Assembly: GCA_964005815.1 (NCBI GenBank)
Contig: CAXFSR010000043.1
Location: forward strand, 99,307-163,306
Length of the DNA: 64,000 bases
Source of the DNA: an uncultured Nitrospinaceae bacterium
Lineage (GTDB): Bacteria > UBA8248
Reading direction: 5' to 3'
Positions within the stretch are counted from its first letter, which is position 1. Each line of letters opens with the position of its first letter. This document shows positions 1 to 64,000 of this stretch, piece after piece. Under the pieces are notes generated by a model. The model saw only the letters and a program-made list of their open reading frames with translations. It did not search any database and was not told where the DNA came from. Both the position numbers and the translations under genes were made by a program.

Positions 1-796
1 GCCCTTCGTGCAATAAAGCAATCCCACCAGGAGGAACACAAACTTGGAAACATTCAAGCAATTGCTCCATAGAAGTTCCTAAACGAAGCGCTTTCTTCGA
101 ATGAAAATACAACTCTTCTCTAAAACCTCTGAAAGCAAACACTGCCATAACTATCAGTTCTCTTTGTATTGGAGTTAAAAACCCTTCTTTTTCTTCGAAG
201 AAACTCCAATGCATCCTAGAATAAATCTCAAAATAGTCTGGATCGAGTTCTACGCCAAATGCAATTGCTTCATCCACATACCCGTTTGCCTCCTCTATCG
301 TTTCAGTAACTCTTTTAATCTTTTCTTCTTTTGTCTCATTTTCTGGAACATTTCTAGCTACTTCTTCTGCATCAAATCTCCAAGGGCGTTTTTCACGAAC
401 CAAACTCGGGTCTTCATCTACTATCCTCTTCAAAGTCTCCAGTCCTACCATCCTAGAAGGCCCGCCCCCCGGGAAAAGAGCAACTTCAAAAACTTCCAAT
501 AGTTGATTAAGTGTAGCCCCCTCTTTCAATGCATTTTTTGCATGTACATAAACTCCTGGTCTATCCCGAAAAGAAAGTACTCCACATACAATCATTTCTC
601 TTGTCATATGATCTAAATGTCTTTTATTTTGAGGTGTGAAAAATCCCCATCCATTATATCTGTACGCTTCAAAATAATCTGGATCTAAAGAAGCACCGAA
701 GGAAAGCAAGTTATCGAAACCGGTTGTTCCATCTCTTTCTTTTCTGAAAATCTCTGCCACTCTCAATGCCTTTTCTTCATAACTTTCACTATTCAT
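1..796 (-). CDS. Carboxymuconolactone decarboxylase (CMD/AhpD-fold) family protein with two CMD domains; runs off the window start
   Basis: Not in ORF track. Manual translation from ATG at 796 (SD GAAAGGAAG upstream): MNSESYEEKALRVAE...HLDHMTREMIVCGVLSFRDRPGVYVHAKNALKEGAT...FPGGGPSR...FGVELDPDYFEIY...HSKKALRLG..EQLLECFQVCVPPGG. Colinear paralogue of the 834-1670 gene. Confidence 0.85.
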   Translation of the reverse strand, partial: MNSESYEEKALRVAEIFRKERDGTTGFDNLLSFGASLDPDYFEAYRYNGWGFFTPQNKRHLDHMTREMIVCGVLSFRDRPGVYVHAKNALKEGATLNQLLEVFEVALFPGGGPSRMVGLETLKRIVDEDPSLVREKRPWRFDAEEVARNVPENETKEEKIKRVTETIEEANGYVDEAIAFGVELDPDYFEIYSRMHWSFFEEKEGFLTPIQRELIVMAVFAFRGFREELYFHSKKALRLGTSMEQLLECFQVCVPPGGIALLHEG

Positions 797-833
797 TCCA
801 TCTTCCTTTCTTAAGATTCTAAAATCATTAAAC

Positions 834-1670
834 TTAGTCTTCGTTTTTCATTTCCTCGGAAATAATCCTCAATGTTCTCAAACCTTCATGCAATTGACCT
901 AGACCAGCAGGGGGAATACACACTTCATGACATTCCAAAAGTTGATGAATAGTAGCACCAAGTCTCAAAGCTTTCTTGGCATGCTGGTATGCTTCTTCCC
1001 TGAGACCTCTGAAAGTCATCACTACAAGAAGAACCATCTCCCTCACAATTGGATCCAAATGACATCTTTCTTGTTCAAAAAATCCCCAGTAGACCTTCGA
1101 ATAAACCTCAAAAAAATCTGGATCCAATTCAACACCAAACGATATATTTTCGTCTTCATATCCCATGTCTGAATGAATCTTCTTTGTAATTCTTTCAACT
1201 TTTTCTTCTCTTGATTCATTTGAAAAGTCTTCTTCTATTTCTGAATCACTTTTAGCCTCTCTTTCTATAGGAGCATGACCATCTTCCTCTTCAACTATCT
1301 TCCTTAAGCCTTCTAATCCTACCACCCTGGTTGGTCCACCACCCGGGAAAACTGCGACTGAAAAAACTTCCATAAGTTCATTAATTGTAGCGCCCTGCCT
1401 CAAGGCATTTTTTGCATGCTGATATGCCCCAGGTCTATCTCTAAATGCTAGGAGTGCACATACAATCATTTCTCTGGTCTTATGATCCAAATGTCTAGGC
1501 TTATCTGCAGAAAAAAACCCCCATCCTGAGGATCTATACAACTCTTCATATTCATAGTCCCATTCAATAGCAAAATTTACGAGACTTTTGTCTGGGGTTG
1601 CCTCATCCCAAACAGGGAGAATCTTTTCTTTAGCCCTTTGGACTTTTTCTTCTAATGTTTCTTTGTTCAT
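834..1670 (-). CDS. CMD/AhpD-fold family protein with two internal CMD domains
   Basis: Repeated LD-x-x-x-REM(I/V)...AYQHAK(N/K)ALR-x-GATI-x-(E/Q)L motifs typical of CMD. Start moved from 1697 to ATG 1670, which has a GGAG SD. Confidence 0.85.
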   Translation of the reverse strand: MNKETLEEKVQRAKEKILPVWDEATPDKSLVNFAIEWDYEYEELYRSSGWGFFSADKPRHLDHKTREMIVCALLAFRDRPGAYQHAKNALRQGATINELMEVFSVAVFPGGGPTRVVGLEGLRKIVEEEDGHAPIEREAKSDSEIEEDFSNESREEKVERITKKIHSDMGYEDENISFGVELDPDFFEVYSKVYWGFFEQERCHLDPIVREMVLLVVMTFRGLREEAYQHAKKALRLGATIHQLLECHEVCIPPAGLGQLHEGLRTLRIISEEMKNED

Positions 1671-1771
1671 CGAAATACTCCTTTGCAAGAAGAACAAAAC
1701 AATTCAATTTTCAGAACAAAATTTGATTTGAAAAAATTCCATCTCGAATACAGATGGAATAATATTGAAAA

Positions 1772-1806
1772 GTTAACCTGGGCAGTACAAAACTGCCCAG
1801 GTTAAC
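1772..1806 (-). terminator. Rho-independent terminator of the ABC transporter operon
   Basis: Perfect 15-bp stem GTTAACCTGGGCAGT / ACTGCCCAGGTTAAC with a 5-nt loop, followed on the minus strand by TTTT, about 40 nt after the SBP stop. Confidence 0.85.
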
Positions 1807-1848
1807 ACCACGAACAAATTAATTTTATAAAATTAAAACTTCACATTA

Positions 1849-2928
1849 CTACTTCTTTTTCTTCTTTTTCTTCTTCTTGTAAATACGAACTTTCATACCT
1901 TTCATAATCTTTCCAAATTTCTTAAGCATTTTTCTTTTGTTTTTAATAAAATTCTTCTGACTAAATCCAAGAAGATTTTCTGGAGCAGTAAGCTTTGGAT
2001 CTCTAGGGTGGTATGACTTAACATCTGTTCTCGTTGGAGGATATCCACCATCTTTTGTCATAAGCGCTTGCACTTTTGCAGAACTTTCCCAATCTATCCA
2101 TAATTTTGCAGCATTAGGATTTGGTGGATTTGCACAAATTGCTACAGGACTAGTCTTTTTCGAGATACCCTCTTTTGGATAGACAGGAGATACAGATTGT
2201 CCTTTTGCTTTTCTTCTTACAAGATCGTGTTCATTTGCTATGACTAGAACGTCTGCTTCACCATTGATTAAAGCAAGTGCTGCAGTAGAAGTAGCTTTCA
2301 ATAAAAGAGGTTTATTTTTTGCTAGTTCTTGAAAATATTCCCAACCAAAACGTTTCACCATTCCAGCCATCCACCACCTTGCTGGACCACTTTTCCTAGG
2401 ATCAACGATAGCCAGACGACCTTTCCATTTTGGGTCTAAGACATCTTTCCAACTTTTTGGTGCTTCAGAATCTTTAACATTCTTTGTATTGTATCCCATC
2501 GAACCAATTGTTGTTCTAGATGGAGTTATCCAACCTTCTGGATTTGCCAATCCTTTATGAAAAGAGGAAGTATTTCCAGTAACATACTTCTTCAACAAAC
2601 CTTCTTTCTGCCATCTTATAAAAACTGTAGGATCACCAGTAGAAACTATGTCACATTTAAGAGCACCAGCCATTTTTTCGGCGGTTACCATTCTTATAAT
2701 TCCACCAGTTCCTTTTCTGGTCCACTTAACTTTAATACCATATTTCTTCTCAAAACCTTTAACCAATTTTTTTAACACTCTACGGCTAAGGCTATGATAT
2801 AAAACAACCTTACCTTCTTTCTTTGCGTCTTGAATCAATTTTTCAGATGCGGCATTAACTTGATTCAATCCAAAACAACTGATTGAAAAAAGTAATGCAA
2901 ATGCTGCTAAAGACACTTTTTTAAACAT
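1849..2928 (-). CDS. ABC transporter substrate-binding protein (Fe3+/thiamine/polyamine FbpA-like cluster) with poly-Lys tail
   Basis: Signal peptide; AKKEGKVVLY, PKSWKDVLDPKWKG and PNPNAAKLWIDW motifs of the SBP_bac_6/8 families. Confidence 0.85.
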   Translation of the reverse strand: MFKKVSLAAFALLFSISCFGLNQVNAASEKLIQDAKKEGKVVLYHSLSRRVLKKLVKGFEKKYGIKVKWTRKGTGGIIRMVTAEKMAGALKCDIVSTGDPTVFIRWQKEGLLKKYVTGNTSSFHKGLANPEGWITPSRTTIGSMGYNTKNVKDSEAPKSWKDVLDPKWKGRLAIVDPRKSGPARWWMAGMVKRFGWEYFQELAKNKPLLLKATSTAALALINGEADVLVIANEHDLVRRKAKGQSVSPVYPKEGISKKTSPVAICANPPNPNAAKLWIDWESSAKVQALMTKDGGYPPTRTDVKSYHPRDPKLTAPENLLGFSQKNFIKNKRKMLKKFGKIMKGMKVRIYKKKKKKKKK

Positions 2929-2962
2929 TCTTATACCCCCTTAGTTTAAAAGAAAACAAAAT

Positions 2963-4039
2963 TTATTGTCTCAAACAAACACAATATTGTGGTGGAAATT
3001 CCATAGAAATTTCATCGCCGATTGAAACCGCACTATCAAAAGTAGTTTCAACAGAGATTTCTTTATCATTTATGCCAACCGTATAACGACTATATTTTCC
3101 ATAGTATTGTTTTTTCAAAACTTTCACATTAAAAGAGTTCACTGCTCCTGTTGATATATTATTGTGAAATTTCACCCATTCAGGACGAATACAAAAAGTA
3201 CCTTCTTTACCTTTAATATTTACTAATTGTTGTTGAACAGTAATAGGGCCAAGATCTGTTTTCATAACAACAGAATTATCAGTAGATTCTTCAATCACAT
3301 CTCCAGAGAAAATATTAGAAGTACCAATAAAACTTGCAGCAAATGTATTAACAGGTCTTTCATAAAGATCTTCAGGGGTTCCTTCCTGTACTTTTAATCC
3401 ATGATCCATGAGTACTATTCTATCTCCTAAAACCATAGCTTCTTCTTGATCGTGAGTTACATATATAAAAGTAATCCCTATCCTGTTATGGAGATCTGAC
3501 AGTTCTTCTCTCATCTCTACTCTCAAATTTGCATCCAAATTAGAGAGAGGTTCATCTAAAAGAAGAAGGGATGGATCAACAACAAAAGCTCTTGCTAGTG
3601 CCACACGCTGCTGCTGTCCACCCGACAGTTCAGTCGAATATCTATGTTCCAAGCCATCAAGTTGCACCATTGAAAGTGCGTTATGCACCCTCTCCGACAA
3701 CTCACTTTTTGGCACTTTTCGAACTTCCAATCCATATGCCACATTCTGAAAAACTGTCTTATGTGGCCAAATAGCATAAGACTGGAAAACCATAGACATT
3801 TCTCGTTTGTCTGGAGGAAGAATTTCGTGATTATCAGAAACAATCTTGTCTCCCAAACGAATCTGCCCCTGATCAGGCTTTAAAAATCCTGCAATAGTCT
3901 TAAGTAAAGTAGTTTTTCCACATCCACTAGGACCTAAAAGAACTACAGCCTCTCCATTTTTGATTTTTAGAGAGAAATTATTTAATGCTACTGTCTCTTC
4001 AAATTCCTTAGTCACGTTGTCAATAAATAGATCAGGCAA
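2963..4039 (-). CDS. ABC transporter ATP-binding protein (FbpC/PotA-like)
   Basis: Walker A GPSGCGKT, signature LSGGQQQR, Walker B LLLDEP, VTHDQEEA, C-terminal TOBE-like region; TTG start. Confidence 0.93.
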   Translation of the reverse strand: MPDLFIDNVTKEFEETVALNNFSLKIKNGEAVVLLGPSGCGKTTLLKTIAGFLKPDQGQIRLGDKIVSDNHEILPPDKREMSMVFQSYAIWPHKTVFQNVAYGLEVRKVPKSELSERVHNALSMVQLDGLEHRYSTELSGGQQQRVALARAFVVDPSLLLLDEPLSNLDANLRVEMREELSDLHNRIGITFIYVTHDQEEAMVLGDRIVLMDHGLKVQEGTPEDLYERPVNTFAASFIGTSNIFSGDVIEESTDNSVVMKTDLGPITVQQQLVNIKGKEGTFCIRPEWVKFHNNISTGAVNSFNVKVLKKQYYGKYSRYTVGINDKEISVETTFDSAVSIGDEISMEFPPQYCVCLRQ

Positions 4040-4047
4040 TTGTCACC

Positions 4048-5757
4048 TCACATTTCGAATGCACCCTTTCCAACTAATTTTTTGGAAAGAGCAACAAGAG
4101 TCAAATTAATACACATCACTATAAAAGTAAGAGCGCCTAATGTTCCCATTTCAGCCTCTTCTACAAACTCGAAGATCAAAATTGAAATAACTTCCAAACC
4201 GCCAGTATAGAGCATTATTGAAGTTGCCATATCACGAAATTTCATACAGAAAATGATAGTCCCTACAGAAAAAAGACCCTTCTTCATAAGCGGCAATGTA
4301 ATATCTTTCATTGTCTTCAACCAACCAGCACCTAAAACACGCGAAGAATGCTCTAACTCTTCATGAATCTGCTTTAGAGAAGATCTGGCAAACATAAAAG
4401 CAATTGGTGTACCTTTCACGAAATATCCAACTAGGAACAACCATAATGTTCCGTATAGGAAAAAAGGCTTGCCCGCAAAAGCAATAACTAACGCTACTCC
4501 TAGAGCAACACCCGGGAAAGACATTCCGATCATAGAGAGCAAAGAAAGAAACTCTCTTCCAGGAACTGTAGTTCTCTCAATTATCCAAGCCATAACGAAA
4601 GTAAATGCAATACATACAAATGCAGCGCCAATGGCTAATATAAAACTGTTCAAGAAAGCTCTAACTACAATGTCTCTGTTAGATGTGAATAGATCAAGAT
4701 AATTATCTAACGTAAGATTGTCAAAAGTAGGAAAATTGCCCCATACTTTTACGATAGATGCCTGAAATAGAGCTAGAGTAGGCATTCCGATACTTACAAA
4801 AACCACAATTAAAGAAAAAGCAGATAAAACATATTTCCATTTCCCTATTTCAATTAATTCTGGCTGCGGGGATTTTCCAGTAACAGTAATAAACTGTCTT
4901 TTTCCTAAATATGAACGTTGAAAAATTAATAATATAGCAGTGACAATTACTATCGGTGTTGCAGCGGTTGCAGCCATATGAAATTGTGGAGGATCGTCAG
5001 AAAATAGATTGTATACCTGAGTAGAAAGAGTATGTATATAAGCAGGATTCCCAACTATTGCCGGAGCTCCAAACACGACAAAGCTTTCTAAGATAACCAG
5101 AATCAAACCAGACAAGATAGCTGGAGTTACAATAGGAAGAGTAACTGTAAGTATAACTCTTAAAGTGCTCGAACCTAAAATTTTTGCAGATTGTTCGTAA
5201 TTAGGATCCATATTATCTAAAGCTGAAACAACAGAAAAAAACATGAAAGGATATACAAACAAGCCCATCACAAAAGCCATACCTCCAAAACTGAAAATAT
5301 TAAACAAAGGTTCTTCAAGACCAAATAATCCCATTGTGATTTGGTTCACAATTCCAGCACGTGGACCTAACAAGACTATCCAACCTATTGCACCTAAAAA
5401 ACTGGGAGTGGCAAATGTGAGAACAACCATAGAACGACATGTTTGCCTAAACGGCATATCCGTTCTAGAAACGCCCCAAGCCATTGGCAAAGCAACAAGA
5501 AGTGAGAAAATAGAAGTTGCAAAGGCAAGTTTTAAGGTGTTCCAAAATGCAGAATATAATTCCGGATCAGTATAAAATGTAAAATAATTCTGTAAAGTCC
5601 ATGCATTAGCAGTGTAATCATATAAACTTCTCTTAAAGAGTATCCCTAGTGGGTACAGAACAAAGAAACCAAGAATTACTGCAGCGGAAACAAAAATCAG
5701 GGTCCTGATTTTTTCGTGTTTTAAGTTTTTCATTGACTTGATAAAATCTGACCGCAC
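4048..5757 (-). CDS. ABC transporter permease, duplicated domain (FbpB/ThiP-like)
   Basis: 569 aa polytopic protein with two EAA-like loops (YEQSAKILGSS, LEHSSRVLGAG); GTG start. Confidence 0.92.
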   Translation of the reverse strand: MRSDFIKSMKNLKHEKIRTLIFVSAAVILGFFVLYPLGILFKRSLYDYTANAWTLQNYFTFYTDPELYSAFWNTLKLAFATSIFSLLVALPMAWGVSRTDMPFRQTCRSMVVLTFATPSFLGAIGWIVLLGPRAGIVNQITMGLFGLEEPLFNIFSFGGMAFVMGLFVYPFMFFSVVSALDNMDPNYEQSAKILGSSTLRVILTVTLPIVTPAILSGLILVILESFVVFGAPAIVGNPAYIHTLSTQVYNLFSDDPPQFHMAATAATPIVIVTAILLIFQRSYLGKRQFITVTGKSPQPELIEIGKWKYVLSAFSLIVVFVSIGMPTLALFQASIVKVWGNFPTFDNLTLDNYLDLFTSNRDIVVRAFLNSFILAIGAAFVCIAFTFVMAWIIERTTVPGREFLSLLSMIGMSFPGVALGVALVIAFAGKPFFLYGTLWLFLVGYFVKGTPIAFMFARSSLKQIHEELEHSSRVLGAGWLKTMKDITLPLMKKGLFSVGTIIFCMKFRDMATSIMLYTGGLEVISILIFEFVEEAEMGTLGALTFIVMCINLTLVALSKKLVGKGAFEM

Positions 5758-5985
5758 GACACCTTATCCTGACACTTTTTTTAGGAACGTTCTTTTTTAA
5801 AAAAAAATGCATGCAATTAATTGTATTGAAAATATGACCTGATTGTAATATCTTCAATTTTTGAAAACAACGATACATTTTATTTTTTATGACAACTAGC
5901 AAAACATTCGTTAATTAGATATGTTTTTTGTTCTCAAAATATATATTCATCACAAAACTGACAACACATATCAAGGTTCAATGGA

Positions 5986-6756
5986 GTGCATATGACCGAA
6001 AAAAAATTAGAAAGTAAAAAAGCAATTGTAACTGGGTCATCTTCTGGTATGGGGGCAGAGATCGCTGCTCGATTTGCAGCCGAAGGTGCTGATGTTTGGG
6101 CAGTTGGAGGAGGAAATCAAGAAGCATTAAATGAAACAATAAATCGATGCACTGCATCAGGAGTTCGTTCAGACGGGAAAGGTTATGATTTCTCTAAGTC
6201 GGAACAGGGCGGTATTGCAGTCAAGGACGGTGTAAAATTTCTTGGAGGTTTGGACATTCTTGTTAATTGTGCAGGAACGAGAAATTTCAAGCCTATTCTT
6301 GAAGTAACCGATGAAGAAATTCACACTATGTTTGAAGTGAACACAAAGTCTTTCTATTTTAGTTCAAGGGAAGCTGTAAAGACAATGTCACAACAAAAGA
6401 GTGGAGATATTCTCATGATGGGTTCCATCTCTGGACATCGAGCAAGACCAGAAAGAACCTTATACTGTGGCACAAAAGCTGCTGTTGAACTTTTAACACA
6501 ATCTTTAGCAATGGAATTAGGACCTCTAGGAATACGTGTGAATTGTTTAGCACCCGGACTTGTTTCAAGTGGTCGAGTAAAAACAAAGATTCAAGAAGAG
6601 AAAGATTATGCTGACAGAAGAATTAAAGGGATCCCTCTTGGACGATTCGGCGATCCTGTGAATATTGCAGCTACCGCTGTGTTTTTAGTTTCTCCAGAAA
6701 ATGAATTCATGAGTGGATCAATCGTTTCAGTAGACGGCGCATCAATGACTGGATAA
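5986..6756 (+). CDS. Short-chain dehydrogenase/reductase (SDR)
   Basis: TGSSSGMG, NCAG and YCGTK catalytic motifs. Confidence 0.92.
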   Translation: MHMTEKKLESKKAIVTGSSSGMGAEIAARFAAEGADVWAVGGGNQEALNETINRCTASGVRSDGKGYDFSKSEQGGIAVKDGVKFLGGLDILVNCAGTRNFKPILEVTDEEIHTMFEVNTKSFYFSSREAVKTMSQQKSGDILMMGSISGHRARPERTLYCGTKAAVELLTQSLAMELGPLGIRVNCLAPGLVSSGRVKTKIQEEKDYADRRIKGIPLGRFGDPVNIAATAVFLVSPENEFMSGSIVSVDGASMTG

Positions 6757-6792
6757 TTTAAAAAATATTTTTATTTCTTATGGGGCTAGATT

Positions 6793-8535
6793 ATGGAAAA
6801 CTACAAAAGTGAGATTCAAGACGGAATGCAAATAGATTGGGATGTTCCAATCGAAATGGACGATGGAGTTGTCTTACGATGCGATGTATATCGTCCCGTT
6901 GGAGAAGGAAAATATCCTGTTGTAATGAGTTATGGCCCCTATGCTAAATGGCTTCACTTAAAAGATGGCTATCCAAATCAATGGAAAGTTTTAACCGAAA
7001 AGTTCCCTGAATCTTTAGCTGGTTCTTCCTGCAAATATATGAATTGGGAACTAGTGGACCCAGAAAGATGGGTTCCCGATGGATACGCAATAGTTCGAGT
7101 TGATTCTAGAGGAGCTGGACGATCACCAGGCTATATGGAGGTTTGGTCACCAAGAGAAACTAAAGATTTTCATGATTGTATAGAGTGGGCAGGAACGCAG
7201 GACTGGAGCAACGGAAAAGTTGGATTAAATGGAATAAGTTATTTTGGAATGAATCAATGGTTTGTGGCTTCTACACAACCATCACACCTAGCCGCTATAT
7301 GCGTTTGGGAAGGTGCGGCGGATCTTTATCGTGATTTAAGTCACCACGGCGGCATACTCTGTCTCTTCGCAAATACTTGGTATACAGACACGGTTATGCT
7401 GAGACAGCATGGAAAAGGAAATCGAGACTGGAGAAGCAGGATTAACGGTGAATGGGTTTCTGGTCCTGATACTCTTCCAGAAGAGACATTAGCTGGTAAT
7501 CGAACAAATTTTGGTCAAGATTTATTAGATCACCCTTTGATCGACGATTATTGGAAAGAACGTATGCCAGATTATTCTAAAATCAATGTTCCTCTTTTAT
7601 CCGCAGGAAATTGGGGTGGAGTTGGACTCCATCCTAGAGGCAACTTTGAAGGATATCTTGAGTCTGCATCTGATCAAAAATGGCTTGAAGTTCATGGGTT
7701 AGATCATTTCACTCACTTCTATACCGATTACGGAGTAAACTTACAGAAAAAATTCTTTGGACATTTCCTTAAAGAAGAAAAAACAGGATGGAATGAGCAA
7801 CCAAAGGTTTCTCTTCACATTAGACATCCTGGCGAAAAATTTATTATTAGATCAGAAAACGAATGGCCCTTAGAAAGAACAGAATGGACTAAATATTACT
7901 TAAAAAGTTCAAATACCACACTTTCAGTAGGACAAGCAGAAGAGGAATCTGAGCTAGAATATGAAGCTTTAGGAGATGGCCTGACGTTCATGACAGATGT
8001 ACTTCAAGAGGATACTGAAATTACAGGACCCGTAGCAAGCAAATTATTTATATCTTCAGAGACAGAGGATGCAGATCTTTTTCTTATCCTAAGAATCTTT
8101 ACAGCGGATATGAAAGAAATTACTTTTCAAGGTTCAAATGATCCTAACACTCCAGTTGGTATGGGTTGGTTAAGAGCATCTCACAGAAAATTAGATACTG
8201 AGAAAAGCGAGATCTATCGTCCTTACCACACTCACGATGAAAAACAGTTACTCACTCCAGGAGACATCTACGAACTGGATATAGAAATATGGCCAACTTC
8301 TATTGTAGTTCCAAAAGGACACAGAGTAGGCTTAAGTGTAAGAGGAAGAGACTATGTACACCCTGGTTTTGAGCAACCAGAAATGCCTGTCTCTGGAAGA
8401 ATTTACTCTGGAGTAGGACCATTCAAACATGACAATAAAGTGGATAGACCGGCCGAGATATTCGGGAAAAAAGTAAAGATTCATACTGGTCCGAATCACC
8501 CTTCGTACATTTTACTACCGATCATTCCAAACTAA
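6793..8535 (+). CDS. CocE/NonD family hydrolase (peptidase S15-like)
   Basis: GISYFG nucleophile elbow, DSRGAGRSPG, W(A)GTQDWSNGKVG, C-terminal jelly-roll with GWLRASHR. Confidence 0.92.
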   Translation: MENYKSEIQDGMQIDWDVPIEMDDGVVLRCDVYRPVGEGKYPVVMSYGPYAKWLHLKDGYPNQWKVLTEKFPESLAGSSCKYMNWELVDPERWVPDGYAIVRVDSRGAGRSPGYMEVWSPRETKDFHDCIEWAGTQDWSNGKVGLNGISYFGMNQWFVASTQPSHLAAICVWEGAADLYRDLSHHGGILCLFANTWYTDTVMLRQHGKGNRDWRSRINGEWVSGPDTLPEETLAGNRTNFGQDLLDHPLIDDYWKERMPDYSKINVPLLSAGNWGGVGLHPRGNFEGYLESASDQKWLEVHGLDHFTHFYTDYGVNLQKKFFGHFLKEEKTGWNEQPKVSLHIRHPGEKFIIRSENEWPLERTEWTKYYLKSSNTTLSVGQAEEESELEYEALGDGLTFMTDVLQEDTEITGPVASKLFISSETEDADLFLILRIFTADMKEITFQGSNDPNTPVGMGWLRASHRKLDTEKSEIYRPYHTHDEKQLLTPGDIYELDIEIWPTSIVVPKGHRVGLSVRGRDYVHPGFEQPEMPVSGRIYSGVGPFKHDNKVDRPAEIFGKKVKIHTGPNHPSYILLPIIPN

Positions 8536-8576
8536 AAAAATCCGATGTCGAGATTCAACAAGATCTCGACATCGGA
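8534..8576 (-). terminator. Rho-independent terminator between convergent CocE and M20 genes
   Basis: 14-bp perfect stem TCCGATGTCGAGAT / ATCTCGACATCGGA, flanked by an A-tract on the plus strand (U-tract for the minus-strand transcript). Confidence 0.85.
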
Positions 8577-8578
8577 AA

Positions 8579-9865
8579 CTACAACACAAAATCTTCTCTT
8601 TCCTTAGAACATACATTCAAAATAAGACTCACATATACTCGAGTACAATCATACAAATCTTGGATGCTCACGTGTTCTCCCGCATTAGGGTCCCATCTAC
8701 TATCAGAAGTTGTTCGAAGTCTCCCAGCAGGTCCATAGTTCACTGTAGGGACGCCAAAACGGTTTAAATATGTTGCATCTGAAATGTAAGCTTCAGATAT
8801 TACTTCAGGCTTCTCTCCAAAAACATCCTCGTGAGACTTCATGACTACTTTGGAAACTGGAGATTCCACATCAATCTCTGTCCCAGGAACTGTCATAATT
8901 GTTTCAAGATGAGGATTTATTCCATCAACATCTTTAGACACCTGCTCTAAAACTTCTGCTATCTCTGATTTCACTTCCATCATACTTACATTAGGTGGAA
9001 CTCTAGTATCTATATATAAAGTACAAAAAACTGGGGTTCTGCTACACCTGTATGGCCAACCACCTTCTATAGCAGAAAGATTTAAATTTGCTGGATACCC
9101 TTTATATTTTCTACGTTCACGATAATCCTTACCCCAACTTTCAAGTGCCGTAATAATTTTTGTCATTTGAGAAATCGTATTCGGATAATCATGACTATAA
9201 CTTGTGTGAGAAGGAGGTCCAGTCAAAGTGATTTTTGACCACATATACCCTAAATGTCCGGGTAAGAGGGATAATCCCGTAGGTTCTCCAATTACAGCAA
9301 CATCTGCAATACCACCATGAGTAACATAATAACTTGTCCCAAAACCACCACCGCGAAAAGAAGATCCTTGATATTTATCAACTGGTCCTCTCTCAATTTC
9401 ACCAACAACTGCTGCAAACTTCACATCTCCCCGTAGTTCAACTTCAGATTTTTTTACTGCTTCCATAGCAGCGATATAACATGCCAAGGCTCCCTTCATA
9501 TTATAAATTCCTAGACCATAAATCCAGCCATCTTCTTCATAGGCTTTTGGCTGAAATGCCTTTACTTTAGGCAAAAATTGTTCTTTCCCAGAATAAGAAG
9601 TATCCATATGACCATTAAATAATAATGAAGCACCCTTACCCTTTCCTCTTAGTGTAGCTATACAATTTGAACGTCTAGGTTCAACTTCTTGCAAAAAAGG
9701 ATCAAATCCAATTTTGTCAAGATAATCATTTAAATAAAGAGAGCATTCCTCTTCTTCTCCTGTAGCACTTGGAATATTAACGAGATCCTTAGCTAGGGAA
9801 ACCATTTTCTCTTTGTCAATAAAACTCCAAACTTTACTATGAGATTCTGAAGTTCCATAGTCCAT
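8579..9865 (-). CDS. M20 family metallo-amidohydrolase (ArgE/DapE-like)
   Basis: LLFNGHMDT, G-x-YNMKG, IGEPT, SDA...FGVPTVNYGP motifs. Confidence 0.88.
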   Translation of the reverse strand: MDYGTSESHSKVWSFIDKEKMVSLAKDLVNIPSATGEEEECSLYLNDYLDKIGFDPFLQEVEPRRSNCIATLRGKGKGASLLFNGHMDTSYSGKEQFLPKVKAFQPKAYEEDGWIYGLGIYNMKGALACYIAAMEAVKKSEVELRGDVKFAAVVGEIERGPVDKYQGSSFRGGGFGTSYYVTHGGIADVAVIGEPTGLSLLPGHLGYMWSKITLTGPPSHTSYSHDYPNTISQMTKIITALESWGKDYRERRKYKGYPANLNLSAIEGGWPYRCSRTPVFCTLYIDTRVPPNVSMMEVKSEIAEVLEQVSKDVDGINPHLETIMTVPGTEIDVESPVSKVVMKSHEDVFGEKPEVISEAYISDATYLNRFGVPTVNYGPAGRLRTTSDSRWDPNAGEHVSIQDLYDCTRVYVSLILNVCSKEREDFVL

Positions 9866-9881
9866 TTATTTCCTCCCTTTT

Positions 9882-10643
9882 TTATGAAGAACTAGAAAAG
9901 AATTTTTCTCCCAAATACACTTTTTGAACAAGTTCATTTTCCTTTATCTCTGCAGGCAATCCATCAGCTATAACTCTACCTTCATGAAGCACAATAACTC
10001 TATCCGCAATCGAAAATGTAAATTTCATATCATGTTCAATTAACAAAATTGTATCTTTTTGATTTTTCATCTCCAGAAGAAATTTTGCAAATCTATTTCT
10101 GACTTTTGGATTTACACCTGCTACGGGTTCATCAAGAAGAACGAGACTATGCGGATTAAGAAAAGTTCTAGTGATTTCCACTAACCTTTGTTGACCATAA
10201 CTCAAATCAGACGCGAATTTCTCTTTTAAATCTTCTATTTTCAGTAATGTTAAAATTTTATCAATTTTTTCTTCCTCTTCAAGCAATATTTTGTTGGGCA
10301 AAAATAAATTCTTGAAGAATTGTGTATCTGTACTATGTAAAGAAATTAATAAATTATCTTCTACAGATAAATTTTCAAATAATCTTGATTTTTGAAATAA
10401 TCTTGAAATACCTAGTTTGGAAATATCCTCAGGTTTTCTATTTGTAATATTATCAGAATTGAAAAATACTTTTCCAGAATCAAGATTAACTAAACCTGAT
10501 ATAATATTGAATATGCTTGTTTTACCAGATCCATTTGGTCCAAGAAGTGCAGTGATTTGACCCTCTTCAATATCGAATGAACAATTATTTACTGCATTAA
10601 CTCCACCAAATTTTTTCATTAAACCTTTTATTTCTAAAATCAT
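9882..10643 (-). CDS. livG: Branched-chain amino acid ABC transporter ATP-binding protein (LivG-type)
   Basis: FGGVNAV, GPNGSGKT, LSYGQQRLVEI, LLDEPVAG, IEHDM, VYLG. Confidence 0.88.
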   Translation of the reverse strand: MILEIKGLMKKFGGVNAVNNCSFDIEEGQITALLGPNGSGKTSIFNIISGLVNLDSGKVFFNSDNITNRKPEDISKLGISRLFQKSRLFENLSVEDNLLISLHSTDTQFFKNLFLPNKILLEEEEKIDKILTLLKIEDLKEKFASDLSYGQQRLVEITRTFLNPHSLVLLDEPVAGVNPKVRNRFAKFLLEMKNQKDTILLIEHDMKFTFSIADRVIVLHEGRVIADGLPAEIKENELVQKVYLGEKFFSSSS

Positions 10644-11509
10644 TTCAGACCAAACCTTCCATAGAAACCTTTAGGACGATAAATCAAAATAAGTATTAGA
10701 AGAACTGCATAAAGTATCTGTCTTGCAGGACCTATAACATCAGACGAAAAACCGATAAATCTGAGTGGCTCCGGAAGCAACACTAAAATAACGGTTGAAA
10801 TTAGAGTTCCTTTTAATGAACCAAGACCACCAATGATCACTATACAAAGGACAGGAATCAATTCCATTACAGTAAAAGAATCAGGGTCTATGTAATTAAT
10901 ATAATGGGAGTAAAGACCACCTGCAAGACCTGCAAAAAAAGCAGAAACACTCAAAACAATCCTTTTTACCTTGTTGGTGTTTTTCCCCAAAACTTTTGCA
11001 GCTAGTTCATCATCTCTAACAGATTGCACAACCCTTCCAAAAGAAGAACGAACAATCAAAGAGAGAGACATATAACAGAAAATTAAGAAAATTATACTGA
11101 GAAACAGAAAATGGACATTTTGATTAAAAACAAATCCCAAAATAACCGGCCTCGGGATTCCGGTTAGCCCCATTGGACCCTTTGTTAAAGATATCCAATT
11201 TAAAGAAATTTCATAAACAACGAACGAAAAACCCATTGTAGCAACAGCAAAATAATCGCCTTTGAGTTTACTAGTCGGGAAAGAAAGACAACAAGCAAAA
11301 AATGAAGACACAAAACCTGCGACTAAAATAGAACTCAGAAAATCGATTCCTTGCAACGACAACAAAGATGATGAATATCCACCTATGGCATAGAATGCAA
11401 TGTGCCCTAAATTTAGCAAACCAGCAAAACCTATCGACAATTGAAGAGACAAGGTTAATATAGAATAGATTGCGATTAAAACAGCAAAATGAATAAGATA
11501 TCCTTCCAT
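10640..11509 (-). CDS. livM: Branched-chain amino acid ABC transporter permease (LivM-type)
   Basis: GLLNLGHIAF, LKGDYFAVAT, GRVVQSVRDDE, IIGGLGS, RPKG. Confidence 0.88.
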   Translation of the reverse strand: MEGYLIHFAVLIAIYSILTLSLQLSIGFAGLLNLGHIAFYAIGGYSSSLLSLQGIDFLSSILVAGFVSSFFACCLSFPTSKLKGDYFAVATMGFSFVVYEISLNWISLTKGPMGLTGIPRPVILGFVFNQNVHFLFLSIIFLIFCYMSLSLIVRSSFGRVVQSVRDDELAAKVLGKNTNKVKRIVLSVSAFFAGLAGGLYSHYINYIDPDSFTVMELIPVLCIVIIGGLGSLKGTLISTVILVLLPEPLRFIGFSSDVIGPARQILYAVLLILILIYRPKGFYGRFGLK

Positions 11510-12385
11510 TTACTCGTCTAATCCTTTCTTGAGACCAAGAATTCCTCGTGGCCTAAAAATAAGAAAAACAAGCAAAATGCCAAAACCTATCGCGTCCTTA
11601 TAACCTGAATCAATGAACCAGATTCCATAATTCTCAGAAAAACCTAACACCAATGAGCCCAGTATTGCACCTGGAACGGAACCTATTCCTCCAATAATTG
11701 CAGCAGCAAAACTTTTCACCATAATTTCTGCTCCAATCATTGGCCTTAAGTTTTGCTCTAGAGATATAAATACAGCCGCAAAACCAGCGATTAACGAACC
11801 TACAACAAAACTCCATAAATAAATTTTTTCTGGTGAAATACCTACAATTTGCGCAACTTCTGGGTTATCGGAAACTGCCCTCATTGCTTTCCCTAATTTT
11901 GTTTTTTTCATAAAAATAAAGAACAAAAAAAACAGAACTATTGATGACAACACAATAAATATTTGCAAGGGAGTGATAACAGCGCCTAAGAACTGAAATC
12001 CTTTTTCAATTTTCAAAAACTCTATAACTTTAACGTCTGCTCCAAACAGAATTAAAATAACTGATTCAAACATTATAAGAAGAGCAAAACTAGCAATTAA
12101 CAATATGACATTATTGGCACCTCGAATTCGAAGTTGTTTATATATTAAATTGTTCATGGATATGCCAACAAATACAGAAAACACTAACGTAAAAAACGAG
12201 GAAATCCAAAAAGATAGCCCAACCACTTCAAACAAGAAAAAAAGAAAATACATCGACAAGAGCAAAGTAGAACCATGCGCGAAATGAACAAATCGAGAAG
12301 TTGAGTATATAAGGGAAAATCCTGACGCAACCAAGGCGTATATTGAACCTGCGATAAGTGCGTTTACAAATAGTTGAGAAGCCGT
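11510..12385 (-). CDS. livH: Branched-chain amino acid ABC transporter permease (LivH-type)
   Basis: HFAHG, TKLGKAMRAV, AAIIGGIGS, RPRGILG. The conserved N-terminus QLFVNALIAGSIYAL lies upstream of the track's TTG at 12334, so the start is placed tentatively at ACG 12385. Confidence 0.85.
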   Translation of the reverse strand, partial: TASQLFVNALIAGSIYALVASGFSLIYSTSRFVHFAHGSTLLLSMYFLFFLFEVVGLSFWISSFFTLVFSVFVGISMNNLIYKQLRIRGANNVILLIASFALLIMFESVILILFGADVKVIEFLKIEKGFQFLGAVITPLQIFIVLSSIVLFFLFFIFMKKTKLGKAMRAVSDNPEVAQIVGISPEKIYLWSFVVGSLIAGFAAVFISLEQNLRPMIGAEIMVKSFAAAIIGGIGSVPGAILGSLVLGFSENYGIWFIDSGYKDAIGFGILLVFLIFRPRGILGLKKGLDE

Positions 12386-12474
12386 CTTATCAGACCCTAT
12401 ATAAAATTAAAAAGCCGACAACGATGAAGCAGAAATTGCTTGTCCATATTTTTCAATCCGAACTTCAAGAGGAA

Positions 12475-13575
12475 CTAATTTGAAGGAAGAAAGACACCGC
12501 CCTTCAAAACAAAAATATCGTAGTTTCCCGAAACATCACCATTAGAATCAAATTTAATTCTACCAGAAGCACCATCAAAAGAAATACCTGAAAGCTTAGC
12601 TTGTATTTCACTACCGCTACGGGCACCTTTACTAACTGCAATAGAAATAGCTTTCAATGCATCATATGCCTGTGCAGCAAATGGACCAGGAGATTTCCCA
12701 TAGGCTTTTTTATGCCTTTCAGCAAAAAGAGTTGTTCCAGAACTCACAGAAGTAACAACAAGTCCCTCACCTGAACCAGCTGAGCCCTTAGATACTGCAT
12801 CACTCTTAAGACCTTCAGAACCAAATAACGCAGATTTTATTCCAAGTTCTTTTATTTGTTTTAAAGCAGCAACAGCAGATGGAGGAGAATTACTGATAAT
12901 ATAAATCGAGTCTGGGCTGGAAGATTTGATTTTTGTTAATTGTGTCCTCAAATCTGTCGAGTCTCTTTTAAATTTCTCTTTTGCAACAATTTTACCTCCA
13001 GCATTAGCAAAACTCTTTGTAAGAACCTTCGCAAATCCCATCCCATACTCTTCGTTACTAAATAAAATAGCTAGCTTTCTATGTCCTTTAGAAAAAACAT
13101 ATTTCGCACCAAAATCTCCCTGCAATGCATCACTTGGAACGGTTCGAAAAATATAAACACCTGCATTTGTAATCTTAGGACTTGTTGAAGACGAACTGAT
13201 CATTACAACTTTATTACGCTCGGCTATCGGAGCAGCTGCTAAAGTTGCACCAGAACAAACTTCACCAACAATTGCAGAGACTTTATCTATTGAAACTAAT
13301 TTATTAATAGCATTCACAGCATCCTTTCCACTACACTTAGAATCTTCATAGACTATCTGCAATTTTTTCCCAGTTTCTTTATTTGCTAAATCAACTCCAT
13401 TTTTTATACTCAATCCATAACTTGCAGCACCACCAGTCAGAGGAGCCATAAATCCTATTTTGACGACTTTTTCATAAGCGTTTAATTTGGAAAACGAGAA
13501 AGTAAAAAAAACAAAACTAACAAAAACAAACAACACAGAAAGAAAAAATTGAGATCTCTTCATAACTATCTCCAT
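12475..13575 (-). CDS. Branched-chain amino acid ABC transporter substrate-binding protein (LivK/J-type)
   Basis: KIGFMAPLTG, EDSKC, GEVCSGAT, FRTVPSD, AQAYDA. Confidence 0.9.
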   Translation of the reverse strand: MEIVMKRSQFFLSVLFVFVSFVFFTFSFSKLNAYEKVVKIGFMAPLTGGAASYGLSIKNGVDLANKETGKKLQIVYEDSKCSGKDAVNAINKLVSIDKVSAIVGEVCSGATLAAAPIAERNKVVMISSSSTSPKITNAGVYIFRTVPSDALQGDFGAKYVFSKGHRKLAILFSNEEYGMGFAKVLTKSFANAGGKIVAKEKFKRDSTDLRTQLTKIKSSSPDSIYIISNSPPSAVAALKQIKELGIKSALFGSEGLKSDAVSKGSAGSGEGLVVTSVSSGTTLFAERHKKAYGKSPGPFAAQAYDALKAISIAVSKGARSGSEIQAKLSGISFDGASGRIKFDSNGDVSGNYDIFVLKGGVFLPSN

Positions 13576-13655
13576 ATTTTGGCTTAAAATATAATTTAAA
13601 TACTATCTTACGAAAAAATTAAATTAAAAACAAAGAATAATGAAAAAACTACAAT

Positions 13656-14531
13656 TTATGTTTGAGAAAAACCAATTAAAATCATTCCAAAAACAGTCAC
13701 AAATACCCCAAAAACCATAGTGCCTCGAATACGTTCAGACCTTCTCAAAAAGATTGCTGTTAAAAGTAATGAAAATATAGGAGAGGAGGTGATTATCGGA
13801 GTTACAACACTGACGTCTCCGTACATAACTGAATAATTCATGCAGAATTGTGAAATGCTATTTAAAATTGCAGCAATTAACACAAGAAAAATCACTTTCG
13901 ATCCTGCCCAACGATACAAGTCAGGATCAATAAATTTCTTCATTCCAAAAAGTGTTAATAAACCTATAAAATTTGACCAAGCAACAGTTAAAAATGGATT
14001 CGGCATACTCTCCAATCCGATTTTTCTTATAAAAATACTCAAGCTAATTAGAAAAGCACTTAAAAATGCCCAGGCAATTCCTTTCTGAAAAAAACTTTTA
14101 TCTGTACGCTCATAACTTACTAAAACTACTCCAGATACTACAAGAACAGTTCCTACAACAAGAATATAGTTCGGATTTTCACCTAAAAATAAAATCGCAA
14201 GAATAATTCCATAAAATGGGGCTGTACTAACTATCGTGGTCAACCTTGGGGGACCTAATTCCCATAAAGCTCTGTAAAAAACATATCTTCCAAAACTATA
14301 CGCCAAGACACCCAGCAAACCGAACCAGAATAAACCTCTGAACGAAATCTGTCCTGATTCATATGTTATTATCCCAAGAGTAAAGAGTATTACAAAATTC
14401 ACTACATTAGTTAAAATTGTTGCTGCAAGGTGCCCTAAGACCTTTAAAGGTCTGGATAAAATAACTACTTGTATAGCTGCGAGTATCGAAGTTCCAAAAG
14501 CCCAAAAAATTCCAATAAAGTTATCCGACAT
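13656..14531 (-). CDS. DMT/EamA family transporter
   Basis: About 10 TM segments in two repeats; ILFLGE and VSVVTPI..SSPIF. Confidence 0.85.
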   Translation of the reverse strand: MSDNFIGIFWAFGTSILAAIQVVILSRPLKVLGHLAATILTNVVNFVILFTLGIITYESGQISFRGLFWFGLLGVLAYSFGRYVFYRALWELGPPRLTTIVSTAPFYGIILAILFLGENPNYILVVGTVLVVSGVVLVSYERTDKSFFQKGIAWAFLSAFLISLSIFIRKIGLESMPNPFLTVAWSNFIGLLTLFGMKKFIDPDLYRWAGSKVIFLVLIAAILNSISQFCMNYSVMYGDVSVVTPIITSSPIFSLLLTAIFLRRSERIRGTMVFGVFVTVFGMILIGFSQT

Positions 14532-14697
14532 AGGTTCCTTTGAAATGAAAAATCCATCGTAGAGTGGTTAATACAATATACATAACTTACAAAATAAATG
14601 GAGCCACAGAACAGAAAAAATGAATAAAACTTTTTATAAATTGATCTTCTCTTTCAGTTGAGACTAATATACTTAATCTAAAAATTAAGGAGAAAAT

Positions 14698-15099
14698 ATG
14701 TTTAACAAAATACACCATCTCGGAATAGCTGTTAAAGATATGGATGCTGCCATAAAGTTATACGAATCTGCGGGCGCAAAATTACTTGGAAGGGAACCAT
14801 CTAAAGATGGGAACACAGAACTAGCAATGCTCGATCTTGGAGGTGATTTAATTGAACCGATTTCACCTCTAAACGAAGATTCAGGGGTACACAAATTCAT
14901 AGAACAAAATGGCGAGGGCCTTCATCACGTCGCGTATGATGTAACAGGAATAGAAGATGTGATGGCTAAACTAAAAGAACAAAAAATTGAACTCATAGAT
15001 GAAGTTCCTAAACCTGGATTCATGGGACATACGATAGCTTTCATTAAACCGGAAAGCACAATGGGAACTCTATGGGAATTAGTAGAAGACACACACTAA
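14698..15099 (+). CDS. mce: Methylmalonyl-CoA epimerase (VOC fold)
   Basis: HHLGIAV, EGLHHVAY and GTLWELVE metal-ligand motifs. Confidence 0.85.
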   Translation: MFNKIHHLGIAVKDMDAAIKLYESAGAKLLGREPSKDGNTELAMLDLGGDLIEPISPLNEDSGVHKFIEQNGEGLHHVAYDVTGIEDVMAKLKEQKIELIDEVPKPGFMGHTIAFIKPESTMGTLWELVEDTH

Positions 15100-15111
15100 A
15101 AGAAGAAAAAA

Positions 15112-16167
15112 ATGTCACAAAAACTAAAAAATAAAACCTTCTATTCCTTTATTGCTTGCGGGGATATAGCAATCAATAGAAAGTCTGGAGAAAATACTTT
15201 TGGAAAGCTAACAAATATTTTTCAAAACTCCGACTTTACTTTTGGGAATCTTGAACTACCCTTAAGCAAGATCGGGAAAAAGCAACCAGAGAAAATATGT
15301 CTTCGCGGAGATCCTGCGATGGCAAATATCTTAAAAAATGCTGGCTTTAATCTTATGGCTTTCGCTAATAACCACGCTCTCGATTATGGGGAGAAAGCAT
15401 TTCTGGAAACTATAGATTTAATGCGTTCTAAACAAATACTAATCGCAGGCGCAGGGAAAAACCTAAAACAATCGAGAGAACCCGCTATTATTGAAAAAGA
15501 AGAATTAAAACTAGGCATGTTGTGTTTCAGTTCTATAATTCCAAATGGATTTGACGCACAATCTAACAGGCCTGGAATTAATCCCATTCGCATAAATACA
15601 AAATATATTTTCAAGGGAGGCAAACACGAATATCCTGGCACACTTCCTGAAGATAAAACCTACACTTTACAAAAAGATTTAGAAAGAATGAAAAAAGATA
15701 TTCAAGCTTTAAAAAAGAAGGTTGACGTTGTTTTAGTTAATCATCACTGGGGAACATCTATGACTCACAAAGTAAAAGATTTCGAAAGAGAAATTGCTTA
15801 TGCCTCTATAGATTCTGGAGCTGACATCGTCTTAGGAGGTCATCCACATGTACTCCAAGGGATCGAATTCTACAAAAAGAGACCTATTGTATACAGTATG
15901 GGAAATTTAATCTTCGACTTTGACATACCTTTCTTTACCGAAGCAACTAAACAAACTTTCATTTTCGGTTGCAAATTAAATAAAAACGGAGTCAAGGATC
16001 CCTACTTGATCCCATGCAAAAATAACGCATGGGAAAAACCGAAAATATTAAACCCAAGAAAAGGAAACGGCCGAACTATTTTACAATCTATCAATGAACT
16101 CAATCTTCCATTTTCAACTAAAACAAAAATCAAAAATTCTATAATAAAACTTTACCCAGGAAATTAA
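15112..16167 (+). CDS. CapA/PgsA (poly-gamma-glutamate synthesis) family metallophosphatase-fold protein
   Basis: GD, GNLE, ANNHALDYG, HWG, GGHPHVLQ, YSMGN motifs; no signal peptide. Confidence 0.88.
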   Translation: MSQKLKNKTFYSFIACGDIAINRKSGENTFGKLTNIFQNSDFTFGNLELPLSKIGKKQPEKICLRGDPAMANILKNAGFNLMAFANNHALDYGEKAFLETIDLMRSKQILIAGAGKNLKQSREPAIIEKEELKLGMLCFSSIIPNGFDAQSNRPGINPIRINTKYIFKGGKHEYPGTLPEDKTYTLQKDLERMKKDIQALKKKVDVVLVNHHWGTSMTHKVKDFEREIAYASIDSGADIVLGGHPHVLQGIEFYKKRPIVYSMGNLIFDFDIPFFTEATKQTFIFGCKLNKNGVKDPYLIPCKNNAWEKPKILNPRKGNGRTILQSINELNLPFSTKTKIKNSIIKLYPGN

Positions 16168-16523
16168 CTCGCTACACCTGAAGAATCTTTCACAGGACTC
16201 TTCATAATAATAGCTGTCATTTTTCCACCTACAGCCGCCGTTTTATGTTCCATTCCAGATGGAATGTATGCTACTAATCCAGGCCTAAGTTCCATTTTTA
16301 CCCCGTGAGTTTCGGTATAACCTTCCCCAGACAAAACCCATATGATTTCTTCTTGTCCCGGATGGCTATGAGGCTCATGAGGTGTTTCTGGATCATATTC
16401 CGTAATACCTGCCCGCAAATGCTCTGACCCATTTGCATCTGGTCCAACAATTACTTTGGAAGTTCCCCACTCCACTTCCTGAAACGGAATTTCGTCAATT
16501 TTAAACACATTTTTTTCTGGCAT
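16164..16523 (-). CDS. Cupin domain protein
   Basis: PHSHPGQEE...G...YIPSGMEH. Start placed at ATG 16523 after a GAGGAG SD. Confidence 0.85.
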   Translation of the reverse strand: MPEKNVFKIDEIPFQEVEWGTSKVIVGPDANGSEHLRAGITEYDPETPHEPHSHPGQEEIIWVLSGEGYTETHGVKMELRPGLVAYIPSGMEHKTAAVGGKMTAIIMKSPVKDSSGVAS

Positions 16524-16569
16524 TTTTCTCCTCAAAACAATGAATAAATTTTAAAAAATAGTTTTACTA

Positions 16570-17616
16570 CTACAAACGAACTCTGATTTCCTTACCACAT
16601 TCCTCAGTAGAAAGGCTCCCACCTAAATCAGGAGTTCTACATCCATCTGCTATAGAACTTTCAACTGCTTGCCGAATCAAAGATGCTCCTTCCTCACATC
16701 CTAGATGATCTAGGATAAGAGCACCAGTAAGAATTGATGCAACAGGATTAGCTATACCCTTTCCAACAATATCTGGAGCTGTTCCGTGCACCGGTTCAAA
16801 AAGAGATATGCCGTCAACATTCATATTTACAGAGGGTGCAAGTCCAATACCTCCTGCCAAGCCCGAGGTTACATCACTTAGGATATCACCATACATATTA
16901 TTAGTGACCAAAACATCAAAATCTGAAGGGTGTTGGATTAATTCCATAGCAACCGCATCAATATGTTTAGCTTCTGAATCTATATGACTAAATTCTATAC
17001 GAACTTCCTCAAAAATTCTTCTCCATATTCCTCCAGCATATTTCAAACCACTCGCTTTATCCGCCATTGTCACTTTTTTCCTGTGATGTCTTTCAGCATA
17101 CAAAAAAGCGGATCGGATAATTCGTTCAACCCCTTTATATGTATGAATTTCTTCCTGCACTGCAATCTCATCTTTTGTACCTTCCTTAAAAAAACCACCC
17201 ATATTCACAAAAAGACCTTCGGTATTTTCACGTACAACAACATGATCTATTTCTCCTGCTTTCTTATTTTTGATAGGGGTCAAATCTTCATGATAAAGTC
17301 TGGAAGGACGAATATTTGCATACAGATCTAATCCGAAACGAAGACCAAGCAGTATCTGTTCTTGCACAATAGAACCTCCTACCCTTGGATCTCCAACTGC
17401 CCCATGGAAAATACCATCAAAGTTTTTAGCAAGAATTTCGCAAGCGTCCTCTGGAAGAGCGCTACCTTCTTCCAAATAACGATCACTTCCCCAATCAAAA
17501 TGCTCAAATTCAACTTTAAAATTTGCAGTTTCTGCAGCCTGCAACAAAGTAGCTTCTGCTTCAGGCATTACTTCTTTCCCAATTCCATCTCCTTGAATAA
17601 CTGCAATTTGAACCAT
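16570..17616 (-). CDS. leuB: 3-isopropylmalate dehydrogenase-like beta-decarboxylating dehydrogenase
   Basis: GDGIGKEV, LRFGLDLYANIRP, VRENTEG, NMYGDILSD, FEPVHGTAPDI. The substrate could instead be tartrate or D-malate. Confidence 0.65.
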   Translation of the reverse strand: MVQIAVIQGDGIGKEVMPEAEATLLQAAETANFKVEFEHFDWGSDRYLEEGSALPEDACEILAKNFDGIFHGAVGDPRVGGSIVQEQILLGLRFGLDLYANIRPSRLYHEDLTPIKNKKAGEIDHVVVRENTEGLFVNMGGFFKEGTKDEIAVQEEIHTYKGVERIIRSAFLYAERHHRKKVTMADKASGLKYAGGIWRRIFEEVRIEFSHIDSEAKHIDAVAMELIQHPSDFDVLVTNNMYGDILSDVTSGLAGGIGLAPSVNMNVDGISLFEPVHGTAPDIVGKGIANPVASILTGALILDHLGCEEGASLIRQAVESSIADGCRTPDLGGSLSTEECGKEIRVRL

Positions 17617-17757
17617 TGTAATTCTCCAAAGTTTTATTATGTAATCAAATTTATTTTCTCAAACAAATATTTTCGTGTAAACCATGTTCGTCACAACCGA
17701 TAAATATGTTTTAATAAGTTTAAATTATAACTCATACAGATATAGAAAGGCGTTCAC

Positions 17758-18855
17758 ATGGTTGAGTCTGGAGAATTACCCAAAGGAACGGTTCGGTATC
17801 CTGCCGAATTTGTGAAAGAATTTGCTTATAAAGTATTCGCTTCGGTCGGTGTTCCTGATGAAGACTGCAAACTTATTTCCGAAGTTTTAATTAGTGCTGA
17901 TCTTAGAGGTATTAGAAGTCACGGAGCTGCACGTTTAACTTTCTTTATGGTTCGCCTTGGAAATGGAGTAATAAATAATAAACCAAAAATGATTTTCAAT
18001 CGTGGCAGCAACACTACTGGCACCCTAGATGCTGACAATGCACTTGGCATAATTTCTTCAAATCGTGCGATGGAAGAAGCTCTTAGTATGGCCGAAGAAC
18101 ATGGAAGTGGTTTTGTCGCAGTACGAAACAGCAATCACTTTGGTTACGCAGGTTATTGGGCAAAGAAAGCAATGGAAAGAGGATTTATTGGAATCAGTAT
18201 GTCTAACGGTGGAAGAAGGTCTACTGCGACTTTTGGAGCTGAAGCAATTTTTGGAACAAATCCAATGAGTGTCGCTATTCCTGGAGGACCTGAGAAAACT
18301 GACTTCCATTTAGATATGGCAACTTCAACAGTCGCAGTTGGGAAAATTGAAACCGCACTGAGAGAAGGGAAAAAAATTCCAAAAGGATGGGTGCCAGAAG
18401 CATACGGAGAACCATCCTTGAACGAAAAAAGTATTCTTAATTATGACGTTCCTCTACTTCCTCTAGGAGGAGAAGGAGATTCTACAGGTGGGCATAAAGG
18501 ATATGGATTGTCCTTAATGGTTGATCTTTTATGCGGTGTATTAGCAGGTTCAAATTTAGAAGAACGAATGGCAGGTGCAGGTGGAAACAGCAAGGCGGGC
18601 ACAGGGCACTTTATGGGTGCAATAAAACTGGAAGGATTTCGTTCTCCTTCTTTAATTCATGATGAAATGTCCGAAATGTTTTCTACTATCAGAAACTCAA
18701 AAAAAGTAGAAGGCGAGGACAAAATCTACATACACGGGGAACCTGAAAAGTTCTCGGAGGAAGAAAACCTAAAACTTGGAGTCCCTATTACTCCCCCTAT
18801 AAGAGAACAGATGATTGAATTAAACAAGGAACTGGGACTTGGATACGAATTGTAA
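17758..18855 (+). CDS. Ldh_2 family oxidoreductase (AllD/ComC/DlgD-like)
   Basis: ADLRGIRSHG, SNHFG, GTNP, DMATS, GHKGYGL. Confidence 0.9.
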   Translation: MVESGELPKGTVRYPAEFVKEFAYKVFASVGVPDEDCKLISEVLISADLRGIRSHGAARLTFFMVRLGNGVINNKPKMIFNRGSNTTGTLDADNALGIISSNRAMEEALSMAEEHGSGFVAVRNSNHFGYAGYWAKKAMERGFIGISMSNGGRRSTATFGAEAIFGTNPMSVAIPGGPEKTDFHLDMATSTVAVGKIETALREGKKIPKGWVPEAYGEPSLNEKSILNYDVPLLPLGGEGDSTGGHKGYGLSLMVDLLCGVLAGSNLEERMAGAGGNSKAGTGHFMGAIKLEGFRSPSLIHDEMSEMFSTIRNSKKVEGEDKIYIHGEPEKFSEEENLKLGVPITPPIREQMIELNKELGLGYEL

Positions 18856-18872
18856 TTAAAGAAAAAAGGATT

Positions 18873-19433
18873 TTATTGGGTTAGTTTATTGAAATATTCT
18901 ATTGTTTTTTTATCATCCCATTTTCTTGGTCCAACTATTTTTTGAATTAACATTCCTTTTGCATCTATTACAAAAGTCTCTGGTACTCCTTTAACAGAAT
19001 ACAATTTTTTTATTTTATGACGAGGATCTAAAGCTACAGGAAATGAAATTTTATATTTCTTCACAAATTTCCTGACAACATCTGCCCCCAAAGCATCTAT
19101 ACTTACAGCAACAATTTCAAATTTCTTGTTCAAACTTTTTAGACTTTGATAAAGATTCTCCAAAGAAGGCATTTCATCTAAACATGGGATACACCAACTA
19201 GCCCAAATATTTAATAAAATTACTTTCCCTTTAAAATTAGAAAGTTGAATTATATTTCCATCTAAATCCGGGAAAGAGAAATCAGGAACTGCCAGACCTC
19301 TTTCCAATACAACTTTCATGTTTTTTTCATCATAATCTATTCTGTTGAAATGACTTAACACACCCCATAAAATAGTTATTACAAAAGGGATAAGAAATAT
19401 CGCAAAAGCTATTTTTCCTGATTTTTCTTTCAC
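18873..19433 (-). CDS. TlpA/ResA/CcmG-like thioredoxin
   Basis: N-terminal TM, WASWCIPC, GVPETF. Confidence 0.9.
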   Translation of the reverse strand: MKEKSGKIAFAIFLIPFVITILWGVLSHFNRIDYDEKNMKVVLERGLAVPDFSFPDLDGNIIQLSNFKGKVILLNIWASWCIPCLDEMPSLENLYQSLKSLNKKFEIVAVSIDALGADVVRKFVKKYKISFPVALDPRHKIKKLYSVKGVPETFVIDAKGMLIQKIVGPRKWDDKKTIEYFNKLTQ

Positions 19434-19478
19434 TTAAACCTCTTTGAGAAAAAAGACAGAAAGAGAAAACTTTTGAAA

Positions 19479-20081
19479 TCAATCCTTTGATTTCGATAGT
19501 ATATATTTAATAAGTCCGAAAGCATCATTAGAATCCCATTCTCGGGGACCTTTTGAATATGCAACAAGATATCCTTCTCTATCTATTAAAAATGTTGTAG
19601 GAATTGATCTAACTTCATAATTATACTTAGCATTATCTTTTGGATCGTATGCAATTGGAAAAGTTAGCTTAAGATCCTTAACAAACTTTTTGATTTTAAC
19701 AAAATCTTCACTATCAAGTGAAATCGCAAGTACTTCCAGCCCCATATCTTTAAATTTCACATAGGCCTTCTCCATCGAAGGCATTTCTCTGACACAAGGG
19801 GGACACCAAATAGCCCAAAAATTTACAAGAACAACTTTCCCCAAGAATCTATCTAGTCCATATAAATCTCCACCTAGGGAACTCAAGGCCAAATCAGGAG
19901 CTTTCTTTTTGAGTGGCAATACCACAAAACCCATCTTAGAGAATAACGAAGCAGCACTTTCTCCGACAAAACTGTTCTTAGATTGTTCTTTGGAAATTTT
20001 AAAGCTATTTTCAAAAAGAAGCACAAAGAGAATTACAAAAACAGCGAAAAAAACAGACAAAAAAAAGGAGATCTTAAACAA
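19479..20081 (-). CDS. TlpA/ResA/CcmG-like thioredoxin
   Basis: N-terminal TM, FWAIWCPPC, SIPTTF. Confidence 0.9.
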   Translation of the reverse strand: MFKISFFLSVFFAVFVILFVLLFENSFKISKEQSKNSFVGESAASLFSKMGFVVLPLKKKAPDLALSSLGGDLYGLDRFLGKVVLVNFWAIWCPPCVREMPSMEKAYVKFKDMGLEVLAISLDSEDFVKIKKFVKDLKLTFPIAYDPKDNAKYNYEVRSIPTTFLIDREGYLVAYSKGPREWDSNDAFGLIKYILSKSKD

Positions 20082-20119
20082 AACTATTCCTTTAAAAATC
20101 GAAAGAAAATTGTATTCTA

Positions 20120-20593
20120 TTAGCCATCAAAATTATTCAACTCTCTTTCCACTCTCGAATCCAATTCAACAGCTCTTTCATTGTGTTTTTCTTCAAGAAT
20201 ATCTTCTTCACTCTTTAACCAAGAAAAAATTAGAATCGAAAAAATTAACAACCCAGACAAAAAAACAATAAAAGGAAGTAGCCAGGAAGTAATCAGAAAC
20301 CCTTCTGATGGAGGTACTGAAAGCACCGTCTTTCCGTAAACTTCAACAAAATAGGAAATAATCTCTTCTTTTGTTTTCCCTTCTCTTATCTGTTTTTTTA
20401 CAACTTCTCTCAACTGAGAGCCTTCTGAACTAGGACAATCTGACAACATCTTTCCTGGACAAACAGGACTCATTAGTGACTTAGAGACATCTTCATACGT
20501 GGTTTTCGCACCCTCTGAAAGATGAACTGATATATCCAAAAACATAAGAAGAATTAGAATACTCAAACAACTAAATCTACAAAATTGTTTCAT
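20120..20593 (-). CDS. ccmH: Cytochrome c biogenesis protein CcmH/CycL (variant motif)
   Basis: Signal peptide, LMSPVCPGKMLSDC, EEIISYFVEVYG..VL..PP, W-x-x-P followed by a TM helix. Confidence 0.82.
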   Translation of the reverse strand: MKQFCRFSCLSILILLMFLDISVHLSEGAKTTYEDVSKSLMSPVCPGKMLSDCPSSEGSQLREVVKKQIREGKTKEEIISYFVEVYGKTVLSVPPSEGFLITSWLLPFIVFLSGLLIFSILIFSWLKSEEDILEEKHNERAVELDSRVERELNNFDG

Positions 20594-20595
20594 CG

Positions 20596-20721
20596 CTAAT
20601 TTCGTCCAATTTGACTTTCTTCATTTTTCTCCTCTAACAAACCACATCTGACTATCAAGCGAGTTGCATAAATGAAGATAGATAAATAAAAAACTAGATA
20701 CGCAGAAATTACGTAAGACAT
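20596..20721 (-). CDS. ccmD: Heme exporter protein CcmD (41 aa)
   Basis: Not in ORF track. MSYVISAYLVFYLSIFIYATRLIVRCGLLEEKNEESQIGRN: YV-x-x-AY then a TM helix and charged tail, directly after ccmC, SD AAGGGA. Confidence 0.8.
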   Translation of the reverse strand: MSYVISAYLVFYLSIFIYATRLIVRCGLLEEKNEESQIGRN

Positions 20722-20736
20722 GTATTTCCCTTTAAA

Positions 20737-21468
20737 TTAAAACTCTTTCATATTGATTAATTTTCCAATTTTATATCTTTTTCTGGATAGATATATGAAA
20801 AGCATCAAAACAGAGAAGCAAGAACTCCACAAAGCTATGTGCATGCTCGTGGGCAAATCTGCCATCCCTCCACTTCGAATCACTACTGGTGCCGGATGGA
20901 GTGTTCTCCACCAAACAACAGAATAATGAACTATTGGAACATTCAAAAAACTAAATATACCTAGAACTGCTGACAATCTAGCTCTTCGTTCAAATTCATC
21001 TATATAGGAACGCAACATTAAGTAAGCAACATACAACAACCATAGTATTAAAGAAGTAGTAAGTCTTGCATCCCAAGTCCACCACACTCCCCATATTGGC
21101 TTTGCCCAAATAGGTCCTGTAATAAGTACCAAAGTATTAAAAAATACCCCTACCTCTGCGAATGAATTTGCAAGAAGGTCATCTGTGTTTTTACTTGTAT
21201 ATAAATACTTTATAGAAAAGATAAAAACTAGAAAAAAAGCTAGAAAAGAAATCCAGGCAGATGGAACATGTATATAAAAGATCTTTTGTGGAACAGACTG
21301 GAATCTATCTAATTTCGCTATATAAAAGATTGAATAAAATGCCCAAACAAGGGAAGTCAAAGAGAAAATACCTAGCAACCTATTTAAACCCTTCTCTAAT
21401 TTTATTAATAAAATTAATAACGAGAAAAAAACTACCAATATAAATAACAGATACAAGACAAACCTCAT
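20737..21468 (-). CDS. ccmC: Heme exporter protein CcmC
   Basis: YIHVP, WWD motif WAKPIWGVWWTWDARLT, WWRTLHP. Confidence 0.95.
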   Translation of the reverse strand: MRFVLYLLFILVVFFSLLILLIKLEKGLNRLLGIFSLTSLVWAFYSIFYIAKLDRFQSVPQKIFYIHVPSAWISFLAFFLVFIFSIKYLYTSKNTDDLLANSFAEVGVFFNTLVLITGPIWAKPIWGVWWTWDARLTTSLILWLLYVAYLMLRSYIDEFERRARLSAVLGIFSFLNVPIVHYSVVWWRTLHPAPVVIRSGGMADLPTSMHIALWSSCFSVLMLFIYLSRKRYKIGKLINMKEF

Positions 21469-21491
21469 TAATTTTAAATTTGTTTCAGAAA

Positions 21492-22205
21492 TTATTCCTC
21501 TAACAATTTTTCAAATAATATAGACGCAAGTGTAATAGAGACTAAATCATATACGACAATCAATTTAACCCAATCCAATATTTGTTCCCATTCTTTGTTA
21601 TTCAAAAGAATAGAAGTTGATTTAATTGATGCAATAATCAAAGGCACAAGAATTGGGAACATTAAGATCGGCAAGAAAATTTCCTTTAGATTGGTCTTGG
21701 CACTCAGAGTAGAAAAGAATGTCCCAATAGTAGCTATTCCTAATAAGGAGAGTGAACTAGTCAATATTAACAAAATATATCTTTCAGAAAATGGAGCACG
21801 AAAAAAAACTATCAGAAAAAAATATACAGAAACCTGTATGAAAAACAAGAATAAAACGTTAGGGATTAATTTCCCAAGAAAAAATGCAGAAGAATCAACG
21901 GGAATAGTTAAATATTGACTAAGACCACCTGCTTCTTTTTCTATCATAGCCGAACGAGAAAATCCTAAAATTGATGCGAATAAAATCGAAATCCAAAACA
22001 CCCCCGAATAGAGATCCATATTACTTTCACCAACACTTTTAAAGGAGATATCAAGGAAACCAAAAATAAGAGATATTACCAAGGCAAAAATCAACATGAG
22101 TGGAATCATTTCTTTATTTCTTAATTCAATACGCAAATCCTTTTTTACAACCGCTAATATTACTGAAAAATATAGACTTATTTTATTCGACATAGTTTTA
22201 ACCAT
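21492..22205 (-). CDS. ccmB: Heme exporter protein CcmB
   Basis: KKDLRIELR, E-x-E-x-G, LPILMFPILVPLII; lies between ccmA and ccmC. The true start may be 22193. Confidence 0.9.
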   Translation of the reverse strand: MVKTMSNKISLYFSVILAVVKKDLRIELRNKEMIPLMLIFALVISLIFGFLDISFKSVGESNMDLYSGVFWISILFASILGFSRSAMIEKEAGGLSQYLTIPVDSSAFFLGKLIPNVLFLFFIQVSVYFFLIVFFRAPFSERYILLILTSSLSLLGIATIGTFFSTLSAKTNLKEIFLPILMFPILVPLIIASIKSTSILLNNKEWEQILDWVKLIVVYDLVSITLASILFEKLLEE

Positions 22206-22920
22206 TCACAAGCTCAATAATTTCTTCATTTTTCAAAGCACCCACATCATCCAATGCAACTAATTTCCCTTTATCCAAAATTCCTATCTTGCTACTTACA
22301 TCCGATGCTCTTTCAAGAAAATGTGTAGAAAAAACAAAAAACCTTTCTTTTGGTGATCTGTTGAGGCAATCGAAATCAAAACCTCTTCTTATCATTCCCA
22401 TCAATAACTCTACAAATTTTCTATCTAAACTTACAAAAGGTTCGTCCATGAGAATTATTTCAGGATCATGAATAATTGACCTGACTATTGAAACACGTTT
22501 AACAAGACCTTCACTTAAATGACGCAATGGACGATCTAAAAAATTAAAAAAATCAAATACTGCACTCAACTCATTGATTCTTTCATCTTTTTCTTTCTTA
22601 GTTATTCCAAATAGCGAGGAATAGAAATCTAGATTCTCACGAATGCTAAGAGAATAATAAAGAAAAGGGCTATGAGGAACCATGCCAAGACTTCTACTTA
22701 CAGATTCTCTTATGTTTTCTCCATCTAAAAGGATCTCTCCCTCACTAGGCTTACTAACCATACCAAATTGATTTAAAAGTGAAGTTTTTCCAGACCCATT
22801 ACTACCTAGAAGAACAAGTATTTCTCCTCTTTCAATAGTTAAATTAATTTCCTTTAGAACCCATATCTTCCCATAACGTTTTCCAATATTCACAGTCTCT
22901 AACAATACTTTTCCTTTCAA
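22198..22920 (-). CDS. ccmA: Heme exporter ATP-binding protein CcmA
   Basis: GSNGSGKT, LSEG, LMDEPF, STH; operon context. Confidence 0.88.
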   Translation of the reverse strand: MKGKVLLETVNIGKRYGKIWVLKEINLTIERGEILVLLGSNGSGKTSLLNQFGMVSKPSEGEILLDGENIRESVSRSLGMVPHSPFLYYSLSIRENLDFYSSLFGITKKEKDERINELSAVFDFFNFLDRPLRHLSEGLVKRVSIVRSIIHDPEIILMDEPFVSLDRKFVELLMGMIRRGFDFDCLNRSPKERFFVFSTHFLERASDVSSKIGILDKGKLVALDDVGALKNEEIIELVNG

Positions 22921-22921
22921 C

Positions 22922-23753
22922 TTAAAGATCTAGTAGACGTGAAAAATAAAGCTCGCGTTCTTCTTTATATGATTCTTCTTCAATTCGACCTTGAGTTCTC
23001 AAGTCATCCAAAGACGCGATCTTTCGCAGTAATTGCTCCCTTTCATGAATACGTTTCAATTTTTTTACTCTCTTTCTCCTATACAAAAATGCAAAAGTAA
23101 CACTTAAAATAAAAAGAGTAGCAAACAGAATATAGAAAAAATCTAATCTGCCTAAAGAATCAGGGGCTTTTAAATTTAATGAAAAATTACTTCCTGAGCG
23201 CAAAGGAAGGAGATATTGATTATACTCCTTTCCATTTAATTCAAGGACGCTAGAAACTCTAATTCCACTCATGTCTAATTGAACATTTTTACTATTAGTC
23301 AATAGTGTGAAATTTGGAGAGTCAAAGAAAATTGGTTTTGTAAACTTAATTCCCCCATAACTATCAGCAAGTCTATATCGCAGAAGTATAAATTTTTCAC
23401 CTTTCGGAAATGGTTCTTTAGATATTAATGTGGTCTTAGACATTTCATACATTCTAGGAGAAAGTCCCACAGGAGCCGAAGACCAAACAGCATTAGGATT
23501 TCGAACGTTACTACTAATTGGAAGAACAAACTTGAAAGTTGGAATATTTTTTTTTTGATTTCAAAAAAAAATCACTTTTATTTATAAAATTGAAGATTTC
23601 AGTCACCTCATAAAGTCCTTTTTGCAAATCTATGACCATCACATTCTTTGTTAAAAAAAGACTATGTGAAGAAAGATTTTCTTTTACCTTTGAATAAACA
23701 TCAGAACAAGACAAGAAAAACAGAAACATGACCAAGAAAAAATATCTACTCAT
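22922..23753 (-). pseudogene. Conserved hypothetical membrane-anchored protein of the ccm operon, interrupted by a +1 frameshift in an A10 run
   Basis: Track ORFs 23514-23771 and 22922-23470 join into one frame of about 276 aa if one A is removed from the A10 run (plus-strand T10 at 23547-23556), reading SKKNIPTFKFVLP...VGLSPRM. ATG 23753 overlaps the upstream TGA (ATGA). Confidence 0.75.
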
Positions 23754-24304
23754 TTTATTTTTTGTCCACAATGAGAACAGAATTTATCTTCGGAAGTACA
23801 TGAATGACCACACGAAGCACAAAAAAGTGTTTCAACTGACAGCACATTTTCTTTCTTTGATAAATCTTGATGGGAAATATTTTTCTTGTCAGGCTTTAGA
23901 CTTGAATTCCTATATCGCAAAATCTCTTCTTCTATTTCATTTCTGACCTTTTTTTCATTTTCTGTACCTGCACTTAGACCATTTTCTTCGAATATTGCAT
24001 CTCCTTCCCTAACTCCTAAGGCTTCAAGCCTTCTTAAAACATTCAAGGCTTTTTCATTTAAAGGGTTTAGCAATTTAGAATAGTCTTCATCCGAAAGTTT
24101 TTTCATTGCCTTATCGAAACGCACTTCAAGAATATTCTTATATATATTATCACGTTCAATCATGAGACGAGAAATTCTTTTGTTTTGTTCCGACATACTA
24201 TTCGTATGTAAAGAATTTACTGAAACACTAAAAAGTGGCCAAAAAGAAAAAACACAGGCCGCCAGAAAAAAAACAAACAGAATAGAGAGTGAGATAAATT
24301 CCAT
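23750..24304 (-). CDS. CcmI/CycH N-terminal-like membrane protein with C-terminal zinc ribbon
   Basis: TM ending in WPLF, ERDNIY..ILEVRFD...KLSDEDY, C-terminal CASCG...FCSHCG. Confidence 0.7.
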   Translation of the reverse strand: MEFISLSILFVFFLAACVFSFWPLFSVSVNSLHTNSMSEQNKRISRLMIERDNIYKNILEVRFDKAMKKLSDEDYSKLLNPLNEKALNVLRRLEALGVREGDAIFEENGLSAGTENEKKVRNEIEEEILRYRNSSLKPDKKNISHQDLSKKENVLSVETLFCASCGHSCTSEDKFCSHCGQKIK

Positions 24305-24307
24305 TGC

Positions 24308-26284
24308 TTATTCCTTCAGAATAAAAATCTGACCTTTCCTCCTTGACCATCTCTCAGGAAGAAAACAAATAATAGCTCCAAAAGAGAAAACTATTCCGCC
24401 AAACCAAATCCAATTCAATAGTGGATTCACCATAAACTTAAAACTCGCAGATCCACTTGAATCCACATCCGAAAAAACAGCATAAACATCAGACAGAAAT
24501 CCTCTCCTTATTCCTGCTTCGGTAGTTGGCTGAGGTGGTGTGAAATAAACTCTTCTCTCAGGAGAAACTGATCCAATTTGATGACCCATACTGAATACTG
24601 ACAATCTGGCGCGAACAGCTCTGTAAGAGTCACTGAATTCCTGTTTAACGCCTTCATATCTTACCCTCACCGACCCAATATGAAAACTTTCACCAGGGCG
24701 CAGTCTAACCTCCTCTGTCACTTGATAAGCGGAAGAAGCTGCTACCCCTATAAACAATATCGCCATTCCCAAATGCACTATATATCCGCCAAATCGTCTT
24801 TTGTTATTCATTGTAAGAAACCAAATACATGCAAAATATGAAAGTTTCATTCGTCCTTTTACCAATTTTGCACCTTTATGAAATTCTATAAAGATTGCGC
24901 AAATTGAAAAAATCGATAGTGAAATAGCCATAACTCCATAAAGATGATGAATATTAAAAAACAAAAGTACGAAAGTTCCTAACAAACCTACAAACGCAGG
25001 AAAAAGAAAACTCTTTTTCAATTGAGGTATTGAAGTTATCCTCCAAGCCATTAGTGGCCCAGCTCCAAGCAATAGCAATAAAAACATCCCCATTGGGACA
25101 TTGACCTGGTCAAAGAACGGAGGTCCCACTGTAACTTTTATACCTTCAACAAGTTCTGATACAACAGGGAACATAGTTCCCCAAAAAATTGCAAATGTCA
25201 TAGATACAAAAACAACATTATTTAAAAGAAAACCGGCTTCCCTGGAAAAAAAACTTTCTAATTCATGCTCGCTTTTTAATTTTGACAATCGCATAAAAAC
25301 CAAAAAGAAAGAAATAAAAAGAGCAATTAAAAGATAAACCAAAAACACCCATCCAAAATTACTATTTGCAAAAGCATGAACACTCGACAAGATTCCACTT
25401 CTCGTGACAAAGGTCCCAAAAATTGTAAGCAAGTACGTCAAAATAATTAATACAACATTCCATACTTTAAGCATTCCTCTTTTCTCTTGAATTATTATGG
25501 AATGCAGAAAAGCTGTACCTGTCAACCAAGGCATCAAACTTGCATTTTCCACCGGATCCCATGCCCAATATCCACCCCAACCTAATTCTTTATATGCCCA
25601 TGCCCCACCTAAAAGAATTCCAGTTCCGTTAAAAAACCAAGCAAAAAGTGTCCAACGACGAATTGTTTGTATCCACTCATTATCTAATTTGCCAGTCACG
25701 AGCGCTGCAATACAAAAAGAAAATGGAACTACATACCCTACATATCCTAAGTATAAATTTGGAGGATGTATTACCATTCCCCAATCTTGCAATAGGGGAT
25801 TCAATCCTTTCCCATCAATAGGTGGAACATTATTTACATCAAAAGGCAAAGTCATAAAATTGAGTAAAAAAAGAAAGAAAAAAGCAGTTACCATAAGAGT
25901 GCCAATGACATAAGGCATTAAATCTAAATTTCGTCTTTCATTCTGTCTAATCACTAAAAAACAATATACACAGAGCAGTAACAACCAAAGCATAAGACTG
26001 CCTTCTTGACCTCCCCAAAAAGCACTAAACCGATAGAAAGCTTCAAGTGAATTATTCACATGATCTGCTACATACTTTACTCTGTAATCACGGATCAGAA
26101 GCAAATAAATAAGAGAACAACTTGCAGTGATAACTAAAAGAAAAACAGAGATCGCAGAATTACTGCCGACTTTCGTCAAACGATTATTTCTTAAAAATCC
26201 GCCGAAAAAAGAAAAGAAAATACTGGCAAGAGAAAGAATCAGAGCAAAGAAAATACTATACCTACCCAAATCAACTAAGAACAA
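24308..26284 (-). CDS. ccmF: Cytochrome c heme lyase CcmF
   Basis: WGGQEGS, GLNPLLQ, IHPP, ELGWGGYWAWDPVENAS, TRSG..SVHAFA. Confidence 0.97.
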   Translation of the reverse strand: MFLVDLGRYSIFFALILSLASIFFSFFGGFLRNNRLTKVGSNSAISVFLLVITASCSLIYLLLIRDYRVKYVADHVNNSLEAFYRFSAFWGGQEGSLMLWLLLLCVYCFLVIRQNERRNLDLMPYVIGTLMVTAFFFLFLLNFMTLPFDVNNVPPIDGKGLNPLLQDWGMVIHPPNLYLGYVGYVVPFSFCIAALVTGKLDNEWIQTIRRWTLFAWFFNGTGILLGGAWAYKELGWGGYWAWDPVENASLMPWLTGTAFLHSIIIQEKRGMLKVWNVVLIILTYLLTIFGTFVTRSGILSSVHAFANSNFGWVFLVYLLIALFISFFLVFMRLSKLKSEHELESFFSREAGFLLNNVVFVSMTFAIFWGTMFPVVSELVEGIKVTVGPPFFDQVNVPMGMFLLLLLGAGPLMAWRITSIPQLKKSFLFPAFVGLLGTFVLLFFNIHHLYGVMAISLSIFSICAIFIEFHKGAKLVKGRMKLSYFACIWFLTMNNKRRFGGYIVHLGMAILFIGVAASSAYQVTEEVRLRPGESFHIGSVRVRYEGVKQEFSDSYRAVRARLSVFSMGHQIGSVSPERRVYFTPPQPTTEAGIRRGFLSDVYAVFSDVDSSGSASFKFMVNPLLNWIWFGGIVFSFGAIICFLPERWSRRKGQIFILKE

Positions 26285-26329
26285 TCAAATCACTCCAGAA
26301 AATAGAATTTTTGAAATTTATAAACTGCT

Positions 26330-26800
26330 CTATTCCTTCTTATTCTTTAAGCGTCGTTCTTTTGCCTTTTGCATAAGACGCATATGGTCTTCTGGCATTA
26401 CTTCTCCTTTTTCTTTCATCTCTTCGAATTTTGAAGGACATGCAACCATTAAATTCTGAGCAACTAAAGTCCCCTCGCCATTCATTTTTCCTTCAGCAAT
26501 AACTGGGAATCCATTTTCAAGCAGATCTGGAGGAACCCCTTTGTATGTGACTGACAGAGCACTCTCTTCCCCAAGTATTTTAAAAAATATCTGCATCGTC
26601 TCTATTTTTTTTTCTAGAGAACCTTCAAGAATTTTGCCTTGTACTCTTATGGAAGTTGAACCTGGCTTACGTTTCACTACCTCATCTACTGTTAGGAAGT
26701 AAACTAAATTTTCACTTTTGAATCCAGAAATGGCCAAAAACAAAAAAGAAGAAAAAATAACAAAACCAGCAATCAGAAATTTGATTTTATTAGCGGACAT
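26330..26800 (-). CDS. ccmE: Heme chaperone CcmE, Cys-type variant
   Basis: N-terminal TM, VYF, V-x-Y-x-G-x-x-PD, AEG, and CPSKF at the heme-binding position. Confidence 0.9.
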   Translation of the reverse strand: MSANKIKFLIAGFVIFSSFLFLAISGFKSENLVYFLTVDEVVKRKPGSTSIRVQGKILEGSLEKKIETMQIFFKILGEESALSVTYKGVPPDLLENGFPVIAEGKMNGEGTLVAQNLMVACPSKFEEMKEKGEVMPEDHMRLMQKAKERRLKNKKE

Positions 26801-26839
26801 CTAACACCTTTTAAGAACAAAAAACTCAATACAAAACAA

Positions 26840-26868
26840 ATAATACGACTCATCTTGTATGACATCAA
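26840..26868 (-). promoter_or_regulatory. Putative sigma70 promoter of the ccm operon, overlapping an FNR-like dyad
   Basis: Minus strand TTGATG-17 nt-TATTAT about 40 nt before ccmE. The -35 lies within TTGAT-gtca-TACAA (2 mismatches to TTGAT-N4-ATCAA). Confidence 0.45.
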
Positions 26869-26900
26869 GACAGGAATCAAAAGATAGACAAATAAAAAAT

Positions 26901-26937
26901 AAAAAAAGCCCAAGAAAGAAATTTCAATCTTGGGCTT
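26901..26937 (-). terminator. Rho-independent terminator after ilvC
   Basis: 10-bp stem AAGCCCAAGA / TCTTGGGCTT followed on the minus strand by a U-tract. Confidence 0.8.
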
Positions 26938-26956
26938 AAGGATTTTAAAAATAATC

Positions 26957-27982
26957 TTACTTTACTTCACGATCTTCTATCCAGGGCATCATCCCTCTTA
27001 ACCGTGCACCAACCACTTCAATTGGATGATCTTTTTCTTTCCTAACTACTGTATTAAAAGTAGGTCTTCCTACCATATTTTCATTAATCCATTCACTAGC
27101 AAATTTGCCTGTTTGTATATCTTTGAGAATACCTCTCATTCTCTCTCTTGTAGAATCATCTATAACTTTTTTCCCACGTGTTATATCTCCATATTCTGCT
27201 GTATCAGATACTGAATATCTCATCATAGTAATACCACCCTGATAAATAAGATCGGTAATTAATTTCACCTCATGGAGACATTCAAAATATGCACATGCCG
27301 GTTGATAACCAGCTTCAACAAGCGTCTCAAATGCAACTCTAATTAATTCAGAAATTCCGCCACAAAGAACAGCCTGTTCTCCAAATAAATCGGTTTCAGT
27401 TTCTTCTTCTATAGTTGTTTCAATAATTCCTGCCCTTGCACAACCAACGGCTTTACCATACGCAAGAGCATATTCTTTTGCTTTTCCTGTAGCATCTTGA
27501 AAAACCGCAAGTAAACCAGGAACTCCACGTCCATCTTCATATTGAAAACGAAATGTATGACCAGGACTCTTAGGAGCAATCATAAAAACATCGATATTCT
27601 CTGGTGGGATAATTTGCCCGTAATTTAAATTAAACCCGTGTGCCACGACTAAAGCTTGACCTTCTTCCATATTGGGCGCAATATCGTTATTCCAGATTTG
27701 CGGTTGGAGATGATCCTGTGTCAGAATGACGACTTGATCACCACTCTTAGCTGCTTCTGCAGTTTCTTGAACTTCCAAACCATCGTCCTCAGCTTGCTTC
27801 CACCTTGGAGAAGTTTTGCGAAGACCAACGATTACTTTCACTCCACTATCTTGTAAATTGAGTGCATGCGCTCGACCCTGACTTCCATAACCAATAACAG
27901 AAACAGTCTTCCCTTGAAGTAAATTCAAGTCTGCATCAGCGTCATAATATATCTTTAAATCTTTTAGCAAATCATCATTCAT
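26957..27982 (-). CDS. ilvC: Ketol-acid reductoisomerase
   Basis: [49 protein letters not shown]. Confidence 0.97.
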
Positions 27983-28143
27983 TTTTATATCTCCAGTTTT
28001 TTGTGAGAGATAGGAAGAACCAATACAGCCAGGCTGCTATCCATTAATTCTAATTTATTAAGAAAAAAACTCTGATAATCTAAGATTTATTGGTCGTATT
28101 AGTCAACATGCAAACTAAAAGGACTTCAAAAGAAAAAAAAAAC

Positions 28144-29553
28144 CTAAACCGAAGAAGTTATGACAGGCCTTCCAATCCCCTGAAAAATCCTTGTAACTTC
28201 ATCTGTGATCCGAACTAGAGCATTATAAGTGTGTTCCGTTATAAACTGCCCTCTCTTCTCAAAATTCTTCAATTCTTCCTGTGAATCATGCGAAGCATCA
28301 AGACAAAAAGCTTTAACCTGAGAGGCAAACTCAAGAGATTCTGCATATGCGTACTTCGCCTGTTCAACTGAAGAAAAAGCAAAATCTTTTGCCTTTTCAA
28401 ATATTTGTTTTTCTTCTGATTCCTTAAGATCAACCGTGATATCTTCTCTTTTTTCAAAAGAATCTGCTTTCATAAAAGCGTTTCTTGCATGTTCATTAGC
28501 CCGTGATGCGGCACTAATCAGAGCATCAAAAGCTTCAGATATTGAAGACATTTGCTTTACTTCAACTGGTATCGTCGGGTCAGTCTGCGTACTCAATTGA
28601 GAAGTACTCTCCAACATAGCATCTTTTCTACGTTCATCGGCAATCTTGAGTGCTTCATCATCAACCATAATATCAATTCTTTTTGCAACTACCCTTTTAC
28701 TTGGCGACACTACATCCCATGCAAGACCTAATTTTTCCATACATTTAATAACTACGTAAGAAATATCGAATTCGAACCACCTTTGACCATGAGCAGCTGA
28801 ACGTTGATCCGCGTGATGATTGTTATGCCAACCTTCTCCAAATGAAATCAGTGCAACCCACCAGTTATTGGTACTGTCTTCATCAGTATTATAATTTCTA
28901 TATCCCCATAAATGTGTAGCAGAGTTTACAAGCCATGTCGCATGCCAGAGAAAAACGGTTCTAGCAAAAACTCCCCAAATCAACCACGACAATCCAATAC
29001 CCGCATATAATTCTCCTGCTGCATAGATTATCAAAGCAGTGGCAATGTAAATCATATAAAAATTTTTATTTAGAAAACGCTGTACTGGATCCCTCGCTAA
29101 ATCTTTCGCAAAACGAGAGTACTGTTTATAAGTATGCGCTCCAGGCATGTCATAAAACAACCATCCTGCGTGCGCCCATAGAAAATTTACCAAAGGAGAA
29201 TGAGGATCAGGTTCTTCATCTGCTTCCTTATGATGAATCCTATGCATAGCAGTCCACTCTATAGGACCAGATTGCAAGGCCTGACAAGCACAAAAAGTTA
29301 AAAAATATTCCATCCATTTATAGGTTCGAAAACTTCTGTGAGTAAGTAATCTATGATAACAAATCGTAATACCGAACATCCCAGTTAAAACATACATAAA
29401 AAATGCGACAGCAAGACCAGAATAGGTAAAGAGATCTTCCCTAAACGCAAGCAATGCAACCACGTGAATCATGCCAATCGCAACGATGGTTGTCCATTGG
29501 AGTTTTCTTTCATCTTTTTTATAAATTGCGAGTTTTCTAGATTCTACAGCCAA
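28144..29553 (-). CDS. Acyl-CoA/acyl-lipid delta-9 desaturase with C-terminal extension
   Basis: His boxes HRLLTH, HRIHH and GEGWHNNHH, plus VNSATH; about 170 extra C-terminal residues; TTG start. Confidence 0.92.
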   Translation of the reverse strand: MAVESRKLAIYKKDERKLQWTTIVAIGMIHVVALLAFREDLFTYSGLAVAFFMYVLTGMFGITICYHRLLTHRSFRTYKWMEYFLTFCACQALQSGPIEWTAMHRIHHKEADEEPDPHSPLVNFLWAHAGWLFYDMPGAHTYKQYSRFAKDLARDPVQRFLNKNFYMIYIATALIIYAAGELYAGIGLSWLIWGVFARTVFLWHATWLVNSATHLWGYRNYNTDEDSTNNWWVALISFGEGWHNNHHADQRSAAHGQRWFEFDISYVVIKCMEKLGLAWDVVSPSKRVVAKRIDIMVDDEALKIADERRKDAMLESTSQLSTQTDPTIPVEVKQMSSISEAFDALISAASRANEHARNAFMKADSFEKREDITVDLKESEEKQIFEKAKDFAFSSVEQAKYAYAESLEFASQVKAFCLDASHDSQEELKNFEKRGQFITEHTYNALVRITDEVTRIFQGIGRPVITSSV

Positions 29554-29771
29554 AACTTATCCCCTATTTAATTTTCGAAATATAAACAGAAACAAAGGCG
29601 GAAAATACATAACATTCATGGGAATAATGATCTAAAACAAATCATAAATCAAGGGTGAAAATTAAGTTAATAACTCAAGGCATCAACTTGCAAACATCTA
29701 TTTTGAAGTTTAAATTGAAAATATCTTTTTTTACTCCTAAATAGTTCCACTAATTTTCCAATGGAGAGAGC

Positions 29772-30656
29772 ATGGCATTTATAAAGAGTAACAACGTTGA
29801 CCTATATTACGAAGAAACAGGAAAAGGAACTCCCATCATTTTTGTTCACGAATTTGCTGGTGATTATAGGAGTTGGGAACAACAGGTTAAATTTTTCTCT
29901 AAAAACTATAAAACTATAACCTACAACGCACGCGGATTTCCTCCATCCGAAGTCCCAAAAAATGTTGAGAGTTATAGCCAAGACCTTGCATTAGAAGATC
30001 TTATAAACGTTATAAAAGAATTGTCGATAGGTCCTTGTCATGTAGTTGGTCTTTCTATGGGCGGATTTGCTGCTCTATACATTGGCATGAAATACCCTGA
30101 ACTAACTCGTTCAATTGTAGTTGCTGGATGTGGTTATGGTTCCGTTATAGAACAACAAGAAAATTTCAGAAAAGAAGCCTTAGAAGTTGCAAGAAGATTT
30201 CGGACAGAAGAAATGAATAATTTTGGTAAAGTTTATACTGCAGGACCGACGAGAGTACAATTAGAGAGAAAGAATCCTGCAGAATACAAGAAATTTGTTA
30301 CACATTTTCTAGAACATTCGTCTGAAGGCTGTGCTCTGACTATGGAAGGATTGCAGAGTGCTAGACCCTCCATATATGAATTTGAGAATGAACTCAGTAA
30401 AATGACCGTTCCAACAATGATATTAACTGGTGACGAAGATGAACCTTGTTTGGAACCAGGATTATTCTTAAAAAGAACAATTTCCACTTCTGCGTTAGTG
30501 ACTTTTCCTAATGCAGGTCATCTTATTAACTTAGAAGAACCTGATATGTTCAATCTCATTGTTCAGGATTTCATCAATCAAGTTGACAAGGGAATATGGC
30601 CAAAAAGAGACGAACGTTCTAAAAGCAACTCTGCTTTGCTTGGAGAAAATTCTTAG
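29772..30656 (+). CDS. Alpha/beta hydrolase
   Basis: FVHEF, GLSMGG nucleophile, GDED, GHLINLEEP. Confidence 0.9.
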   Translation: MAFIKSNNVDLYYEETGKGTPIIFVHEFAGDYRSWEQQVKFFSKNYKTITYNARGFPPSEVPKNVESYSQDLALEDLINVIKELSIGPCHVVGLSMGGFAALYIGMKYPELTRSIVVAGCGYGSVIEQQENFRKEALEVARRFRTEEMNNFGKVYTAGPTRVQLERKNPAEYKKFVTHFLEHSSEGCALTMEGLQSARPSIYEFENELSKMTVPTMILTGDEDEPCLEPGLFLKRTISTSALVTFPNAGHLINLEEPDMFNLIVQDFINQVDKGIWPKRDERSKSNSALLGENS

Positions 30657-30678
30657 GAGTAAATTAAAGGGGAAGAAA

Positions 30679-31443
30679 ATGAAGGAGAAAATACTCGAAG
30701 GTAAATTAGCAATTATATCCGGAGCATCTTCGGGAATAGGTGCTGCTATCGCCAAAAGATTTAGCGATGAAGGTGCTTCTGTTTGGCTTGCAGGAGGAAG
30801 CAATAAAGAAAGCCTTATGAAAGTAATTACAGAATCAAAAAAACCCATTAATAAATGTGGGGGAGATAACTACGATCTTACAGATGGCAAAAGAGCTATA
30901 CAGATGATTGAAGATGGTCTCAATTTCCTTGGAGGCATCGACATACTAGTTAATTGTGCTGCCATGAGATGCAAAAGCTCTTTCACTGAGTTTACAAACC
31001 AGAATATTGACGATCTTTTCGAAGTCAATGCAAAATCTGTTTTTTATGCAACCAGAGAAGCCGCACGTACAATGGTCCCTCAAGGAAGCGGAAAAATTCT
31101 CATGATAGGCTCTATAGATGGAGAAAGAGGAATTGTAAAAAACGCTTTGTATAGCACAACAAAAGTTGCAATGCACAGTCTCACTAGAGCACTTGCTGTT
31201 GAATTAGGACCACATGGAATCCGAACTAACTGTATTATGCCTGGAACAACCGAGAGTGAACGAGTCAAAGGTATTCACGAAGCAGATCCTGAATTTGCCG
31301 AAAGAAAATTAATTCTTATTCCAGCTAAAAGATTTGCTACACCAGAAGAAATGGCTTCCTTGTCTACATTTATAGTTTCCGACGAGAACGACTTCATGAA
31401 TGGTTCTTGTATTGCTTCTGATGGTGGAACTCTAGCAATGTGA
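30679..31443 (+). CDS. SDR, paralogue of 5986-6756
   Basis: SGASSGIG, YSTTK. Start moved to ATG 30679 (SD AGGGG) to avoid overlap with the upstream gene. Confidence 0.9.
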   Translation: MKEKILEGKLAIISGASSGIGAAIAKRFSDEGASVWLAGGSNKESLMKVITESKKPINKCGGDNYDLTDGKRAIQMIEDGLNFLGGIDILVNCAAMRCKSSFTEFTNQNIDDLFEVNAKSVFYATREAARTMVPQGSGKILMIGSIDGERGIVKNALYSTTKVAMHSLTRALAVELGPHGIRTNCIMPGTTESERVKGIHEADPEFAERKLILIPAKRFATPEEMASLSTFIVSDENDFMNGSCIASDGGTLAM

Positions 31444-31492
31444 TTTTTGATTTAGTTAATGTAAAAGCTCACCTTCAGAATTTTCTCAATCA

Positions 31493-32560
31493 TCACATCG
31501 CACGATGGTATTGTTTAGGAATATAAGATTTTTCTTTTTGACCTAGAGTTATAGCGGCACGGTATGGCCAATAAGGGTCTCGAAGAAATGCTCTGCCTAA
31601 GAAAACAACATCTGCCTGTCCGTTTCGGATTATTTGATCTGCTTGAAATGGTTCTGTGATCAATCCGACAGATGCTGTAGGAATAGCGACGCTCTTTCTA
31701 ATAGTCTCTGAAAAAGGCACTTGATAACCAGGCCCAACAGGAATATCAGCTTTTGGCGTTGAACCTCCCCCACTACAATCTATTAGATCAACTCCAATTT
31801 CTTTAAGCACCGAAGATAACTTGACCGTATCTTCTAATGTCCACCCACCATCAACATAATCCGAACATGAAAGCCTAATACAAAGCGGTTTGTCTTGAGA
31901 CCACTCTTCACGAACAATCTTTAAAGTGTCCACTGTAAATTTAATCCTATTCTCAAAGGGACCACCGTATTGATCTGTCCTCTTATTCGAAATCGGAGAA
32001 TGAAAACTATGCATTAAATATCCGTGAGCACCATGTACTTCGAGCAAATCAAAACCCGACTTTTCTGCACGAATAGTTGCAGTTCTAAACGCCTCTTGTA
32101 CTTGTTCAATATCAGCCGTATTCATTTCCCTTGGGATACGACCCTGCTCATGCATTGAAATAGCACTAGGCCCAATAGGTTCCCAACCACCTTCTTCGTC
32201 GGAAAGATAATGCCCACCCTCCCATGTGGTCGCACAACTTGCTTTTCTCCCTGCATGACCAATTTGAATTCCAGCAACAGCTCCTTGTTCTTTTACGAAA
32301 TCGGAAACTCTCGACAGAAAAGAGATATGTCCATCATTCCAAATACCTGTACATCCAGGAGTAATTCGCCCCCTAGACTCCACTCCTGTTGCCTCCACCA
32401 TAACTAAACCAGCTCCACCTGCAGCTCTAGAACCTATATGAACTAAATGCCAATTATTCATCTTCCCATCTTCAGCAGAATATTGACACATAGGGGAAAC
32501 ACCAATTCTGTTTCTCAAAGTTACTTCCTTCAATTTCATTTCTTCAAATAAATGAGACAA
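31493..32560 (-). CDS. namA: NADH:flavin oxidoreductase, Old Yellow Enzyme YqjM/NamA subclass
   Basis: SPMCQYSA, HAGRKAS, HGAHGYL, PGYQVP, C-terminal QYHRA. Confidence 0.85.
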   Translation of the reverse strand: MSHLFEEMKLKEVTLRNRIGVSPMCQYSAEDGKMNNWHLVHIGSRAAGGAGLVMVEATGVESRGRITPGCTGIWNDGHISFLSRVSDFVKEQGAVAGIQIGHAGRKASCATTWEGGHYLSDEEGGWEPIGPSAISMHEQGRIPREMNTADIEQVQEAFRTATIRAEKSGFDLLEVHGAHGYLMHSFHSPISNKRTDQYGGPFENRIKFTVDTLKIVREEWSQDKPLCIRLSCSDYVDGGWTLEDTVKLSSVLKEIGVDLIDCSGGGSTPKADIPVGPGYQVPFSETIRKSVAIPTASVGLITEPFQADQIIRNGQADVVFLGRAFLRDPYWPYRAAITLGQKEKSYIPKQYHRAM

Positions 32561-32595
32561 ATCAGAATCCTCCTGACGTAAAAATCATCTAGAAA

Positions 32596-33384
32596 TTAAG
32601 GAGTTGATCTCCTCGCACCACCGTCCATATATATGGAACTGCCAAAAACATAACTACATTTCTCAGAAGCTAAAAAAGCAACTACGGGACCTACTTCTTC
32701 CGGCTCACATATTCTTCCAGCAGGAAGAGAAGAACCTAGCTCTGACAAAATATCTTCCACATCTCTTCCTTCTTTTTTTGCACGAGGTTCGTAGATATCA
32801 CGTGCTCTTTGTGTATTTGTCATTCCTGGACAGACTGTATTAATCAAAATTCCTTCGCCAGCAACTGCATCGGAAATTGCTCTAGTCATATTTAAAATTG
32901 TAATATTCGCAAGACTTGTCGGTATATTCCCTCTTGTAGGACTAGTACCTGCTCCTCCTGCCACATTAATAATACGACCCCATTTTTTTTCTTTCATATA
33001 CGGAATTACCATCTGTGCAAGCCTAAGATAACCATAGGACTTAAGTCCGAGAGCATCATCTATAAGAGAAACGTCCAAATCAAGGATATCGCCTCCCTTA
33101 GCCGCACCAGCACAATTTACTAAAACATCAATACTTCCAAATTTATCAATACAGGCATCTACTACACTTATGCATCCTTCATGTGTAGATAGATCTGCAG
33201 AAACAAAATCTGCACTTCCACCCTCTTTCTTAATTTCTGCAACCGTTTTAGAAAGCAAATCTTCATTTCTAGCTGTAATCAGAACAGCACTTCCCTCTTT
33301 AGCAAGTTCAAACGCACATTCTCTACCTATGCCCCTACTAGCTCCAGTGACTATTGAAATTTTATCTTTTAAACCTAAGTCCAT
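32596..33384 (-). CDS. SDR family oxidoreductase
   Basis: MDLGL start at 33384 (AGGAG SD), TGASRGIG, NCAG. The canonical YxxxK is not evident (PTSLAN). Confidence 0.85.
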   Translation of the reverse strand: MDLGLKDKISIVTGASRGIGRECAFELAKEGSAVLITARNEDLLSKTVAEIKKEGGSADFVSADLSTHEGCISVVDACIDKFGSIDVLVNCAGAAKGGDILDLDVSLIDDALGLKSYGYLRLAQMVIPYMKEKKWGRIINVAGGAGTSPTRGNIPTSLANITILNMTRAISDAVAGEGILINTVCPGMTNTQRARDIYEPRAKKEGRDVEDILSELGSSLPAGRICEPEEVGPVVAFLASEKCSYVFGSSIYMDGGARRSTP

Positions 33385-33404
33385 CTGTATTCTCCTAAAG
33401 GGAA

Positions 33405-34493
33405 TTATTCTAGTGCTACTTGGCAAGGATTAGTCGCTTTATATTCTTCTTTTTTATGAGTAATCTCCATGGCTTCAGGAAGTTTATCTATGCCTGAAAC
33501 TTCATGAGTAACAAGAGACTTCAAATCAACCCTTCCCCCTGCAACCCAATCTGCTCCCAAACTAATAGTATCTCTGCCATGGCCCTCAGGAAAAATCCAA
33601 TTAATTCCCTGAGTCCTCATAAATACTGGATCTACATTTACACTCCCAACCAAACCCGCAACCTGAACAACCCTGCCTCCGATTCTAACCATCTCAAATG
33701 CTTGTTGTTTAGTCTCATGACCTGACAAACCTTGGTCAGGATTACCACCTGCGCATTCAAAAACAATATCTACACCCTTCCCCTTTGTTGCTTTGAGGAC
33801 TTCAGACACAGCATCTTTTTCTCTTGCATTAATTACGAGATCAGCGGCAAATTTTTCGCTCAAACTTAATGCTTCTTCTTTAACATCGGTCACAAAAACT
33901 GAACCTGCACCACACATACGAGCAGCTTGAAGAATATAAATGCCCATAACTCCTTGACCTGTCACCGCTACACTATTTCCAACTGAAATTTTCGAATCAC
34001 GTACTGCTGCTACAGCTGAGGAGAAAGGCTGAAGACATGCCACTGAAACATCATCTAAAACTTCGGGAACTTTAACTAATCCTTCTTCAGGAAGAGATAT
34101 CATTTCAGCAAATGCACCCGGTGTGTTTATTCCAACATGCAACTTATCGATACACCAAGGATCTTTTCCCTCTTTACACCAGTCACAAACCCCACAAGGA
34201 ATATGTCCAGATGTACAAACTATATCCCCTGGGCTGAGAGTGGACACTCCATCTCCTACTTCAACGACTTCTGCACTCATCTCATGCCCGAGAAGTTGAA
34301 CAGGTGCATGTTCCTCCAACTGTTTTTTTAAAAGTGCAGAATTAATTGTACCAATACCTAAGGCTCTTTGGACATCCGTAATACTTGGTTGAACTCTCCT
34401 TATTTTACAGACAGCATACCCAGATTTTGCTTTTGGATCAGGTACCTCCTCTAATCGCATATCACCAAACGCGTGAAAAACCCATGCTTTCAT
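33405..34493 (-). CDS. Medium-chain (Zn-type) dehydrogenase
   Basis: GHE, structural Zn motif CGVCDWC..C, G-x-G-x-x-G (GQGVMG). Confidence 0.88.
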   Translation of the reverse strand: MKAWVFHAFGDMRLEEVPDPKAKSGYAVCKIRRVQPSITDVQRALGIGTINSALLKKQLEEHAPVQLLGHEMSAEVVEVGDGVSTLSPGDIVCTSGHIPCGVCDWCKEGKDPWCIDKLHVGINTPGAFAEMISLPEEGLVKVPEVLDDVSVACLQPFSSAVAAVRDSKISVGNSVAVTGQGVMGIYILQAARMCGAGSVFVTDVKEEALSLSEKFAADLVINAREKDAVSEVLKATKGKGVDIVFECAGGNPDQGLSGHETKQQAFEMVRIGGRVVQVAGLVGSVNVDPVFMRTQGINWIFPEGHGRDTISLGADWVAGGRVDLKSLVTHEVSGIDKLPEAMEITHKKEEYKATNPCQVALE

Positions 34494-34589
34494 AGCTTGT
34501 GAATCCTCAAAATATGTTTAATATATAGAAACAAAAAAAAAGACTTTAACATTTTTCACATGCGAATTACACATTAGGAGAAAACAATA

Positions 34590-35645
34590 ATGCCTTCTAG
34601 TATTTTTGAATATAAAACATTGTTCGTATTTGTAGAGAGTGTCTTCACATCTCTAGGAGTATCCCGCTTAAACTCAAAAAAGTGTGCTGCACAAACTTTA
34701 GATGCAGAACTTAGAGGTGTAACCTCTCACGGTTTCGTTCGTCTCAATTCCTTTGTAGAAAGATTAAAAAAGAAAACAGCTAATCCGAAGCCAAAAATTA
34801 AAAGCATTACAAATCTTCCATCTTATTCGCTTTTAGATGGAGATAATGGATTAAGTGCTATTGTAGGTGAGGAAACTATGAAAACAGCTATAAAAAAAGC
34901 GAAGAGTGCAGGCTTCGGAGCGGCCGCTGTAAGAAATTCATTACATACTGGACATATTGGATATTTCGCAGCCATGGCACTGAAAAAAAATATGATCGGT
35001 ATAGTCATTAGTGGTTCAGTGGGAAATTTGGCTCCTTGGGGAGGTTCTGAAAGAATGATTGGAAACAATCCAATTGCTTTTGCAATTCCTTCAAATCAAA
35101 AGTTTCCCATTATTTTTGATATAGCTACTTCTAAAGTTGCAAGAGGTTACGTAATGTTAGCAGCTAAAACAGGAGAAGAAATACCTGATGGTTGGGCCTT
35201 AGACAAATCAGGAAAATCTACTACTAATCCAATTGAAGCTTTAAAGGGCACCATGGTTCCTCTCGGAGATCATAAAGGCTACGGTCTAGCATTAATGTTT
35301 TCTTTTCTCACTGCAACATTATCAGGAAATACATTCGACGGAGATCAGCCAGACTGGCTTGAAACAGATAAAATTTGCTCTCTGCCAATGTTATGCATTG
35401 CAATCGATCCTAAACAATGTCTTGGAAAAGAATATAAATCCAAGGTTGATACCATTGTAGAAAAAATAAAACAATCTAATCTAGCACCTGGTTATGATGA
35501 GATCTTGATTCCTGGAGAAAATTCTAATAAAAAATACGAAAAAAACCTAAAAAAGGGGTTAAGACTAAACACGAAACTAGTTCAAGAGATGAATAAACTT
35601 GCTAAGGAACTTGGAATAGAAAAATTGAATACTAACAATTCCTGA
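34590..35645 (+). CDS. Ldh_2 family oxidoreductase (ComC/AllD-like)
   Basis: AELRGVTSHG, GNNPIA, DIATS, HKGYGL, IPGE. Confidence 0.9.
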   Translation: MPSSIFEYKTLFVFVESVFTSLGVSRLNSKKCAAQTLDAELRGVTSHGFVRLNSFVERLKKKTANPKPKIKSITNLPSYSLLDGDNGLSAIVGEETMKTAIKKAKSAGFGAAAVRNSLHTGHIGYFAAMALKKNMIGIVISGSVGNLAPWGGSERMIGNNPIAFAIPSNQKFPIIFDIATSKVARGYVMLAAKTGEEIPDGWALDKSGKSTTNPIEALKGTMVPLGDHKGYGLALMFSFLTATLSGNTFDGDQPDWLETDKICSLPMLCIAIDPKQCLGKEYKSKVDTIVEKIKQSNLAPGYDEILIPGENSNKKYEKNLKKGLRLNTKLVQEMNKLAKELGIEKLNTNNS

Positions 35646-35735
35646 TAGCATTGAAGGTTTCATGAATTTCCCTTAATATTACCGACTATATTTCAGATTA
35701 ATTTTGAAACTATGAAAATATTTCAAGGAGATAAA

Positions 35736-36032
35736 ATGACAGTTACTGCAATGATTATTGAAAAAGGAGACCACGTCGCGACTTGTCTCTCTAAGGTAAA
35801 AAAAGGCGACAAGGTAAAACTTATGCATAATGGCAAGACTGGAAAAACTATCAAATCTAATTCCGCAATTCCATACATTCACAAGATTTGTATCTCCCCT
35901 ATTACAAAAGGAGAACACTGCATGAAGTATGGGTTATCTATAGGTATAGCGACTAAAGATATTAAAATTGGCGATTATATTCACGTACATAATATTGAGA
36001 GCGCCCGTGGTCGTGGCGATCTTGAAGTTTAA
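35736..36032 (+). CDS. UxaA/GarD SAF-domain small subunit (SuyA-like)
   Basis: DHVAT, IPYIHK, KYG..IG, GDYIHVHNI.S.RGRGDL. ATG 35736 has an AGGAG SD. Confidence 0.85.
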   Translation: MTVTAMIIEKGDHVATCLSKVKKGDKVKLMHNGKTGKTIKSNSAIPYIHKICISPITKGEHCMKYGLSIGIATKDIKIGDYIHVHNIESARGRGDLEV

Positions 36033-36045
36033 GTAGGAGGTAAAA

Positions 36046-37245
36046 ATGAAATCAAGAACATCATCAAATAAGAGACTAAGAAAAACATGGTGGGGATATC
36101 CTCGAGAAAATGGTGACGTTGGGTCAAGAAATTACCTATTAATTTTAAGTGGTACACTTTACGCAAATCCAACTTGCGAACGTGTTGCAAGAACTCTTCG
36201 GCATAGCATAGCTATCACTCACCCTCTTGGAAGATGTCAAATTGCTCCTGATCTGGAAAGAACATTTGAAACACTAGTTGGACATGGACAAAATGCAAAT
36301 GCTGGCGCTGTTATTGTAATTGACCATCATAGAGAAGAGGGTTGCACATCAGATGAAATTGCGCATGAAATTGCAAAAACTGGAAAAAGAGTAGAAGCAG
36401 TTAATATTAGAGAAAGTGGAGGTGCAATAGAAGCTACAGCTAAAGCTACTAGAATTGGAATGGAGATGTTAAGAGAACTTTCCACAGAACTTAGACAAGA
36501 AGTACCTCTAAGCAAACTTCTTCTTGGTTTAAATTGCGGCACCTCTGATACTACTTCTGGTCTTTCACATAATAAAGCTACCGGTTGGGTAACAGAAAAT
36601 GTCATAAAAGCAGGCGGAAGAGCTCTCCTTGCCGAAACAACAGAAATGATGGGAGGGGAAGGAGTTCTAGCAGACAAGTGCATTAAACCTGCGCATGGAA
36701 AAAGAATATGGAAAATGGTTGAAGAAATGGAAGAGAGAATTTTAGCATGTGGAGTAGATCTACGCGGCAGCCAACCAACAGGAGACAATATGGAAGGTGG
36801 TCTTACTACCATAGAAGAGAAATCCTTGGGTGCAATTCAAAAAGCAGGAAACGCGCCTATTGTAGATGTAATACCATGGGCAAAAAGAGCTAGCAAAAAA
36901 TCTGGCTTACACGTCATGGACACACCTGGCCACGGAGGGGAATCTATAACAGGAATTGCAGCTGGTGGCTCTCAAGTTCTTATCTTTTCAACCGGCGGTG
37001 GACATACAATAAATCATCCTCTTATGAATACGATCAGGATCACTGGAAATCCACTTTCCGCTAAACTTCAACGAGACACTACTGATGTTGAAGTTACAGA
37101 TATTTTTGAGGGAACACCAATAGAAGTGGCAGGAAGAAGAGTTTACGACGAGGTCTTAGATGTCGCGAGCGGAAAAATGACGAAAGCAGAAATTCTACAT
37201 GAGGATAACGCATTTGCTATCAATAGATGCGGACCAAGTGTATAA
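36046..37245 (+). CDS. UxaA/GarD family dehydratase/lyase large subunit (SuyB-like)
   Basis: GYPRENGDVGSRN, CGTSDTTSG, ETTEM.G.E, GGLTTIEEKSLG, MDTPG, FSTG, VASGK.TKAE. Confidence 0.88.
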   Translation: MKSRTSSNKRLRKTWWGYPRENGDVGSRNYLLILSGTLYANPTCERVARTLRHSIAITHPLGRCQIAPDLERTFETLVGHGQNANAGAVIVIDHHREEGCTSDEIAHEIAKTGKRVEAVNIRESGGAIEATAKATRIGMEMLRELSTELRQEVPLSKLLLGLNCGTSDTTSGLSHNKATGWVTENVIKAGGRALLAETTEMMGGEGVLADKCIKPAHGKRIWKMVEEMEERILACGVDLRGSQPTGDNMEGGLTTIEEKSLGAIQKAGNAPIVDVIPWAKRASKKSGLHVMDTPGHGGESITGIAAGGSQVLIFSTGGGHTINHPLMNTIRITGNPLSAKLQRDTTDVEVTDIFEGTPIEVAGRRVYDEVLDVASGKMTKAEILHEDNAFAINRCGPSV

Positions 37246-37850
37246 GTTTCTTTGACATGACGGAATCTATACAGACGCTCTCATACAAGGAAACTATAGA
37301 TAAACTTGCCCTCGAAGAAAAATCCGAGGGCTGGTTATCTTGGTGTGAAGAGAATCAATTATTCCAATATCCAGTTACAGAATGGATAGAGATCATAAGT
37401 AATATCATAAAAAAAACCGGTTCTAAAAAAAATTTAGAAATAGCTTCTGGTAATGGGATTATTGGAAACGCAATTAGAGATACAGGCGTGCCTATAGTAC
37501 TTTCCGATCTAATTAACAACAAAAGTATTGAAAATCTGGACGCAACAAGAGCATTGAAGAAATATAATCCAGATCTCGTTTTTACATGTTGGACACCATA
37601 TGATTCAGACATAGATTGTTTGATATTGAATCATCCAACCGTCACATGGTATTTGACTGTAATGCAAACTGGACCTGGATTTGTGGGAAACGAGTTGATA
37701 TGGAATTTTCCTGAATGGAAATTCAGAGAAATCCAAACTGCGAGTAAATTTTCAGTATCAAGAACAGATTTCCTTACAAAAGTAGACCATGGGGAACATA
37801 TTATCCATGGGAAAACTTTTTTATTTACAAGAGAAATGGAGAACAATTAG
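37227..37850 (+). CDS. Hypothetical protein, SAM-dependent methyltransferase-like fold
   Basis: LEIASGNG resembles SAM motif I; PDLVFTCW.PY. The start may be 37257. Confidence 0.5.
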   Translation: MRTKCISFFDMTESIQTLSYKETIDKLALEEKSEGWLSWCEENQLFQYPVTEWIEIISNIIKKTGSKKNLEIASGNGIIGNAIRDTGVPIVLSDLINNKSIENLDATRALKKYNPDLVFTCWTPYDSDIDCLILNHPTVTWYLTVMQTGPGFVGNELIWNFPEWKFREIQTASKFSVSRTDFLTKVDHGEHIIHGKTFLFTREMENN

Positions 37851-37852
37851 TT

Positions 37853-38908
37853 ATGCCTTCCAAAACTACCGCAGAATCCCTCGACAACTTTCTCAAGGAA
37901 GTTTTCTCTACTTTAGAAATGCCAAAAGTTGACGCTGAGTGGATTTCCGAAACACTTGTTCAAGCCGAACTAAAAGGAGTATCTAGTCACGGTGTAATTC
38001 GTATGCCGCAATATACGAAAAGATTAGAATTGTCTCTCGTAAATCCCAAACCAAAAATAACCACTATTAAAGATGCAGGTTCCCTTGCCTTACTTGATGG
38101 AGATAATGGGATGGGACAAATTGTTTCTAGAGATGCAATGCAAGACTGTATTCAAAGAGCAAAGGAACACAATGTAGGAGTTGTCTTTGTCAAAGAAAGC
38201 AACCATTTTGGAGCTGCGGCAACTTACACAGTGCAGGCCGCAAAAGAAGGAATGATTGGAATATGCACAACAACTACTATTCCGATTATGGCCCCAAGCG
38301 GCGGGAAAGAAGCAAAAGTGGGAAATAATCCTATTTCAATAGCTTTCCCATCAGAACCTATGATGGTTCTTGATATGGCACTTAGCAACGTAGCAAGAGG
38401 GTATGTTATTGAAGCTGCTAGGGCCGGAAAATCTATTCCGGAAAGCTGGGGCAAAGATGAAAAAGGGAACCCGACAACTGATCCTAACGAAGTTTTAAAG
38501 AGTTCACTATTATCCTCAATAGCAGAACACAAAGGAAGTGGTCTTTCGATAGCTATCGACGCTGTCCTTGCCAGTATTTCTGGATCTAGAAATAGTTCAG
38601 ATATAATAGGAATTAACGATTTTTCAGGGAAAAGTGGAGTCACTCATTTATTCATTGCAATTAATATTGAATCATTAACTCCAGTTAAAGAATTTTCAAT
38701 GGCAGCAAATGTTTTCCTCAATATGCTTAGAAACACAGAAAAAGCTGATGGAATTGAGAAGATTTATATGCCAGGCGAAATCGAAAATGAATTAGAAGCG
38801 GAACGTAAAAAGAACGGTTTCACAATATCCAAAGAACGTTTAAATGAACTTGATGAAATAGCTGACAGACTGCACATCAGTCCTTTAGAGAGAACGAGTA
38901 ATGACTGA
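37853..38908 (+). CDS. Ldh_2 family oxidoreductase (ComC/AllD-like)
   Basis: AELKGVSSHG, DGDNGMG, SNHFG, GNNPI, HKGSGL, MPGE. Confidence 0.9.
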   Translation: MPSKTTAESLDNFLKEVFSTLEMPKVDAEWISETLVQAELKGVSSHGVIRMPQYTKRLELSLVNPKPKITTIKDAGSLALLDGDNGMGQIVSRDAMQDCIQRAKEHNVGVVFVKESNHFGAAATYTVQAAKEGMIGICTTTTIPIMAPSGGKEAKVGNNPISIAFPSEPMMVLDMALSNVARGYVIEAARAGKSIPESWGKDEKGNPTTDPNEVLKSSLLSSIAEHKGSGLSIAIDAVLASISGSRNSSDIIGINDFSGKSGVTHLFIAINIESLTPVKEFSMAANVFLNMLRNTEKADGIEKIYMPGEIENELEAERKKNGFTISKERLNELDEIADRLHISPLERTSND

Positions 38909-39797
38909 AAATAATTTTAAAATTTACAGCGATTTTGCTTCAGAAATTGCAACTGAGGCTGGTCATGTTTTATTTAATCTTTTTGGAAAACAACTTAAAA
39001 CTAAATATAAGGATAAAAACAAAACAGACCCTGTAAGTGAAGCAGACATCGAAAGCCAGAGTTTGCTGACTAAGCGTATCAAAAGAAAATTTCCTGACCA
39101 TGGAATCCTTGGAGAAGAAACATTAGAAAACGAGAAAGCCGAAACTGCCATAAAAAACATGCCTGACTATCTTTGGATTTTAGACCCTTTAGACGGAACG
39201 AAAAACTTTTTAAATGGTATTTCTATTTGGGGTTGTTCAGTTGGATTGTTATTCAAAGGCGAACCAGTTGCCGGAGCAATTTTCCTTCCAGAAGTAACAA
39301 AAAAAAACGATTTTGTTATTTATAAAGCATCCCTAGGAGAAGGTGCATTTTTAGGAGATCAAGAAATTCATGTCACTACAGATGAAAAACCATCGGCAAA
39401 AAAAACTATAAGTGTACCAGGTTCTTTCGCCAATCAATTTAAAACATTAGGATCATTAAAAAATAATCTAGGCGAGATAAGAACAACAGGCTCAATTTCA
39501 TATGATCTTGCAATGGTTGCTAGAGGAAGTCTACATTATGCTTTGTTTGGAGTCCCAAGTATATGGGATGTAGCCGCAGGAATAATAATTTTGAAGGAAG
39601 CAGGCGGATCAGCTTTACAACAAAAATCTATTTTCAGAAAATGGGAACCCCTTCATAATTTCATAAACACCAATGAAACAGATAAAAAAATGGAGAATTT
39701 AAGAAATTGGAAATTACCTGTCATTGTTGGAAACAGTTCTATTTGCGAATATATAAGTTCTAGAATAAAGAAAATATCACGAAAAAGAAAATCATAG
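38901..39797 (+). CDS. suhB: Inositol monophosphatase family protein
   Basis: DPVSEAD, ILGEE, WILDPLDGTKNF, WDVAAG...EAGG. Confidence 0.8.
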   Translation: MTENNFKIYSDFASEIATEAGHVLFNLFGKQLKTKYKDKNKTDPVSEADIESQSLLTKRIKRKFPDHGILGEETLENEKAETAIKNMPDYLWILDPLDGTKNFLNGISIWGCSVGLLFKGEPVAGAIFLPEVTKKNDFVIYKASLGEGAFLGDQEIHVTTDEKPSAKKTISVPGSFANQFKTLGSLKNNLGEIRTTGSISYDLAMVARGSLHYALFGVPSIWDVAAGIIILKEAGGSALQQKSIFRKWEPLHNFINTNETDKKMENLRNWKLPVIVGNSSICEYISSRIKKISRKRKS

Positions 39798-39887
39798 ATT
39801 TTCTAAAATAATCATAATTTCCGGATATGTCATAAGAAGAAAAACCAACATAATAATAGCAATGATTAGCAACAAACAACTACTCAT
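39792..39887 (-). CDS. Putative 31-aa hydrophobic small protein
   Basis: Not in track. GGAG SD 6 nt before ATG; MSSCLLLIIAIIMLVFLLMTYPEIMIILENL. Confidence 0.45.
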   Translation of the reverse strand: MSSCLLLIIAIIMLVFLLMTYPEIMIILENL

Positions 39888-39923
39888 AATGTTCTCCAAT
39901 ACACAATCGTTTCTTATAAAGAT

Positions 39924-41171
39924 CTATCTTTCTAAAGATTTTACTTTTTTCGGACTGAAAGAATCAACGTCTATATTTTTAAATCCTAGTCCTTGAATTT
40001 GGAACACTTTACTCCATGAAGGATCATGGAAGGCCTTTCCCGAGAGTATACCCACAGAAAATTGCACTTTACTCAATGCAGTGATACCTTTTCCTTTTTT
40101 CATAAAGAAAGAAAAAAACCTTTTTTCTCCAGGCTTCAGACCTGCAATCTTATAATTTGTAAAACAACACCTAGATGAACTCTTTTTCAAACTTGCCTGT
40201 AGAGTTACATCAAAAGAAAAATCAGAGTCAGAGTTTTTTAAAACTCCCTTCATTAGATATCGAGGAGAACATTTTCTACATTTTCGGGGACGTGAAAGAG
40301 TGAGTTCTAATCTTTCAACTGAAATCCAATTTTTAATATTCCTATTTCTTTGTCGAGTCATTATTGTAACAGCAGAAATGATTCTACTCCTATGAACTGA
40401 TTTTGGGTATAAACGTAAGAAGCGAACCAAGGCACCAACTCGACCAGATCTCTCAGCTCCTCTTAGAGCTTCGCTCTGAATATGCTGCTTCATTCTTTTT
40501 GATTCTTGAGTTCCAGGAAATTCTTCAAGAAATTTCCTCCACTCTCTCTCCAATCCTGATTCAATAGAACGTTGAAATCTTATTTGCACAAGATGTCTCT
40601 TCGCTTCTTTCAAGAAAGGACTACTTGGAAAATCATAAATAAAGTAATAAAAGAACTTTGGATTTTTTATTCTTATTGCATTATCAAGAGTCAATCTTTC
40701 AAGTCTTTGCTGCGCTGCTTCTGTCCATTCACTTCTTTTGTTTTTGTATTTCTTCAAAAACTTATCATAACCTCTGATCTTGTCCTGTTTCCTTAATTTT
40801 CTAAACTCCCTCTTTTGTAAAATTATTTCTGCCTCCGAAGCAAAATTACCTCCAGAGAATTTCTTTAAAAAACCAGAAAGAGCATTTAAATTTTTATTTC
40901 CCAATGCCTCTTCATAAGAAAGTTTTTCAAACCAATATTTAGCCCGACGGATAAATTTCCCGTTTGGATGATATTTTATATATTTTCCGTAAGCTTGAGA
41001 GGTGTGTTCGTTCATTGCTATTCGAAAAGAAGAATGATCAGAGTCTTTCGATACAATTTCGACTTCATTCTTGACACTTTTTTTAAAAAATGTGCCACAA
41101 CCATAAAAAAATAAACAAATAAACAAAAAAGAGATAAATTTAAATTTCTTAGATTGTTTACAAAAATACAT
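39924..41171 (-). CDS. Lipoprotein with about six TPR-like helical repeats and a C-terminal beta domain
   Basis: Lipobox FYGC; repeats of the form Y-x-x-F(L/I)-x-x-(Y/F)P-x-S-x-x-x-x-x-A at about 37-aa spacing. Confidence 0.7.
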   Translation of the reverse strand: MYFCKQSKKFKFISFLFICLFFYGCGTFFKKSVKNEVEIVSKDSDHSSFRIAMNEHTSQAYGKYIKYHPNGKFIRRAKYWFEKLSYEEALGNKNLNALSGFLKKFSGGNFASEAEIILQKREFRKLRKQDKIRGYDKFLKKYKNKRSEWTEAAQQRLERLTLDNAIRIKNPKFFYYFIYDFPSSPFLKEAKRHLVQIRFQRSIESGLEREWRKFLEEFPGTQESKRMKQHIQSEALRGAERSGRVGALVRFLRLYPKSVHRSRIISAVTIMTRQRNRNIKNWISVERLELTLSRPRKCRKCSPRYLMKGVLKNSDSDFSFDVTLQASLKKSSSRCCFTNYKIAGLKPGEKRFFSFFMKKGKGITALSKVQFSVGILSGKAFHDPSWSKVFQIQGLGFKNIDVDSFSPKKVKSLER

Positions 41172-41191
41172 CGTATGAGTTCCTTGAAATA

Positions 41192-41962
41192 TTATTTATT
41201 TAAATTATTCTTTTTCAGATACTGTTCTACCGTCGGCAATTTAGGATCTTCAATAAAAGCATCAACTCTTTTCTTGAAAATATAAAATTCTTCTTCATCT
41301 AATAAATCTAATAACTCTTTGGAAAGATCCGAATCCGATTTGTCTAATTCCTTCTTCAACCTTTCTAAATCATCCAAATACTCAAGATTTAATCGATGCC
41401 CAGAAAAATCCCATATCACAGAACGTAATTTAGGTTCTACATGAAAAGTCAGCCCATGATCGATACCCCAAATTTGACCGTCTGTAGATCTGAAACAATG
41501 ACTAGGTTTCCTATCAGTATTATTCACAAGAAGGTCAAAACACGCAATTAGTTTCATTCGATCCTTATTTGACTCTCTGAGAGTATAATAATTTGACTCT
41601 CCATCATAATGCACACAAAATTGCATAGAACCTTCTCCATGAGGTCCGTCTCGTATGACTGTTGGTGGAACTATATTCCATCCTAGGAAATTACTGACAA
41701 TATAAGAACACCTCTCTCTATTATGAAGTGTTCCATAAGGAAAATCCCATAATGGTCTTTCTCCTTTAGAAGGCTTATATATCCCCCAAAAAATTATCTT
41801 TTTCGAGCGCAATTCTACTACAAAAGTATAATTAGACCCTTGTTGTACCAGGCCACCATCCAATACTTTTGACACTAGTAACAATTCTTCAATTTCTTTA
41901 GGCCGATAAGGTAAGGAGCCACCATCTATCAAATTTAAATGTTCAATCTTAGAAGTATTCAT
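41192..41962 (-). CDS. SCO1664 family PI3/PI4-kinase-like protein
   Basis: GSNYTF, YKPSKGERPLWDFP.GTL..RE, VPPTV.RDGPHG.GS.Q, NNTDRK.SH, GIDHGLTFH..PKLR.V.W.F. Confidence 0.88.
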   Translation of the reverse strand: MNTSKIEHLNLIDGGSLPYRPKEIEELLLVSKVLDGGLVQQGSNYTFVVELRSKKIIFWGIYKPSKGERPLWDFPYGTLHNRERCSYIVSNFLGWNIVPPTVIRDGPHGEGSMQFCVHYDGESNYYTLRESNKDRMKLIACFDLLVNNTDRKPSHCFRSTDGQIWGIDHGLTFHVEPKLRSVIWDFSGHRLNLEYLDDLERLKKELDKSDSDLSKELLDLLDEEEFYIFKKRVDAFIEDPKLPTVEQYLKKNNLNK

Positions 41963-42001
41963 TTTTCACAAAAAACCAGAATAATAGACTGGAGACATTA
42001 C

Positions 42002-42526
42002 TTATGAATGAAAATGTCCATTCGTACTTGGATTGACCTTTCCAGATACAATTAGAGAATTTCTTGAAACTGAGTCAGTTCCTCTTCCAGATGCACATTC
42101 ATTTAAACTTTGTTCTATAAATGCCTCTGCAAGACTTATATCAATAGCAATTTCAAGAATTTGACTACTCTTTTCATCATCTGCAAGAGGTTCTCCTTCA
42201 GAAATTCCATGAAATTGTATAACAAACAGATGACTTTCTTCTTGGTAAGAAATACTTGCTTGAGATACAGTAAACTCTATATGTTTATTCATCTCTGTAC
42301 TTTCGTTGTTTTCATGCAATTTTTCTGTTGAAGATTTTTCCTGTTTATTCTCTAAGACTATTTTTTTAAGTGTTGTTGCCAAGGCAAAGACTTGTTCTTT
42401 CTCTACCCAAAGTGTGGCATGAGAACCAGATTTTCTATCAGCTAGAATTCTAAAAATCCTTTTCCCAGGGATCCCAATAGATTCTGTATAAAGAACATCT
42501 ACCCTACCAAATTGATTTTCTTCCAT
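42002..42526 (-). CDS. DUF3090 family protein
   Basis: IGIPGKRIFRI, LWVEKEQV.AL, ASGR, C-terminal PSTNGH; canonical partner of SCO1664. Confidence 0.78.
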   Translation of the reverse strand: MEENQFGRVDVLYTESIGIPGKRIFRILADRKSGSHATLWVEKEQVFALATTLKKIVLENKQEKSSTEKLHENNESTEMNKHIEFTVSQASISYQEESHLFVIQFHGISEGEPLADDEKSSQILEIAIDISLAEAFIEQSLNECASGRGTDSVSRNSLIVSGKVNPSTNGHFHS

Positions 42527-43017
42527 TATATACTCCGTTGATTAAGATTAATACTAAGCAAACATTCCTTCCATTGAATTGTGTTCAAGAGTATATTAAA
42601 GCACATACATTTTTTAACGCTTTTTCTGTAGGAAAAAATTTTTGCAAAAAATACTAGAATACCTCCTCTTACTTTTACTAATTGTTACTGTCATAGTGAC
42701 AATTTGGACACTTATAGACAACAAACTATTGCAAACGTTACTAAGTTTCATTAAATAAAGTAATTTATTCAAAACCAAATTAAACACTAAGAATTAAATT
42801 TTTGCCATTTTAAAATGTAAAACATTCAATGAACAAATTATATAAAAGAATAATTTTATGATAAATTTCAAAAAAAATCAGATCTAGAAAATGCAATCTC
42901 TGTTTTTTTTGACATTTTTATCAAGTAACAAAAACACTACTTAGAAAAGAAAAAACTTCTTTTAGAACTAAATTTTCTAAAAATTTACATAACTGTTTAT
43001 GTTAGGGGATAAATATT

Positions 43018-43785
43018 ATGAACAAAACAAATTTTGATTTTACTGGCCAAGTAGCTGTTGTTACGGGTGCTGCACAGGGAATTGGCAAAGGGTCTTCAGA
43101 AGAATTTGCAAGAGCTGGAGCCAAAGTTTATTTACTTGACATAAACGATGATTTAGGGGGAAAAAACGCATCGACAATTCGAGAAGAAGGTTTTCAAGCC
43201 GAATATTTGCACTGTGACCTGACTAGTTCCAAGGAAGTAAACAGCACGTTTGAAAAAATAGAATCGAATGAAAAAAAGATAGACATCTTAGTTAATTCAG
43301 CGGGTGGTTTCACAAAACAACTTTCAACACAAGAAACCCCAGAGGAAGAATGGGATGCTGTAATTGATAGGAATTTAAAGAGCTTGTTTTTAACAGGTAA
43401 AGCCATAACACCTATCTTCAAAAAACAGAAAAGTGGAAGAATAATTAACTTAGGCTCTATGTCTGGACTTACAACTCTCAACTATTCGTCACCTCCCTAT
43501 TCTGCGGCAAAAGCAGGTGTTCACTGTCTAACTAGAGTACTTGCATATGAACTTGGAGAATTTGGAGTGTGCGTTAATGCAATTGCACCTGGAACAACAG
43601 CAACAGAAAGAGTTATCGCTGTCAGAACAGACGAAGAAAGAAAAAAAATTGGAGAATCAACATTAATTGGACGAATCGGAGAAGTTGAAGATATGGTTGG
43701 ATGGGTCTTATTTCTCGCTGCTCCTGAATCTTCGTATTTGACGGGACAAACTATTGCGGTAAACGCAGGAAGGTTAATGGCTTAA
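43018..43785 (+). CDS. SDR family oxidoreductase
   Basis: TGAAQGIG, NSAG, YSAAK. Confidence 0.92.
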   Translation: MNKTNFDFTGQVAVVTGAAQGIGKGSSEEFARAGAKVYLLDINDDLGGKNASTIREEGFQAEYLHCDLTSSKEVNSTFEKIESNEKKIDILVNSAGGFTKQLSTQETPEEEWDAVIDRNLKSLFLTGKAITPIFKKQKSGRIINLGSMSGLTTLNYSSPPYSAAKAGVHCLTRVLAYELGEFGVCVNAIAPGTTATERVIAVRTDEERKKIGESTLIGRIGEVEDMVGWVLFLAAPESSYLTGQTIAVNAGRLMA

Positions 43786-43788
43786 TCC

Positions 43789-44967
43789 ATGGATTTAAAC
43801 CTTTCGGTGGAAGACTTAACTCTGCAAAAAATATCACGTGAATTCGCAAGAAATGAGATACTTCCAATTGCTGCAAACAGAGATATACGTTCAAAACCCA
43901 GCGAGGCTTATCCTTGGGAAATTCTAAAGAAACTTGACGCTCTTGGAATAAGGACCCTTACCGTCCCGAAAAAATTTGGAGGCTACGGTGCAAACCATTT
44001 ACAGCAAGCCATAGTATCAGAAGAGTTGGCATACGGAGACCTAGGAGTTGCAGTATCACTTGATCAAAATTTTAAATTCACTCAGTTAATCTGCAACGAA
44101 ACTACCGAAGAACAAAGAGACCGGTTTTTAGATGATTTTCTAACAGACCCCATTGCGCTTCTTGCTATAGCAATAACTGAACCTCAAAGTGGAACAGACT
44201 CTTTTTTACTTTACGAGGCCCCGATAGCAGGACCAAGGATGACAGCGAAAGAAGATGGCAATGACTACGTTCTAAATGGAACAAAACATTATATTTCAAA
44301 CGGTGGACTTGCAAAATATTATTTTATTTTTGCAAGGACCGATCCGAGCAAACCCATGAGCGAAGGATTAACTGGATTTATAGTTCCAAAAGATACTCAA
44401 GGCTTTTCTATTGGAGAGGCCCATAGCAAGCTTGGAAGAAGGCTATTGCAAAATGGAGAACTAGTCTTAAGTAATTGTCGAGTACCTAAAACAAATATTC
44501 TTGGAGAATGGAATAAAGGTCTTGATATTTTTAGAAAAATGGTTAGCGGAGCTCTTATCCCTGTAATGGGACCAGCTCGTCTTGCATATGATCTTTCCAA
44601 AAAAATCTTAAAAGAAAGTTCAATAAAAGATGACCAATGGGCACAAATGCTTCTTTCTGAAATGTATATGCTCATAGAGGCAGGAAGAACATTTTTATAT
44701 TCTGCTGCATGGCATGGAGGAAAAGAATCTGACGAATCTAAAAGAAGGTTGATGTCCAAAGTTTTTGCATCCGAAGCTGCTATTAAAGTATGTCGTTCTG
44801 CAATGGAAATATGGGAACACAAGGGAGACTTACATTTTGACAATCGACCCACTCCAGAAAAATGTTGGCGCGATGTTCTAAGCTACCTTCACGGTTTTGG
44901 TACAAACCAAGCTGTGAAATTGAAATGTTTCCCAATGATTTCACTAGATGAAGAAGAGCATTGGTGA
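43789..44967 (+). CDS. Acyl-CoA dehydrogenase-fold flavoprotein
   Basis: P..FGG.G, EELAYGD, AITEPQSGTD, LNGTKHYISNG, KLG.R, SKVFASE. Confidence 0.85.
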   Translation: MDLNLSVEDLTLQKISREFARNEILPIAANRDIRSKPSEAYPWEILKKLDALGIRTLTVPKKFGGYGANHLQQAIVSEELAYGDLGVAVSLDQNFKFTQLICNETTEEQRDRFLDDFLTDPIALLAIAITEPQSGTDSFLLYEAPIAGPRMTAKEDGNDYVLNGTKHYISNGGLAKYYFIFARTDPSKPMSEGLTGFIVPKDTQGFSIGEAHSKLGRRLLQNGELVLSNCRVPKTNILGEWNKGLDIFRKMVSGALIPVMGPARLAYDLSKKILKESSIKDDQWAQMLLSEMYMLIEAGRTFLYSAAWHGGKESDESKRRLMSKVFASEAAIKVCRSAMEIWEHKGDLHFDNRPTPEKCWRDVLSYLHGFGTNQAVKLKCFPMISLDEEEHW

Positions 44968-45039
44968 TAACCTGTAAGATAAATTTATTGAATTTCACTT
45001 AAAAAAACTTCTAACTTCTATAAGAGGTCTTATACAAAA

Positions 45040-46008
45040 ATGGCTAAATACAACAAATCTGATGCGCGATCTTACTGTAAAGAAAATATGAAAGGTATTT
45101 GGGCGGCGATACCCTATCCTTTCGACAAAAACGATAATATAGACGAGGATGCATATCGGAAAGATATAAGACATTATATTGACAATCTAAATATAAAAGG
45201 ATTTTTCGTTGGGGGCATGATCGGGGAATTCTGGTGTATGACTAAGGAAGAAAGATTAAGAGGACAAGAGATTTCATGCGACGAGGCCGGTGATGTTCCA
45301 GTAATTGCCCACACAGGTCATACCTCAGCAAAAGAAGCATTAGAATTAACTGAAGCCGCAGAAAAAGCAGGGGCAACATATGCTATTCTGGCCAACCCTT
45401 ACTTAGGCGCACAGGGACATCCAGATCGAGTGAAAGCATTTTTCAAATACCTATGCGATGGCAGCGATTTAGGTATCTCTTTGTTTAATACTGGCGCAAC
45501 TGGTTATTCTCTTAGTCCAGAACTTATAAGAGAACTTGTTGAAGAAAATGAAACTATTTGCTGTATCAAAAACGCCCAACCTAAATATCATTGCGACGAA
45601 GTAAGAAAAGCCGTTGGAGAAGATATTGTGGTAAGTGACCCGATGGAAACACAATGGTTTTTCAATCGTGCCTATCATAAACAACAAACATTTATGAGTG
45701 GTCCAGATCCATTCCTTTATCAAAGAAAAGATGACCTTAAAATGGAAAAATACACAAATTTGATAGATGAAGGCAATTTGGAAGAAGCCTGGACTGTGAG
45801 AGATGCGATGAACTCCATAAGAGACGTAAGTGAAAAATGGATTTGGGGACCATGGTCTCGTGGAGCTTTTCCAATTCCTGCTCTTAAGACTTGGATGCAA
45901 TTAATGGGGTTAAGTGGTGGTCCTTCACGACCCCCAATGATTCCTTTAACATCAGACGAAAAAAAAGAGCTTGAAACTGACCTTCGTCATGTTGGTCTTA
46001 TAGACTAA
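45040..46008 (+). CDS. Dihydrodipicolinate synthase-fold class I aldolase/dehydratase
   Basis: GIWAA...PF, GGMIGEF, Schiff-base Lys in CIKN, LMGLSGG..RPP. Confidence 0.85.
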   Translation: MAKYNKSDARSYCKENMKGIWAAIPYPFDKNDNIDEDAYRKDIRHYIDNLNIKGFFVGGMIGEFWCMTKEERLRGQEISCDEAGDVPVIAHTGHTSAKEALELTEAAEKAGATYAILANPYLGAQGHPDRVKAFFKYLCDGSDLGISLFNTGATGYSLSPELIRELVEENETICCIKNAQPKYHCDEVRKAVGEDIVVSDPMETQWFFNRAYHKQQTFMSGPDPFLYQRKDDLKMEKYTNLIDEGNLEEAWTVRDAMNSIRDVSEKWIWGPWSRGAFPIPALKTWMQLMGLSGGPSRPPMIPLTSDEKKELETDLRHVGLID

Positions 46009-46058
46009 TTTCAATCCAAAGATTCTTAACTTTCGGTCCGACATGGAAGAAAACGTAA

Positions 46059-46682
46059 ATGGGTAATTTTAAAGAATTTGACCCAAGTCAAATAGAGCGA
46101 CGAGAGATATACAGAATTTTAACTGGGTCAATAGTTCCTAGACCTATTGGATGGGCTTCAACGATAAGCAAAGATGGAATTTCGAACATAGCTCCTTTTA
46201 GTTTTTTCACATGCGTTTGTGTTGCTCCCCCAATGATTTCTCTTACAATCGCAAGAAATCCTGACGGTTCTAAAAAACATACTCTAATTAATGCTGAGGA
46301 AACAGGAGATTTCTGTTTTAATCTTGTTTCTGAAAACCTCTGGGAAAAAATGGTAGATACAGCAAATGGTTATGAAGAGGGAATTTCTGAATTCTCCGAA
46401 GTAGGAATTGAATCAATTCCCTCCATCAAAGTAGATTCCCCTAGAGTCAAACAATCTCCAATCCACTTTGAATGTAAAACACATAAGGTAATAGAACTCG
46501 GACCAAACAAACATCCCCTTTTAATTGGTGAAGTTGTTTATTTTCATGTTTCCGAAGAAGTCCTTAAAGGAAAATATATAGATATGGAAAAACTGAAACC
46601 AGTGGGCAGACTAAATGGGTTTTTGCAGTGCAGTTTAGGAGAGTTTCTAGAACGAAGTTTCCAAGATGGGCAAAAAAGATAA
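46059..46682 (+). CDS. Flavin reductase family protein (DIM6/NTAB)
   Basis: IVPRPIGW.ST, NIAPFSFF, K.TL.N..ETG.F, ECK, GRL.G. Confidence 0.9.
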   Translation: MGNFKEFDPSQIERREIYRILTGSIVPRPIGWASTISKDGISNIAPFSFFTCVCVAPPMISLTIARNPDGSKKHTLINAEETGDFCFNLVSENLWEKMVDTANGYEEGISEFSEVGIESIPSIKVDSPRVKQSPIHFECKTHKVIELGPNKHPLLIGEVVYFHVSEEVLKGKYIDMEKLKPVGRLNGFLQCSLGEFLERSFQDGQKR

Positions 46683-46719
46683 TTCACAACCACATCTAAA
46701 TACCTATGAAAGGAATTCT

Positions 46720-47748
46720 ATGAAAGCTATGGTTCTCCATGAACCGGGGAAGCCTTTTGAACTTGAAGATAGAGCTATTCCTCGTGCAGAAAATAATGAA
46801 GCGGTTGCAAAAGTTTTGGCATGCGGTTCTGGTCTAACGATACAACACACCGTTGCAGGAAGAATCCAATCAAATTTTCCAATTGTCATTGGACACGAAA
46901 TAACTGCGGAAATTACAGAAATTGGACTCGGAGTTGACAATTTAAAAGTTGGTGACCCGGTAACTGCTTTTTATTATTTAACTTGCGGAGACTGCAAATG
47001 GTGCAGAATAAATAGAGAGACTCTTTGCGATTCTCAAGGTCAGGTTGGACGACATATAGATGGTGGTTACGCAGAATACATAAAACTTCCTGCAAGAAAT
47101 TTTATCAAATTACCTAAAAATCTCGATTACATAAAAAATCCAGCTGAAATAGGTGTAATTACAGATGCTATAGCTACGCCATATAAAGTTATTCGACATG
47201 CACAAATATTACCGATGGAAAATGTTGCCATTATTGGCGCAGGCGGAGGCCTTGGAGTACATATGGTAATGGTTACTTTATGGGCAGGCGCAATTGTAAC
47301 TGCAGTAGATATTTCTTCAGATAAATTAAAAAAATGTGACGAACTTGGTGCGCATTTCTTAATCAACCCAAATGAAGTGAATCTTTATGAATCACTTATG
47401 GATTCCTCAAATGGGAAAGGAATGGATGTGATCGTTGATTATGCATGTACAAGTTCTACTATCGAATCCGGAATACAATCTCTCGGCAAAGGAGGAAGAT
47501 TTCTTCCTATGGCAGGAACATCCTCCGCAACCTTTGAATTTAATCCAAAAGAGATGTTAAAAGACGAAAGAAAAATAATGGGAAGTCGATACTGTACCAA
47601 ACAAGATGTCATTGACTCTCTTGAATTAGTTGCAAGAGGAGAAGTGTGGCCTATAGTCACAGAAAAGTATTCTTTAGAAGATGCAGACAAGGTTCATGAT
47701 AGACTTGAGAAAGGATTAGTCACAGGAAGAGCAGCAATAGTTATTTAA
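46720..47748 (+). CDS. Medium-chain (Zn-type) alcohol dehydrogenase
   Basis: MKAMVL start at 46720, GHE, CGDCKWC..C, GAGGGLG, GRAAIV. Confidence 0.88.
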   Translation: MKAMVLHEPGKPFELEDRAIPRAENNEAVAKVLACGSGLTIQHTVAGRIQSNFPIVIGHEITAEITEIGLGVDNLKVGDPVTAFYYLTCGDCKWCRINRETLCDSQGQVGRHIDGGYAEYIKLPARNFIKLPKNLDYIKNPAEIGVITDAIATPYKVIRHAQILPMENVAIIGAGGGLGVHMVMVTLWAGAIVTAVDISSDKLKKCDELGAHFLINPNEVNLYESLMDSSNGKGMDVIVDYACTSSTIESGIQSLGKGGRFLPMAGTSSATFEFNPKEMLKDERKIMGSRYCTKQDVIDSLELVARGEVWPIVTEKYSLEDADKVHDRLEKGLVTGRAAIVI

Positions 47749-47774
47749 TAATCGTTTTAACTACTTATTTTCAC

Positions 47775-47803
47775 TTGACGCAATTTTATTCGAATCCTAT
47801 ACT
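47775..47803 (+). promoter_or_regulatory. Sigma70 promoter of the Rieske/cytochrome b operon
   Basis: TTGACG-17 nt-TATACT, about 90 nt upstream of ATG 47896. Confidence 0.75.
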
Positions 47804-47895
47804 TTCAACGTTTTAAGTATATATACCGCTCTAATTTAAGTAATCCGGAAACAATAGATTTTGATGCCAGCAAATCCGGAATTTTAAAAGATGGA

Positions 47896-50763
47896 ATGCC
47901 AGCAATAGATATGAACTCTAGAGAATTTAAGCCACCCGAAGAAAAAACAAGTCCTATTCCCTTCTTTATATTGGGCATAATTTTTGTATTAATTACTGCC
48001 TGGACAGTCTGGGATGAAGCATTTACTCGAAGACCTTGGAAAAACTATCAAACTTCTTTCAACCAATACGAGAAAAATAAAGTTCAAAAGAAATTATCTG
48101 AAAAAGAATCTAAATTAAAAGATCCTCTTGCTAAAATAAACTCAAAAATCACTTCGCTTGAAAACAAAATACAAATTAATGAAACATTAAAGAAGCTAAA
48201 AGAGACACTAAAGGAGAAAGAGTTAGTAGCTTTCGAAAAAGTGCAAGATTATGGTTTCGCAAAAGCCGTTTATGACGAAACCTATTTTACATACGAAGAT
48301 GCTCTTCGAAAAGGAAAAGATATATCAGACTTGAAATTAAAGTTGGCTAATGAAGCAAAAAAAATGGGTAGACTTAAACCCATTGCAGAAAAAGCCGAAA
48401 AAGAAAGAGATGATATAAAATCCAAAATAGATTCAATTCTAAATCCACTTAAAAATTTAAAAAAGAAAAAAAGAGAGATAGCCAAAGAGATTTCTGTACT
48501 TCAGCGAAGAATAAGTTCCATAAATTCCAGAAAATATGAAATCAAACAATTAGTTTTAAGGGGTTTTGATAAAAATAATTTTAATGAACCTACTATGAGA
48601 GTAGACAGGTGTCAAAGTTGTCATTTGGCAATAGACCGTAAAGGTTTCGAAAATGCCAAGCAACCTTTCAAAACTCACCCAAACCGTAAATTCTATCTAA
48701 AATCAACACATAACATGAATGAAATTGGCTGCACCTCTTGTCACGGAGGTCAAGGGGCTGCAGTAACTTCGGTAGACAAGGCTCACGGTTTTGTACAGTT
48801 CTGGGAAGACCCTTTACTAAAAGGGAAAGAAACAGAAACTAAATGCAGAAATTGTCATACAGAAGTTTTCAATATTCCTAAGGCACCACACATCTCTCAA
48901 GGAATTTCATTAATTAGAGAATTGGGATGTCATGGATGTCATCTAATACCAGGAACAAAAGATATCAGAATGGTAGGCCCTAACTTATCGAGAATACAAG
49001 AAAAAGTTCAACCTGAATGGTTAGTATCATGGATCAAACGTCCAAAAGATTACAATCCTAGAACCAAGATGCCATTTTATGGTCTCTCTCAAAAAGAATC
49101 TGAAGATATTGCAAGTTACATATGGCATAGTGGCAAAAGAAAAATCAAGAAAGAAGAAGTTGCAGACCTAGGATCTTCCGTTCAAATTGAACAAGGGAAA
49201 AAGCTTTTTGAGTCAGTTGGCTGCTTAAGCTGCCATGTCAGAAGCGAAAATGATGTTTTGTCAAAGAAACCAATAAAAGGTGTTGACGGCAGACCTTTAG
49301 TTCTTACAAATAGAGATTATGCTCCTGCACTTCAAAAAGTATCACAAAAAGTTCAAACTGACTGGTTATATAGATGGTTGAAAAATCCGAAATCCTATTG
49401 GCATGAAACAAAGATGCCTAGTCTAAGACTAACAAAATCTGAATCTAAATCCATAACTTCATACCTACTTAGCCTGACTCCAAAGAAAAGCAAAAGAAAC
49501 TATACCCTTCGAAACGATCCAGCGACCTTAAAACGAGGTAAAGATTTAGTTGCCAAAAATGGATGTTATGGTTGTCATGTAATTCCAGGAACTGAAAAAT
49601 TATCAAAAATTGGTCCTAACCTTTCAAGGTTTGCAGTGAAGAAACCAGTTGAGCTTTCTTATGGAAACGTTCTTGATATACCGCACACTTGGGAAGCATG
49701 GACTTTTTCTAAACTTAAAAATCCAAAGATTTTCCAAACTGAACGTGAACAACTTTTGATGCCTAATTTTGGACTTTCAGATAAAGAAGTAACCCAAATC
49801 AGAACTTATTTACGATCGATGACACCTCACGCGGCTCCACATAATGTTCATCATCATTTAAATAAGAGACAGAAAAAAATAGAATCAGGAAGAAGGATGT
49901 TAGAAAAATATAATTGCCAAGGTTGCCACGTTATCGAAAATTGGGGAGGCAGTATAGTCAAAAGATACAATGACAAGAATAATGCTCCCCCTTACTTAAA
50001 TGGGGAAGGCAATAAAGTCCAACCTGATTGGTTATACGGTTTCTTGAATAATGTTGTCACGCTTCGTCCTTGGCTAAAAATAAGAATGCCAAGTTTTAAA
50101 ATGCCAAAAGAAGACTCTACTAAACTTGTTGAGTATTTTGCTGCAGTTGACAACAAAATGAGACCTTATATCCACTTCGAGTCTAAGTCTACCAAGGAAC
50201 AGTTAAACGAAGGCAAGAACTTATTTAATAAAGCTGAATGTGTTTCATGTCATGGGGAATGGCCACCTCCATCAGGCAAAGAACCACCATCAGCACCGAA
50301 TCTAAACTTAGCCAAGAAAAGACTCCGTCCTGAATGGATAGTATCTTGGTTAAAAGATCCACAAGCAATTATGCCTGGCACAAAAATGCCTACTTTCTGG
50401 CCCGGCGCTGGTATAAGTTCAAATATTATTAAAGGAAAATTTGAAGAAAAAGAAGACGGAAATTGGATTTACATTTTGGAATCAGATAAAGAATCCGACG
50501 TTCCTGAGGAGTTTGCCACTCTCTATATAAAAAATAAAACTATTAAAGTTAAAGTGCTGGAAGTAGATGAGAAAACATTGCGTATTTCTAGCCCCATCAA
50601 AATAGATAGCAAGTTCACAAATATTAAAATAACAAGTCATGGAGAACCTATAGATCCTGAAATATTAGGTGGTGATGCTCTTGAACAGATGAGAGTATTA
50701 AGAGATTATCTAATGATAGAAACTAACCTCACTAAAAGCACAAATGATATGAGGAAAGGATGA
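47896..50763 (+). CDS. Membrane-anchored octaheme cytochrome c subunit of a Rieske/cyt b complex
   Basis: Eight CxxCH motifs (CQSCH, CTSCH, CRNCH, CHGCH, CLSCH, CYGCH, CQGCH, CVSCH); N-terminal TM, coiled coil, and repeated class-I modules ending in MP. Confidence 0.93.
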   Translation: MPAIDMNSREFKPPEEKTSPIPFFILGIIFVLITAWTVWDEAFTRRPWKNYQTSFNQYEKNKVQKKLSEKESKLKDPLAKINSKITSLENKIQINETLKKLKETLKEKELVAFEKVQDYGFAKAVYDETYFTYEDALRKGKDISDLKLKLANEAKKMGRLKPIAEKAEKERDDIKSKIDSILNPLKNLKKKKREIAKEISVLQRRISSINSRKYEIKQLVLRGFDKNNFNEPTMRVDRCQSCHLAIDRKGFENAKQPFKTHPNRKFYLKSTHNMNEIGCTSCHGGQGAAVTSVDKAHGFVQFWEDPLLKGKETETKCRNCHTEVFNIPKAPHISQGISLIRELGCHGCHLIPGTKDIRMVGPNLSRIQEKVQPEWLVSWIKRPKDYNPRTKMPFYGLSQKESEDIASYIWHSGKRKIKKEEVADLGSSVQIEQGKKLFESVGCLSCHVRSENDVLSKKPIKGVDGRPLVLTNRDYAPALQKVSQKVQTDWLYRWLKNPKSYWHETKMPSLRLTKSESKSITSYLLSLTPKKSKRNYTLRNDPATLKRGKDLVAKNGCYGCHVIPGTEKLSKIGPNLSRFAVKKPVELSYGNVLDIPHTWEAWTFSKLKNPKIFQTEREQLLMPNFGLSDKEVTQIRTYLRSMTPHAAPHNVHHHLNKRQKKIESGRRMLEKYNCQGCHVIENWGGSIVKRYNDKNNAPPYLNGEGNKVQPDWLYGFLNNVVTLRPWLKIRMPSFKMPKEDSTKLVEYFAAVDNKMRPYIHFESKSTKEQLNEGKNLFNKAECVSCHGEWPPPSGKEPPSAPNLNLAKKRLRPEWIVSWLKDPQAIMPGTKMPTFWPGAGISSNIIKGKFEEKEDGNWIYILESDKESDVPEEFATLYIKNKTIKVKVLEVDEKTLRISSPIKIDSKFTNIKITSHGEPIDPEILGGDALEQMRVLRDYLMIETNLTKSTNDMRKG

Positions 50764-51314
50764 CCGAAGCTAGAGACAGAAAACAAGTCAAACTGCCAGC
50801 TGAATACGAAGCTGAACAACAACATAAATCTTCTAACATAGACAGAAGAAGATTTATGAATTATACGGGTTGGCTTGGCATCCTTGGAAGTTTAGGAATC
50901 GCTTTATTAGGTTTCTTGCGTTTTTTGTTTCCAAGAGTTCTGTTTGAACCAAGAACGGAATTTAAAGCTGGCAATCCAAACGATTATGCAGTTGGTGCTG
51001 TAGACACAAGATATTTGAATAGTGAGCGCGTATATATTATCAGAGAAGAAGATGGATTTTACGCTTTAAGCGGTGTATGTACCCACCTAGGATGCACCCC
51101 TGCATGGTTAGCTTCTGAAAATAAGTTTAAATGCCCTTGCCATGGTAGCGGATTTAAAAGAAGCGGTGTTAATTTTGAAGGTCCTGCACCAAGACCTTTA
51201 GAAAGACATAAAATAGTCCTTGCGGAAGATGGGCAATTATTAATAGATAAAGGAAAATTATTCAGACAAGAGAAAGATGAATGGAATAAACCTGAAGCTT
51301 TTCTCTATTTATAG
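50760..51314 (+). CDS. Rieske iron-sulfur subunit
   Basis: Tat-like DRRRFM plus TM, CTHLGC, CPCHGS, GPAPRPL. Confidence 0.96.
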   Translation: MTEARDRKQVKLPAEYEAEQQHKSSNIDRRRFMNYTGWLGILGSLGIALLGFLRFLFPRVLFEPRTEFKAGNPNDYAVGAVDTRYLNSERVYIIREEDGFYALSGVCTHLGCTPAWLASENKFKCPCHGSGFKRSGVNFEGPAPRPLERHKIVLAEDGQLLIDKGKLFRQEKDEWNKPEAFLYL

Positions 51315-51369
51315 AAAACAAAAAGTGTTTTTTGCTGACGAATTAAGTCATGCATGGAGGATGCAATAA

Positions 51370-52158
51370 ATGAGAGGTTTAAAGGAAAGATTTAATTTAG
51401 ACAAACTTAAAAGTAATTTAATAGGTTCTCAGGTTTGGAGATCCATGTTTCGACATGGCTACGAAGATACACCGAGAAACAGAGTATTAATGGTTGTAGA
51501 CAATCTCTGGCTCCACCTCCATCCAACAAAAATTCGAAGACACGCAATTAGAATCCGGTTTACATGGTGTATGGGAGGAATTACTTTTCTTCTATTTCTT
51601 TATCTTGTAGTAACAGGTGTTGTTTTAATGTTTTACTATAGACCAGTGGGCGAATATGCTTATGCGGACATCAAATTCCTTGAGTTTGATGCACCTTTTG
51701 GAATGTTTATGCGTAATATGCACAGATGGGCTGCCCACGCAATGGTTATTGCTGTTTGGCTCCATATGTTACGTGTTTTTATGACTGGTTCATATAAACA
51801 ACCTAGAGAATTCAACTGGGTTATCGGGGTTTTACTTTTGACAGTTACGTTACTTCTTAGTTTTACTGGATATTTATTACCATGGGATCAATTAGCTATG
51901 TGGGCTGTAACAGTTGGGACCAATATGGCCAGAGCCACTCCACTTCTCGGTAGTGAGGGACCATTTGCAGAGTTCGTTGGTGTTACTCCTAGGCTTGATG
52001 CGCGTTCTGCACTACTTGGGGGGACTATCGTTGGACCACCCACTTTACTCAGATTCTATGTTTTGCATTGTATAGTCATACCGCTTATAGCATCAATTTT
52101 AATGATGGTGCATTTTTGGAGAATCAGAAAAGATGGTGGAATTTCTGGTCCTTTATAA
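51370..52158 (+). CDS. Cytochrome b, N-terminal half (cyt b6-like)
   Basis: [52 protein letters not shown]. Confidence 0.95.
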
Positions 52159-52186
52159 TAATTTCTTGATTTGAAAGGCACTGAGA

Positions 52187-52972
52187 TTGGCTAAAGAAGA
52201 TAAGGTTATTGGTTCTGCTGAAGACATGCCACAAACTAGCTGGGAAAGGGTTAATGACAAGGTTCATGTTTGGCCCTATTTAACCCGCCTTGAGTTTATG
52301 TGCGCTATTATTATCACCCTAGTTTTGGTCGTCTGGTCAATCTTAATTGATGCACCTTTAGAGGAACCTGCCAACCCATCAGTAACACCTAATCCCTCAA
52401 AAGCTCCTTGGTACTTCCTTGGCCTACAGGAAATGTTAGTTTATTTCGATCCTTGGATGGCAGGTGTTGTGTTACCTACTCTAATTATTATAGGTCTAAT
52501 GGCTATCCCCTATATTGATGTAAATCCGAAGGGTAACGGTTATTATTCCTACAAAGAAAGAAGATTTGCCATACTTACCTTCCTTTTTGGTTTTCTAGTA
52601 CTTTGGGTTTGGTTAGTCATACAGGGAACTTTTATGAGAGGACCAGGATGGAACTTCTTTATGCCATGGGAATATTGGGATTCACACAAAGTTGTGGCTT
52701 TAACTAATGTAGATTTTCCTTATTGGCTTGGGTTTAGAGACTACTGGGTACAAGCTGCTGTTGGAGGATTATCTATCGTAGCACTTTATGCAACAATTCC
52801 AATTTGGTACTTTTTTAGAAGAAACACTGAAAAAATGAAAAACAAAGGGTTGGTAAGATATAATATAGAAGCATTCCTGTTTGTTACTATGATGGGGCTC
52901 GTAATTAAAATGTTGCTTAGAATCTTCTTAAATATTAAATACATAATGGTTACACCTTGGATTAACTTTTAA
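52187..52972 (+). CDS. Cytochrome b C-terminal half / subunit IV (PetD-like)
   Basis: VWPYL, APLEEPANP..TPNPSKAPWYFLGLQE, RGPGWNFF; TTG start. Confidence 0.9.
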   Translation: MAKEDKVIGSAEDMPQTSWERVNDKVHVWPYLTRLEFMCAIIITLVLVVWSILIDAPLEEPANPSVTPNPSKAPWYFLGLQEMLVYFDPWMAGVVLPTLIIIGLMAIPYIDVNPKGNGYYSYKERRFAILTFLFGFLVLWVWLVIQGTFMRGPGWNFFMPWEYWDSHKVVALTNVDFPYWLGFRDYWVQAAVGGLSIVALYATIPIWYFFRRNTEKMKNKGLVRYNIEAFLFVTMMGLVIKMLLRIFLNIKYIMVTPWINF

Positions 52973-52982
52973 GGGATTATAA

Positions 52983-53087
52983 ATGGTTCAAGAAAGAGAT
53001 AAAAAACACCTATGGTGGGATGCTTGTGGGTTTAAAGTGATAATCTTCTTAGCGATTGGTATAGGTACATACTTCTTTTTAGCATAA
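52983..53087 (+). CDS. Putative 34-aa single-TM small subunit at the end of the bc operon
   Basis: Not in track. SD AAGGGA; MVQERDKKHLWWDACGFKVIIFLAIGIGTYFFLA; starts 10 nt after the subunit IV stop. Confidence 0.65.
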   Translation: MVQERDKKHLWWDACGFKVIIFLAIGIGTYFFLA

Positions 53088-53095
53088 AATTCAAA

Positions 53096-53608
53096 TTAAT
53101 TTTCTGGCCAAGTCTGCAACCCTCTTGAAATTAAAATTTCTTTCAACTTATTCACATTGATTAATTCCATAGGCGCACCTTCTGAGTATTTCTGAACTTC
53201 TTCAGAGAAGTATCCAGTAGTTATTAAAATACCTTTTAATGCAGCTTCTGCTCTAACTGTATCAGACAACCCTATTACTCTTATTGAAGAAACATATTCT
53301 CCTTCTGGAACTAAAATGCCATGTACAATATAGTTCCCACCAACTATTTCCATAGGGTTGTTAGCTAAAATATCAATTTCACGACTATTAACCCAATTTG
53401 TTTCTAAAATTTGCATACCTAGATCATCTAATATTTCTCGGATCATTTTTTCAAAAGACTCTGGTGAAATTGACCTAAGAATTTCTATATCTTTATCATC
53501 TCTCATTTCATCTGCAGCTTCTTCCATAGCTACATTAGTAGTTGTTTTTTTAACAAAGAAAATTAATACAAATCCTACAAATAAAGCAAAAACAACAAGT
53601 TCTAGCAT
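53096..53608 (-). CDS. Membrane-anchored Mrr-like (PD-(D/E)xK fold) domain protein
   Basis: N-terminal TM, SPESFEKMI..L...G, IDILA, KGILITTGYFS..., MELIN...L. Confidence 0.72.
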   Translation of the reverse strand: MLELVVFALFVGFVLIFFVKKTTTNVAMEEAADEMRDDKDIEILRSISPESFEKMIREILDDLGMQILETNWVNSREIDILANNPMEIVGGNYIVHGILVPEGEYVSSIRVIGLSDTVRAEAALKGILITTGYFSEEVQKYSEGAPMELINVNKLKEILISRGLQTWPEN

Positions 53609-53677
53609 AAAACGTACCCCTGAATTGCAAAAATTAAAATAAAAAGGGTCAAAGAAAAGTACAGGACAGAAGGGAAA

Positions 53678-53845
53678 CTAACGAATCATACGATCATAGA
53701 CTTCGTTTTTTTTCCCCTGCTCTATTAGTTCATCGTGCTTAAAAGCTTGCGAGAGAGCTAACCAGCAGTAATAGATAACCAAAGGAAGCATAATAGCAAT
53801 TGGGATATTGTCAGGTTTTGTGAGTATAGCAAGAAAGTTTTCCAT
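53678..53845 (-). CDS. 55-aa KPDNIPI membrane peptide, putatively associated with the cyt b complex
   Basis: Not in track. MENFLAILTKPDNIPIAIMLPLVIYYCWLALSQAFKHDELIEQGKKNEVYDRMIR; SD-like AGGGTGG upstream. Confidence 0.75.
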   Translation of the reverse strand: MENFLAILTKPDNIPIAIMLPLVIYYCWLALSQAFKHDELIEQGKKNEVYDRMIR

Positions 53846-54029
53846 TAATAATCCACCCTAAAAATAATATAAAATGCAACTACATTTTGAATGATTTTAA
53901 ACTTTCGATCAACACTGCTAATGAATTGAAAATTTGTTAACAAAAATTCAAAAAATAGTTGATGTATAACACCTGCCTTTGTTAACATAATGAAAGTAAT
54001 GCCCGTAAACGTTTCTAGAGGATTTTCTA

Positions 54030-54509
54030 TTGCCACATTTTATTTTTGATTCTTGCATTGGTTGCGACGTTTGTTTGCCTGTTTGCCCTACAAAAGCAAT
54101 TACAGGAGAGTCGAGGGAAATATACAAAATAGACCCTACCTTATGTATTGATTGTGGAGTATGTGGAAAATATTGTCCTGCAGCCGCTATACAAGATGAC
54201 GCAGGAAATATAATAGAAAATATCAAACATAAAGATATGCCTAAGGCATTTGTCATGGAAGAGAATTGTACCGGTTGTGTATGGTGCGTGGATATTTGTC
54301 CTTTCGATTGCATTATCATGTCTGATTCATCAGTTGAAAGAGATCATAGTCAGGTTGCCGTAGTCGATGAAAGCAAATGTGTAGGTTGCAGGCTATGCGA
54401 AGAAATATGCAATAAAGGAGCAATTATAGTTCCGAAACATTCTGATGAAGCTGAATACATGACTCCATTCATGCATGAATTTGTCACTTCACCTTTAAGA
54501 GCTTATTGA
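54030..54509 (+). CDS. Polyferredoxin with four 4Fe-4S motifs
   Basis: CIGCDVCLPVCP, CIDCGVCGKYCP, CTGCVWCVDICP, CVGCRLCEEIC; TTG start with GAGG SD. Confidence 0.9.
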   Translation: MPHFIFDSCIGCDVCLPVCPTKAITGESREIYKIDPTLCIDCGVCGKYCPAAAIQDDAGNIIENIKHKDMPKAFVMEENCTGCVWCVDICPFDCIIMSDSSVERDHSQVAVVDESKCVGCRLCEEICNKGAIIVPKHSDEAEYMTPFMHEFVTSPLRAY

Positions 54510-54569
54510 TAAGTTCCCTTGATGTTATCCAGTTATTCTTAGCTACAAAATTTTCTTTGAAGGCAAACT

Positions 54570-56789
54570 ATGGAACCAATATTAAAAAATAGGGTACCTG
54601 CCAGAATTCTTGATATTACAGAGATGGTGACTGAATATGCACCAGGATATGAGAAATTTATTAATGAAGCATTTCTTTTCACTGCCAATTTCCATACTGG
54701 CCAGTTTAGGAGTTCTGGACAACCCTATATTTCTCATCCCCTAGAAGTAGGATTAATGTTGGCAGAAATGAAACAAGATCCCGAAACTATTGCTGCAGGG
54801 TTACTCCATGACACCTTAGAAGACACTCGGGCTACAAAAAATGAGATAAATGAAAATTTCGGTGAAATAACTGCAAACCTAGTAGATGGAGTAACAAAAT
54901 TAAATCGGCTAGATATTCCAAATACGAGAACAAGACAAGCAGAGAATTACCGAAAGATGTTAGTCGCAATGTCTAATGATATTAGAGTTATAATAATCAA
55001 GTTAATTGATCGTTTACATAATGCTATGACTCTTGAGTATCTCCCAAATGAAGCCAGAAAAAGAATAGCCCTCGAGACACACGAGGTATATGCACCTCTC
55101 GCAAATCGACTAGGAATTGGTTGGTTAAAAGAAGCTCTTGAAGATATATCATTTAAACATTTATATCCTGAAGAAAATGAAAAAATTGAAACCCTATTAA
55201 AAGAGGGGCTAGAAGATATAGAAACTTATCTTGAAAACGTAAAATTAGAAGTTGAAAAAGAAATGGCAAAAAATAGGATAAATGGCATTTTAAGTAGTCG
55301 ATACAAATTAAACTCTAGTATTTTCAGAAAAATGAAATCTCAAAATCTAGATTTTCATCAGGTATTTGATATATGCGGAATTAGAATTGTCGTCGAGAGT
55401 CCAATGGATTGCTATTCCGTTTTTGGCTTACTTCACACAAAATGGAAACCTATACCTGGGAGATTTCGAGACTATATCGCTCTTCCTAAATCTAATTTAT
55501 ACCAGTCTCTTCACACAACCGTCATTGCGATGAACGGGCAAAGAGTTGAATTTCAAATTCGCACTAAAGAAATGGACCAAGTTGCAAATGAAGGATTAGC
55601 TGCTCATTGGCAATATAAGGAAAATAGGAATTTAGACAAAGATACTTTTGATAAGTTTAAATGGCTAAGACAAATTATTGAAAACATGAGTGATGAAACA
55701 GACCCTGGCAGTCTCCTTGATTCTTTCAAAGTAAACTTATTTGAAGACGAGGTTTTCGTTTTCACACCAAGAGGAGATGTTAAAAGTTTTCCAAAAGGTT
55801 CTAGTGCTTTAGATTTTGCTTTTGCTATACATTCTGAAGTAGGAATACACTGCGTAGGTGCTAAAATCAACGGCCGCGTCGTCCCTATAACAAAAGAGTT
55901 AGAAAACGGAGACGTGATAGAAGTTGTTACAAATGAAAATAGAACTCCAAGTCCTGAGTGGCTACATTCTGTTTTAACTCCAAAAGCAAAACAAGAAATC
56001 AAAAATTGGCTTAGACAGCAACAAAAGTTCCGTTCTACTCTTTTAGGAAGAGAACTCTTAGATCATGATTTAAAAAGAATCGATCACGAATTAAAAACAC
56101 CTATTCAGGATAAAGACCTACTACCTATTACTGAAAAAATGGGATTCAAAACTATAGATGATCTTCTCGCTGCAATAGGCTTTGGCAATTTAATGTCAAA
56201 AGAAGTTATGCAGCACCTACTTCCTGAAAATGTTATAGAAGATTTCGAAAAACGTGAAAATTCAAGAATAAGAAGATTTTTGCGTCGTATAACTAAAAGA
56301 TCCAATACAGGCATTAAGATAAAAGGTCATGATGAGAAACTAATAAGATTTGCGAAGTGTTGCGACCCTATACCGGGAGATCCTGTGACTGGATTTATAA
56401 CACGTGGCAAAGGTATCTCGATTCATGCAAAAGACTGTGAGAATATCAGTGAATTCTTAAACCAAGAAGAACAATTACTAGAGGTAGACTGGGATGTATC
56501 TGAAAGCAAAGAATTACATCCAGTTCCCTTATCTCTTGAAGCAAAAGATGAACCCGGAGTTCTCGCCGAGATTAGTGCTTCTATAGCAAAATGTGATGCA
56601 AACATTGCATGGCTTAGTGCAAAAACCCACAAACAGATTGCAGGCATACAACTAGAGGTGCAGGTTTATGACCTAAAACATCTAAAAAAAGTGACAAAAA
56701 GTATAAGAAAGTTAAGTACAATAAAATCCGTTAATAGGCTACATCCATCTATAGCCAGGAATACAAAATATTACGAAAATGAAACATAA
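54570..56789 (+). CDS. rel: Bifunctional (p)ppGpp synthetase/hydrolase (long RSH)
   Basis: HD domain (HP.EV, LLHDTLED), synthetase (RFRDYIA.PK, YQSLHT, EFQIRT), TGS (DFAFAIHS), CC (AKCCDP) and ACT domains. Confidence 0.95.
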   Translation: MEPILKNRVPARILDITEMVTEYAPGYEKFINEAFLFTANFHTGQFRSSGQPYISHPLEVGLMLAEMKQDPETIAAGLLHDTLEDTRATKNEINENFGEITANLVDGVTKLNRLDIPNTRTRQAENYRKMLVAMSNDIRVIIIKLIDRLHNAMTLEYLPNEARKRIALETHEVYAPLANRLGIGWLKEALEDISFKHLYPEENEKIETLLKEGLEDIETYLENVKLEVEKEMAKNRINGILSSRYKLNSSIFRKMKSQNLDFHQVFDICGIRIVVESPMDCYSVFGLLHTKWKPIPGRFRDYIALPKSNLYQSLHTTVIAMNGQRVEFQIRTKEMDQVANEGLAAHWQYKENRNLDKDTFDKFKWLRQIIENMSDETDPGSLLDSFKVNLFEDEVFVFTPRGDVKSFPKGSSALDFAFAIHSEVGIHCVGAKINGRVVPITKELENGDVIEVVTNENRTPSPEWLHSVLTPKAKQEIKNWLRQQQKFRSTLLGRELLDHDLKRIDHELKTPIQDKDLLPITEKMGFKTIDDLLAAIGFGNLMSKEVMQHLLPENVIEDFEKRENSRIRRFLRRITKRSNTGIKIKGHDEKLIRFAKCCDPIPGDPVTGFITRGKGISIHAKDCENISEFLNQEEQLLEVDWDVSESKELHPVPLSLEAKDEPGVLAEISASIAKCDANIAWLSAKTHKQIAGIQLEVQVYDLKHLKKVTKSIRKLSTIKSVNRLHPSIARNTKYYENET

Positions 56790-56798
56790 TTGAATTTA

Positions 56799-57791
56799 TT
56801 ACGACAACCCTGCTCTGTTACTTTCCTTTACTTGTCTATTCACTAAATTTATTGGCCACTCCCCAGAGAGTACACGCTTAACTTCATTAGGTGCTCCCTT
56901 TTGTAAACCAACCATAGATTCTTCGCTATACCAAGCAGCATGAGGATTAATAATAACATTCTCTCGATTTCTTAGTGGATGGGAATTAGGTAAAGGTTCA
57001 GGGTCGGTCGTGTCTAAAGCACAACCAGCAATTTTTCCATTGTCCAATGCTTTCACCAAAGCATCTGTTTCGATAATTGGACCTCTCGAACAATTTACCA
57101 AATAAACAGAAGATTTCATTAAATCAAAAGCAGAATCATTAACCATACCTCTCGTTTCATCTATGAGTGGGGGATGAACTGAAATATAGTCAGAATCTTT
57201 ATACAATTCTTCTAATTCTACCTTTTTAGCAGGAATATCAAATTGACCATCTTCGACAAATGGGTCACTGAAGAGGATCTTCATTCCAAATGAAACTGCT
57301 CTTTCAGCAACCATTCTTGCAATATTACCAAAACCAATTAGGCCCAGAGTACTACCAGACAAACGAAAAATTGGTTTGCCAGGAGGCACTTCCCATTTTC
57401 CATTTCGTACAGATCTATCATAAAAAGAAACTTTCCTCGCAGTAGAAAGAAGAAGTGCCATAGTATGTTCCGCGACTTCTTCAATACAATACGTTGGATT
57501 ATTAGTAACAATTATCCCACAATCAGTAGCAGCATCAAGATCAATAGTATCCACTCCTATACCATAACGTGCAATTATTTTACAATTTGACATCTTTTCC
57601 ATATGCTCACGAGTTATTGGACCTGCATATGTATTTAATAAAGCCTCACAATCTGAAGCTTCTTCAATAAATTCGTCCGGTGACTTAGTTTGCATAGCTA
57701 TAATTTCACAAATTTCACCTAGAATCTCATTTTCCTGATCAAGATTATCCCAAACATAATCTGTGAGTACTACTTTAGACTTTCCCGACAT
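56799..57791 (-). CDS. D-2-hydroxyacid dehydrogenase (CtBP-like)
   Basis: ARYGIGVD, EEVAEH, GFGNIA, NCSRG, LDTTDPEP, PHAAWYS. Confidence 0.92.
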   Translation of the reverse strand: MSGKSKVVLTDYVWDNLDQENEILGEICEIIAMQTKSPDEFIEEASDCEALLNTYAGPITREHMEKMSNCKIIARYGIGVDTIDLDAATDCGIIVTNNPTYCIEEVAEHTMALLLSTARKVSFYDRSVRNGKWEVPPGKPIFRLSGSTLGLIGFGNIARMVAERAVSFGMKILFSDPFVEDGQFDIPAKKVELEELYKDSDYISVHPPLIDETRGMVNDSAFDLMKSSVYLVNCSRGPIIETDALVKALDNGKIAGCALDTTDPEPLPNSHPLRNRENVIINPHAAWYSEESMVGLQKGAPNEVKRVLSGEWPINLVNRQVKESNRAGLS

Positions 57792-57937
57792 AATAATCCC
57801 CTTAAATCTTCTCTATTAGTAATAATCTCAGTCTTAGCTAATACGACATATTAAAACATAAAAAATTTTAAATTTCATTCTCTGATAAAAGATTATATAA
57901 TGACTCAACTATTAGTTTAGCCCTATAGGAATCTAAT

Positions 57938-58510
57938 TTGTACGATAAAACAATTCAAAACTTACGTCTTCATGCTGATGATTGTATTTTAGTTATAGTA
58001 GATACACAGGAACGCTTAATGTCATCTATGGAAGAAAAAGTAAGGGTTCTGGTTTCAAAAAATATTTCTATATTAATTCAAGTAGCCCAATACTTAAAGA
58101 TTCCCATAATAATCACAGAACAGTACCCAAAAGGCCTAGGGAAAACATTAAATGAAATAAGTTCTATCGCAACCAATATTATTCCTCTTGAGAAAATTTC
58201 ATTCAGTTGTATGGGTTCTGAAGAATTTTCCAATTCAATAAGAAATCTAAAAAGAACCAAAATTTTATTAACTGGTGTTGAAACCCATATTTGCTGCTAT
58301 CAGAGTACTCTAGACTTACTTGAAAGTGGATTTATTGTTCATGTCATCTCCGATGCGACATGTTCAAGAAATAAACATAATTGGCAAATTGCTCTAAACT
58401 CTCTAAAAGATGCTGGCTCGTATATTTCGACAACAGAACAAGTTATTTTTGATCTTGCTCGTGTTGCGGGAACTGATGTGTTTAAATTGATTTCATCCTT
58501 AGTAAAATAG
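57938..58510 (+). CDS. Isochorismatase family cysteine hydrolase
   Basis: VDTQERL, TEQYPKGLG, EKISFS, GVETHICC (Asp-Lys-Cys triad). Confidence 0.9.
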   Translation: MYDKTIQNLRLHADDCILVIVDTQERLMSSMEEKVRVLVSKNISILIQVAQYLKIPIIITEQYPKGLGKTLNEISSIATNIIPLEKISFSCMGSEEFSNSIRNLKRTKILLTGVETHICCYQSTLDLLESGFIVHVISDATCSRNKHNWQIALNSLKDAGSYISTTEQVIFDLARVAGTDVFKLISSLVK

Positions 58511-58546
58511 AAATTCCAACAATTAAATTTTATTTGAAAGGTAACA

Positions 58547-59581
58547 ATGAAAGATTTAAATAAAGAAAAAATCAAAATTGCTGTGATTTATGGAGGAAGG
58601 TCAAAGGAACACGACGTAAGCGTTGAGTCTGGAGAGAGTATAATAGAAACACTCACAAATAATAATTCATACAAAGTATTCCCAATTCTAATAGACAAAG
58701 AAGGAAAATGGTTTCTTACAGAAGAAGAAGTTTTTCCCTCCACATCTCCAAATAAAGAAGGCAATCTTGTCAAGAAAAACGGAGAAAAAATAAAAATAGA
58801 TATTTTTTTTCCAATTCTTCACGGAAGGTATGGAGAAGATGGAACAATTCAGGGATTATTTGAGCTATCTGGAGCAAATTTTATAGGTTCGGATTGTAGA
58901 TCCTCCGCAATTTCAATCGACAAAGCTGTTACAAAAGCTATTCTTCGCTCATCGGGATTACCAGTACTTCCTTTTATTTCTTTTACTTCAAAAGAATGGA
59001 AAGAACAAAAAGAAAAAATTCTTACAAATTTAGAAAATACTATTGAAACCCCACTTTTTATTAAACCTGTTGCACAGGGAAGTAGTTTCGGTGTTCACTT
59101 TGTAAGAGAAAAATCCAATATTGAAAATATAATTGAAAAATCCTTCGAATTTGACGATAAGATCATGATAGAAGAATTCGCTGACGGAAGAGAGATTGAA
59201 TGCGCTATTCTAGAGAATAGAGAAAATAACCCGTCAATCCTATCAAGTCCTTTAATGGAGATAATTCCAAAAAGTGAATGGTATGATTTTGATTCTAAAT
59301 ACACCGACGGAATGGCGGATTTAATAATTCCTGCAGAGTTAGATGAATCTACAAAAAAGAAAATACAAGAATATGCGAAATCTGCATTCAGGATTATTGG
59401 ATGTTCTGACCTAGCAAGAGTTGATTTTTTTTACAGAGAAGCAGAAGGCGAAATATTCATCAATGAAGTCAACACTCTCCCAGGTTTTACCAAATTAAGT
59501 GGTTTTCCAAAAATGATAGATGCAGCAGGAATTTCTTACGAAATGATGATAGAAATTTTAATAGAAAATAACAGAAAATAA
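58547..59581 (+). CDS. ddl: D-alanine--D-alanine ligase
   Basis: GGRSKEHDVS, LHGRYGEDG, GSSFG, GREIEC, YDFDSKY, EVNTLPGF. Confidence 0.95.
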   Translation: MKDLNKEKIKIAVIYGGRSKEHDVSVESGESIIETLTNNNSYKVFPILIDKEGKWFLTEEEVFPSTSPNKEGNLVKKNGEKIKIDIFFPILHGRYGEDGTIQGLFELSGANFIGSDCRSSAISIDKAVTKAILRSSGLPVLPFISFTSKEWKEQKEKILTNLENTIETPLFIKPVAQGSSFGVHFVREKSNIENIIEKSFEFDDKIMIEEFADGREIECAILENRENNPSILSSPLMEIIPKSEWYDFDSKYTDGMADLIIPAELDESTKKKIQEYAKSAFRIIGCSDLARVDFFYREAEGEIFINEVNTLPGFTKLSGFPKMIDAAGISYEMMIEILIENNRK

Positions 59582-59627
59582 TTTATTTTCAAATATTTAC
59601 AAATTTAAGTTAACACAAATTCTATAT

Positions 59628-60536
59628 TTATTGTGTATAAATACTCTCTCTCGTTGAGGGATTATCATACTTTCCTTCTTTAATTGAAAATTTTTGCAAA
59701 AGCACTTGATACAAACCCAGTCCTCCTCGATAAAATGCAGTAGATGAGCATACTAGCCATAGCCTATATATCCTATATATTCGCTCTCCAACCATATCTC
59801 TAATCTTTTCTGCGTGTTCTTCAAGATTATGAAACCAATCACGACACGTTTTTGCATAATGTAATCGCAAATTCTCTACATCAAGAATTTCCCATCTTTC
59901 TTGCTCCATCACATTCATAATATTTGTTATATTATCTAATTCTCCGTTTGGGAAAACATTTTTTTGGAGAAAATCATTCTGACTTGTTTCAACCCGAAAC
60001 TTTTGACAAGTGATCCCATGGTTCAGAAATAGACCATCATCTTCTAATCTGTTTCTTACATTCTTAAAGAAAGAAGGATAATTTGCAATTCCTATATGTT
60101 CGATTATTCCAATAGCAGATATCTTAGAAAACTTCTTTTCTAAGGGAAAATCTCTATAATCCATATGCAAAACTCTACATCTATCAGACAAACCTTCCCT
60201 CTTAATCCAATCACTAGCCCACTTAGCTTGTTCTTTCGAAAGAGTGACCCCAGTCGCATTTACTCCATAATGTTTGGATGCCCAAATCGCTAAACTCCCC
60301 CAACCGCAACCAATATCTAAATATGAGTCTTTAGAATGCATACGCAATTTCTTGCAAATCAAATCCATTTTATCTTTTTGGGCATTTTCTAATGTTTTTT
60401 CAGCAGATCTGTAATATGCACACGTATAGAGCATATTCTCGCACAGAAGCAATTTATAAAATTCGTTAGAAAGATCATAATGAAATGAAATTGCTTGGGC
60501 ATCTGTTGTTTTAGTTCGGTTTTCTTTAATACTCAT
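59628..60536 (-). CDS. cfa: Cyclopropane-fatty-acyl-phospholipid synthase, catalytic domain only
   Basis: AISFHYDLSNEFY, YTCAYY, AQ..KMDLICKKL, LDIGCGWG, GVTLS.EQ, DYRD, EH.G, NHGI, HYAKT. Confidence 0.88.
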   Translation of the reverse strand: MSIKENRTKTTDAQAISFHYDLSNEFYKLLLCENMLYTCAYYRSAEKTLENAQKDKMDLICKKLRMHSKDSYLDIGCGWGSLAIWASKHYGVNATGVTLSKEQAKWASDWIKREGLSDRCRVLHMDYRDFPLEKKFSKISAIGIIEHIGIANYPSFFKNVRNRLEDDGLFLNHGITCQKFRVETSQNDFLQKNVFPNGELDNITNIMNVMEQERWEILDVENLRLHYAKTCRDWFHNLEEHAEKIRDMVGERIYRIYRLWLVCSSTAFYRGGLGLYQVLLQKFSIKEGKYDNPSTRESIYTQ

Positions 60537-60548
60537 TTTTCCCTCAAA

Positions 60549-61676
60549 TCATCCTATCCCGAACGCGCCCTCTAAAACAAAACGCCTTCTTAACCAAGCA
60601 TTCTTACACATTATCTTCGCGATATTTTGTGTAAAATTACTAGGCAATAATTCTATAAACTTATCCCCCAAGGTAATCTGACCATTCCCATAAAGTGTGT
60701 AAATTTGTTCTTGATAGTTATCAAGACTTTTATAAGAATCAAGAAAATCTATTATATTCTCGCTTGCCAAATTTGAACTCTTAATTGCCGGACCTATACC
60801 CTCACCACTGAAATCTTGGGCGAGACCAGCAGCATCTCCAACTAGTAGAAATCTTTCACCTATAATACTCCTAACAGATGTTCTATATATAGAATACGCA
60901 TGTCCTTTAAATTTAGTAAGACAAATTCCTTCTCTTATCCTTCCAGATTTTCTGAGAATTCCCAAAAATCTTTTTAATCTTTCGTGAACACTTGGTTCTT
61001 TTCCAATACAACCTACTCCAATATTAAGATAATCGCCTTTCGTAAAATACCAAGCATATCCATTAAAATCAGGTTCCGGAAACAACTCAGGCAAACCATA
61101 ATTTGGAGCAATTGATTCCAAGACATTAGTACCTATATTTGTTTCACTCTCTTGTGTTAAAACAACCGATTCCTCTGATGAAATTGAACCAGAAATTCTT
61201 GCAACTGGACAAGTATGCCCACCTGCTCCAACAACAATGGTAGATTTAAATTCTTCTTTATCTGAATAAATCGTAACTGAATCATTGTTAAATTTTATAT
61301 TTCGGACACGCACTCCGCAACGGACATCCACACCTTCTTCTTTTGCTCGATTCAATAAAAAATGATCAAATTCATATCGGATGATTCCATAACTAGCGGG
61401 TTCATCCCACTTTGTCTCATAAGACTTACCTTCACAATCAATAAATATCGAAGAAAATGGTTGAATCGTTAAGGGATAGTCATCTGGATCTAATTCAAGG
61501 TCAATCAACGCCTGCTTCGTAACCCAACCAGCACATAATTTAACACGAGGAAACATTGAAGAGTCTAATAGTAAAACTTTTTTTTTGGATAAAGCAAGTT
61601 TTCTGGCAACGGTACTGCCAGCAGGACCTCCACCTACGACAATCACATCCCACAATTTTGAATTTACAACATCCAT
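60549..61676 (-). CDS. Geranylgeranyl reductase-like FAD-dependent oxidoreductase
   Basis: VGGGPAGS, FPRVKLCAG, RYEFD..LL, GYAWYF.KG..LNIGVG, VGDAAG....SGEGI. Confidence 0.88.
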   Translation of the reverse strand: MDVVNSKLWDVIVVGGGPAGSTVARKLALSKKKVLLLDSSMFPRVKLCAGWVTKQALIDLELDPDDYPLTIQPFSSIFIDCEGKSYETKWDEPASYGIIRYEFDHFLLNRAKEEGVDVRCGVRVRNIKFNNDSVTIYSDKEEFKSTIVVGAGGHTCPVARISGSISSEESVVLTQESETNIGTNVLESIAPNYGLPELFPEPDFNGYAWYFTKGDYLNIGVGCIGKEPSVHERLKRFLGILRKSGRIREGICLTKFKGHAYSIYRTSVRSIIGERFLLVGDAAGLAQDFSGEGIGPAIKSSNLASENIIDFLDSYKSLDNYQEQIYTLYGNGQITLGDKFIELLPSNFTQNIAKIMCKNAWLRRRFVLEGAFGIG

Positions 61677-62029
61677 ATTTTTATTCCAAAAATTATTTTT
61701 TTCATAAATGAAATCTCTAAATAATCAAAGCAATCTGCTGCTGCAATCGACTCAAACAAATCTCCTTCTATATCTATCAACTGATCACAATATGCCTCCG
61801 CAAAATTTGCGGCCGAGGGATTTAATAAAATTTTTTTTAAAATTTTCATAGATGAAAAATGAATCTTTACAGGTTGAACTTTTCTACCAACTTCGATTTG
61901 AGTACCGTCCCACAAAACGAATGTCAGTCCATATTCAAGATCAGAAAACAAGGAAGTCAGAATCTCAGAAAGCTTAGAAGTTCCACCATTTTCTAAAGAT
62001 TTCATTTGTGTAGTCATATTGGCCACCAA
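61664..62029 (-). CDS. Stand-alone N-terminal domain of Cfa-type methyltransferases
   Basis: F.LWDGT...G...V.I......L..IL.NP....FAEAY....IDIEGDL matches the N-terminal lipid-binding region of long Cfa proteins. Confidence 0.72.
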   Translation of the reverse strand: MVANMTTQMKSLENGGTSKLSEILTSLFSDLEYGLTFVLWDGTQIEVGRKVQPVKIHFSSMKILKKILLNPSAANFAEAYCDQLIDIEGDLFESIAAADCFDYLEISFMKKIIFGIKIWML

Positions 62030-62121
62030 AATGTGTTCTTTTATTGAAAATTTATTTTAAAAATACGACAATATGAAGTCAATAGTTCTTTTTGAAGAGT
62101 ATCAAAAAATGTAGGGGTAGA

Positions 62122-62976
62122 TTAAAAATTAATAGTCACTAATACAACACCGATTACTATTGTAATTGATGCTAACACTACTCGAGGTGTTATTTTTTCT
62201 TTGTTTCCTAAAATTAATGGCGCAAGAAAAAGAGTGAACAATGGAACTGTTGCAACTAATGGAGAAACTTTATAAACCTCGCTCTTGCTTAGCGCAAAAA
62301 GCAGAGTGAATTGAGCAGATGCCATTGCAATTCCTGAAAGAATAAAATTTCTACTACTTCTTGAATTAAAAATAAATGGCTGCCAATTATTACTCAATTT
62401 CAAGAAAATAGGCCCGAAAATAGATGCTGACAAACCTTGAGTAAATCCTGCAAGCAATAAAGATGTATGAGGTTCAATACCTGTTTTCCTTAGAGCATGA
62501 GCCAATCCAAAACACATTGCAGAAATTAGAGGAAGGAAAAGAAACTTCGATCTTCCCATTTTCTTTCTGTCTCCTCCCGAAATAAAAACTATGCCCATAA
62601 CCACAAGAATGATTCCAATCCAAACAAAAAGAGATGGCCTTTCTCCAAGAATAAAAAAGGCAGACAATGCCCCGAAGATTGCATGGGTGTTCGAAACTGC
62701 ATTTGTTCTAGCAACTCCAATACGTTCTATAGACATAAAAAGAAATAATAAAGAAAGAGCGGGAGACGACAATCCAGCTAAAATAAAAAACCACATATTG
62801 TTTGCAAATGTAAAATTTGAGAAGTCCACAAAAAAGAGTGAAAATGCAAAAAGAAGAAATTGAGTTTGCAAGACTACAAAACTACCTGTTTGCGGGGTAC
62901 TAGAATCCAACCCTCTTCGAGTTAGTATGCTTGATAAAGCAAAGAAAAAAGCGGGAATCAACCCAAGAAAATCTAT
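62122..62976 (-). CDS. DMT/EamA family transporter
   Basis: About 10 TM segments, IERIGVAR, FILGERP, VSPLVATVPLF. Start is either TTG 62961 or ATA 62976 (GGAG SD 8 nt upstream). Confidence 0.85.
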   Translation of the reverse strand: MDFLGLIPAFFFALSSILTRRGLDSSTPQTGSFVVLQTQFLLFAFSLFFVDFSNFTFANNMWFFILAGLSSPALSLLFLFMSIERIGVARTNAVSNTHAIFGALSAFFILGERPSLFVWIGIILVVMGIVFISGGDRKKMGRSKFLFLPLISAMCFGLAHALRKTGIEPHTSLLLAGFTQGLSASIFGPIFLKLSNNWQPFIFNSRSSRNFILSGIAMASAQFTLLFALSKSEVYKVSPLVATVPLFTLFLAPLILGNKEKITPRVVLASITIVIGVVLVTINF

Positions 62977-63007
62977 TGTCTAATCTCCTTTAACATATAA
63001 GATTTAA

Positions 63008-63970
63008 TTATATTTCTCCGAAGACTTCTGAATTTACTAGACCTAAGGGCATCAATCCAGAAAGAGCGTCTGTAAGGTTTTTGCAGGTTTTCTCAATTGC
63101 AAGATTCTGTGTTTCAGGAGTTCTCGATGAGTTATGAGGTGAAATAAAAACGTTTTCAAGACTCCATAAAGGATGATTCTTTGGAAGTGGCTCTGGATCT
63201 GTAACATCCAATCCTGCCCCATAAATCTTTCCTGATTTGATCCCATAATAAAGATCATCAGTTACTACTATTTCACCTCTAGAAACATTAACAAGTATAC
63301 AATTTTCTTTCATAAGACTTATAGTTTCCTTGCAGATCAAACCTCTTGTTTCCTTTACTAAAGGCAAAGACAAAACAATAAAGTCTGAAATCCTAAATAT
63401 GGTTTCTAAAGATACAAACTTAATTTCAATACCTTTGCAAATAGAAGAATCCGGAGTCCTAGTATTTACGTAAATTTCCATCCCAAAACCTTTTGCAATT
63501 TGAGCAACATGCAATCCAATATTTCCTAGACCAACTATCCCTATTTTCTTTTTTGCAAGCTGAACTCCAAGTGTATGCTTCCATTCTTCTTGCGCATCAC
63601 GCATCCAAGCATGGCGTGAAATATGTAAAATCATAAGAAAAACATGTTCAGAAACTGCCTGCCCTCTCACTCCTTCTACATTACAGACCATCACTCTCGA
63701 CTCAGTTGCAAATTTCAAATCTATATTGTCTATTCCTGCACCCGGTTTTACAATGACTTTTAAATTGGTCGCTTGAGAAATCATTTCTCTTGTAACTTGA
63801 GAAAAGACGGTGACAATGGCATCCGTTTCTGGCAAATAGTGTTTTAAAACATCTATTTCAAAACTTTCTGGATATATTATCTCATTTCCAGTCCCATTCA
63901 TCTTTTTTTGTAATTCTAATTTCCAAGCAGGGGACGTGAGCAATGGATCTACAGCCAAAATCCTTCCCAA
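63008..63970 (-). CDS. D-2-hydroxyacid dehydrogenase (SerA/GhrB-like)
   Basis: GAGIDNID, AVSEH, GLGNIG, NVSRG, LDVTDPEP, SPH. Confidence 0.92.
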   Translation of the reverse strand: MGRILAVDPLLTSPAWKLELQKKMNGTGNEIIYPESFEIDVLKHYLPETDAIVTVFSQVTREMISQATNLKVIVKPGAGIDNIDLKFATESRVMVCNVEGVRGQAVSEHVFLMILHISRHAWMRDAQEEWKHTLGVQLAKKKIGIVGLGNIGLHVAQIAKGFGMEIYVNTRTPDSSICKGIEIKFVSLETIFRISDFIVLSLPLVKETRGLICKETISLMKENCILVNVSRGEIVVTDDLYYGIKSGKIYGAGLDVTDPEPLPKNHPLWSLENVFISPHNSSRTPETQNLAIEKTCKNLTDALSGLMPLGLVNSEVFGEI

Positions 63971-64000
63971 AACATTCTCCTCTTTACCAGTTCACTCTTC

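Follow-up and report, generated by a model that had tools for sequence, protein, structure and literature searches.

Among the closest described systems is an operon of Nitrospina gracilis, reported in 2013, that encodes an Fe-S subunit, a split cytochrome b and an adjacent 'atypical octaheme cytochrome c'. The same operon type was found conserved in Kuenenia and Methylomirabilis, and a role in reverse electron transport was proposed for it (PMC3578206). In Kuenenia, the complex encoded by Kustd1480-1485 combines a b6-type cytochrome b with heme cN, a five-helix subunit IV and a large multiheme cytochrome with long helices, and the potential of its Rieske protein, Kustd1480, was measured at +335 mV (PMC12954380). 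The Kuenenia cluster also holds a small gene of unknown function, kustd1482 (PMC9325076). APWY is one of the six major Qo patterns named by Kao and Hunte in 2014 (PMC4122944); the corresponding clade, subfamily G of Dibrova et al. (2017), extends over many phyla and unites a split cytochrome b with a Ser-Phe Rieske protein of the 'Mid+' or high-potential type. Part of its members carry CxGG, and reverse operation has been suggested (PMC4122944; PMC5600118).

The locus considered here lies in a window (the whole stretch of DNA that was analysed) of 64,000 nucleotides from an uncultured Nitrospinaceae bacterium. As in N. gracilis, a member of the same family, a Rieske protein, a split cytochrome b6 and subunit IV, and an octaheme cytochrome c are encoded together, which is the gene set of the octaheme-type operon. 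A sequence-only reading had listed these components along with ORFs of 34 and 55 aa; an ORF check over 47775..53845 recovered every gene at its place, but the list had overlooked two others, at 53096-53608 (-) and 54030-54509 (+). The same reading had proposed one promoter. A promoter-like site, TTGACG-17-TATACT, with 10 of 12 consensus matches, does stand 5' of the octaheme gene (47775..47803, +), but the region contains 22 such matches where shuffles predict 23.0 ± 4.9; since they are no more frequent than in shuffled sequence, the site does not count as evidence. The octaheme stop codon overlaps the Rieske start and the remaining gaps measure 10-55 bases, an arrangement that fits a single operon. 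Contigs from the RNA libraries of one study span the operon, and one of 264 bases covers the 55-aa ORF (orf55) alone; such contigs are silent on strand, level and transcript ends, and DNA is possibly present in libraries of this kind.

The first gene (47896..50763, +) encodes a membrane-anchored cytochrome c of 955 aa with eight CxxCH motifs, at residues 239, 279, 317, 345, 443, 557, 674 and 782, laid out as three close motifs followed by five class-I-like heme domains. An N-terminal helix (residues 21-39) is followed by a long coiled-coil-like stretch at about 56-247. Exactly eight CxxCH motifs with the same spacing were counted in 69 of 75 homologous open frames. The Rieske gene follows the octaheme gene in this genus; 7 of 12 other Nitrospinaceae loci have the latter on the opposite strand, at a distance of 3-5 kb. 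The Rieske 2Fe-2S protein (50760..51314, +; Pfam Rieske, 8.4e-12) has a twin-arginine N-terminus, one membrane helix and the cluster-binding motifs CTHLGC...CPCHGSGF. Its closest solved chain is Kuenenia Kustd1480 (9rk3_A, E 1.3e-42), with an identical CPCHGSGF. Box II is of the Ser-Phe type: as had been read from the sequence, Ser is kept and Tyr is replaced by Phe.

The cytochrome b6-type subunit (51370..52158, +; 262 aa; PF00033, 3.7e-42) is a four-helix protein with two His pairs and CxGG, as expected of the b6f/b6c group. The pairs, His118/His132 and His233/His248, are 14 and 15 residues apart, a spacing that we take to be of the b6 type, and all four residues are invariant in 23 of 23 relatives. 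The sequence WCMGG, with Cys67 at the heme cn site, aligns residue for residue with YC[IL]GG of the solved proteins 1q90_B and 6rqf_I, which bears out its earlier assignment as the b6-type heme cysteine. As a mark of the whole clade this cysteine fails: only 40 of 79 relatives carry it and the other 39 have Gly, so that cofactor content varies within the clade. An N-terminal extension of 61 residues contains His49, invariant in 79 of 79 relatives. The subunit IV-like protein (52187..52972, +; 261 aa; PF00032, 5.4e-07) shows five Kyte-Doolittle segments, at residues 36-54, 84-102, 127-145, 188-206 and 230-248, which come from a hydropathy scan and not from a structure. Its 'skAPWYf' aligns with 'ilPEWYf' of solved subunit IV, so the proposed replacement of PEWY by KAPWYF at the Qo site holds, and KAPWYF is invariant in all 23 aligned relatives, which come from several phyla. 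Placed by its motifs, APWY at Qo and a box II of the Ser-Phe/Ser-Tyr kind, the complex belongs to the APWY clade, or subfamily G.

The best solved relatives are the cytochrome b6f complexes (1q90, 6rqf and 1vf5), at 4.6e-46 for cytochrome b6 and 1.8e-08 for subunit IV. The likeness extends to the heme-cn cysteine, the b6-type His spacing and, presumably, the presence of small single-helix subunits around the core. In contrast, b6f has PEWY or PDWY and a three-helix subunit IV where this complex has APWY and five helices, and it uses cytochrome f or a mono- or diheme c in place of the octaheme cytochrome; the 61-residue extension of cytochrome b6 is likewise a difference. Among NCBIfam models, those of Geobacter ExtP/ExtQ/ExtS (NF040969, NF040970 and NF040971) match cytochrome b6 and subunit IV best, but all three scores fall below the curated cut-offs (277.3 against 290 for cytochrome b6, 59.9 against 150 for subunit IV, and 66.3 against 100), and equivalog identity was rejected.

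Both small ORFs, which the sequence-only reading had taken for micro-subunits, turned out to be conserved. The gene for orf34 (52983..53087, +) starts 10 bases past subunit IV and encodes a 34-aa single-helix protein with an invariant RxxKHLWWDACG before the helix. It is present in 12 of 12 Nitrospinaceae loci. Its motif occurs once per genome in 22 of 41 relatives, each time at most 100 bases 3' of subunit IV, and never in the control. Across the KHLWWDACG codons there are no non-synonymous changes, while 7 of 7 degenerate codons varied, which shows that orf34 is a real gene under purifying selection. It is restricted to Nitrospinaceae and one sister family, always right behind subunit IV, and no relatives were found outside one order-level group. 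Neither orf34 nor orf55 matches a Pfam or NCBIfam family, and therefore nothing ties them to PetG, PetL, PetM or PetN.

The 55-aa single-helix protein orf55 (53678..53845, -) has the pattern TKPDNIPI, a helix, then ND..I..GKK..YD.MIR, and is homologous to the N-terminal helix of subunit IV in other phyla. Matches were obtained by tblastn in 65 of 93 loci. Among the 79 loci of other phyla (L015-L093), 52 have the match fused in frame, immediately ahead of subunit IV, and 3 have it as a separate gene; in the other 24, no homologue was found nearby, even with an iterated profile. A fused example, from L016, reads MEHFLAILTKADNIPI...helix...TWPYLTRNEF. A profile search at E<=0.001 returned 599 cluster representatives; among the top 150 of these, 66 end with the match and 71 continue for at least 25 residues. 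By this homology, orf55 is a part of subunit IV, its N-terminal transmembrane helix, that here has become a gene of its own. From the fusion it follows that a sixth, detachable helix belongs to subunit IV in this clade. The description of the complex as 'highly fragmented' was thus right in one sense, orf55 being a piece of subunit IV. The cytoplasmic tail of stand-alone forms, GKKD.VYDEMIR, is conserved and has no counterpart in the fused forms.

Between orf34 and orf55 lies one of the two overlooked genes (53096..53608, -). It encodes a 170-aa protein with an N-terminal membrane helix and a cytoplasmic Mrr-type (PD-(D/E)xK) fold, matching PF04471 (Pfam, 6.9e-11); its model has a pLDDT of 80 and the nuclease domains of MspJI and AspBHI as best PDB matches. 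In a 14-row alignment, no Lys is conserved within the segment YIVHGIL, and the Asp of EIDIL varies among the rows, at the place where the Mrr catalytic Asp ... (Glu/Gln)-x-Lys should presumably align. The Lys position is apparently not kept, and the protein is probably inactive as a nuclease; as a nuclease fold co-opted into a respiratory operon it would be a rarity. The Mrr-like gene adjoins orf55 in 10 of 12 Nitrospinaceae loci and in 7 of 7 further loci. In the phylum of genome G036, where orf55 occurs in 52 of 61 genomes, the order octaheme-orf55-Mrr, on one strand and inside the operon, is seen in 28 of 30 loci.

We conclude, with a probability of roughly three in four, that the locus encodes the Nitrospinaceae copy of the octaheme-type Rieske/cytochrome b6 complex together with three further small membrane proteins of the system. 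Gene content, motifs, homology, fusion, synteny and purifying selection all point this way; cofactors, the direction of electron flow and the seat of the three small proteins within the complex are predicted. The type of core complex has been described before, and what is new are the conserved small genes and the separation of orf55 from subunit IV. The N. gracilis operon, in the description given of it, comprises three proteins plus the octaheme cytochrome, with no mention there of orf34, orf55, the Mrr-fold protein or the polyferredoxin discussed below (PMC3578206). By homology, the complex would run a Q cycle that passes electrons between quinol in the membrane pool and c-type hemes in the periplasm. 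The Qo site, to which cytochrome b6 and the APWY loop of subunit IV both contribute, would oxidise quinol and send its two electrons along different routes. The first would reach the membrane-anchored octaheme cytochrome by way of the high-potential Rieske cluster; the second would traverse the membrane over two b hemes and arrive at heme cn, where quinone is reduced. For nitrite-oxidising relatives, reverse operation of the complex is assumed. A search of this genome for a molybdoenzyme the size of nitrite oxidoreductase found none, but it found none in complete relatives either and therefore carries no information. The genes for orf55 and the inactive-looking Mrr-fold protein would be co-transcribed, and both proteins, with orf34, are putative additional members of the four-protein core complex. 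A preparation or model based on the four annotated genes would then miss up to three membrane proteins.

It is also conceivable, though rather unlikely, that the three small proteins serve assembly, insertion or regulation, or form a separate membrane module that shares only ancestry and neighbourhood with subunit IV. Indeed, 7 of 7 class-level Nitrospinota, like G014, carry the orf55/Mrr-like pair well away from the bc operon, at distances that can reach hundreds of kilobases, so that co-location is not obligatory; the tail of stand-alone orf55, missing from the fused forms, may reflect a gained function, and no part in electron transfer is known for a nuclease-fold domain. However, the in-frame fusion in 52 of 79 loci is hard to square with a transient factor, both genes sit inside the operon after the octaheme gene in nearly all loci of the second phylum, and orf34 begins only 10 bases after subunit IV.

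A more speculative alternative, to which we give a similarly low credence, concerns the second overlooked gene (54030..54509, +). It is a divergent neighbour of orf55 and encodes a 159-aa polyferredoxin with four [4Fe-4S] motifs and 16 invariant Cys, a candidate partner with which the complex might also exchange low-potential electrons on the cytoplasmic side. The polyferredoxin would stand in for the NAD(P) oxidoreductase found in anammox complexes, docked on the n-side by orf55 together with the Mrr-fold protein as a cytoplasmic exit of the Nitrospinota complex. Electrons would leave by way of heme bN/cN and of the additional heme b postulated to lie between monomers in Kuenenia, the +300 mV Rieske/octaheme branch driving the second electron to ferredoxin level, or the reverse. 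The polyferredoxin adjoins orf55 in 10 of 12 Nitrospinaceae loci, and the two genes keep their divergent pairing in the 7 class-level Nitrospinota and G014, where orf55 is remote from the bc operon. L044 has orf55 and a 40%-identical homologue on one strand with 10 bases between them; homologues stand directly before the Rieske gene in L046 and L054, and 1.5 kb before it in L091. The FeS flavoprotein gene of the Kuenenia form is absent between 47896 and 54509 and present in the Planctomycetota locus L049, where an orf55 homologue lies directly 5' of a 603-aa FeS flavoprotein. The last dicluster domain of this flavoprotein shares 33% identity with the second half of the polyferredoxin. The place of that orf55 homologue is the one occupied by kustd1482 in Kuenenia, a likeness of gene position only. 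His49 corresponds, by a 13-residue offset from Arg266/Lys267, to the proposed heme b ligand His62, but the extra heme is itself an AlphaFold3 proposal (PMC12954380). Subfamily G cytochromes b are described as co-occurring with FeS oxidoreductases (PMC5600118). Against this, the case is one of gene neighbourhood, and 4Fe-4S similarity is generic. Homologues were not found in 5 of 5 complex-bearing genomes of other phyla (E<=1e-12) nor in G036 (E<=1e-15), so that the polyferredoxin is not a general part of the complex, and in Nitrospinaceae, where relA/spoT comes next, its gene may owe its place to a conserved block alone. If true, this scheme would supply the reductive TCA cycle of these bacteria with reduced ferredoxin from a quinone-based bifurcation, and would parallel, with small proteins, the NAD(P)H-forming mechanism put forward for anammox complexes. 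The pairing with orf55 is a testable lead to the source of reduced ferredoxin in nitrite oxidisers that fix carbon by this cycle.

The suggestion of a peculiar, genome-specific complex with new Qo chemistry, prompted by the loss from APWY of the acidic residue of PEWY/PDWY, is very improbable, and uniqueness is refuted, given the invariance of APWY in relatives from several phyla, at least 598 confirmed subunit IV-type stretches in the species collection, and the publication of both the pattern (PMC4122944) and the operon type (PMC3578206). What stands of the sequence-only reading is a multi-subunit Rieske/b6-type complex with an octaheme partner and real, conserved small membrane proteins; its view of the core as unusual and unexplained gives way to a one-to-one match with the published operon of N. 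gracilis, Kuenenia and Methylomirabilis (PMC3578206) and with Kustd1480-1485 of Kuenenia (PMC12954380).

The octaheme-type complex is the sole cytochrome b complex of this genome, which is 97% complete and contains a single PF00033 match; unlike in N. gracilis, a second, unsplit cytochrome b is missing. It is the only complex III of an abundant marine bacterial group and of many uncultured phyla, and to our knowledge it has never been purified. Subunit IV was matched in 36 of 41 related genomes.

Every gene that the sequence-only reading had listed is present in the window. The octaheme cytochrome c gene (47896-50763, plus strand; 955 aa) encodes eight CxxCH motifs, at residues 239, 279, 317, 345, 443, 557, 674 and 782, and its stop overlaps the start of the plus-strand gene for the Rieske protein (184 aa, with CTHLGC and CPCHGSGF). 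The split cytochrome b consists of a cytochrome b6-like protein (51370-52158, plus strand; 262 aa; PF00033, 3.7e-42) and a subunit IV-like protein (261 aa, plus strand; PF00032, 5.4e-07), with the 34-aa orf34 behind the latter on the same strand; the remaining gaps on this strand measure 55, 28 and 10 bases. The minus strand carries an Mrr-like gene (53096-53608; 170 aa, Mrr_cat domain) and orf55 (53678-53845; 55 aa), and from 54030 onward the plus strand encodes a polyferredoxin (159 aa, four 4Fe-4S motifs). The single promoter proposed for the group did not hold up: the site at 47775-47803 agrees with the consensus at 10 of 12 positions, and such promoter-like matches are not above chance (22 in the region vs 23.0 +/- 4.9 in shuffles). 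A terminator scan of the region likewise did no better than chance. The flanks (45040-47748 and 54570-57791) encode a DHDPS-family enzyme, a flavin reductase-like protein, a zinc alcohol dehydrogenase, RelA/SpoT and a D-2-hydroxyacid dehydrogenase, ordinary housekeeping or catabolic functions, as that reading had sensed.

The best solved relatives of the cytochrome b are the cytochromes b6 of b6f (1q90_B, 4.6e-46). The WCMGG of the window's protein aligns with their YC[IL]GG, which holds the cysteine bearing heme cn, and this supports the earlier assignment of WCMGG to the covalent heme (c_i). The heme-ligand histidines 118, 132, 233 and 248 are invariant in 23/23 aligned relatives, with spacings of 14 and 15 that we take to be of the b6 type. 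Subunit IV is nearest to PetD among solved structures (1.8e-08), and the alignment indeed sets 'skAPWYf' opposite 'ilPEWYf', the replacement of the PEWY Qo motif by APWY that had been noted; KAPWYF is unchanged in all 23 aligned relatives. The closest solved Rieske protein, 9rk3_A (E 1.3e-42), has an identical CPCHGSGF.

These features had been interpreted as a complex with non-canonical Qo chemistry. Lucker et al. 2013 (PMC3578206) describe such a cytochrome bc-like operon for Nitrospina gracilis, with an atypical octaheme cytochrome c beside it, conserved in Kuenenia and Methylomirabilis and with a proposed role in reverse electron transport. In Kao and Hunte 2014 (PMC4122944), APWY is among six major Qo patterns and its clade spans phyla; the second-position proline is unable to make a side-chain hydrogen bond to the quinol, the Rieske partners range from the Ser-Phe type to high potential, and APWY is termed characteristic of complexes running in reverse. 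Dibrova et al. 2017 (PMC5600118) assign the Nitrospinae to subfamily G, with a patchy CxGG and co-occurring FeS oxidoreductases. Hauser et al. 2025 (PMC12954380) give a measured +335 mV for Kustd1480, the Rieske protein of the Kuenenia complex, and propose an extra heme b between the two cytochrome b monomers; in their model of Kustd1480-1485, subunit IV has five helices and the octaheme contains long ones. Kustd1480 and the window's Rieske protein share the same CPCHGSGF. Given the published APWY clade, subfamily G and the Kuenenia data, the octaheme and the three motifs taken as 'odd' are established features of a complex that is known, though never purified. Of the earlier interpretation, then, the novelty of the core falls away (PMC4122944, PMC5600118 and PMC12954380, main texts) and the reality of the small genes stands, on the conservation of orf34 and orf55. 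What is new here is a fuller parts list; the core itself was already known. No description of accessory subunits of such complexes was found in the main texts, supplements aside (PMC3578206 Table S1 may list neighbours), and 'small subunit' has 0 occurrences in those of PMC12954380 and PMC5600118.

The heme-cn cysteine is not a mark of the whole clade, since position 67 of b6 is Cys in 40 of 79 relatives and Gly in 39, 30 of the Gly-type proteins also carrying Asp for His58. Both Cys67 and His58 are kept in all 12 Nitrospinaceae sequences of this alignment. His123, adjoining the heme ligands, is invariant (79/79), and b6 has a 61-residue N-terminal extension with invariant F27, R28, H29, H49 and H51. 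The octaheme homologues have exactly eight CxxCH with the same spacing in 69 of 75 open frames (counting frames >600 aa from the fetched loci that contain five or more CxxCH), the remainder being truncated at a locus end or interrupted by a frame break, and a PDB search with the octaheme gave a single weak match (E 0.0068). The Nitrospinaceae octaheme has a stretch of ~70 residues before the last helix (residues ~865-930, window 50450-50700) that is absent from homologues of other phyla, whose alignments stop at ~835-861.

The survey of relatives bears out the conservation of the small ORFs: orf34 stands behind subunit IV in 12/12 Nitrospinaceae loci, and orf55 has tblastn matches in 65 of 93 loci. 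Among the 79 loci from other phyla (L015-L093), the orf55 match shares an open frame with subunit IV and immediately precedes it in 52, forms a separate gene in three (L044, L049 and L060) and was not found in 24; an iterated orf55 profile recovered no additional loci among those without a tblastn match. The fused protein of L016 reads MEHFLAILTKADNIPI-helix-RQARRNDKLI...TWPYLTRNEF, and its counterparts in the window are MENFLAILTKPDNIPI-helix-SQAFKHDELI (orf55) and VWPYLTRLEF (subunit IV). D12, N13, P15, I16 and D38 are invariant in A2, the alignment of orf55 and its homologues. A word-based search yielded just 8 clusters, and a profile search was used instead, which found 599 matches at E<=0.001 among 1.84 billion representatives (344 at E<=1e-10). 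The best 150 of the 599 comprise 66 of stand-alone type (ending <=5 residues from the orf55 match), 71 of fused type (continuing for >=25 residues) and 13 between. The cluster members looked up were all named 'hypothetical protein' at source. By these comparisons, orf55 is a piece of subunit IV, and the in-frame homologues, together with profile matches of both types, indicate a sixth helix at the N-terminus of subunit IV in this clade, one that is separately encoded in several lineages. Because the subunit IV of b6f begins on the cytoplasmic side, the orf55 helix should run from outside to inside, a course that agrees with orf55 having a charged tail at its C-terminus.

Of the 12 Nitrospinaceae loci, 10 have subunit IV and orf34 followed by the convergent Mrr-like and orf55 genes and then by the divergent polyferredoxin gene; the two exceptions are L108, from the related genome G014, where the trio does not occur within 7 kb, and L118, which stops at a contig end. 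In G014 and 7/7 class-level Nitrospinota, the bc operon lies on another contig or 167 to 712 kb off, and there orf55 and the polyferredoxin gene still form a divergent pair <400 bases apart, with the Mrr-like gene behind orf55 in all seven such loci fetched (six class-level and G014). In a second phylum, that of genome G036, orf55 is a gene of its own in 52 of 61 genomes; the octaheme, orf55 and Mrr-like genes follow one another in this order on one strand in 28 of 30 fetched loci, the other two having orf55 and the Mrr-like gene only. The Mrr-like protein has one N-terminal helix, and its confident model (pLDDT 80) best matches, among solved structures, the MspJI and AspBHI nuclease domains, then the RNA polymerase subunit RPB5. 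Its alignment has no conserved lysine at what is presumably the catalytic position, and Pfam matches it also to an 'inactive restriction endonuclease' family; we read it, from sequence and model, as a putative structural or docking domain.

The orf34 motif, searched as a degenerate DNA pattern with 0 control hits, occurs once per genome in 22 of 41 related genomes (the window's own, 20 of 24 others of the family, and 1/1 of the sister family), with 0/7 in the next family and 0 elsewhere among the 41. Each copy follows the subunit IV gene in the same orientation, at a distance of less than 100 bases. Across twelve sequences R5 and KHLWWDACG are invariant, and the helix behind them tracks genome GC content; all seven degenerate codons of KHLWWDACG vary, every time synonymously, with 0 amino-acid changes. 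Judged from its sequence, orf34 is a real gene under purifying selection, and its motif should face the cytoplasm.

The polyferredoxin, with 16 invariant cysteines across 20 sequences, accompanies orf55 in three different arrangements; in L046 and L054 a homologue immediately precedes the Rieske gene, and in L049 an FeS flavoprotein of the Kuenenia type directly follows the orf55 homologue. This company suggests a cytoplasmic FeS partner for the complex. All of it is evidence of neighbourhood only, however; no polyferredoxin homologue was found at E<=1e-12 in 5/5 other-phylum genomes, and the next gene downstream in the window is relA/spoT, so that we regard the partnership as rather unlikely. 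Complex prediction with b6, subunit IV, orf55 and, as partner, the polyferredoxin scored 0.00 in two runs whose controls were not folded, and so speaks neither for nor against it.

By homology, the core would be a Q-cycle complex that connects the quinol pool with c hemes in the periplasm. It would contain a Rieske centre of high potential, two b hemes and heme cn, and its Qo site would have no acidic side chain. The clade would differ at the cytoplasmic face, through the N-terminal extension of b6, the freed helix 0 (orf55), the Mrr-fold protein and orf34, whose conserved parts would all lie on that face. His49 of b6 may be the counterpart of His62, the proposed ligand of the extra heme b in Kustd1481, a correspondence drawn from an offset, not an alignment (Arg253/Lys254 in the window against Arg266/Lys267 of Kustd1481).

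A nitrite oxidoreductase search (PF00384, TIGR03479) in the window's own genome returned five molybdoenzymes, none of the expected size or name; the extra hits in the related genomes G010 and G014 are formate dehydrogenases, and the search thus says nothing on nitrite oxidation. In G014, L126 carries at 547-5412 a NuoF-like gene together with one for formate dehydrogenase alpha (TIGR01591, 784 bits), about 9 kb from the bc operon; the same searches found no counterpart in the window's genus.

At least 598 stretches of the species collection encode a subunit IV relative. Among the matches listed, the closest named relative is an 'uncultured Nitrospinaceae bacterium' (79% identity in subunit IV), and the labels include Deltaproteobacteria, Binatia, Bacteroidota/Ignavibacteria, KSB1, Acidobacteriota, Planctomycetota, Methylomirabilota and others. 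A subunit IV match is present in 36 of 41 related genomes. The window's own genome (2.24 Mb, 97% complete) has one cytochrome b match and one heme-copper oxidase; the three genomes of the genus are small (2.0-2.2 Mb), and the window's G+C is low, about 36%. Several larger Nitrospinaceae genomes have a second subunit IV-like match, located in open frames some 500 aa long; these probably represent the unsplit cytochrome b that has been noted for N. gracilis. Outside the Nitrospinaceae the order is Rieske, b6, subunit IV, octaheme. Only in the window's own genus (G000, G001 and G003) does the octaheme gene immediately precede that of the Rieske protein; in 7 of the 12 other Nitrospinaceae loci (L107-L118) it is found past the polyferredoxin gene, 3-5 kb away and in the opposite orientation. 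In L049 (Planctomycetota), ~1.6 kb of short unrelated ORFs (5253-6907) separate the FeS flavoprotein gene from subunit IV, splitting the operon.

Metatranscriptome contigs at least 95% alike, from four runs of one study, extend over the genes for the octaheme, the Rieske protein, b6 and subunit IV, and attest presence in the RNA libraries only, not strand or level. One of 1508 bases spans 51346-52850, another of 264 bases (53617-53877; two runs of one sample) comprises orf55 with short flanks, and one of 300 bases lies inside the polyferredoxin gene; in X7/X10 the RNA contigs leave orf34 and the greater part of the Mrr-like gene uncovered.

Finally, a conserved ORF of 55-58 aa (MFYLAKILQALG..., apparently two helices) precedes the octaheme gene, in the ~200-base gap after subunit IV, in L015, L018, L020, L023, L024, L031, L032, L033, L036, L037, L040 and L041 (labelled Binatia/Deltaproteobacteria). 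These loci have no orf55 homologue nearby, and the ORF is a candidate for a separate, lineage-specific micro-subunit.

Follow-up and report, generated by a model that had tools for sequence, protein, structure and literature searches.

The open reading frame at positions 53678..53845 (minus strand) of the DNA analysed here encodes a 55-aa peptide that, judging from sequence comparison and structural modelling, is probably the split-off N-terminal helix of subunit IV and most likely serves as a small subunit of the bc-type complex. The DNA, hereafter the window, is a 64,000-nt stretch from an uncultured Nitrospinaceae bacterium. A first-pass annotation of the window had suggested that subunit IV was split once again and that the detached helix is supplied in trans, and this reading is supported by homology, by distribution across genomes, by gene order, and by co-folding of the peptide with cytochrome b (cyt b) and subunit IV.

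A 55-residue peptide gene under purifying selection

Translation of the 168-nt reading frame, which begins with ATG, gives MENFLAILTKPDNIPIAIMLPLVIYYCWLALSQAFKHDELIEQGKKNEVYDRMIR, matching the 55-aa minus-strand product quoted in the first-pass annotation. A Shine-Dalgarno-like GGGTGGA, read from the sequence, lies 6 nt 5' of the ATG (53852..53858, minus strand). The peptide consists of a short outer N-tail (residues 1-14), one transmembrane (TM) helix (residues ~15-33), and a basic inner C-tail (residues 34-55). In an alignment of 30 free peptides (A1), D12 and D38 are invariant, F4, I7, P11, N13, P15, I16, I41, G44, and M53 are nearly so, and apolar or small residues account for 96% of positions 15-33. 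The mean number of Lys and Arg residues across the 30 members is 0.93 in the N-tail versus 5.97 in the C-tail, which fits a single span with the N-terminus outside. This N-out/C-in topology agrees with that of the fused form described below, as judged by the charge count and the direction of predicted contacts.

Comparison with the same-genus genome G003 revealed 12 synonymous and 0 non-synonymous differences in the reading frame (pS 0.36, pN 0); the corresponding values were pS 0.55 and pN 0.081 against G001, and pS ~0.8-1.0 and pN 0.14-0.19 against other genera of the family. These results confirm that the frame is a real gene under strong purifying selection, and its occurrence once per genome in 58 of 401 genomes, together with the synonymous bias of its differences, places it beyond chance. 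A spurious reading frame was rejected on the strength of this selection and of its single-copy recurrence as a separate gene. In a first sample of 61 genomes, strong matches to the peptide (E < 1e-14) were present in 44. At E up to 0.1, the window's peptide matched 0 Pfam families. No counterpart turned up among the models of Pfam, NCBIfam, and PADLOC or among solved chains, and a search of the ESM Atlas returned only unnamed clusters of 55-58 aa of the same kind.

Two RNA libraries from one sample (X1 and X2) each contained a 264-nt contig over positions 53617-53877, i.e., the peptide gene, a weak hint of expression considering that contigs of RNA libraries may stem from DNA. The spacer and the neighbouring Mrr-like gene had no contig cover in X1 or X2; as contig data, whose depths cannot rank genes, these have no bearing on co-transcription. 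A TTAGCA-16-TAAAAT site lies just 5' of the 5' end of the RNA contig, within a promoter and terminator scan that showed no excess of sites (6 promoter-like sites vs. 5.2 expected, 0 terminators) and gave no usable signal.

The bc operon and its surroundings

The genes of the bc operon lie on the plus strand. The first encodes a 955-aa multihaem cytochrome c (47896..50763) with matches to several cytochrome c Pfam families, and is followed by genes for a 184-aa Rieske iron-sulfur subunit (50760..51314; PF00355), a 262-aa cytochrome b6-like subunit carrying the CxGG motif TWCMGG (51370..52158; PF00033), and a 261-aa, short-form subunit IV (52187..52972; PF00032). Subunit IV is the putative partner of the peptide and cyt b the second predicted contact partner. 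The subunit IV gene starts 28 nt past the cyt b stop, and its product opens with 24 polar residues ahead of KVHVWPYL and has no hydrophobic helix there, as the first-pass annotation had stated in noting that the protein begins just before this motif. The subunit IV and peptide genes are convergent, with a stop-to-stop distance of 706 nt. Between them, 69 nt 3' of the peptide gene and also on the minus strand, is a gene for a 170-aa Mrr_cat-like protein with an N-terminal TM helix (53096..53608; PF04471 and PF22722). On the other side, across a 184-nt spacer, a plus-strand gene for a 159-aa ferredoxin with four 4Fe-4S motifs (54030..54509) diverges from the peptide gene, as does a plus-strand relA/spoT gene.

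The ferredoxin-relA pair is found beside the peptide in 29 of 30 Nitrospinaceae-type loci (L021-L053 minus L049-L051), with L046 ending at a contig edge. In genus g8 (loci L023-L038), an orthologue of the 955-aa cytochrome c (~60% identical) lies ~4 kb off, beyond ferredoxin and relA, rather than at the operon head as in the window's genus, which indicates that the operon was rearranged within the family. A bc operon of Rieske, split cyt b, and octahaem cytochrome c has been described in Nitrospina gracilis, and the small peptide goes unmentioned in the excerpted account of that operon (PMC3578206). Reviews of cytochrome bc evolution, as excerpted, place Nitrospinae in cyt b subfamily G (PMC5600118).

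Homology to the N-terminus of long-form subunit IV

A phmmer search with the peptide against 1.84 billion representative proteins returned 174 matches at E up to 0.001. Among the 150 matches listed, at least 23 bear the peptide segment ahead of subunit IV motifs (WP-x-L and/or PWYF), with E values for these fused proteins of 1e-5 to 1e-7, and a few more of the matches listed resemble truncated fused forms. One further candidate, P0113, is a repeat protein and was taken as spurious. When the window's subunit IV served as the starting point, ~50 of its best 120 homologues were fused proteins of 292-293 aa, 60-66% identical to it over 91-99% of its length. The order of elements in the fused proteins is ME-x-x-x-x-I-x-x-(P/A/S)DN(I/V)P(I/V), a TM helix, an ND segment, and then K-[IV]-x-x-WP. 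These proteins open directly with the peptide segment, so that the peptide matches them from the first Met. Proteins of this kind, with KPDN(V/I)PI, a TM helix, and an ND segment ahead of K-V-x-VWP, had been mentioned in the first-pass annotation, which had proposed a profile search for N-terminal fusions to subunit IV. Such fusions do exist: comparison by hhalign of the A1 profile (free peptides) with the A5 profile (fused proteins) gave a probability of 99.6% and an E value of 1.3e-23 over residues 1-56, and columns D12, N13, P15, I7, and D38 are conserved in both sets alike.

Longer fused forms (P0079, P0130, and others) have two further helices preceding the KPDN helix, and the source names attached to fused forms were KSB1 and Ignavibacteriota, not the Planctomycetes or Acidobacteria to which the first-pass annotation had assigned the type. 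In a search for related loci with a narrow alignment (A2), free peptides made up all of the best 80 among 393 confirmed places. The extra N-terminal helix was present in none of the solved chains, as determined by sequence comparison. An AlphaFold2 monomer of the fused orthologue P0219 (alignment A5) had a mean pLDDT of 64.9 and a pTM of 0.50, too poor for placing the helix. Subunit IV proper (PF00032) comprises helices E-G and the quinol-site P(E/A)WY loop, while the peptide has one helix and no Pfam match. By these sequence features, the peptide is a fragment of long-form subunit IV rather than a subunit IV.

Distribution of free and fused forms

To survey the segment more widely, 401 genomes (the window's own, its relatives, and ~350 from elsewhere in the domain) were searched with two queries, a fused protein and the peptide profile. 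The segment was present in 71 genomes, at one copy each, as a free peptide in 58 and as part of a fused protein in 13. The free peptides belong to 47 genomes of the Nitrospinota clade (families f1, f2, and f4) and to 11 genomes in eight other families; the fused form is spread over eleven families, and in its 13 genomes no additional free copy is present. The orthologous short subunit IV was found in 57 of the 58 free-peptide genomes, in two of them (G006 and G036) just as a remnant at a contig end. The one free-peptide genome in which it was not found, G012, is 90% complete and in 540 contigs. In the genomes searched, G012 aside, stand-alone peptides thus co-occur with a truncated subunit IV, as the first-pass annotation had anticipated, and were not seen independently of bc genes. 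Outside of the 401 genomes, all four peptide-bearing Binatia-type genomes tested also carry the short subunit IV elsewhere in the genome.

Three metagenome-assembled genomes (MAGs) of 85-93% completeness (G026, G067, and G151) have the short subunit IV, and the peptide was not detected in them. In G026, a Nitrospinaceae MAG that is 93% complete, the peptide is absent upstream of the Mrr-like gene (contig C24 1-1400, L111) and from the rest of the assembly, and an unrelated 230-aa reading frame occupies its usual site, reflecting either real loss or an assembly join. No peptide was found in any of the 10 genomes that have distant subunit IV types alone (37-55% identical to the fused query), nor in the rest of the 401. 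In sum, free and fused forms exclude each other and the peptide tracks its subunit IV orthogroup, as these counts support. A Mantel test of peptide against subunit IV core distances in 21 split genomes gave r 0.75, matched by 0 of 2000 permutations; the correlation fits joint inheritance and would be expected of any two vertically inherited genes.

Gene order and proposed relocation

The position of the free peptide gene relative to the bc operon varies by lineage. In 29 of 34 Nitrospinota-type loci, the peptide and subunit IV genes are 0.7-4 kb apart, and four of the remaining five loci end at contig edges. They are 380 kb apart in G014, a complete chromosome. In the class-level relatives (family f4), the two genes either lie on different contigs or are separated by 167-713 kb, and subunit IV has a soluble, low-complexity N-terminal extension without a helix. 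The peptide is likewise far from the bc operon in Binatia-type genomes, and none of the window's neighbour genes was found within the DNA examined (up to 8 kb per side) at 46 Binatia-type loci. At one of these, in G061 (L055 7983-8993), a EutA-like gene precedes the peptide gene and a gene for a 274-aa TPR protein follows it, the peptide stop and the TPR start abutting at 8168/8169.

In four genomes, the peptide gene is within the bc operon or at its tail. G164 and G197 have, on one strand, Rieske, cyt b, peptide, subunit IV, and cytochrome c, the peptide gene being flanked by those of cyt b and subunit IV (L114 1498-1665 in G164; L118 1453-1728 in G197). The peptide stop abuts the subunit IV start in G197, and subunit IV has a long Ala/Pro/Lys-rich, soluble N-terminal extension in both genomes. 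G048 and G065 have, again on one strand, Rieske, cyt b, subunit IV, cytochrome c, peptide, and the Mrr-like gene.

A different arrangement was observed in G102 (contig C55, L139, frame 310-1401, minus strand), where cyt b and subunit IV form one 533-aa frame. The end of cyt b (...RKDGGIS) runs into subunit IV at ...KVHVWPNL, with the KPDNIPI peptide encoded on its own ~4 kb off. An internal extra helix would flip the topology of this protein, and the helix must therefore stay free.

Predicted placement of the peptide

The first-pass annotation had also proposed co-folding the peptide with its putative partners. Predictions were run with alignments of 21 rows for cyt b, 51 rows for subunit IV, and 30 rows for the peptide, which was the scored partner. 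The complex scored 0.77, the best of three controls 0.27, and the prediction thus passes its controls. Of 157 solved complexes, 116 attain the mark used, as do 2 of 215 mismatched pairs, a calibration that holds roughly, considering that custom alignments were used here. Three runs had at least 96% of contacts in common, with a partner pLDDT of at least 79. Since the helix is absent, by sequence, from solved structures, the result is not a memory of a solved complex, although the model may exploit within-chain covariation learnt from fused orthologues.

The predicted contacts involve residues 54-57, 75, 119-124, 129-149, and 158-164 of subunit IV and residues 57-66, 120-139, 175, and 260-261 of cyt b. 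Peptide residues 15-31 run along cyt b 120-138 and subunit IV 129-149 in the model; these segments would correspond to helix B, which carries His118 and His132, and helix G, respectively. The N-terminal motif of the peptide touches subunit IV 54-57 (DAPL), W75 of the APWY loop, and 158-164, while peptide residues 33-38 and 49-54 touch cyt b 57-66 by the CxGG cysteine (C67), the C-terminus of cyt b, and subunit IV 119-124. From this modelled arrangement, the peptide may buttress the quinol-site loop and the inner haem niche.

Direction of change

These results suggest the following sequence of events. In other phyla, the KPDN(I/V)PI-TM-ND segment represents the first ~50 residues of the orthologous subunit IV. 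Gene fission would have detached the helix, leaving its gene initially where it was, between those of cyt b and subunit IV; relocation would have come later, in Nitrospinota to a site beside the gene for a membrane-anchored Mrr-like protein and convergent with the bc operon. The free peptide is envisaged to insert N-out/C-in and to pack in a groove flanked by cyt b helix B and subunit IV helix G, with its KPDNIPI motif against the outer-side loop bearing the quinol-site APWY and its ND segment against the inner-side region by the CxGG haem-binding cysteine of cyt b. Supplied in trans, the helix would thereby restore the architecture of the fused enzyme. That separate transcription of the peptide allows separate regulation of assembly, as the first-pass annotation had added, is speculation, and other lineages have the peptide gene within the bc operon itself.

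A quick maximum-likelihood tree was built from 83 subunit IV cores, after reduction of the database rows from 168 to 84 by k-mer redundancy and removal of the unclassified G295. Rooted on six helix-less sequences, it contains a helix-bearing clade with 99% support. Fused forms make up the basal branches of this clade, namely P0154, the three-helix clade, and two further groups, and Fitch parsimony places the fused state at its base. At least five changes between the fused and unfused states are needed in either direction, and the direction and number of fission events are not firm given the weak backbone of the tree, with 29 of 80 inner forks open. Conceivably, then, an ancestral free small subunit was fused to subunit IV several times and the window retains the original arrangement. 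One fused clade is indeed nested among split forms, the helix-less outgroups mark the helix as an addition that may first have been free or fused, and the weak backbone and the count of changes serve this course as well as the reverse. It is nonetheless unlikely, considering the fused state of the base and of the basal groups and that the in-place splits, in which the peptide gene of G164 and G197 immediately precedes that of subunit IV, have the appearance of intermediates in a fission. Fission is thus the better-supported direction on the sequences compared. The function proposed for the peptide is the same whichever way the change ran.

The Mrr-like neighbour

In most lineages, the constant neighbour of the peptide gene is the Mrr-like gene and not a bc gene. 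All 34 Nitrospinota-type loci have it 3' of the peptide gene in the same orientation. Of 10 split genomes from outside the Nitrospinota clade (not counting G048), eight have it beside the peptide gene, seven in the same orientation and one, G102, convergent. In G048, the peptide stop (6922) abuts the Mrr-like start (6923). Even at a distance from the bc operon, as in f4 and G014, the two genes remain paired. The Mrr-like gene is on another contig in G197. Searches for it found nothing in G164 or in three of four Binatia-type genomes, the fourth having one weak match (E 9.8e-5). Among the 13 fused-form genomes, it was not found in 11, and two had weak matches, one of which (G121) is a 158-aa reading frame with a TM helix and an Mrr-like part 5 kb from the fused subunit IV. 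Members of the family are 158-174 aa long with one N-terminal TM helix, further examples being L112 6923-7438 and L157 1258-1734.

Mrr-type restriction endonucleases carry an (E/Q)xK motif among their PD-(D/E)xK catalytic residues. The window's 170-aa protein matches PF04471 at E 6.9e-11 and the "inactive REase" family PF22722 at 27.3 bits vs. a cut-off of 27, and in an alignment of 21 members (A6), the expected (E/Q)xK site reads IVHGI, IALCI, LVQCT, etc., with no conserved lysine. By its sequence, the protein may be catalytically dead, and it may be an unrecognised partner or assembly factor of the bc complex.

Such conserved adjacency, including the abutting genes of G048, the persistence of the pair away from the bc operon, and the scarcity of the Mrr-like gene in fused-form genomes, would also be expected if the peptide, although descended from a subunit IV helix, now worked with the Mrr-like protein as, e.g., an assembly factor or regulator and were no stoichiometric bc subunit. 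This is quite improbable, considering that Binatia-type genomes and G164 keep the peptide without an Mrr-like neighbour and G197 has the two on different contigs, that no peptide occurs without its cognate subunit IV orthogroup (one incomplete MAG excepted), that free peptides conserve the same residues as fused proteins, and that the predicted complex with cyt b and subunit IV outscores its controls. A defence or toxin-antitoxin-like module that sits beside the bc operon by chance, as might be read from the neighbour's matches to Mrr_cat restriction-endonuclease models and from domain-level PADLOC matches to Mrr-type defence proteins (best E 1.5e-08), is highly implausible and was rejected, for the pair is single-copy, syntenic, and core to a whole class, with occurrences in several other phyla, unlike patchy, mobile defence genes, the Mrr-like family does not conserve E/Q-x-K, and the peptide has no PADLOC match and is homologous to a respiratory subunit.

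The preferred reading, in which the peptide is a split-off helix of subunit IV and a bc subunit, could be extended to a functional fission, whereby the free helix and a putatively co-transcribed, dead Mrr-like protein control assembly or activity of the bc complex. This extension is possible, if doubtful. Were it true, the helix/Mrr-like module could gate forward vs. reverse electron flow in nitrite oxidisers, and the Mrr-like protein would be a further unrecognised component or assembly factor of the bc complex family.

Significance

The principal nitrite oxidisers of the sea are Nitrospinota, whose bc-type complex is believed to carry reverse electron transport (PMC3578206). In the main texts of the open full-text literature, no description of the KPDN motif or of a free peptide was found, and searches for the motif strings returned unrelated papers alone. 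A separately encoded subunit IV helix is a new form of a known, bc-type complex. If the proposal is correct, current models and purifications of bc complexes from Nitrospinota, Binatia-type bacteria, and other lineages miss a subunit, one that would have been overlooked because its gene is unnamed or labelled "hypothetical protein" and is often far from the operon. It would also provide a clean natural example of one TM helix cut from a polytopic respiratory protein and supplied in trans, with fused, split-in-place, and relocated stages available for comparison, and with G102 as a case in which cyt b and subunit IV are rejoined and the helix remains separate. The motif positions predicted by the model, against the quinol-site loop outside and the CxGG haem cysteine inside, offer a concrete target for structural or mutational work.

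Comparison with known systems

Relatives of subunit IV include QcrC of the Bacillus type and the b6f protein PetD. Homology of the window's subunit IV to PetD is evident from PF00032 and a weak match to TIGR01156. Alignments of solved PetD chains with a fused orthologue begin at the WP motif and at PetD residue 31; neither these nor other solved chains have the extra N-terminal helix. The N-terminus of b6f PetD contains a KKPD stretch, which was considered as a remnant of the KPDN motif and dropped, as alignments with solved PetD begin at residue 31. Cytochrome b6f also has one-helix small subunits, PetG, PetL, PetM, and PetN, and the action proposed for the peptide is similar, that of a single-span peptide at the membrane face of a cyt b/subunit IV core. 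The peptide shares no sequence similarity with them, however, and differs in origin, being a fragment of subunit IV. Comparison of 30 family members with Pfam gave scattered weak matches, none of them to PetG, PetL, PetM, or PetN, and a single member matched FixQ (E 0.096), so that the family does not belong to the FixQ/CcoQ type.

The closest likeness is to long-form subunit IV, both the 292-297 aa proteins (P0219, P0196, and P0154) and the three-helix proteins of 360-470 aa (P0079 and P0130), which contain the same KPDN-TM-ND segment with the same conserved columns and are otherwise 47-66% identical to the window's subunit IV. In the long form, the helix is joined to helix E via a linker of ~20-25 residues, whereas the window encodes it on the opposite strand as a free-standing 55-aa product, with a start, a stop, and a ribosome-binding site to itself. 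Extra helices in subunit IV are already on record, in that AlphaFold3 models of subunit IV-like proteins of Kuenenia stuttgartiensis have five TM helices and not three; the excerpted account of these Rieske/cyt b complexes mentions no separately encoded helix (PMC12954380).

Finally, the arrangement in the window recalls the classic fission of cyt b into b6 and subunit IV, a split cyt b having been described in Nitrospina gracilis in the excerpts of that account (PMC3578206). As in that event, an ancestral chain would have been divided into membrane pieces that reassemble, here for a second time. The piece that separated here differs from those of the classic fission in that it is a single, 55-residue helix outside the canonical eight-helix cytochrome b.

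Follow-up and report, generated by a model that had tools for sequence, protein, structure and literature searches.

A probable split and re-ordered form of the tmpBA module in Nitrospinaceae, with a tmpA-like flavoprotein gene between the halves of a Cfa-like methylase

A three-gene module of an uncultured Nitrospinaceae bacterium is most likely a split, re-ordered form of the published, half-characterized tmpBA operon and not a new kind of pathway, because tmpBA already pairs a Cfa-like methylase with TmpA, a flavoprotein resembling geranylgeranyl reductases (GGR). What is new is that a TmpB-like methylase is cut at its interdomain linker and that a tmpA-like gene lies between the resulting halves; the pairing of methylase and GGR-like protein was known. 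Judged from homology, the module probably performs methylenation and then reduction of delta-9 acyl chains, yielding 10-methyl fatty acids. Its features lie near the end of the window, the whole stretch of 64,000 nucleotides that was analyzed:

62054..62082, minus strand: TTGACT-17-TAAAAT, a promoter-like site within the 92 nt that separate the EamA gene from the N-domain gene
62029..61664, minus strand: stand-alone Cfa N-domain gene (DUF7884), 121 aa
61676..60549, minus strand: gene for a TmpA-like FAD protein of the GGR family, 375 aa
60537..60548, minus strand: 12-nt spacer with a GAGGG ribosome-binding site, 5' of the ATG of the catalytic-domain gene, read directly
60536..59628, minus strand: Cfa/CMAS catalytic-domain gene, 302 aa

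Read directly at the junctions, the three genes are as tightly coupled as a preliminary description of the locus had proposed. The stop of the N-domain gene falls within the first codons of the flavoprotein gene, in a 13-nt overlap, and a 12-nt gap precedes the catalytic-domain gene, whose own ribosome-binding site, also claimed at that stage, is the GAGGG in this spacer. The listed TTG start of the N-domain gene at 62029 is doubtful; its true start is probably the ATG at 62017, because GGTGG lies upstream of it and the ESM Atlas entry of the protein begins at residue 5. Purifying selection acts on each of the three genes, with a within-genus dN/dS of 0.05-0.15 (0.10-0.15 for the N-domain gene) at a dS of ~1-2, which is near saturation. 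The promoter-like site, with 10 of 12 matches, ranks top of 16 sites, against a mean of 10.7 sites in shuffles, and is to be taken as a consensus match only; a terminator scan found none at the locus. Two marine metatranscriptome libraries contain short contigs that correspond to the locus, five of the six pieces with a likeness of 99% or more. The reductase/catalytic junction is spanned by one of them, which is weak support given that DNA carry-over is possible. The region of the N-domain gene and promoter is covered by no contig in those two RNA libraries.

The identities first assigned to the products, a Cfa N-domain, a GGR-like flavoprotein and a Cfa catalytic domain, agree with Pfam and NCBIfam (DUF7884, TIGR02032 and PF02353). 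The N-domain protein matches DUF7884 with an E value of 2e-9 (Pfam, 38 bits against a cut-off of 27) and positions 5-79 of the CfaB model (NCBIfam). Its AF2 model (pLDDT 86.9) finds the N-terminal domains of the CFA synthases 7qos and 5z9o as top structural matches (Foldseek E 1e-3), with a VIA Z of 7.8 over 7qos residues 5-86, and SCP2 and UbiJ-SCP2 folds come next (Z 6-7.4); all of these Z values are below 8 and therefore middling. From this predicted structure, we read the protein as a putative SCP2-like lipid-binding subunit of a split TmpB. Its relatives comprise 1279 stand-alone proteins of ~113-115 aa and 47 longer ones. One of the latter, an apparent N-domain/flavoprotein fusion (P0124, 590 aa), is probably a frameshifted contig, since its flavoprotein alignment decays to Arg-rich text past approximately residue 300. 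A predicted complex of the N-domain, the catalytic domain and the flavoprotein, with the flavoprotein as partner, gave an ipSAE of 0.00 in both runs, a value that is uninformative on binding.

The protein encoded between the two halves belongs to the geranylgeranyl reductase family TIGR02032 (NCBIfam, 166.7 bits against a cut-off of 158.8). It contains the GxGxxG FAD motif, the conserved Cys and the GDAAG motif, with G15-G20, C48 and G280-A283 invariant, and both the reductase-type Cys and the region of the G-Y-x-W motif are kept in 12 of 12 aligned members. Its best solved relative by profile A1 is 3oz2, a digeranylgeranylglycerophospholipid reductase (E 1.9e-24, nearly full length), in whose alignment the Cys of the CAGW motif is matched; the next-best solved relatives of the fold include halogenases and monooxygenases. 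The likeness to archaeal 3oz2/TIGR02032 proteins extends over the FAD fold, the conserved Cys, the G-Y-x-W...K-G region and the GDAAG motif, whereas similarity reaches only ~20-30% and the Pfam GGR catalytic domain PF22578 stays below its cut-off (19.7 bits against 27). By eye, on supplementary file 3 of PMC7791843, the protein has several motifs in common with the published TmpA sequences (FPR..K.CAGWVT, GYAW...KG..LNIG.G, KFKGHAY and GDAAGLA...SGEGI). Percentages of identity to TmpA were taken from proxy loci, at 42% for the Thiohalorhabdus locus L040 and 34-40% for fused-type metagenome loci. We infer that the flavoprotein is TmpA-like and a putative 10-methylene reductase, and its context points to a methylene-branched acyl chain rather than a prenyl chain as the substrate.

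The catalytic-domain protein belongs to the CMAS family (PF02353, Pfam E 1e-87), contains the SAM motif LDIGCGWG, and matches 7qos with an E value of 1.2e-57; its gene is the sole PF02353 match above cut-off in the window's own genome. It spans positions 95-393 of the CfaB model at 312.3 bits against a cut-off of 650, and likewise misses the other equivalog cut-offs (PRK11705, 245.3 against 400; Brucella type, 235.6 against 600). By alignment, the gene begins at the place of the interdomain linker of E. coli CFA synthase: residue 18 aligns with 6bqc chain position 119, and the disordered linker of the E. coli enzyme is given as residues 100-120 (PMC9851988). The bicarbonate-binding Glu, His and Tyr had been expected to be retained, and Glu146, His173 and Tyr227 are indeed identities with 6bqc_A positions 240, 267 and 318; these would be the ligands Glu239/His266/Tyr317 of CFA synthase (PMC11387697), assuming one extra N-terminal residue in the 383-residue chain. 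Since the ligands are common to cyclopropane- and methylene-forming enzymes, they are no guide to the product. We read the protein as a candidate SAM methyltransferase, the catalytic subunit of a split TmpB; it is 44-45% identical to the Cfa gene product of the Thiohalorhabdus tmp-like locus. E. coli-type CFA synthases (6bqc; 7qos, 5z9o) share with the window the same two domains, the linker position and the bicarbonate ligands, but are single chains that form cyclopropane rings without a partner reductase, whereas the window encodes the N-domain as a separate ORF. From an engineered split gene, the N and C domains of the E. coli enzyme co-purify as separate polypeptides (PMC9851988 section 2.4).

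The closest precedent is the tmpBA (ten-methyl-palmitate) operon of Desulfobacter, Desulfobacula, Marinobacter hydrocarbonoclasticus and Thiohalospira halophila, in which the Cfa-like methylase TmpB is encoded beside the GGR-like flavoprotein TmpA (Blitzblau 2021, PMC7791843). According to that paper, four of five tmpBA operons produced 10-methylene-palmitate (10-methylene-16:0) in E. coli; TmpB prefers C14-C16 delta-9 chains, and the tested enzymes accept C14-C18 monoenoic acids (Table 2) and form methylene, not cyclopropane, acids (Table 1). TmpA is described there as a putative reductase, 'similar to archaeal geranylgeranyl reductases' (PMC7791843 sections 22, 27), that was inactive in E. 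coli and yeast (section 27), for which the published guess is that the enzyme is sensitive to oxygen or lacked its electron donor. Given this inactivity, the reductase role is a deduction even in the published system; saturated 10-methyl acid accumulates in tmpBA organisms (PMC7791843 supplementary Table S2). The window resembles this operon in that genes for a Cfa-like methylase and a GGR-like flavoprotein adjoin each other on the same strand, and fused-type and split-type loci form sister clades in trees. Unlike the published T. halophila TmpB, a single chain of 408 aa, the window's methylase consists of two polypeptides cut at the linker, and while tmpA follows a single tmpB, the window's flavoprotein gene sits between the halves (N-A-C). 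The carriers of the split form are aerobic nitrite oxidizers and many soil lineages.

The bfaAB/tmsAB genes of actinomycetes, reportedly described by Machida in 2017 for 10-methyl-stearate, follow the same two-step logic, in which a Cfa-like methylase forms a 10-methylene acid that a flavoprotein then reduces. They differ from the window in their opposite gene order and in the donor of BfaA, NADPH. The preliminary description had placed the TmsA/BfaA-type partner outside the GGR family, which holds for BfaA: the Fig. 1 legend of PMC7791843 assigns BfaA and TmpA to different flavoprotein families with 'no meaningful homology', and that family description would set the window's GGR-family flavoprotein apart from BfaA. 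Its further point, that the module is a candidate for novelty, is overturned by the publication of tmpBA in the same paper.

The variant in which N-domain, reductase and catalytic domain follow each other as separate ORFs is not a one-off; it is widely conserved. The proposal had been considered open to refutation should the triad be absent elsewhere, and the triad recurs in 24/28 genome loci, in ~50/80 metagenome loci and, as orthologues at E <= 1e-100, in the window's own genome as well as in 40 of the 41 further genomes of the family, which are Nitrospinaceae by their record titles; at that threshold, none of 10 genomes from the three other families of the phylum has an orthologue. Within the 80 metagenome loci, collected with a reductase profile, a Cfa N-domain and/or catalytic domain lies directly beside the reductase on the same strand in 77; two of the remaining three have contig room and no Cfa neighbor, and one is too short to judge. 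The separate N, reductase and catalytic ORFs account for 38 complete and 12 contig-end-cut loci, and a fused N+catalytic gene followed by the reductase for 20 complete and 7 contig-end-cut loci. Open frames of 489-861 aa in relatives had suggested further fusions, which the ORF listing resolved into separate genes in high-GC DNA.

Reductase and methylase show strict co-occurrence and co-phylogeny. In the reductase tree, the split form is a single clade (80 rows, SH-aLRT 97), whose sister is the Thiohalorhabdus type, with the N-domain as a separate ORF in the order N-catalytic-reductase; in the catalytic-domain tree, a branch with a support of 98 separates the 68 split-form rows from the rest, and the architecture groups agree between the two trees. 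Flanking genes other than the Cfa pieces vary among loci: the genes found upstream, for a 2-hydroxyacid dehydrogenase and an EamA protein, recur only in Nitrospinota and Tectomicrobia loci, and a Pfam scan of 80 flanking ORFs at 16 loci found no recurrent accessory gene (ferredoxin, desaturase or other). The desaturase at 28144, which the preliminary description had tentatively linked to the module, is real (PF00487) and lies 31 kb from it; a desaturase adjoins the module in 0 of the 16 related loci scanned for neighbors. The literature searched (tmpA/tmpB, Cfa with geranylgeranyl reductase, DUF7884 and 10-methylhexadecanoic topics) does not describe the split form.

Methylation followed by reduction to branched acyl chains, as originally suggested, remains the best-supported reading. 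In this pathway, the 121-aa SCP2-like N-domain and the 302-aa catalytic domain would form a two-subunit SAM-dependent methylase, which would act on phospholipid-bound acyl chains of C14-C16 at their cis-delta-9 double bond, leaving a 10-methylene branch. The exomethylene would then be reduced to a methyl group by the FAD protein that lies between the halves, and the end products would be mid-chain branched lipids of the 10-methyl-hexadecanoate type. The extension of TmpB chemistry to the split form, the reductase role of the flavoprotein, the branch position and the electron donor are all inferred.

Three other functions have to be weighed against methylenation and reduction. The methylase may be an ordinary cyclopropane fatty acid synthase, merely split, while the flavoprotein acts on another membrane lipid (polyprenyl, quinone or hopanoid side chain) and the genes are neighbors only because both remodel the membrane; we consider this quite unlikely. 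All three bicarbonate ligands are kept, the best scores go to cyclopropane synthase models and structures, no other CMAS gene was found in the genome, characterized GGR members (by the names of the NCBIfam models matched) act on isoprenoids, and TmpA lacks demonstrated fatty-acid activity in PMC7791843. This reading, however, sits badly with a reductase clade that lies beside a Cfa piece in 77/80 metagenome loci while its other flanks vary, and with reductase and methylase trees that concur on the architecture groups; moreover, tested TmpB homologues yield methylene acids (PMC7791843 Table 1), and the dominant Nitrospina lipids listed in PMC3660363 include no cyclopropane acid. A flavoprotein that is no reductase, and instead isomerizes or desaturates a 10-methylene or allylic methyl intermediate to give, e.g., 10-methyl-16:1 or furan-type acids, is very unlikely. 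Such a role would account for the inactivity of TmpA as a reductase in two hosts (PMC7791843) and for the 10MeC16:1 delta-7 found in Ca. Methylomirabilis (PMC6581649), and halogenases and monooxygenases are among the next-best solved relatives. Against it, the best full-length solved relative, 3oz2, is a reductase, the reductase-type Cys and G-Y-x-W region persist in 12/12 aligned members, and it is the saturated 10-methyl acid that tmpBA organisms accumulate (PMC7791843 supplementary Table S2).

C-methylation of a prenyl double bond and its subsequent saturation, giving methylated saturated isoprenoid lipids, seems highly improbable, as the catalytic half shares 44-45% identity with the Thiohalorhabdus tmp-like Cfa and is nearest to phospholipid CFA synthases with an N-domain, and no isoprenoid gene is conserved next to the module at the 16 scanned loci. 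The idea draws on the GGR membership of the flavoprotein, on the resemblance of the N-domain model to SCP2 folds including UbiJ, whose PDB entry is titled ubiquinone synthesis protein, and on the fact that some CMAS-related methylases act on non-acyl olefins. Tested TmpB enzymes, in turn, take C14-C18 monoenoic acids (PMC7791843 Table 2). Nothing was found that points to furan acids or to the ring-opening variant allowed for at first.

For the 10-methyl pathway, a substrate would be available in Nitrospina, since 16:1 cis-9 is among its dominant fatty acids, together with 14:0 and 16:0 (PMC3660363 Table 2). The dominant lipids listed there include no 10-methyl acid, and our literature search found no link of Nitrospina with 10-methyl fatty acids. 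A lead comes from NC10: NCBI gives Candidatus Methylomirabilis sp. and candidate division NC10 as the source names for two stand-alone N-domain proteins, and one of the two shares 77% identity with the N-domain at a split-form locus. Among the nearest ESM Atlas clusters, two have Methylomirabilota as their commonest phylum, which is itself no more than a lead. 10MeC16:0 and 10MeC16:1 are the lipids that typify Ca. Methylomirabilis (PMC6581649, PMC9125203). This possible link draws on source names and the 77% N-domain match.

It is also conceivable, though unlikely, that the N-domain is a subunit shared by methylase and reductase, and that the split form is the main environmental route to 10-methyl-16:0. 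The free N-domain would then lift the acyl chain from the bilayer and hand it to the methylase and afterwards to the flavin reductase. Such a role would account both for the detachment of the N-domain and for the order N-reductase-methylase, which is kept throughout a large clade. UbiJ presents lipid to several methylases and flavoproteins. By analogy, it could serve as a model for a free N-domain serving two enzymes, as it too is a small free-standing SCP2-like fold (PDB 6h6n/6h6o/6h6p, Z 5.3-6.9 to the N-domain), the likeness being one of structural match and functional analogy only, with all Z below 8. On this reading, NC10 methane oxidizers and Nitrospinaceae, the ocean's main nitrite oxidizers, would use the split route, a lipid taken as a marker of sulfate reducers, anammox bacteria or NC10 would come from aerobic nitrifiers as well, and an oxygen-tolerant, active TmpA-type reductase would exist in these aerobes.

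Whichever way the N-domain acts, a natural Cfa split at the linker, fixed in a large clade, offers a ready system for studying the role of this domain, and the enzyme versions of aerobes are a direct way to probe the published guess, sensitivity to oxygen or lack of an electron donor, on why TmpA failed. Mid-chain methyl-branched acids are sought as lubricant feedstocks (PMC7791843). 10-Methyl-hexadecanoate is a biomarker in wide use, taken to indicate Desulfobacter-type sulfate reducers, actinomycetes, anammox bacteria and Ca. Methylomirabilis, and such signals will need re-reading if Nitrospinaceae and many soil lineages have a working pathway. Nitrospinaceae, abundant nitrite oxidizers of the ocean, may thus produce an environmental marker lipid without having been recognized as a source of it.

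The three minus-strand genes at 59628..62029 are best read as a variant of the tmpBA operon, split and with its gene order changed; tmpBA is a published and half-characterised system, and not a new kind of system as the preliminary description had proposed. Its premise that Cfa-like methylases have flavoprotein partners outside the geranylgeranyl-reductase (GGR) family fails, since tmpBA has already been described (Blitzblau et al. 2021, PMC7791843). Its account of three ORFs is borne out by the ORF listing, the junctions and the domain scans:

62029..61664, minus strand, gene 1, ORF of 121 aa, stand-alone N-domain
61676..60549, minus strand, gene 2, ORF of 375 aa, flavoprotein
60536..59628, minus strand, gene 3, ORF of 302 aa, Cfa catalytic domain
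92-nt gap upstream of gene 1, near-consensus promoter-like site TTGACT-17-TAAAAT (consensus match only)

Genes 1 and 2 overlap by 13 nt, and 12 nt separate genes 2 and 3, with GAGGG ahead of the gene 3 ATG. The TTG of gene 1 is probably not its real start, because an ATG preceded by GGTGG lies four codons downstream and the ESM Atlas entry for the protein begins at that residue. Two marine metatranscriptome libraries, each from a different study, contain short contigs that cover portions of genes 2 and 3. Of six such pieces, five match at 99% or higher, and one spans the 60537-60548 junction. Since DNA can be present in such libraries, the contigs only hint that the module is transcribed.

Directly upstream lie genes for an EamA-family transporter (62122-62961, minus strand) and a D-2-hydroxyacid dehydrogenase (63008-63970, minus strand), an order kept in many Nitrospinota and ‘Tectomicrobia’ loci and not in soil-type loci. 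Downstream is a convergent D-Ala-D-Ala ligase-like ORF, recognised from tblastn synteny only. The window also encodes a 469-aa fatty acid desaturase (PF00487, E 1.9e-21; 28144-29553, minus strand), which the preliminary description tied to the module but which lies 31 kb from it; no such gene adjoins the module in the 16 related loci whose neighbours were scanned. The flanking genes vary between lineages, and 80 flank ORFs from 16 loci hold no recurring gene, whether ferredoxin, desaturase or any other, so the three genes themselves constitute the module.

The gene 1 product is DUF7884 on its own, a domain that long Cfa enzymes carry at the N terminus (Pfam E 2e-9; CfaB model positions 5-79). 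Its AlphaFold model (pLDDT 86.9, from a 28-sequence alignment) has its top structural matches in two CFA synthases, 7qos and 5z9o, at their N-terminal domains (Foldseek E ~1e-3), with a VIA Z of 7.8 on 7qos residues 5-86, followed by many SCP2-type lipid-binding domains, including UbiJ (VIA Z 5.3-7.4). The predicted SCP2-like/CFA N-domain fold is thus reasonable but not strong, all Z values being below 8. A profile search (E ≤ 1e-5) retrieved 1279 N-domain proteins of 55-212 aa, typically 113-115 aa, and only 47 longer relatives, nearly all ordinary fused Cfa enzymes. The one apparent N-domain/flavoprotein fusion, P0124 (590 aa, one metagenome contig), was rejected: halfway along, its alignment gives way to Arg-rich text, most likely because the contig contains frameshift errors.

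Gene 3 is a CMAS/Cfa catalytic domain (E 1e-87) and the only CMAS gene found in its own genome. In alignment, its start falls at the linker (disordered, residues 100-120) of the E. coli CFA synthase (PMC9851988), and the three bicarbonate ligands named in PMC11387697 are retained. A two-subunit methylase made from the products of genes 1 and 3 is plausible, because the E. coli N and C domains hold together during affinity purification when an engineered split gene makes them as two chains (PMC9851988, citing Hari 2018). Genes 1, 2 and 3 have dN/dS values of 0.10-0.15, 0.11-0.13 and 0.05-0.08, respectively, in comparisons within the genus; with dS at ~1-2, these ratios are only rough.

Gene 2 scores above the cut-off of the geranylgeranyl-reductase family model TIGR02032 (166.7 versus 158.8 bits). 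With a profile of 12 relatives, its closest solved relative is the archaeal lipid reductase 3oz2 (E 1.9e-24), with the CAGW-motif Cys and the G-Y-x-W region aligned. Conspicuous motifs are shared, as compared by eye, with the TmpA sequences in the supplement of PMC7791843. In that report, the Cfa-like methylase TmpB, taken from five donors, produced 10-methylene-palmitate in E. coli for four of them and preferred C14-C16 delta-9 chains; TmpA was inactive in E. coli and yeast, and the authors suggest that it is sensitive to oxygen or lacked its electron carrier. In T. halophila, TmpB forms one 408-aa chain whose N-domain is of the same kind as gene 1 (LWDG ... IDGDL). Whereas the tmpBA layout is a fused tmpB followed by tmpA, the methylase of the window is split and the flavoprotein gene lies in between. 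The window's own genome carries a second flavoprotein and methyltransferase pairing (locus L015, contig C54: 19697-23002), here in locus coordinates:

1928-3088, minus strand, 386-aa FAD protein with lycopene-cyclase and FAD_binding_3 matches, 26% identity to the window flavoprotein
1303-1920, minus strand, 205-aa class I methyltransferase
2-1276, minus strand, PMT_2 glycosyltransferase

Across 51 genomes of the phylum, a flavoprotein orthologue (53-87% identity, E ≤ 1e-100) is present in the window's own genome and in 40 of 41 others of the same family. The ten genomes of three other families yield no orthologue at E ≤ 1e-60, only 30-34% paralogues. The sole miss, G016 (97% complete), has a best E of 2.8e-7 and none at 1e-60, a possible loss. 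Genomes of the window's genus are small (2.0-2.2 Mb, the window's assembly being 2.24 Mb) whereas genomes elsewhere in the family span 2.3-8.0 Mb, most of them 3-4.6 Mb; the module is intact in all four genomes of genus g1 despite this size, and the window is AT-rich (GC ~0.35, range 0.32-0.41).

Synteny, proposed earlier as a check, shows the triad to be widely conserved. The order N-domain, flavoprotein, catalytic domain appears as three ORFs in 11 of 12 loci fetched from relatives (the twelfth is cut by a contig end) and in 24 of 28 loci from species-representative genomes, including one ‘Tectomicrobia’ MAG, a set that partly duplicates the 12. The other four comprise a cut locus, a gammaproteobacterial one starting at a contig edge, one with a divergent methylase before the flavoprotein, and a Thiohalorhabdus sp. 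MAG locus (L040:830-3235). In the last, the order is N-domain, catalytic domain, flavoprotein, and the N-domain is a separate ORF whose stop lies 5 nt ahead of the catalytic-gene ATG; the split therefore exists without re-ordering, and this is an intermediate architecture. A 12-sequence profile scan yielded 80 metagenome loci, sorted as follows using HMMs of the three window proteins:

Architecture of the 80 metagenome loci
N-domain, flavoprotein, catalytic domain, complete: 38
compatible with that order, cut by a contig end: 12
fused N-domain+catalytic ORF then flavoprotein (the published tmpBA layout), complete: 20
catalytic domain then flavoprotein, upstream cut: 7
flavoprotein only: 3 (in two the contig leaves room for neighbours, in one it does not)

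At L043:1-906, the methyltransferase preceding a fused-type flavoprotein gene shares just 29% identity with the catalytic domain of the window and sits on a very long branch (6.68), so the flavoprotein may pair with another methylase type too.

The flavoprotein tree (IQ-TREE, 112 rows from 120 loci; eight covering fewer than 300 model positions were left out) separates the 29 fused-type rows from the rest (SH-aLRT 100). A Thiohalorhabdus-type trio (support 99) is sister to an 80-row clade (support 97) comprising all 79 split, re-ordered rows and one flavoprotein-only locus. In the catalytic-domain tree (91 rows), one branch (support 98) sets all 68 split-form rows apart on one side, and another (support 90) does so for the 22 fused or upstream-cut rows. 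Both trees come from quick searches with several long branches and kin rows that are not independent; they agree, and the flavoprotein and methylase therefore travelled together. The grouping indicates that the split, re-ordered form arose once or spread from one source. A direction from fused to split to re-ordered would be only the simplest reading of an unrooted tree.

Functionally, the earlier guess of methylation plus reduction is probably right, and the tmp chemistry is the best reading: the methylase would attack a cis-delta-9 double bond in a SAM-dependent reaction to give a 10-methylene branch, which the flavoprotein would reduce, flavin-dependently, to 10-methyl. This is favoured by homology and architecture, by substrate availability, 16:1 cis-9 being a dominant Nitrospina acid (PMC3660363, Table 2), and by a taxonomic correlation with NC10. 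Two stand-alone N-domain proteins carry the NCBI names Ca. Methylomirabilis sp. and candidate division NC10, one of them sharing 77% identity with the N-domain of a split-form locus from a metagenome, and in the ESM Atlas two of the nearest DUF7884 clusters have Methylomirabilota as their most frequent phylum, itself only a lead. Ca. Methylomirabilis typically contains the lipids 10MeC16:0 and 10MeC16:1 (PMC6581649, PMC9125203), so the NC10 link, known from N-domain proteins, would support this chemistry.

Counting against it, no 10-methyl acid is among the dominant Nitrospina lipids listed in PMC3660363, and the literature searched yielded no link between Nitrospina and 10-methyl acids. An ordinary CFA synthase beside an unrelated reductase would be compatible with the bicarbonate ligands, which do not discriminate a cyclopropane from a methylene product, but is unlikely, as the tested TmpB homologues gave 10-methylene-palmitate (PMC7791843). 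TmpA itself is only a putative reductase in that report, which also counts against the tmp chemistry; a flavoprotein with a non-reducing activity is less probable still, and an isoprenoid substrate for the pair the least probable of these.

No earlier description of the split form was found in the literature searched, a body from which most subscription journals and patents are absent. The split variant is monophyletic and widespread, and within the phylum it is characteristic of the window's family. Its free N-domain would fit a subunit serving methylase and flavoprotein in turn, given the predicted SCP2-like lipid-binding fold and a flavoprotein gene placed directly behind the N-domain gene, often overlapping it.
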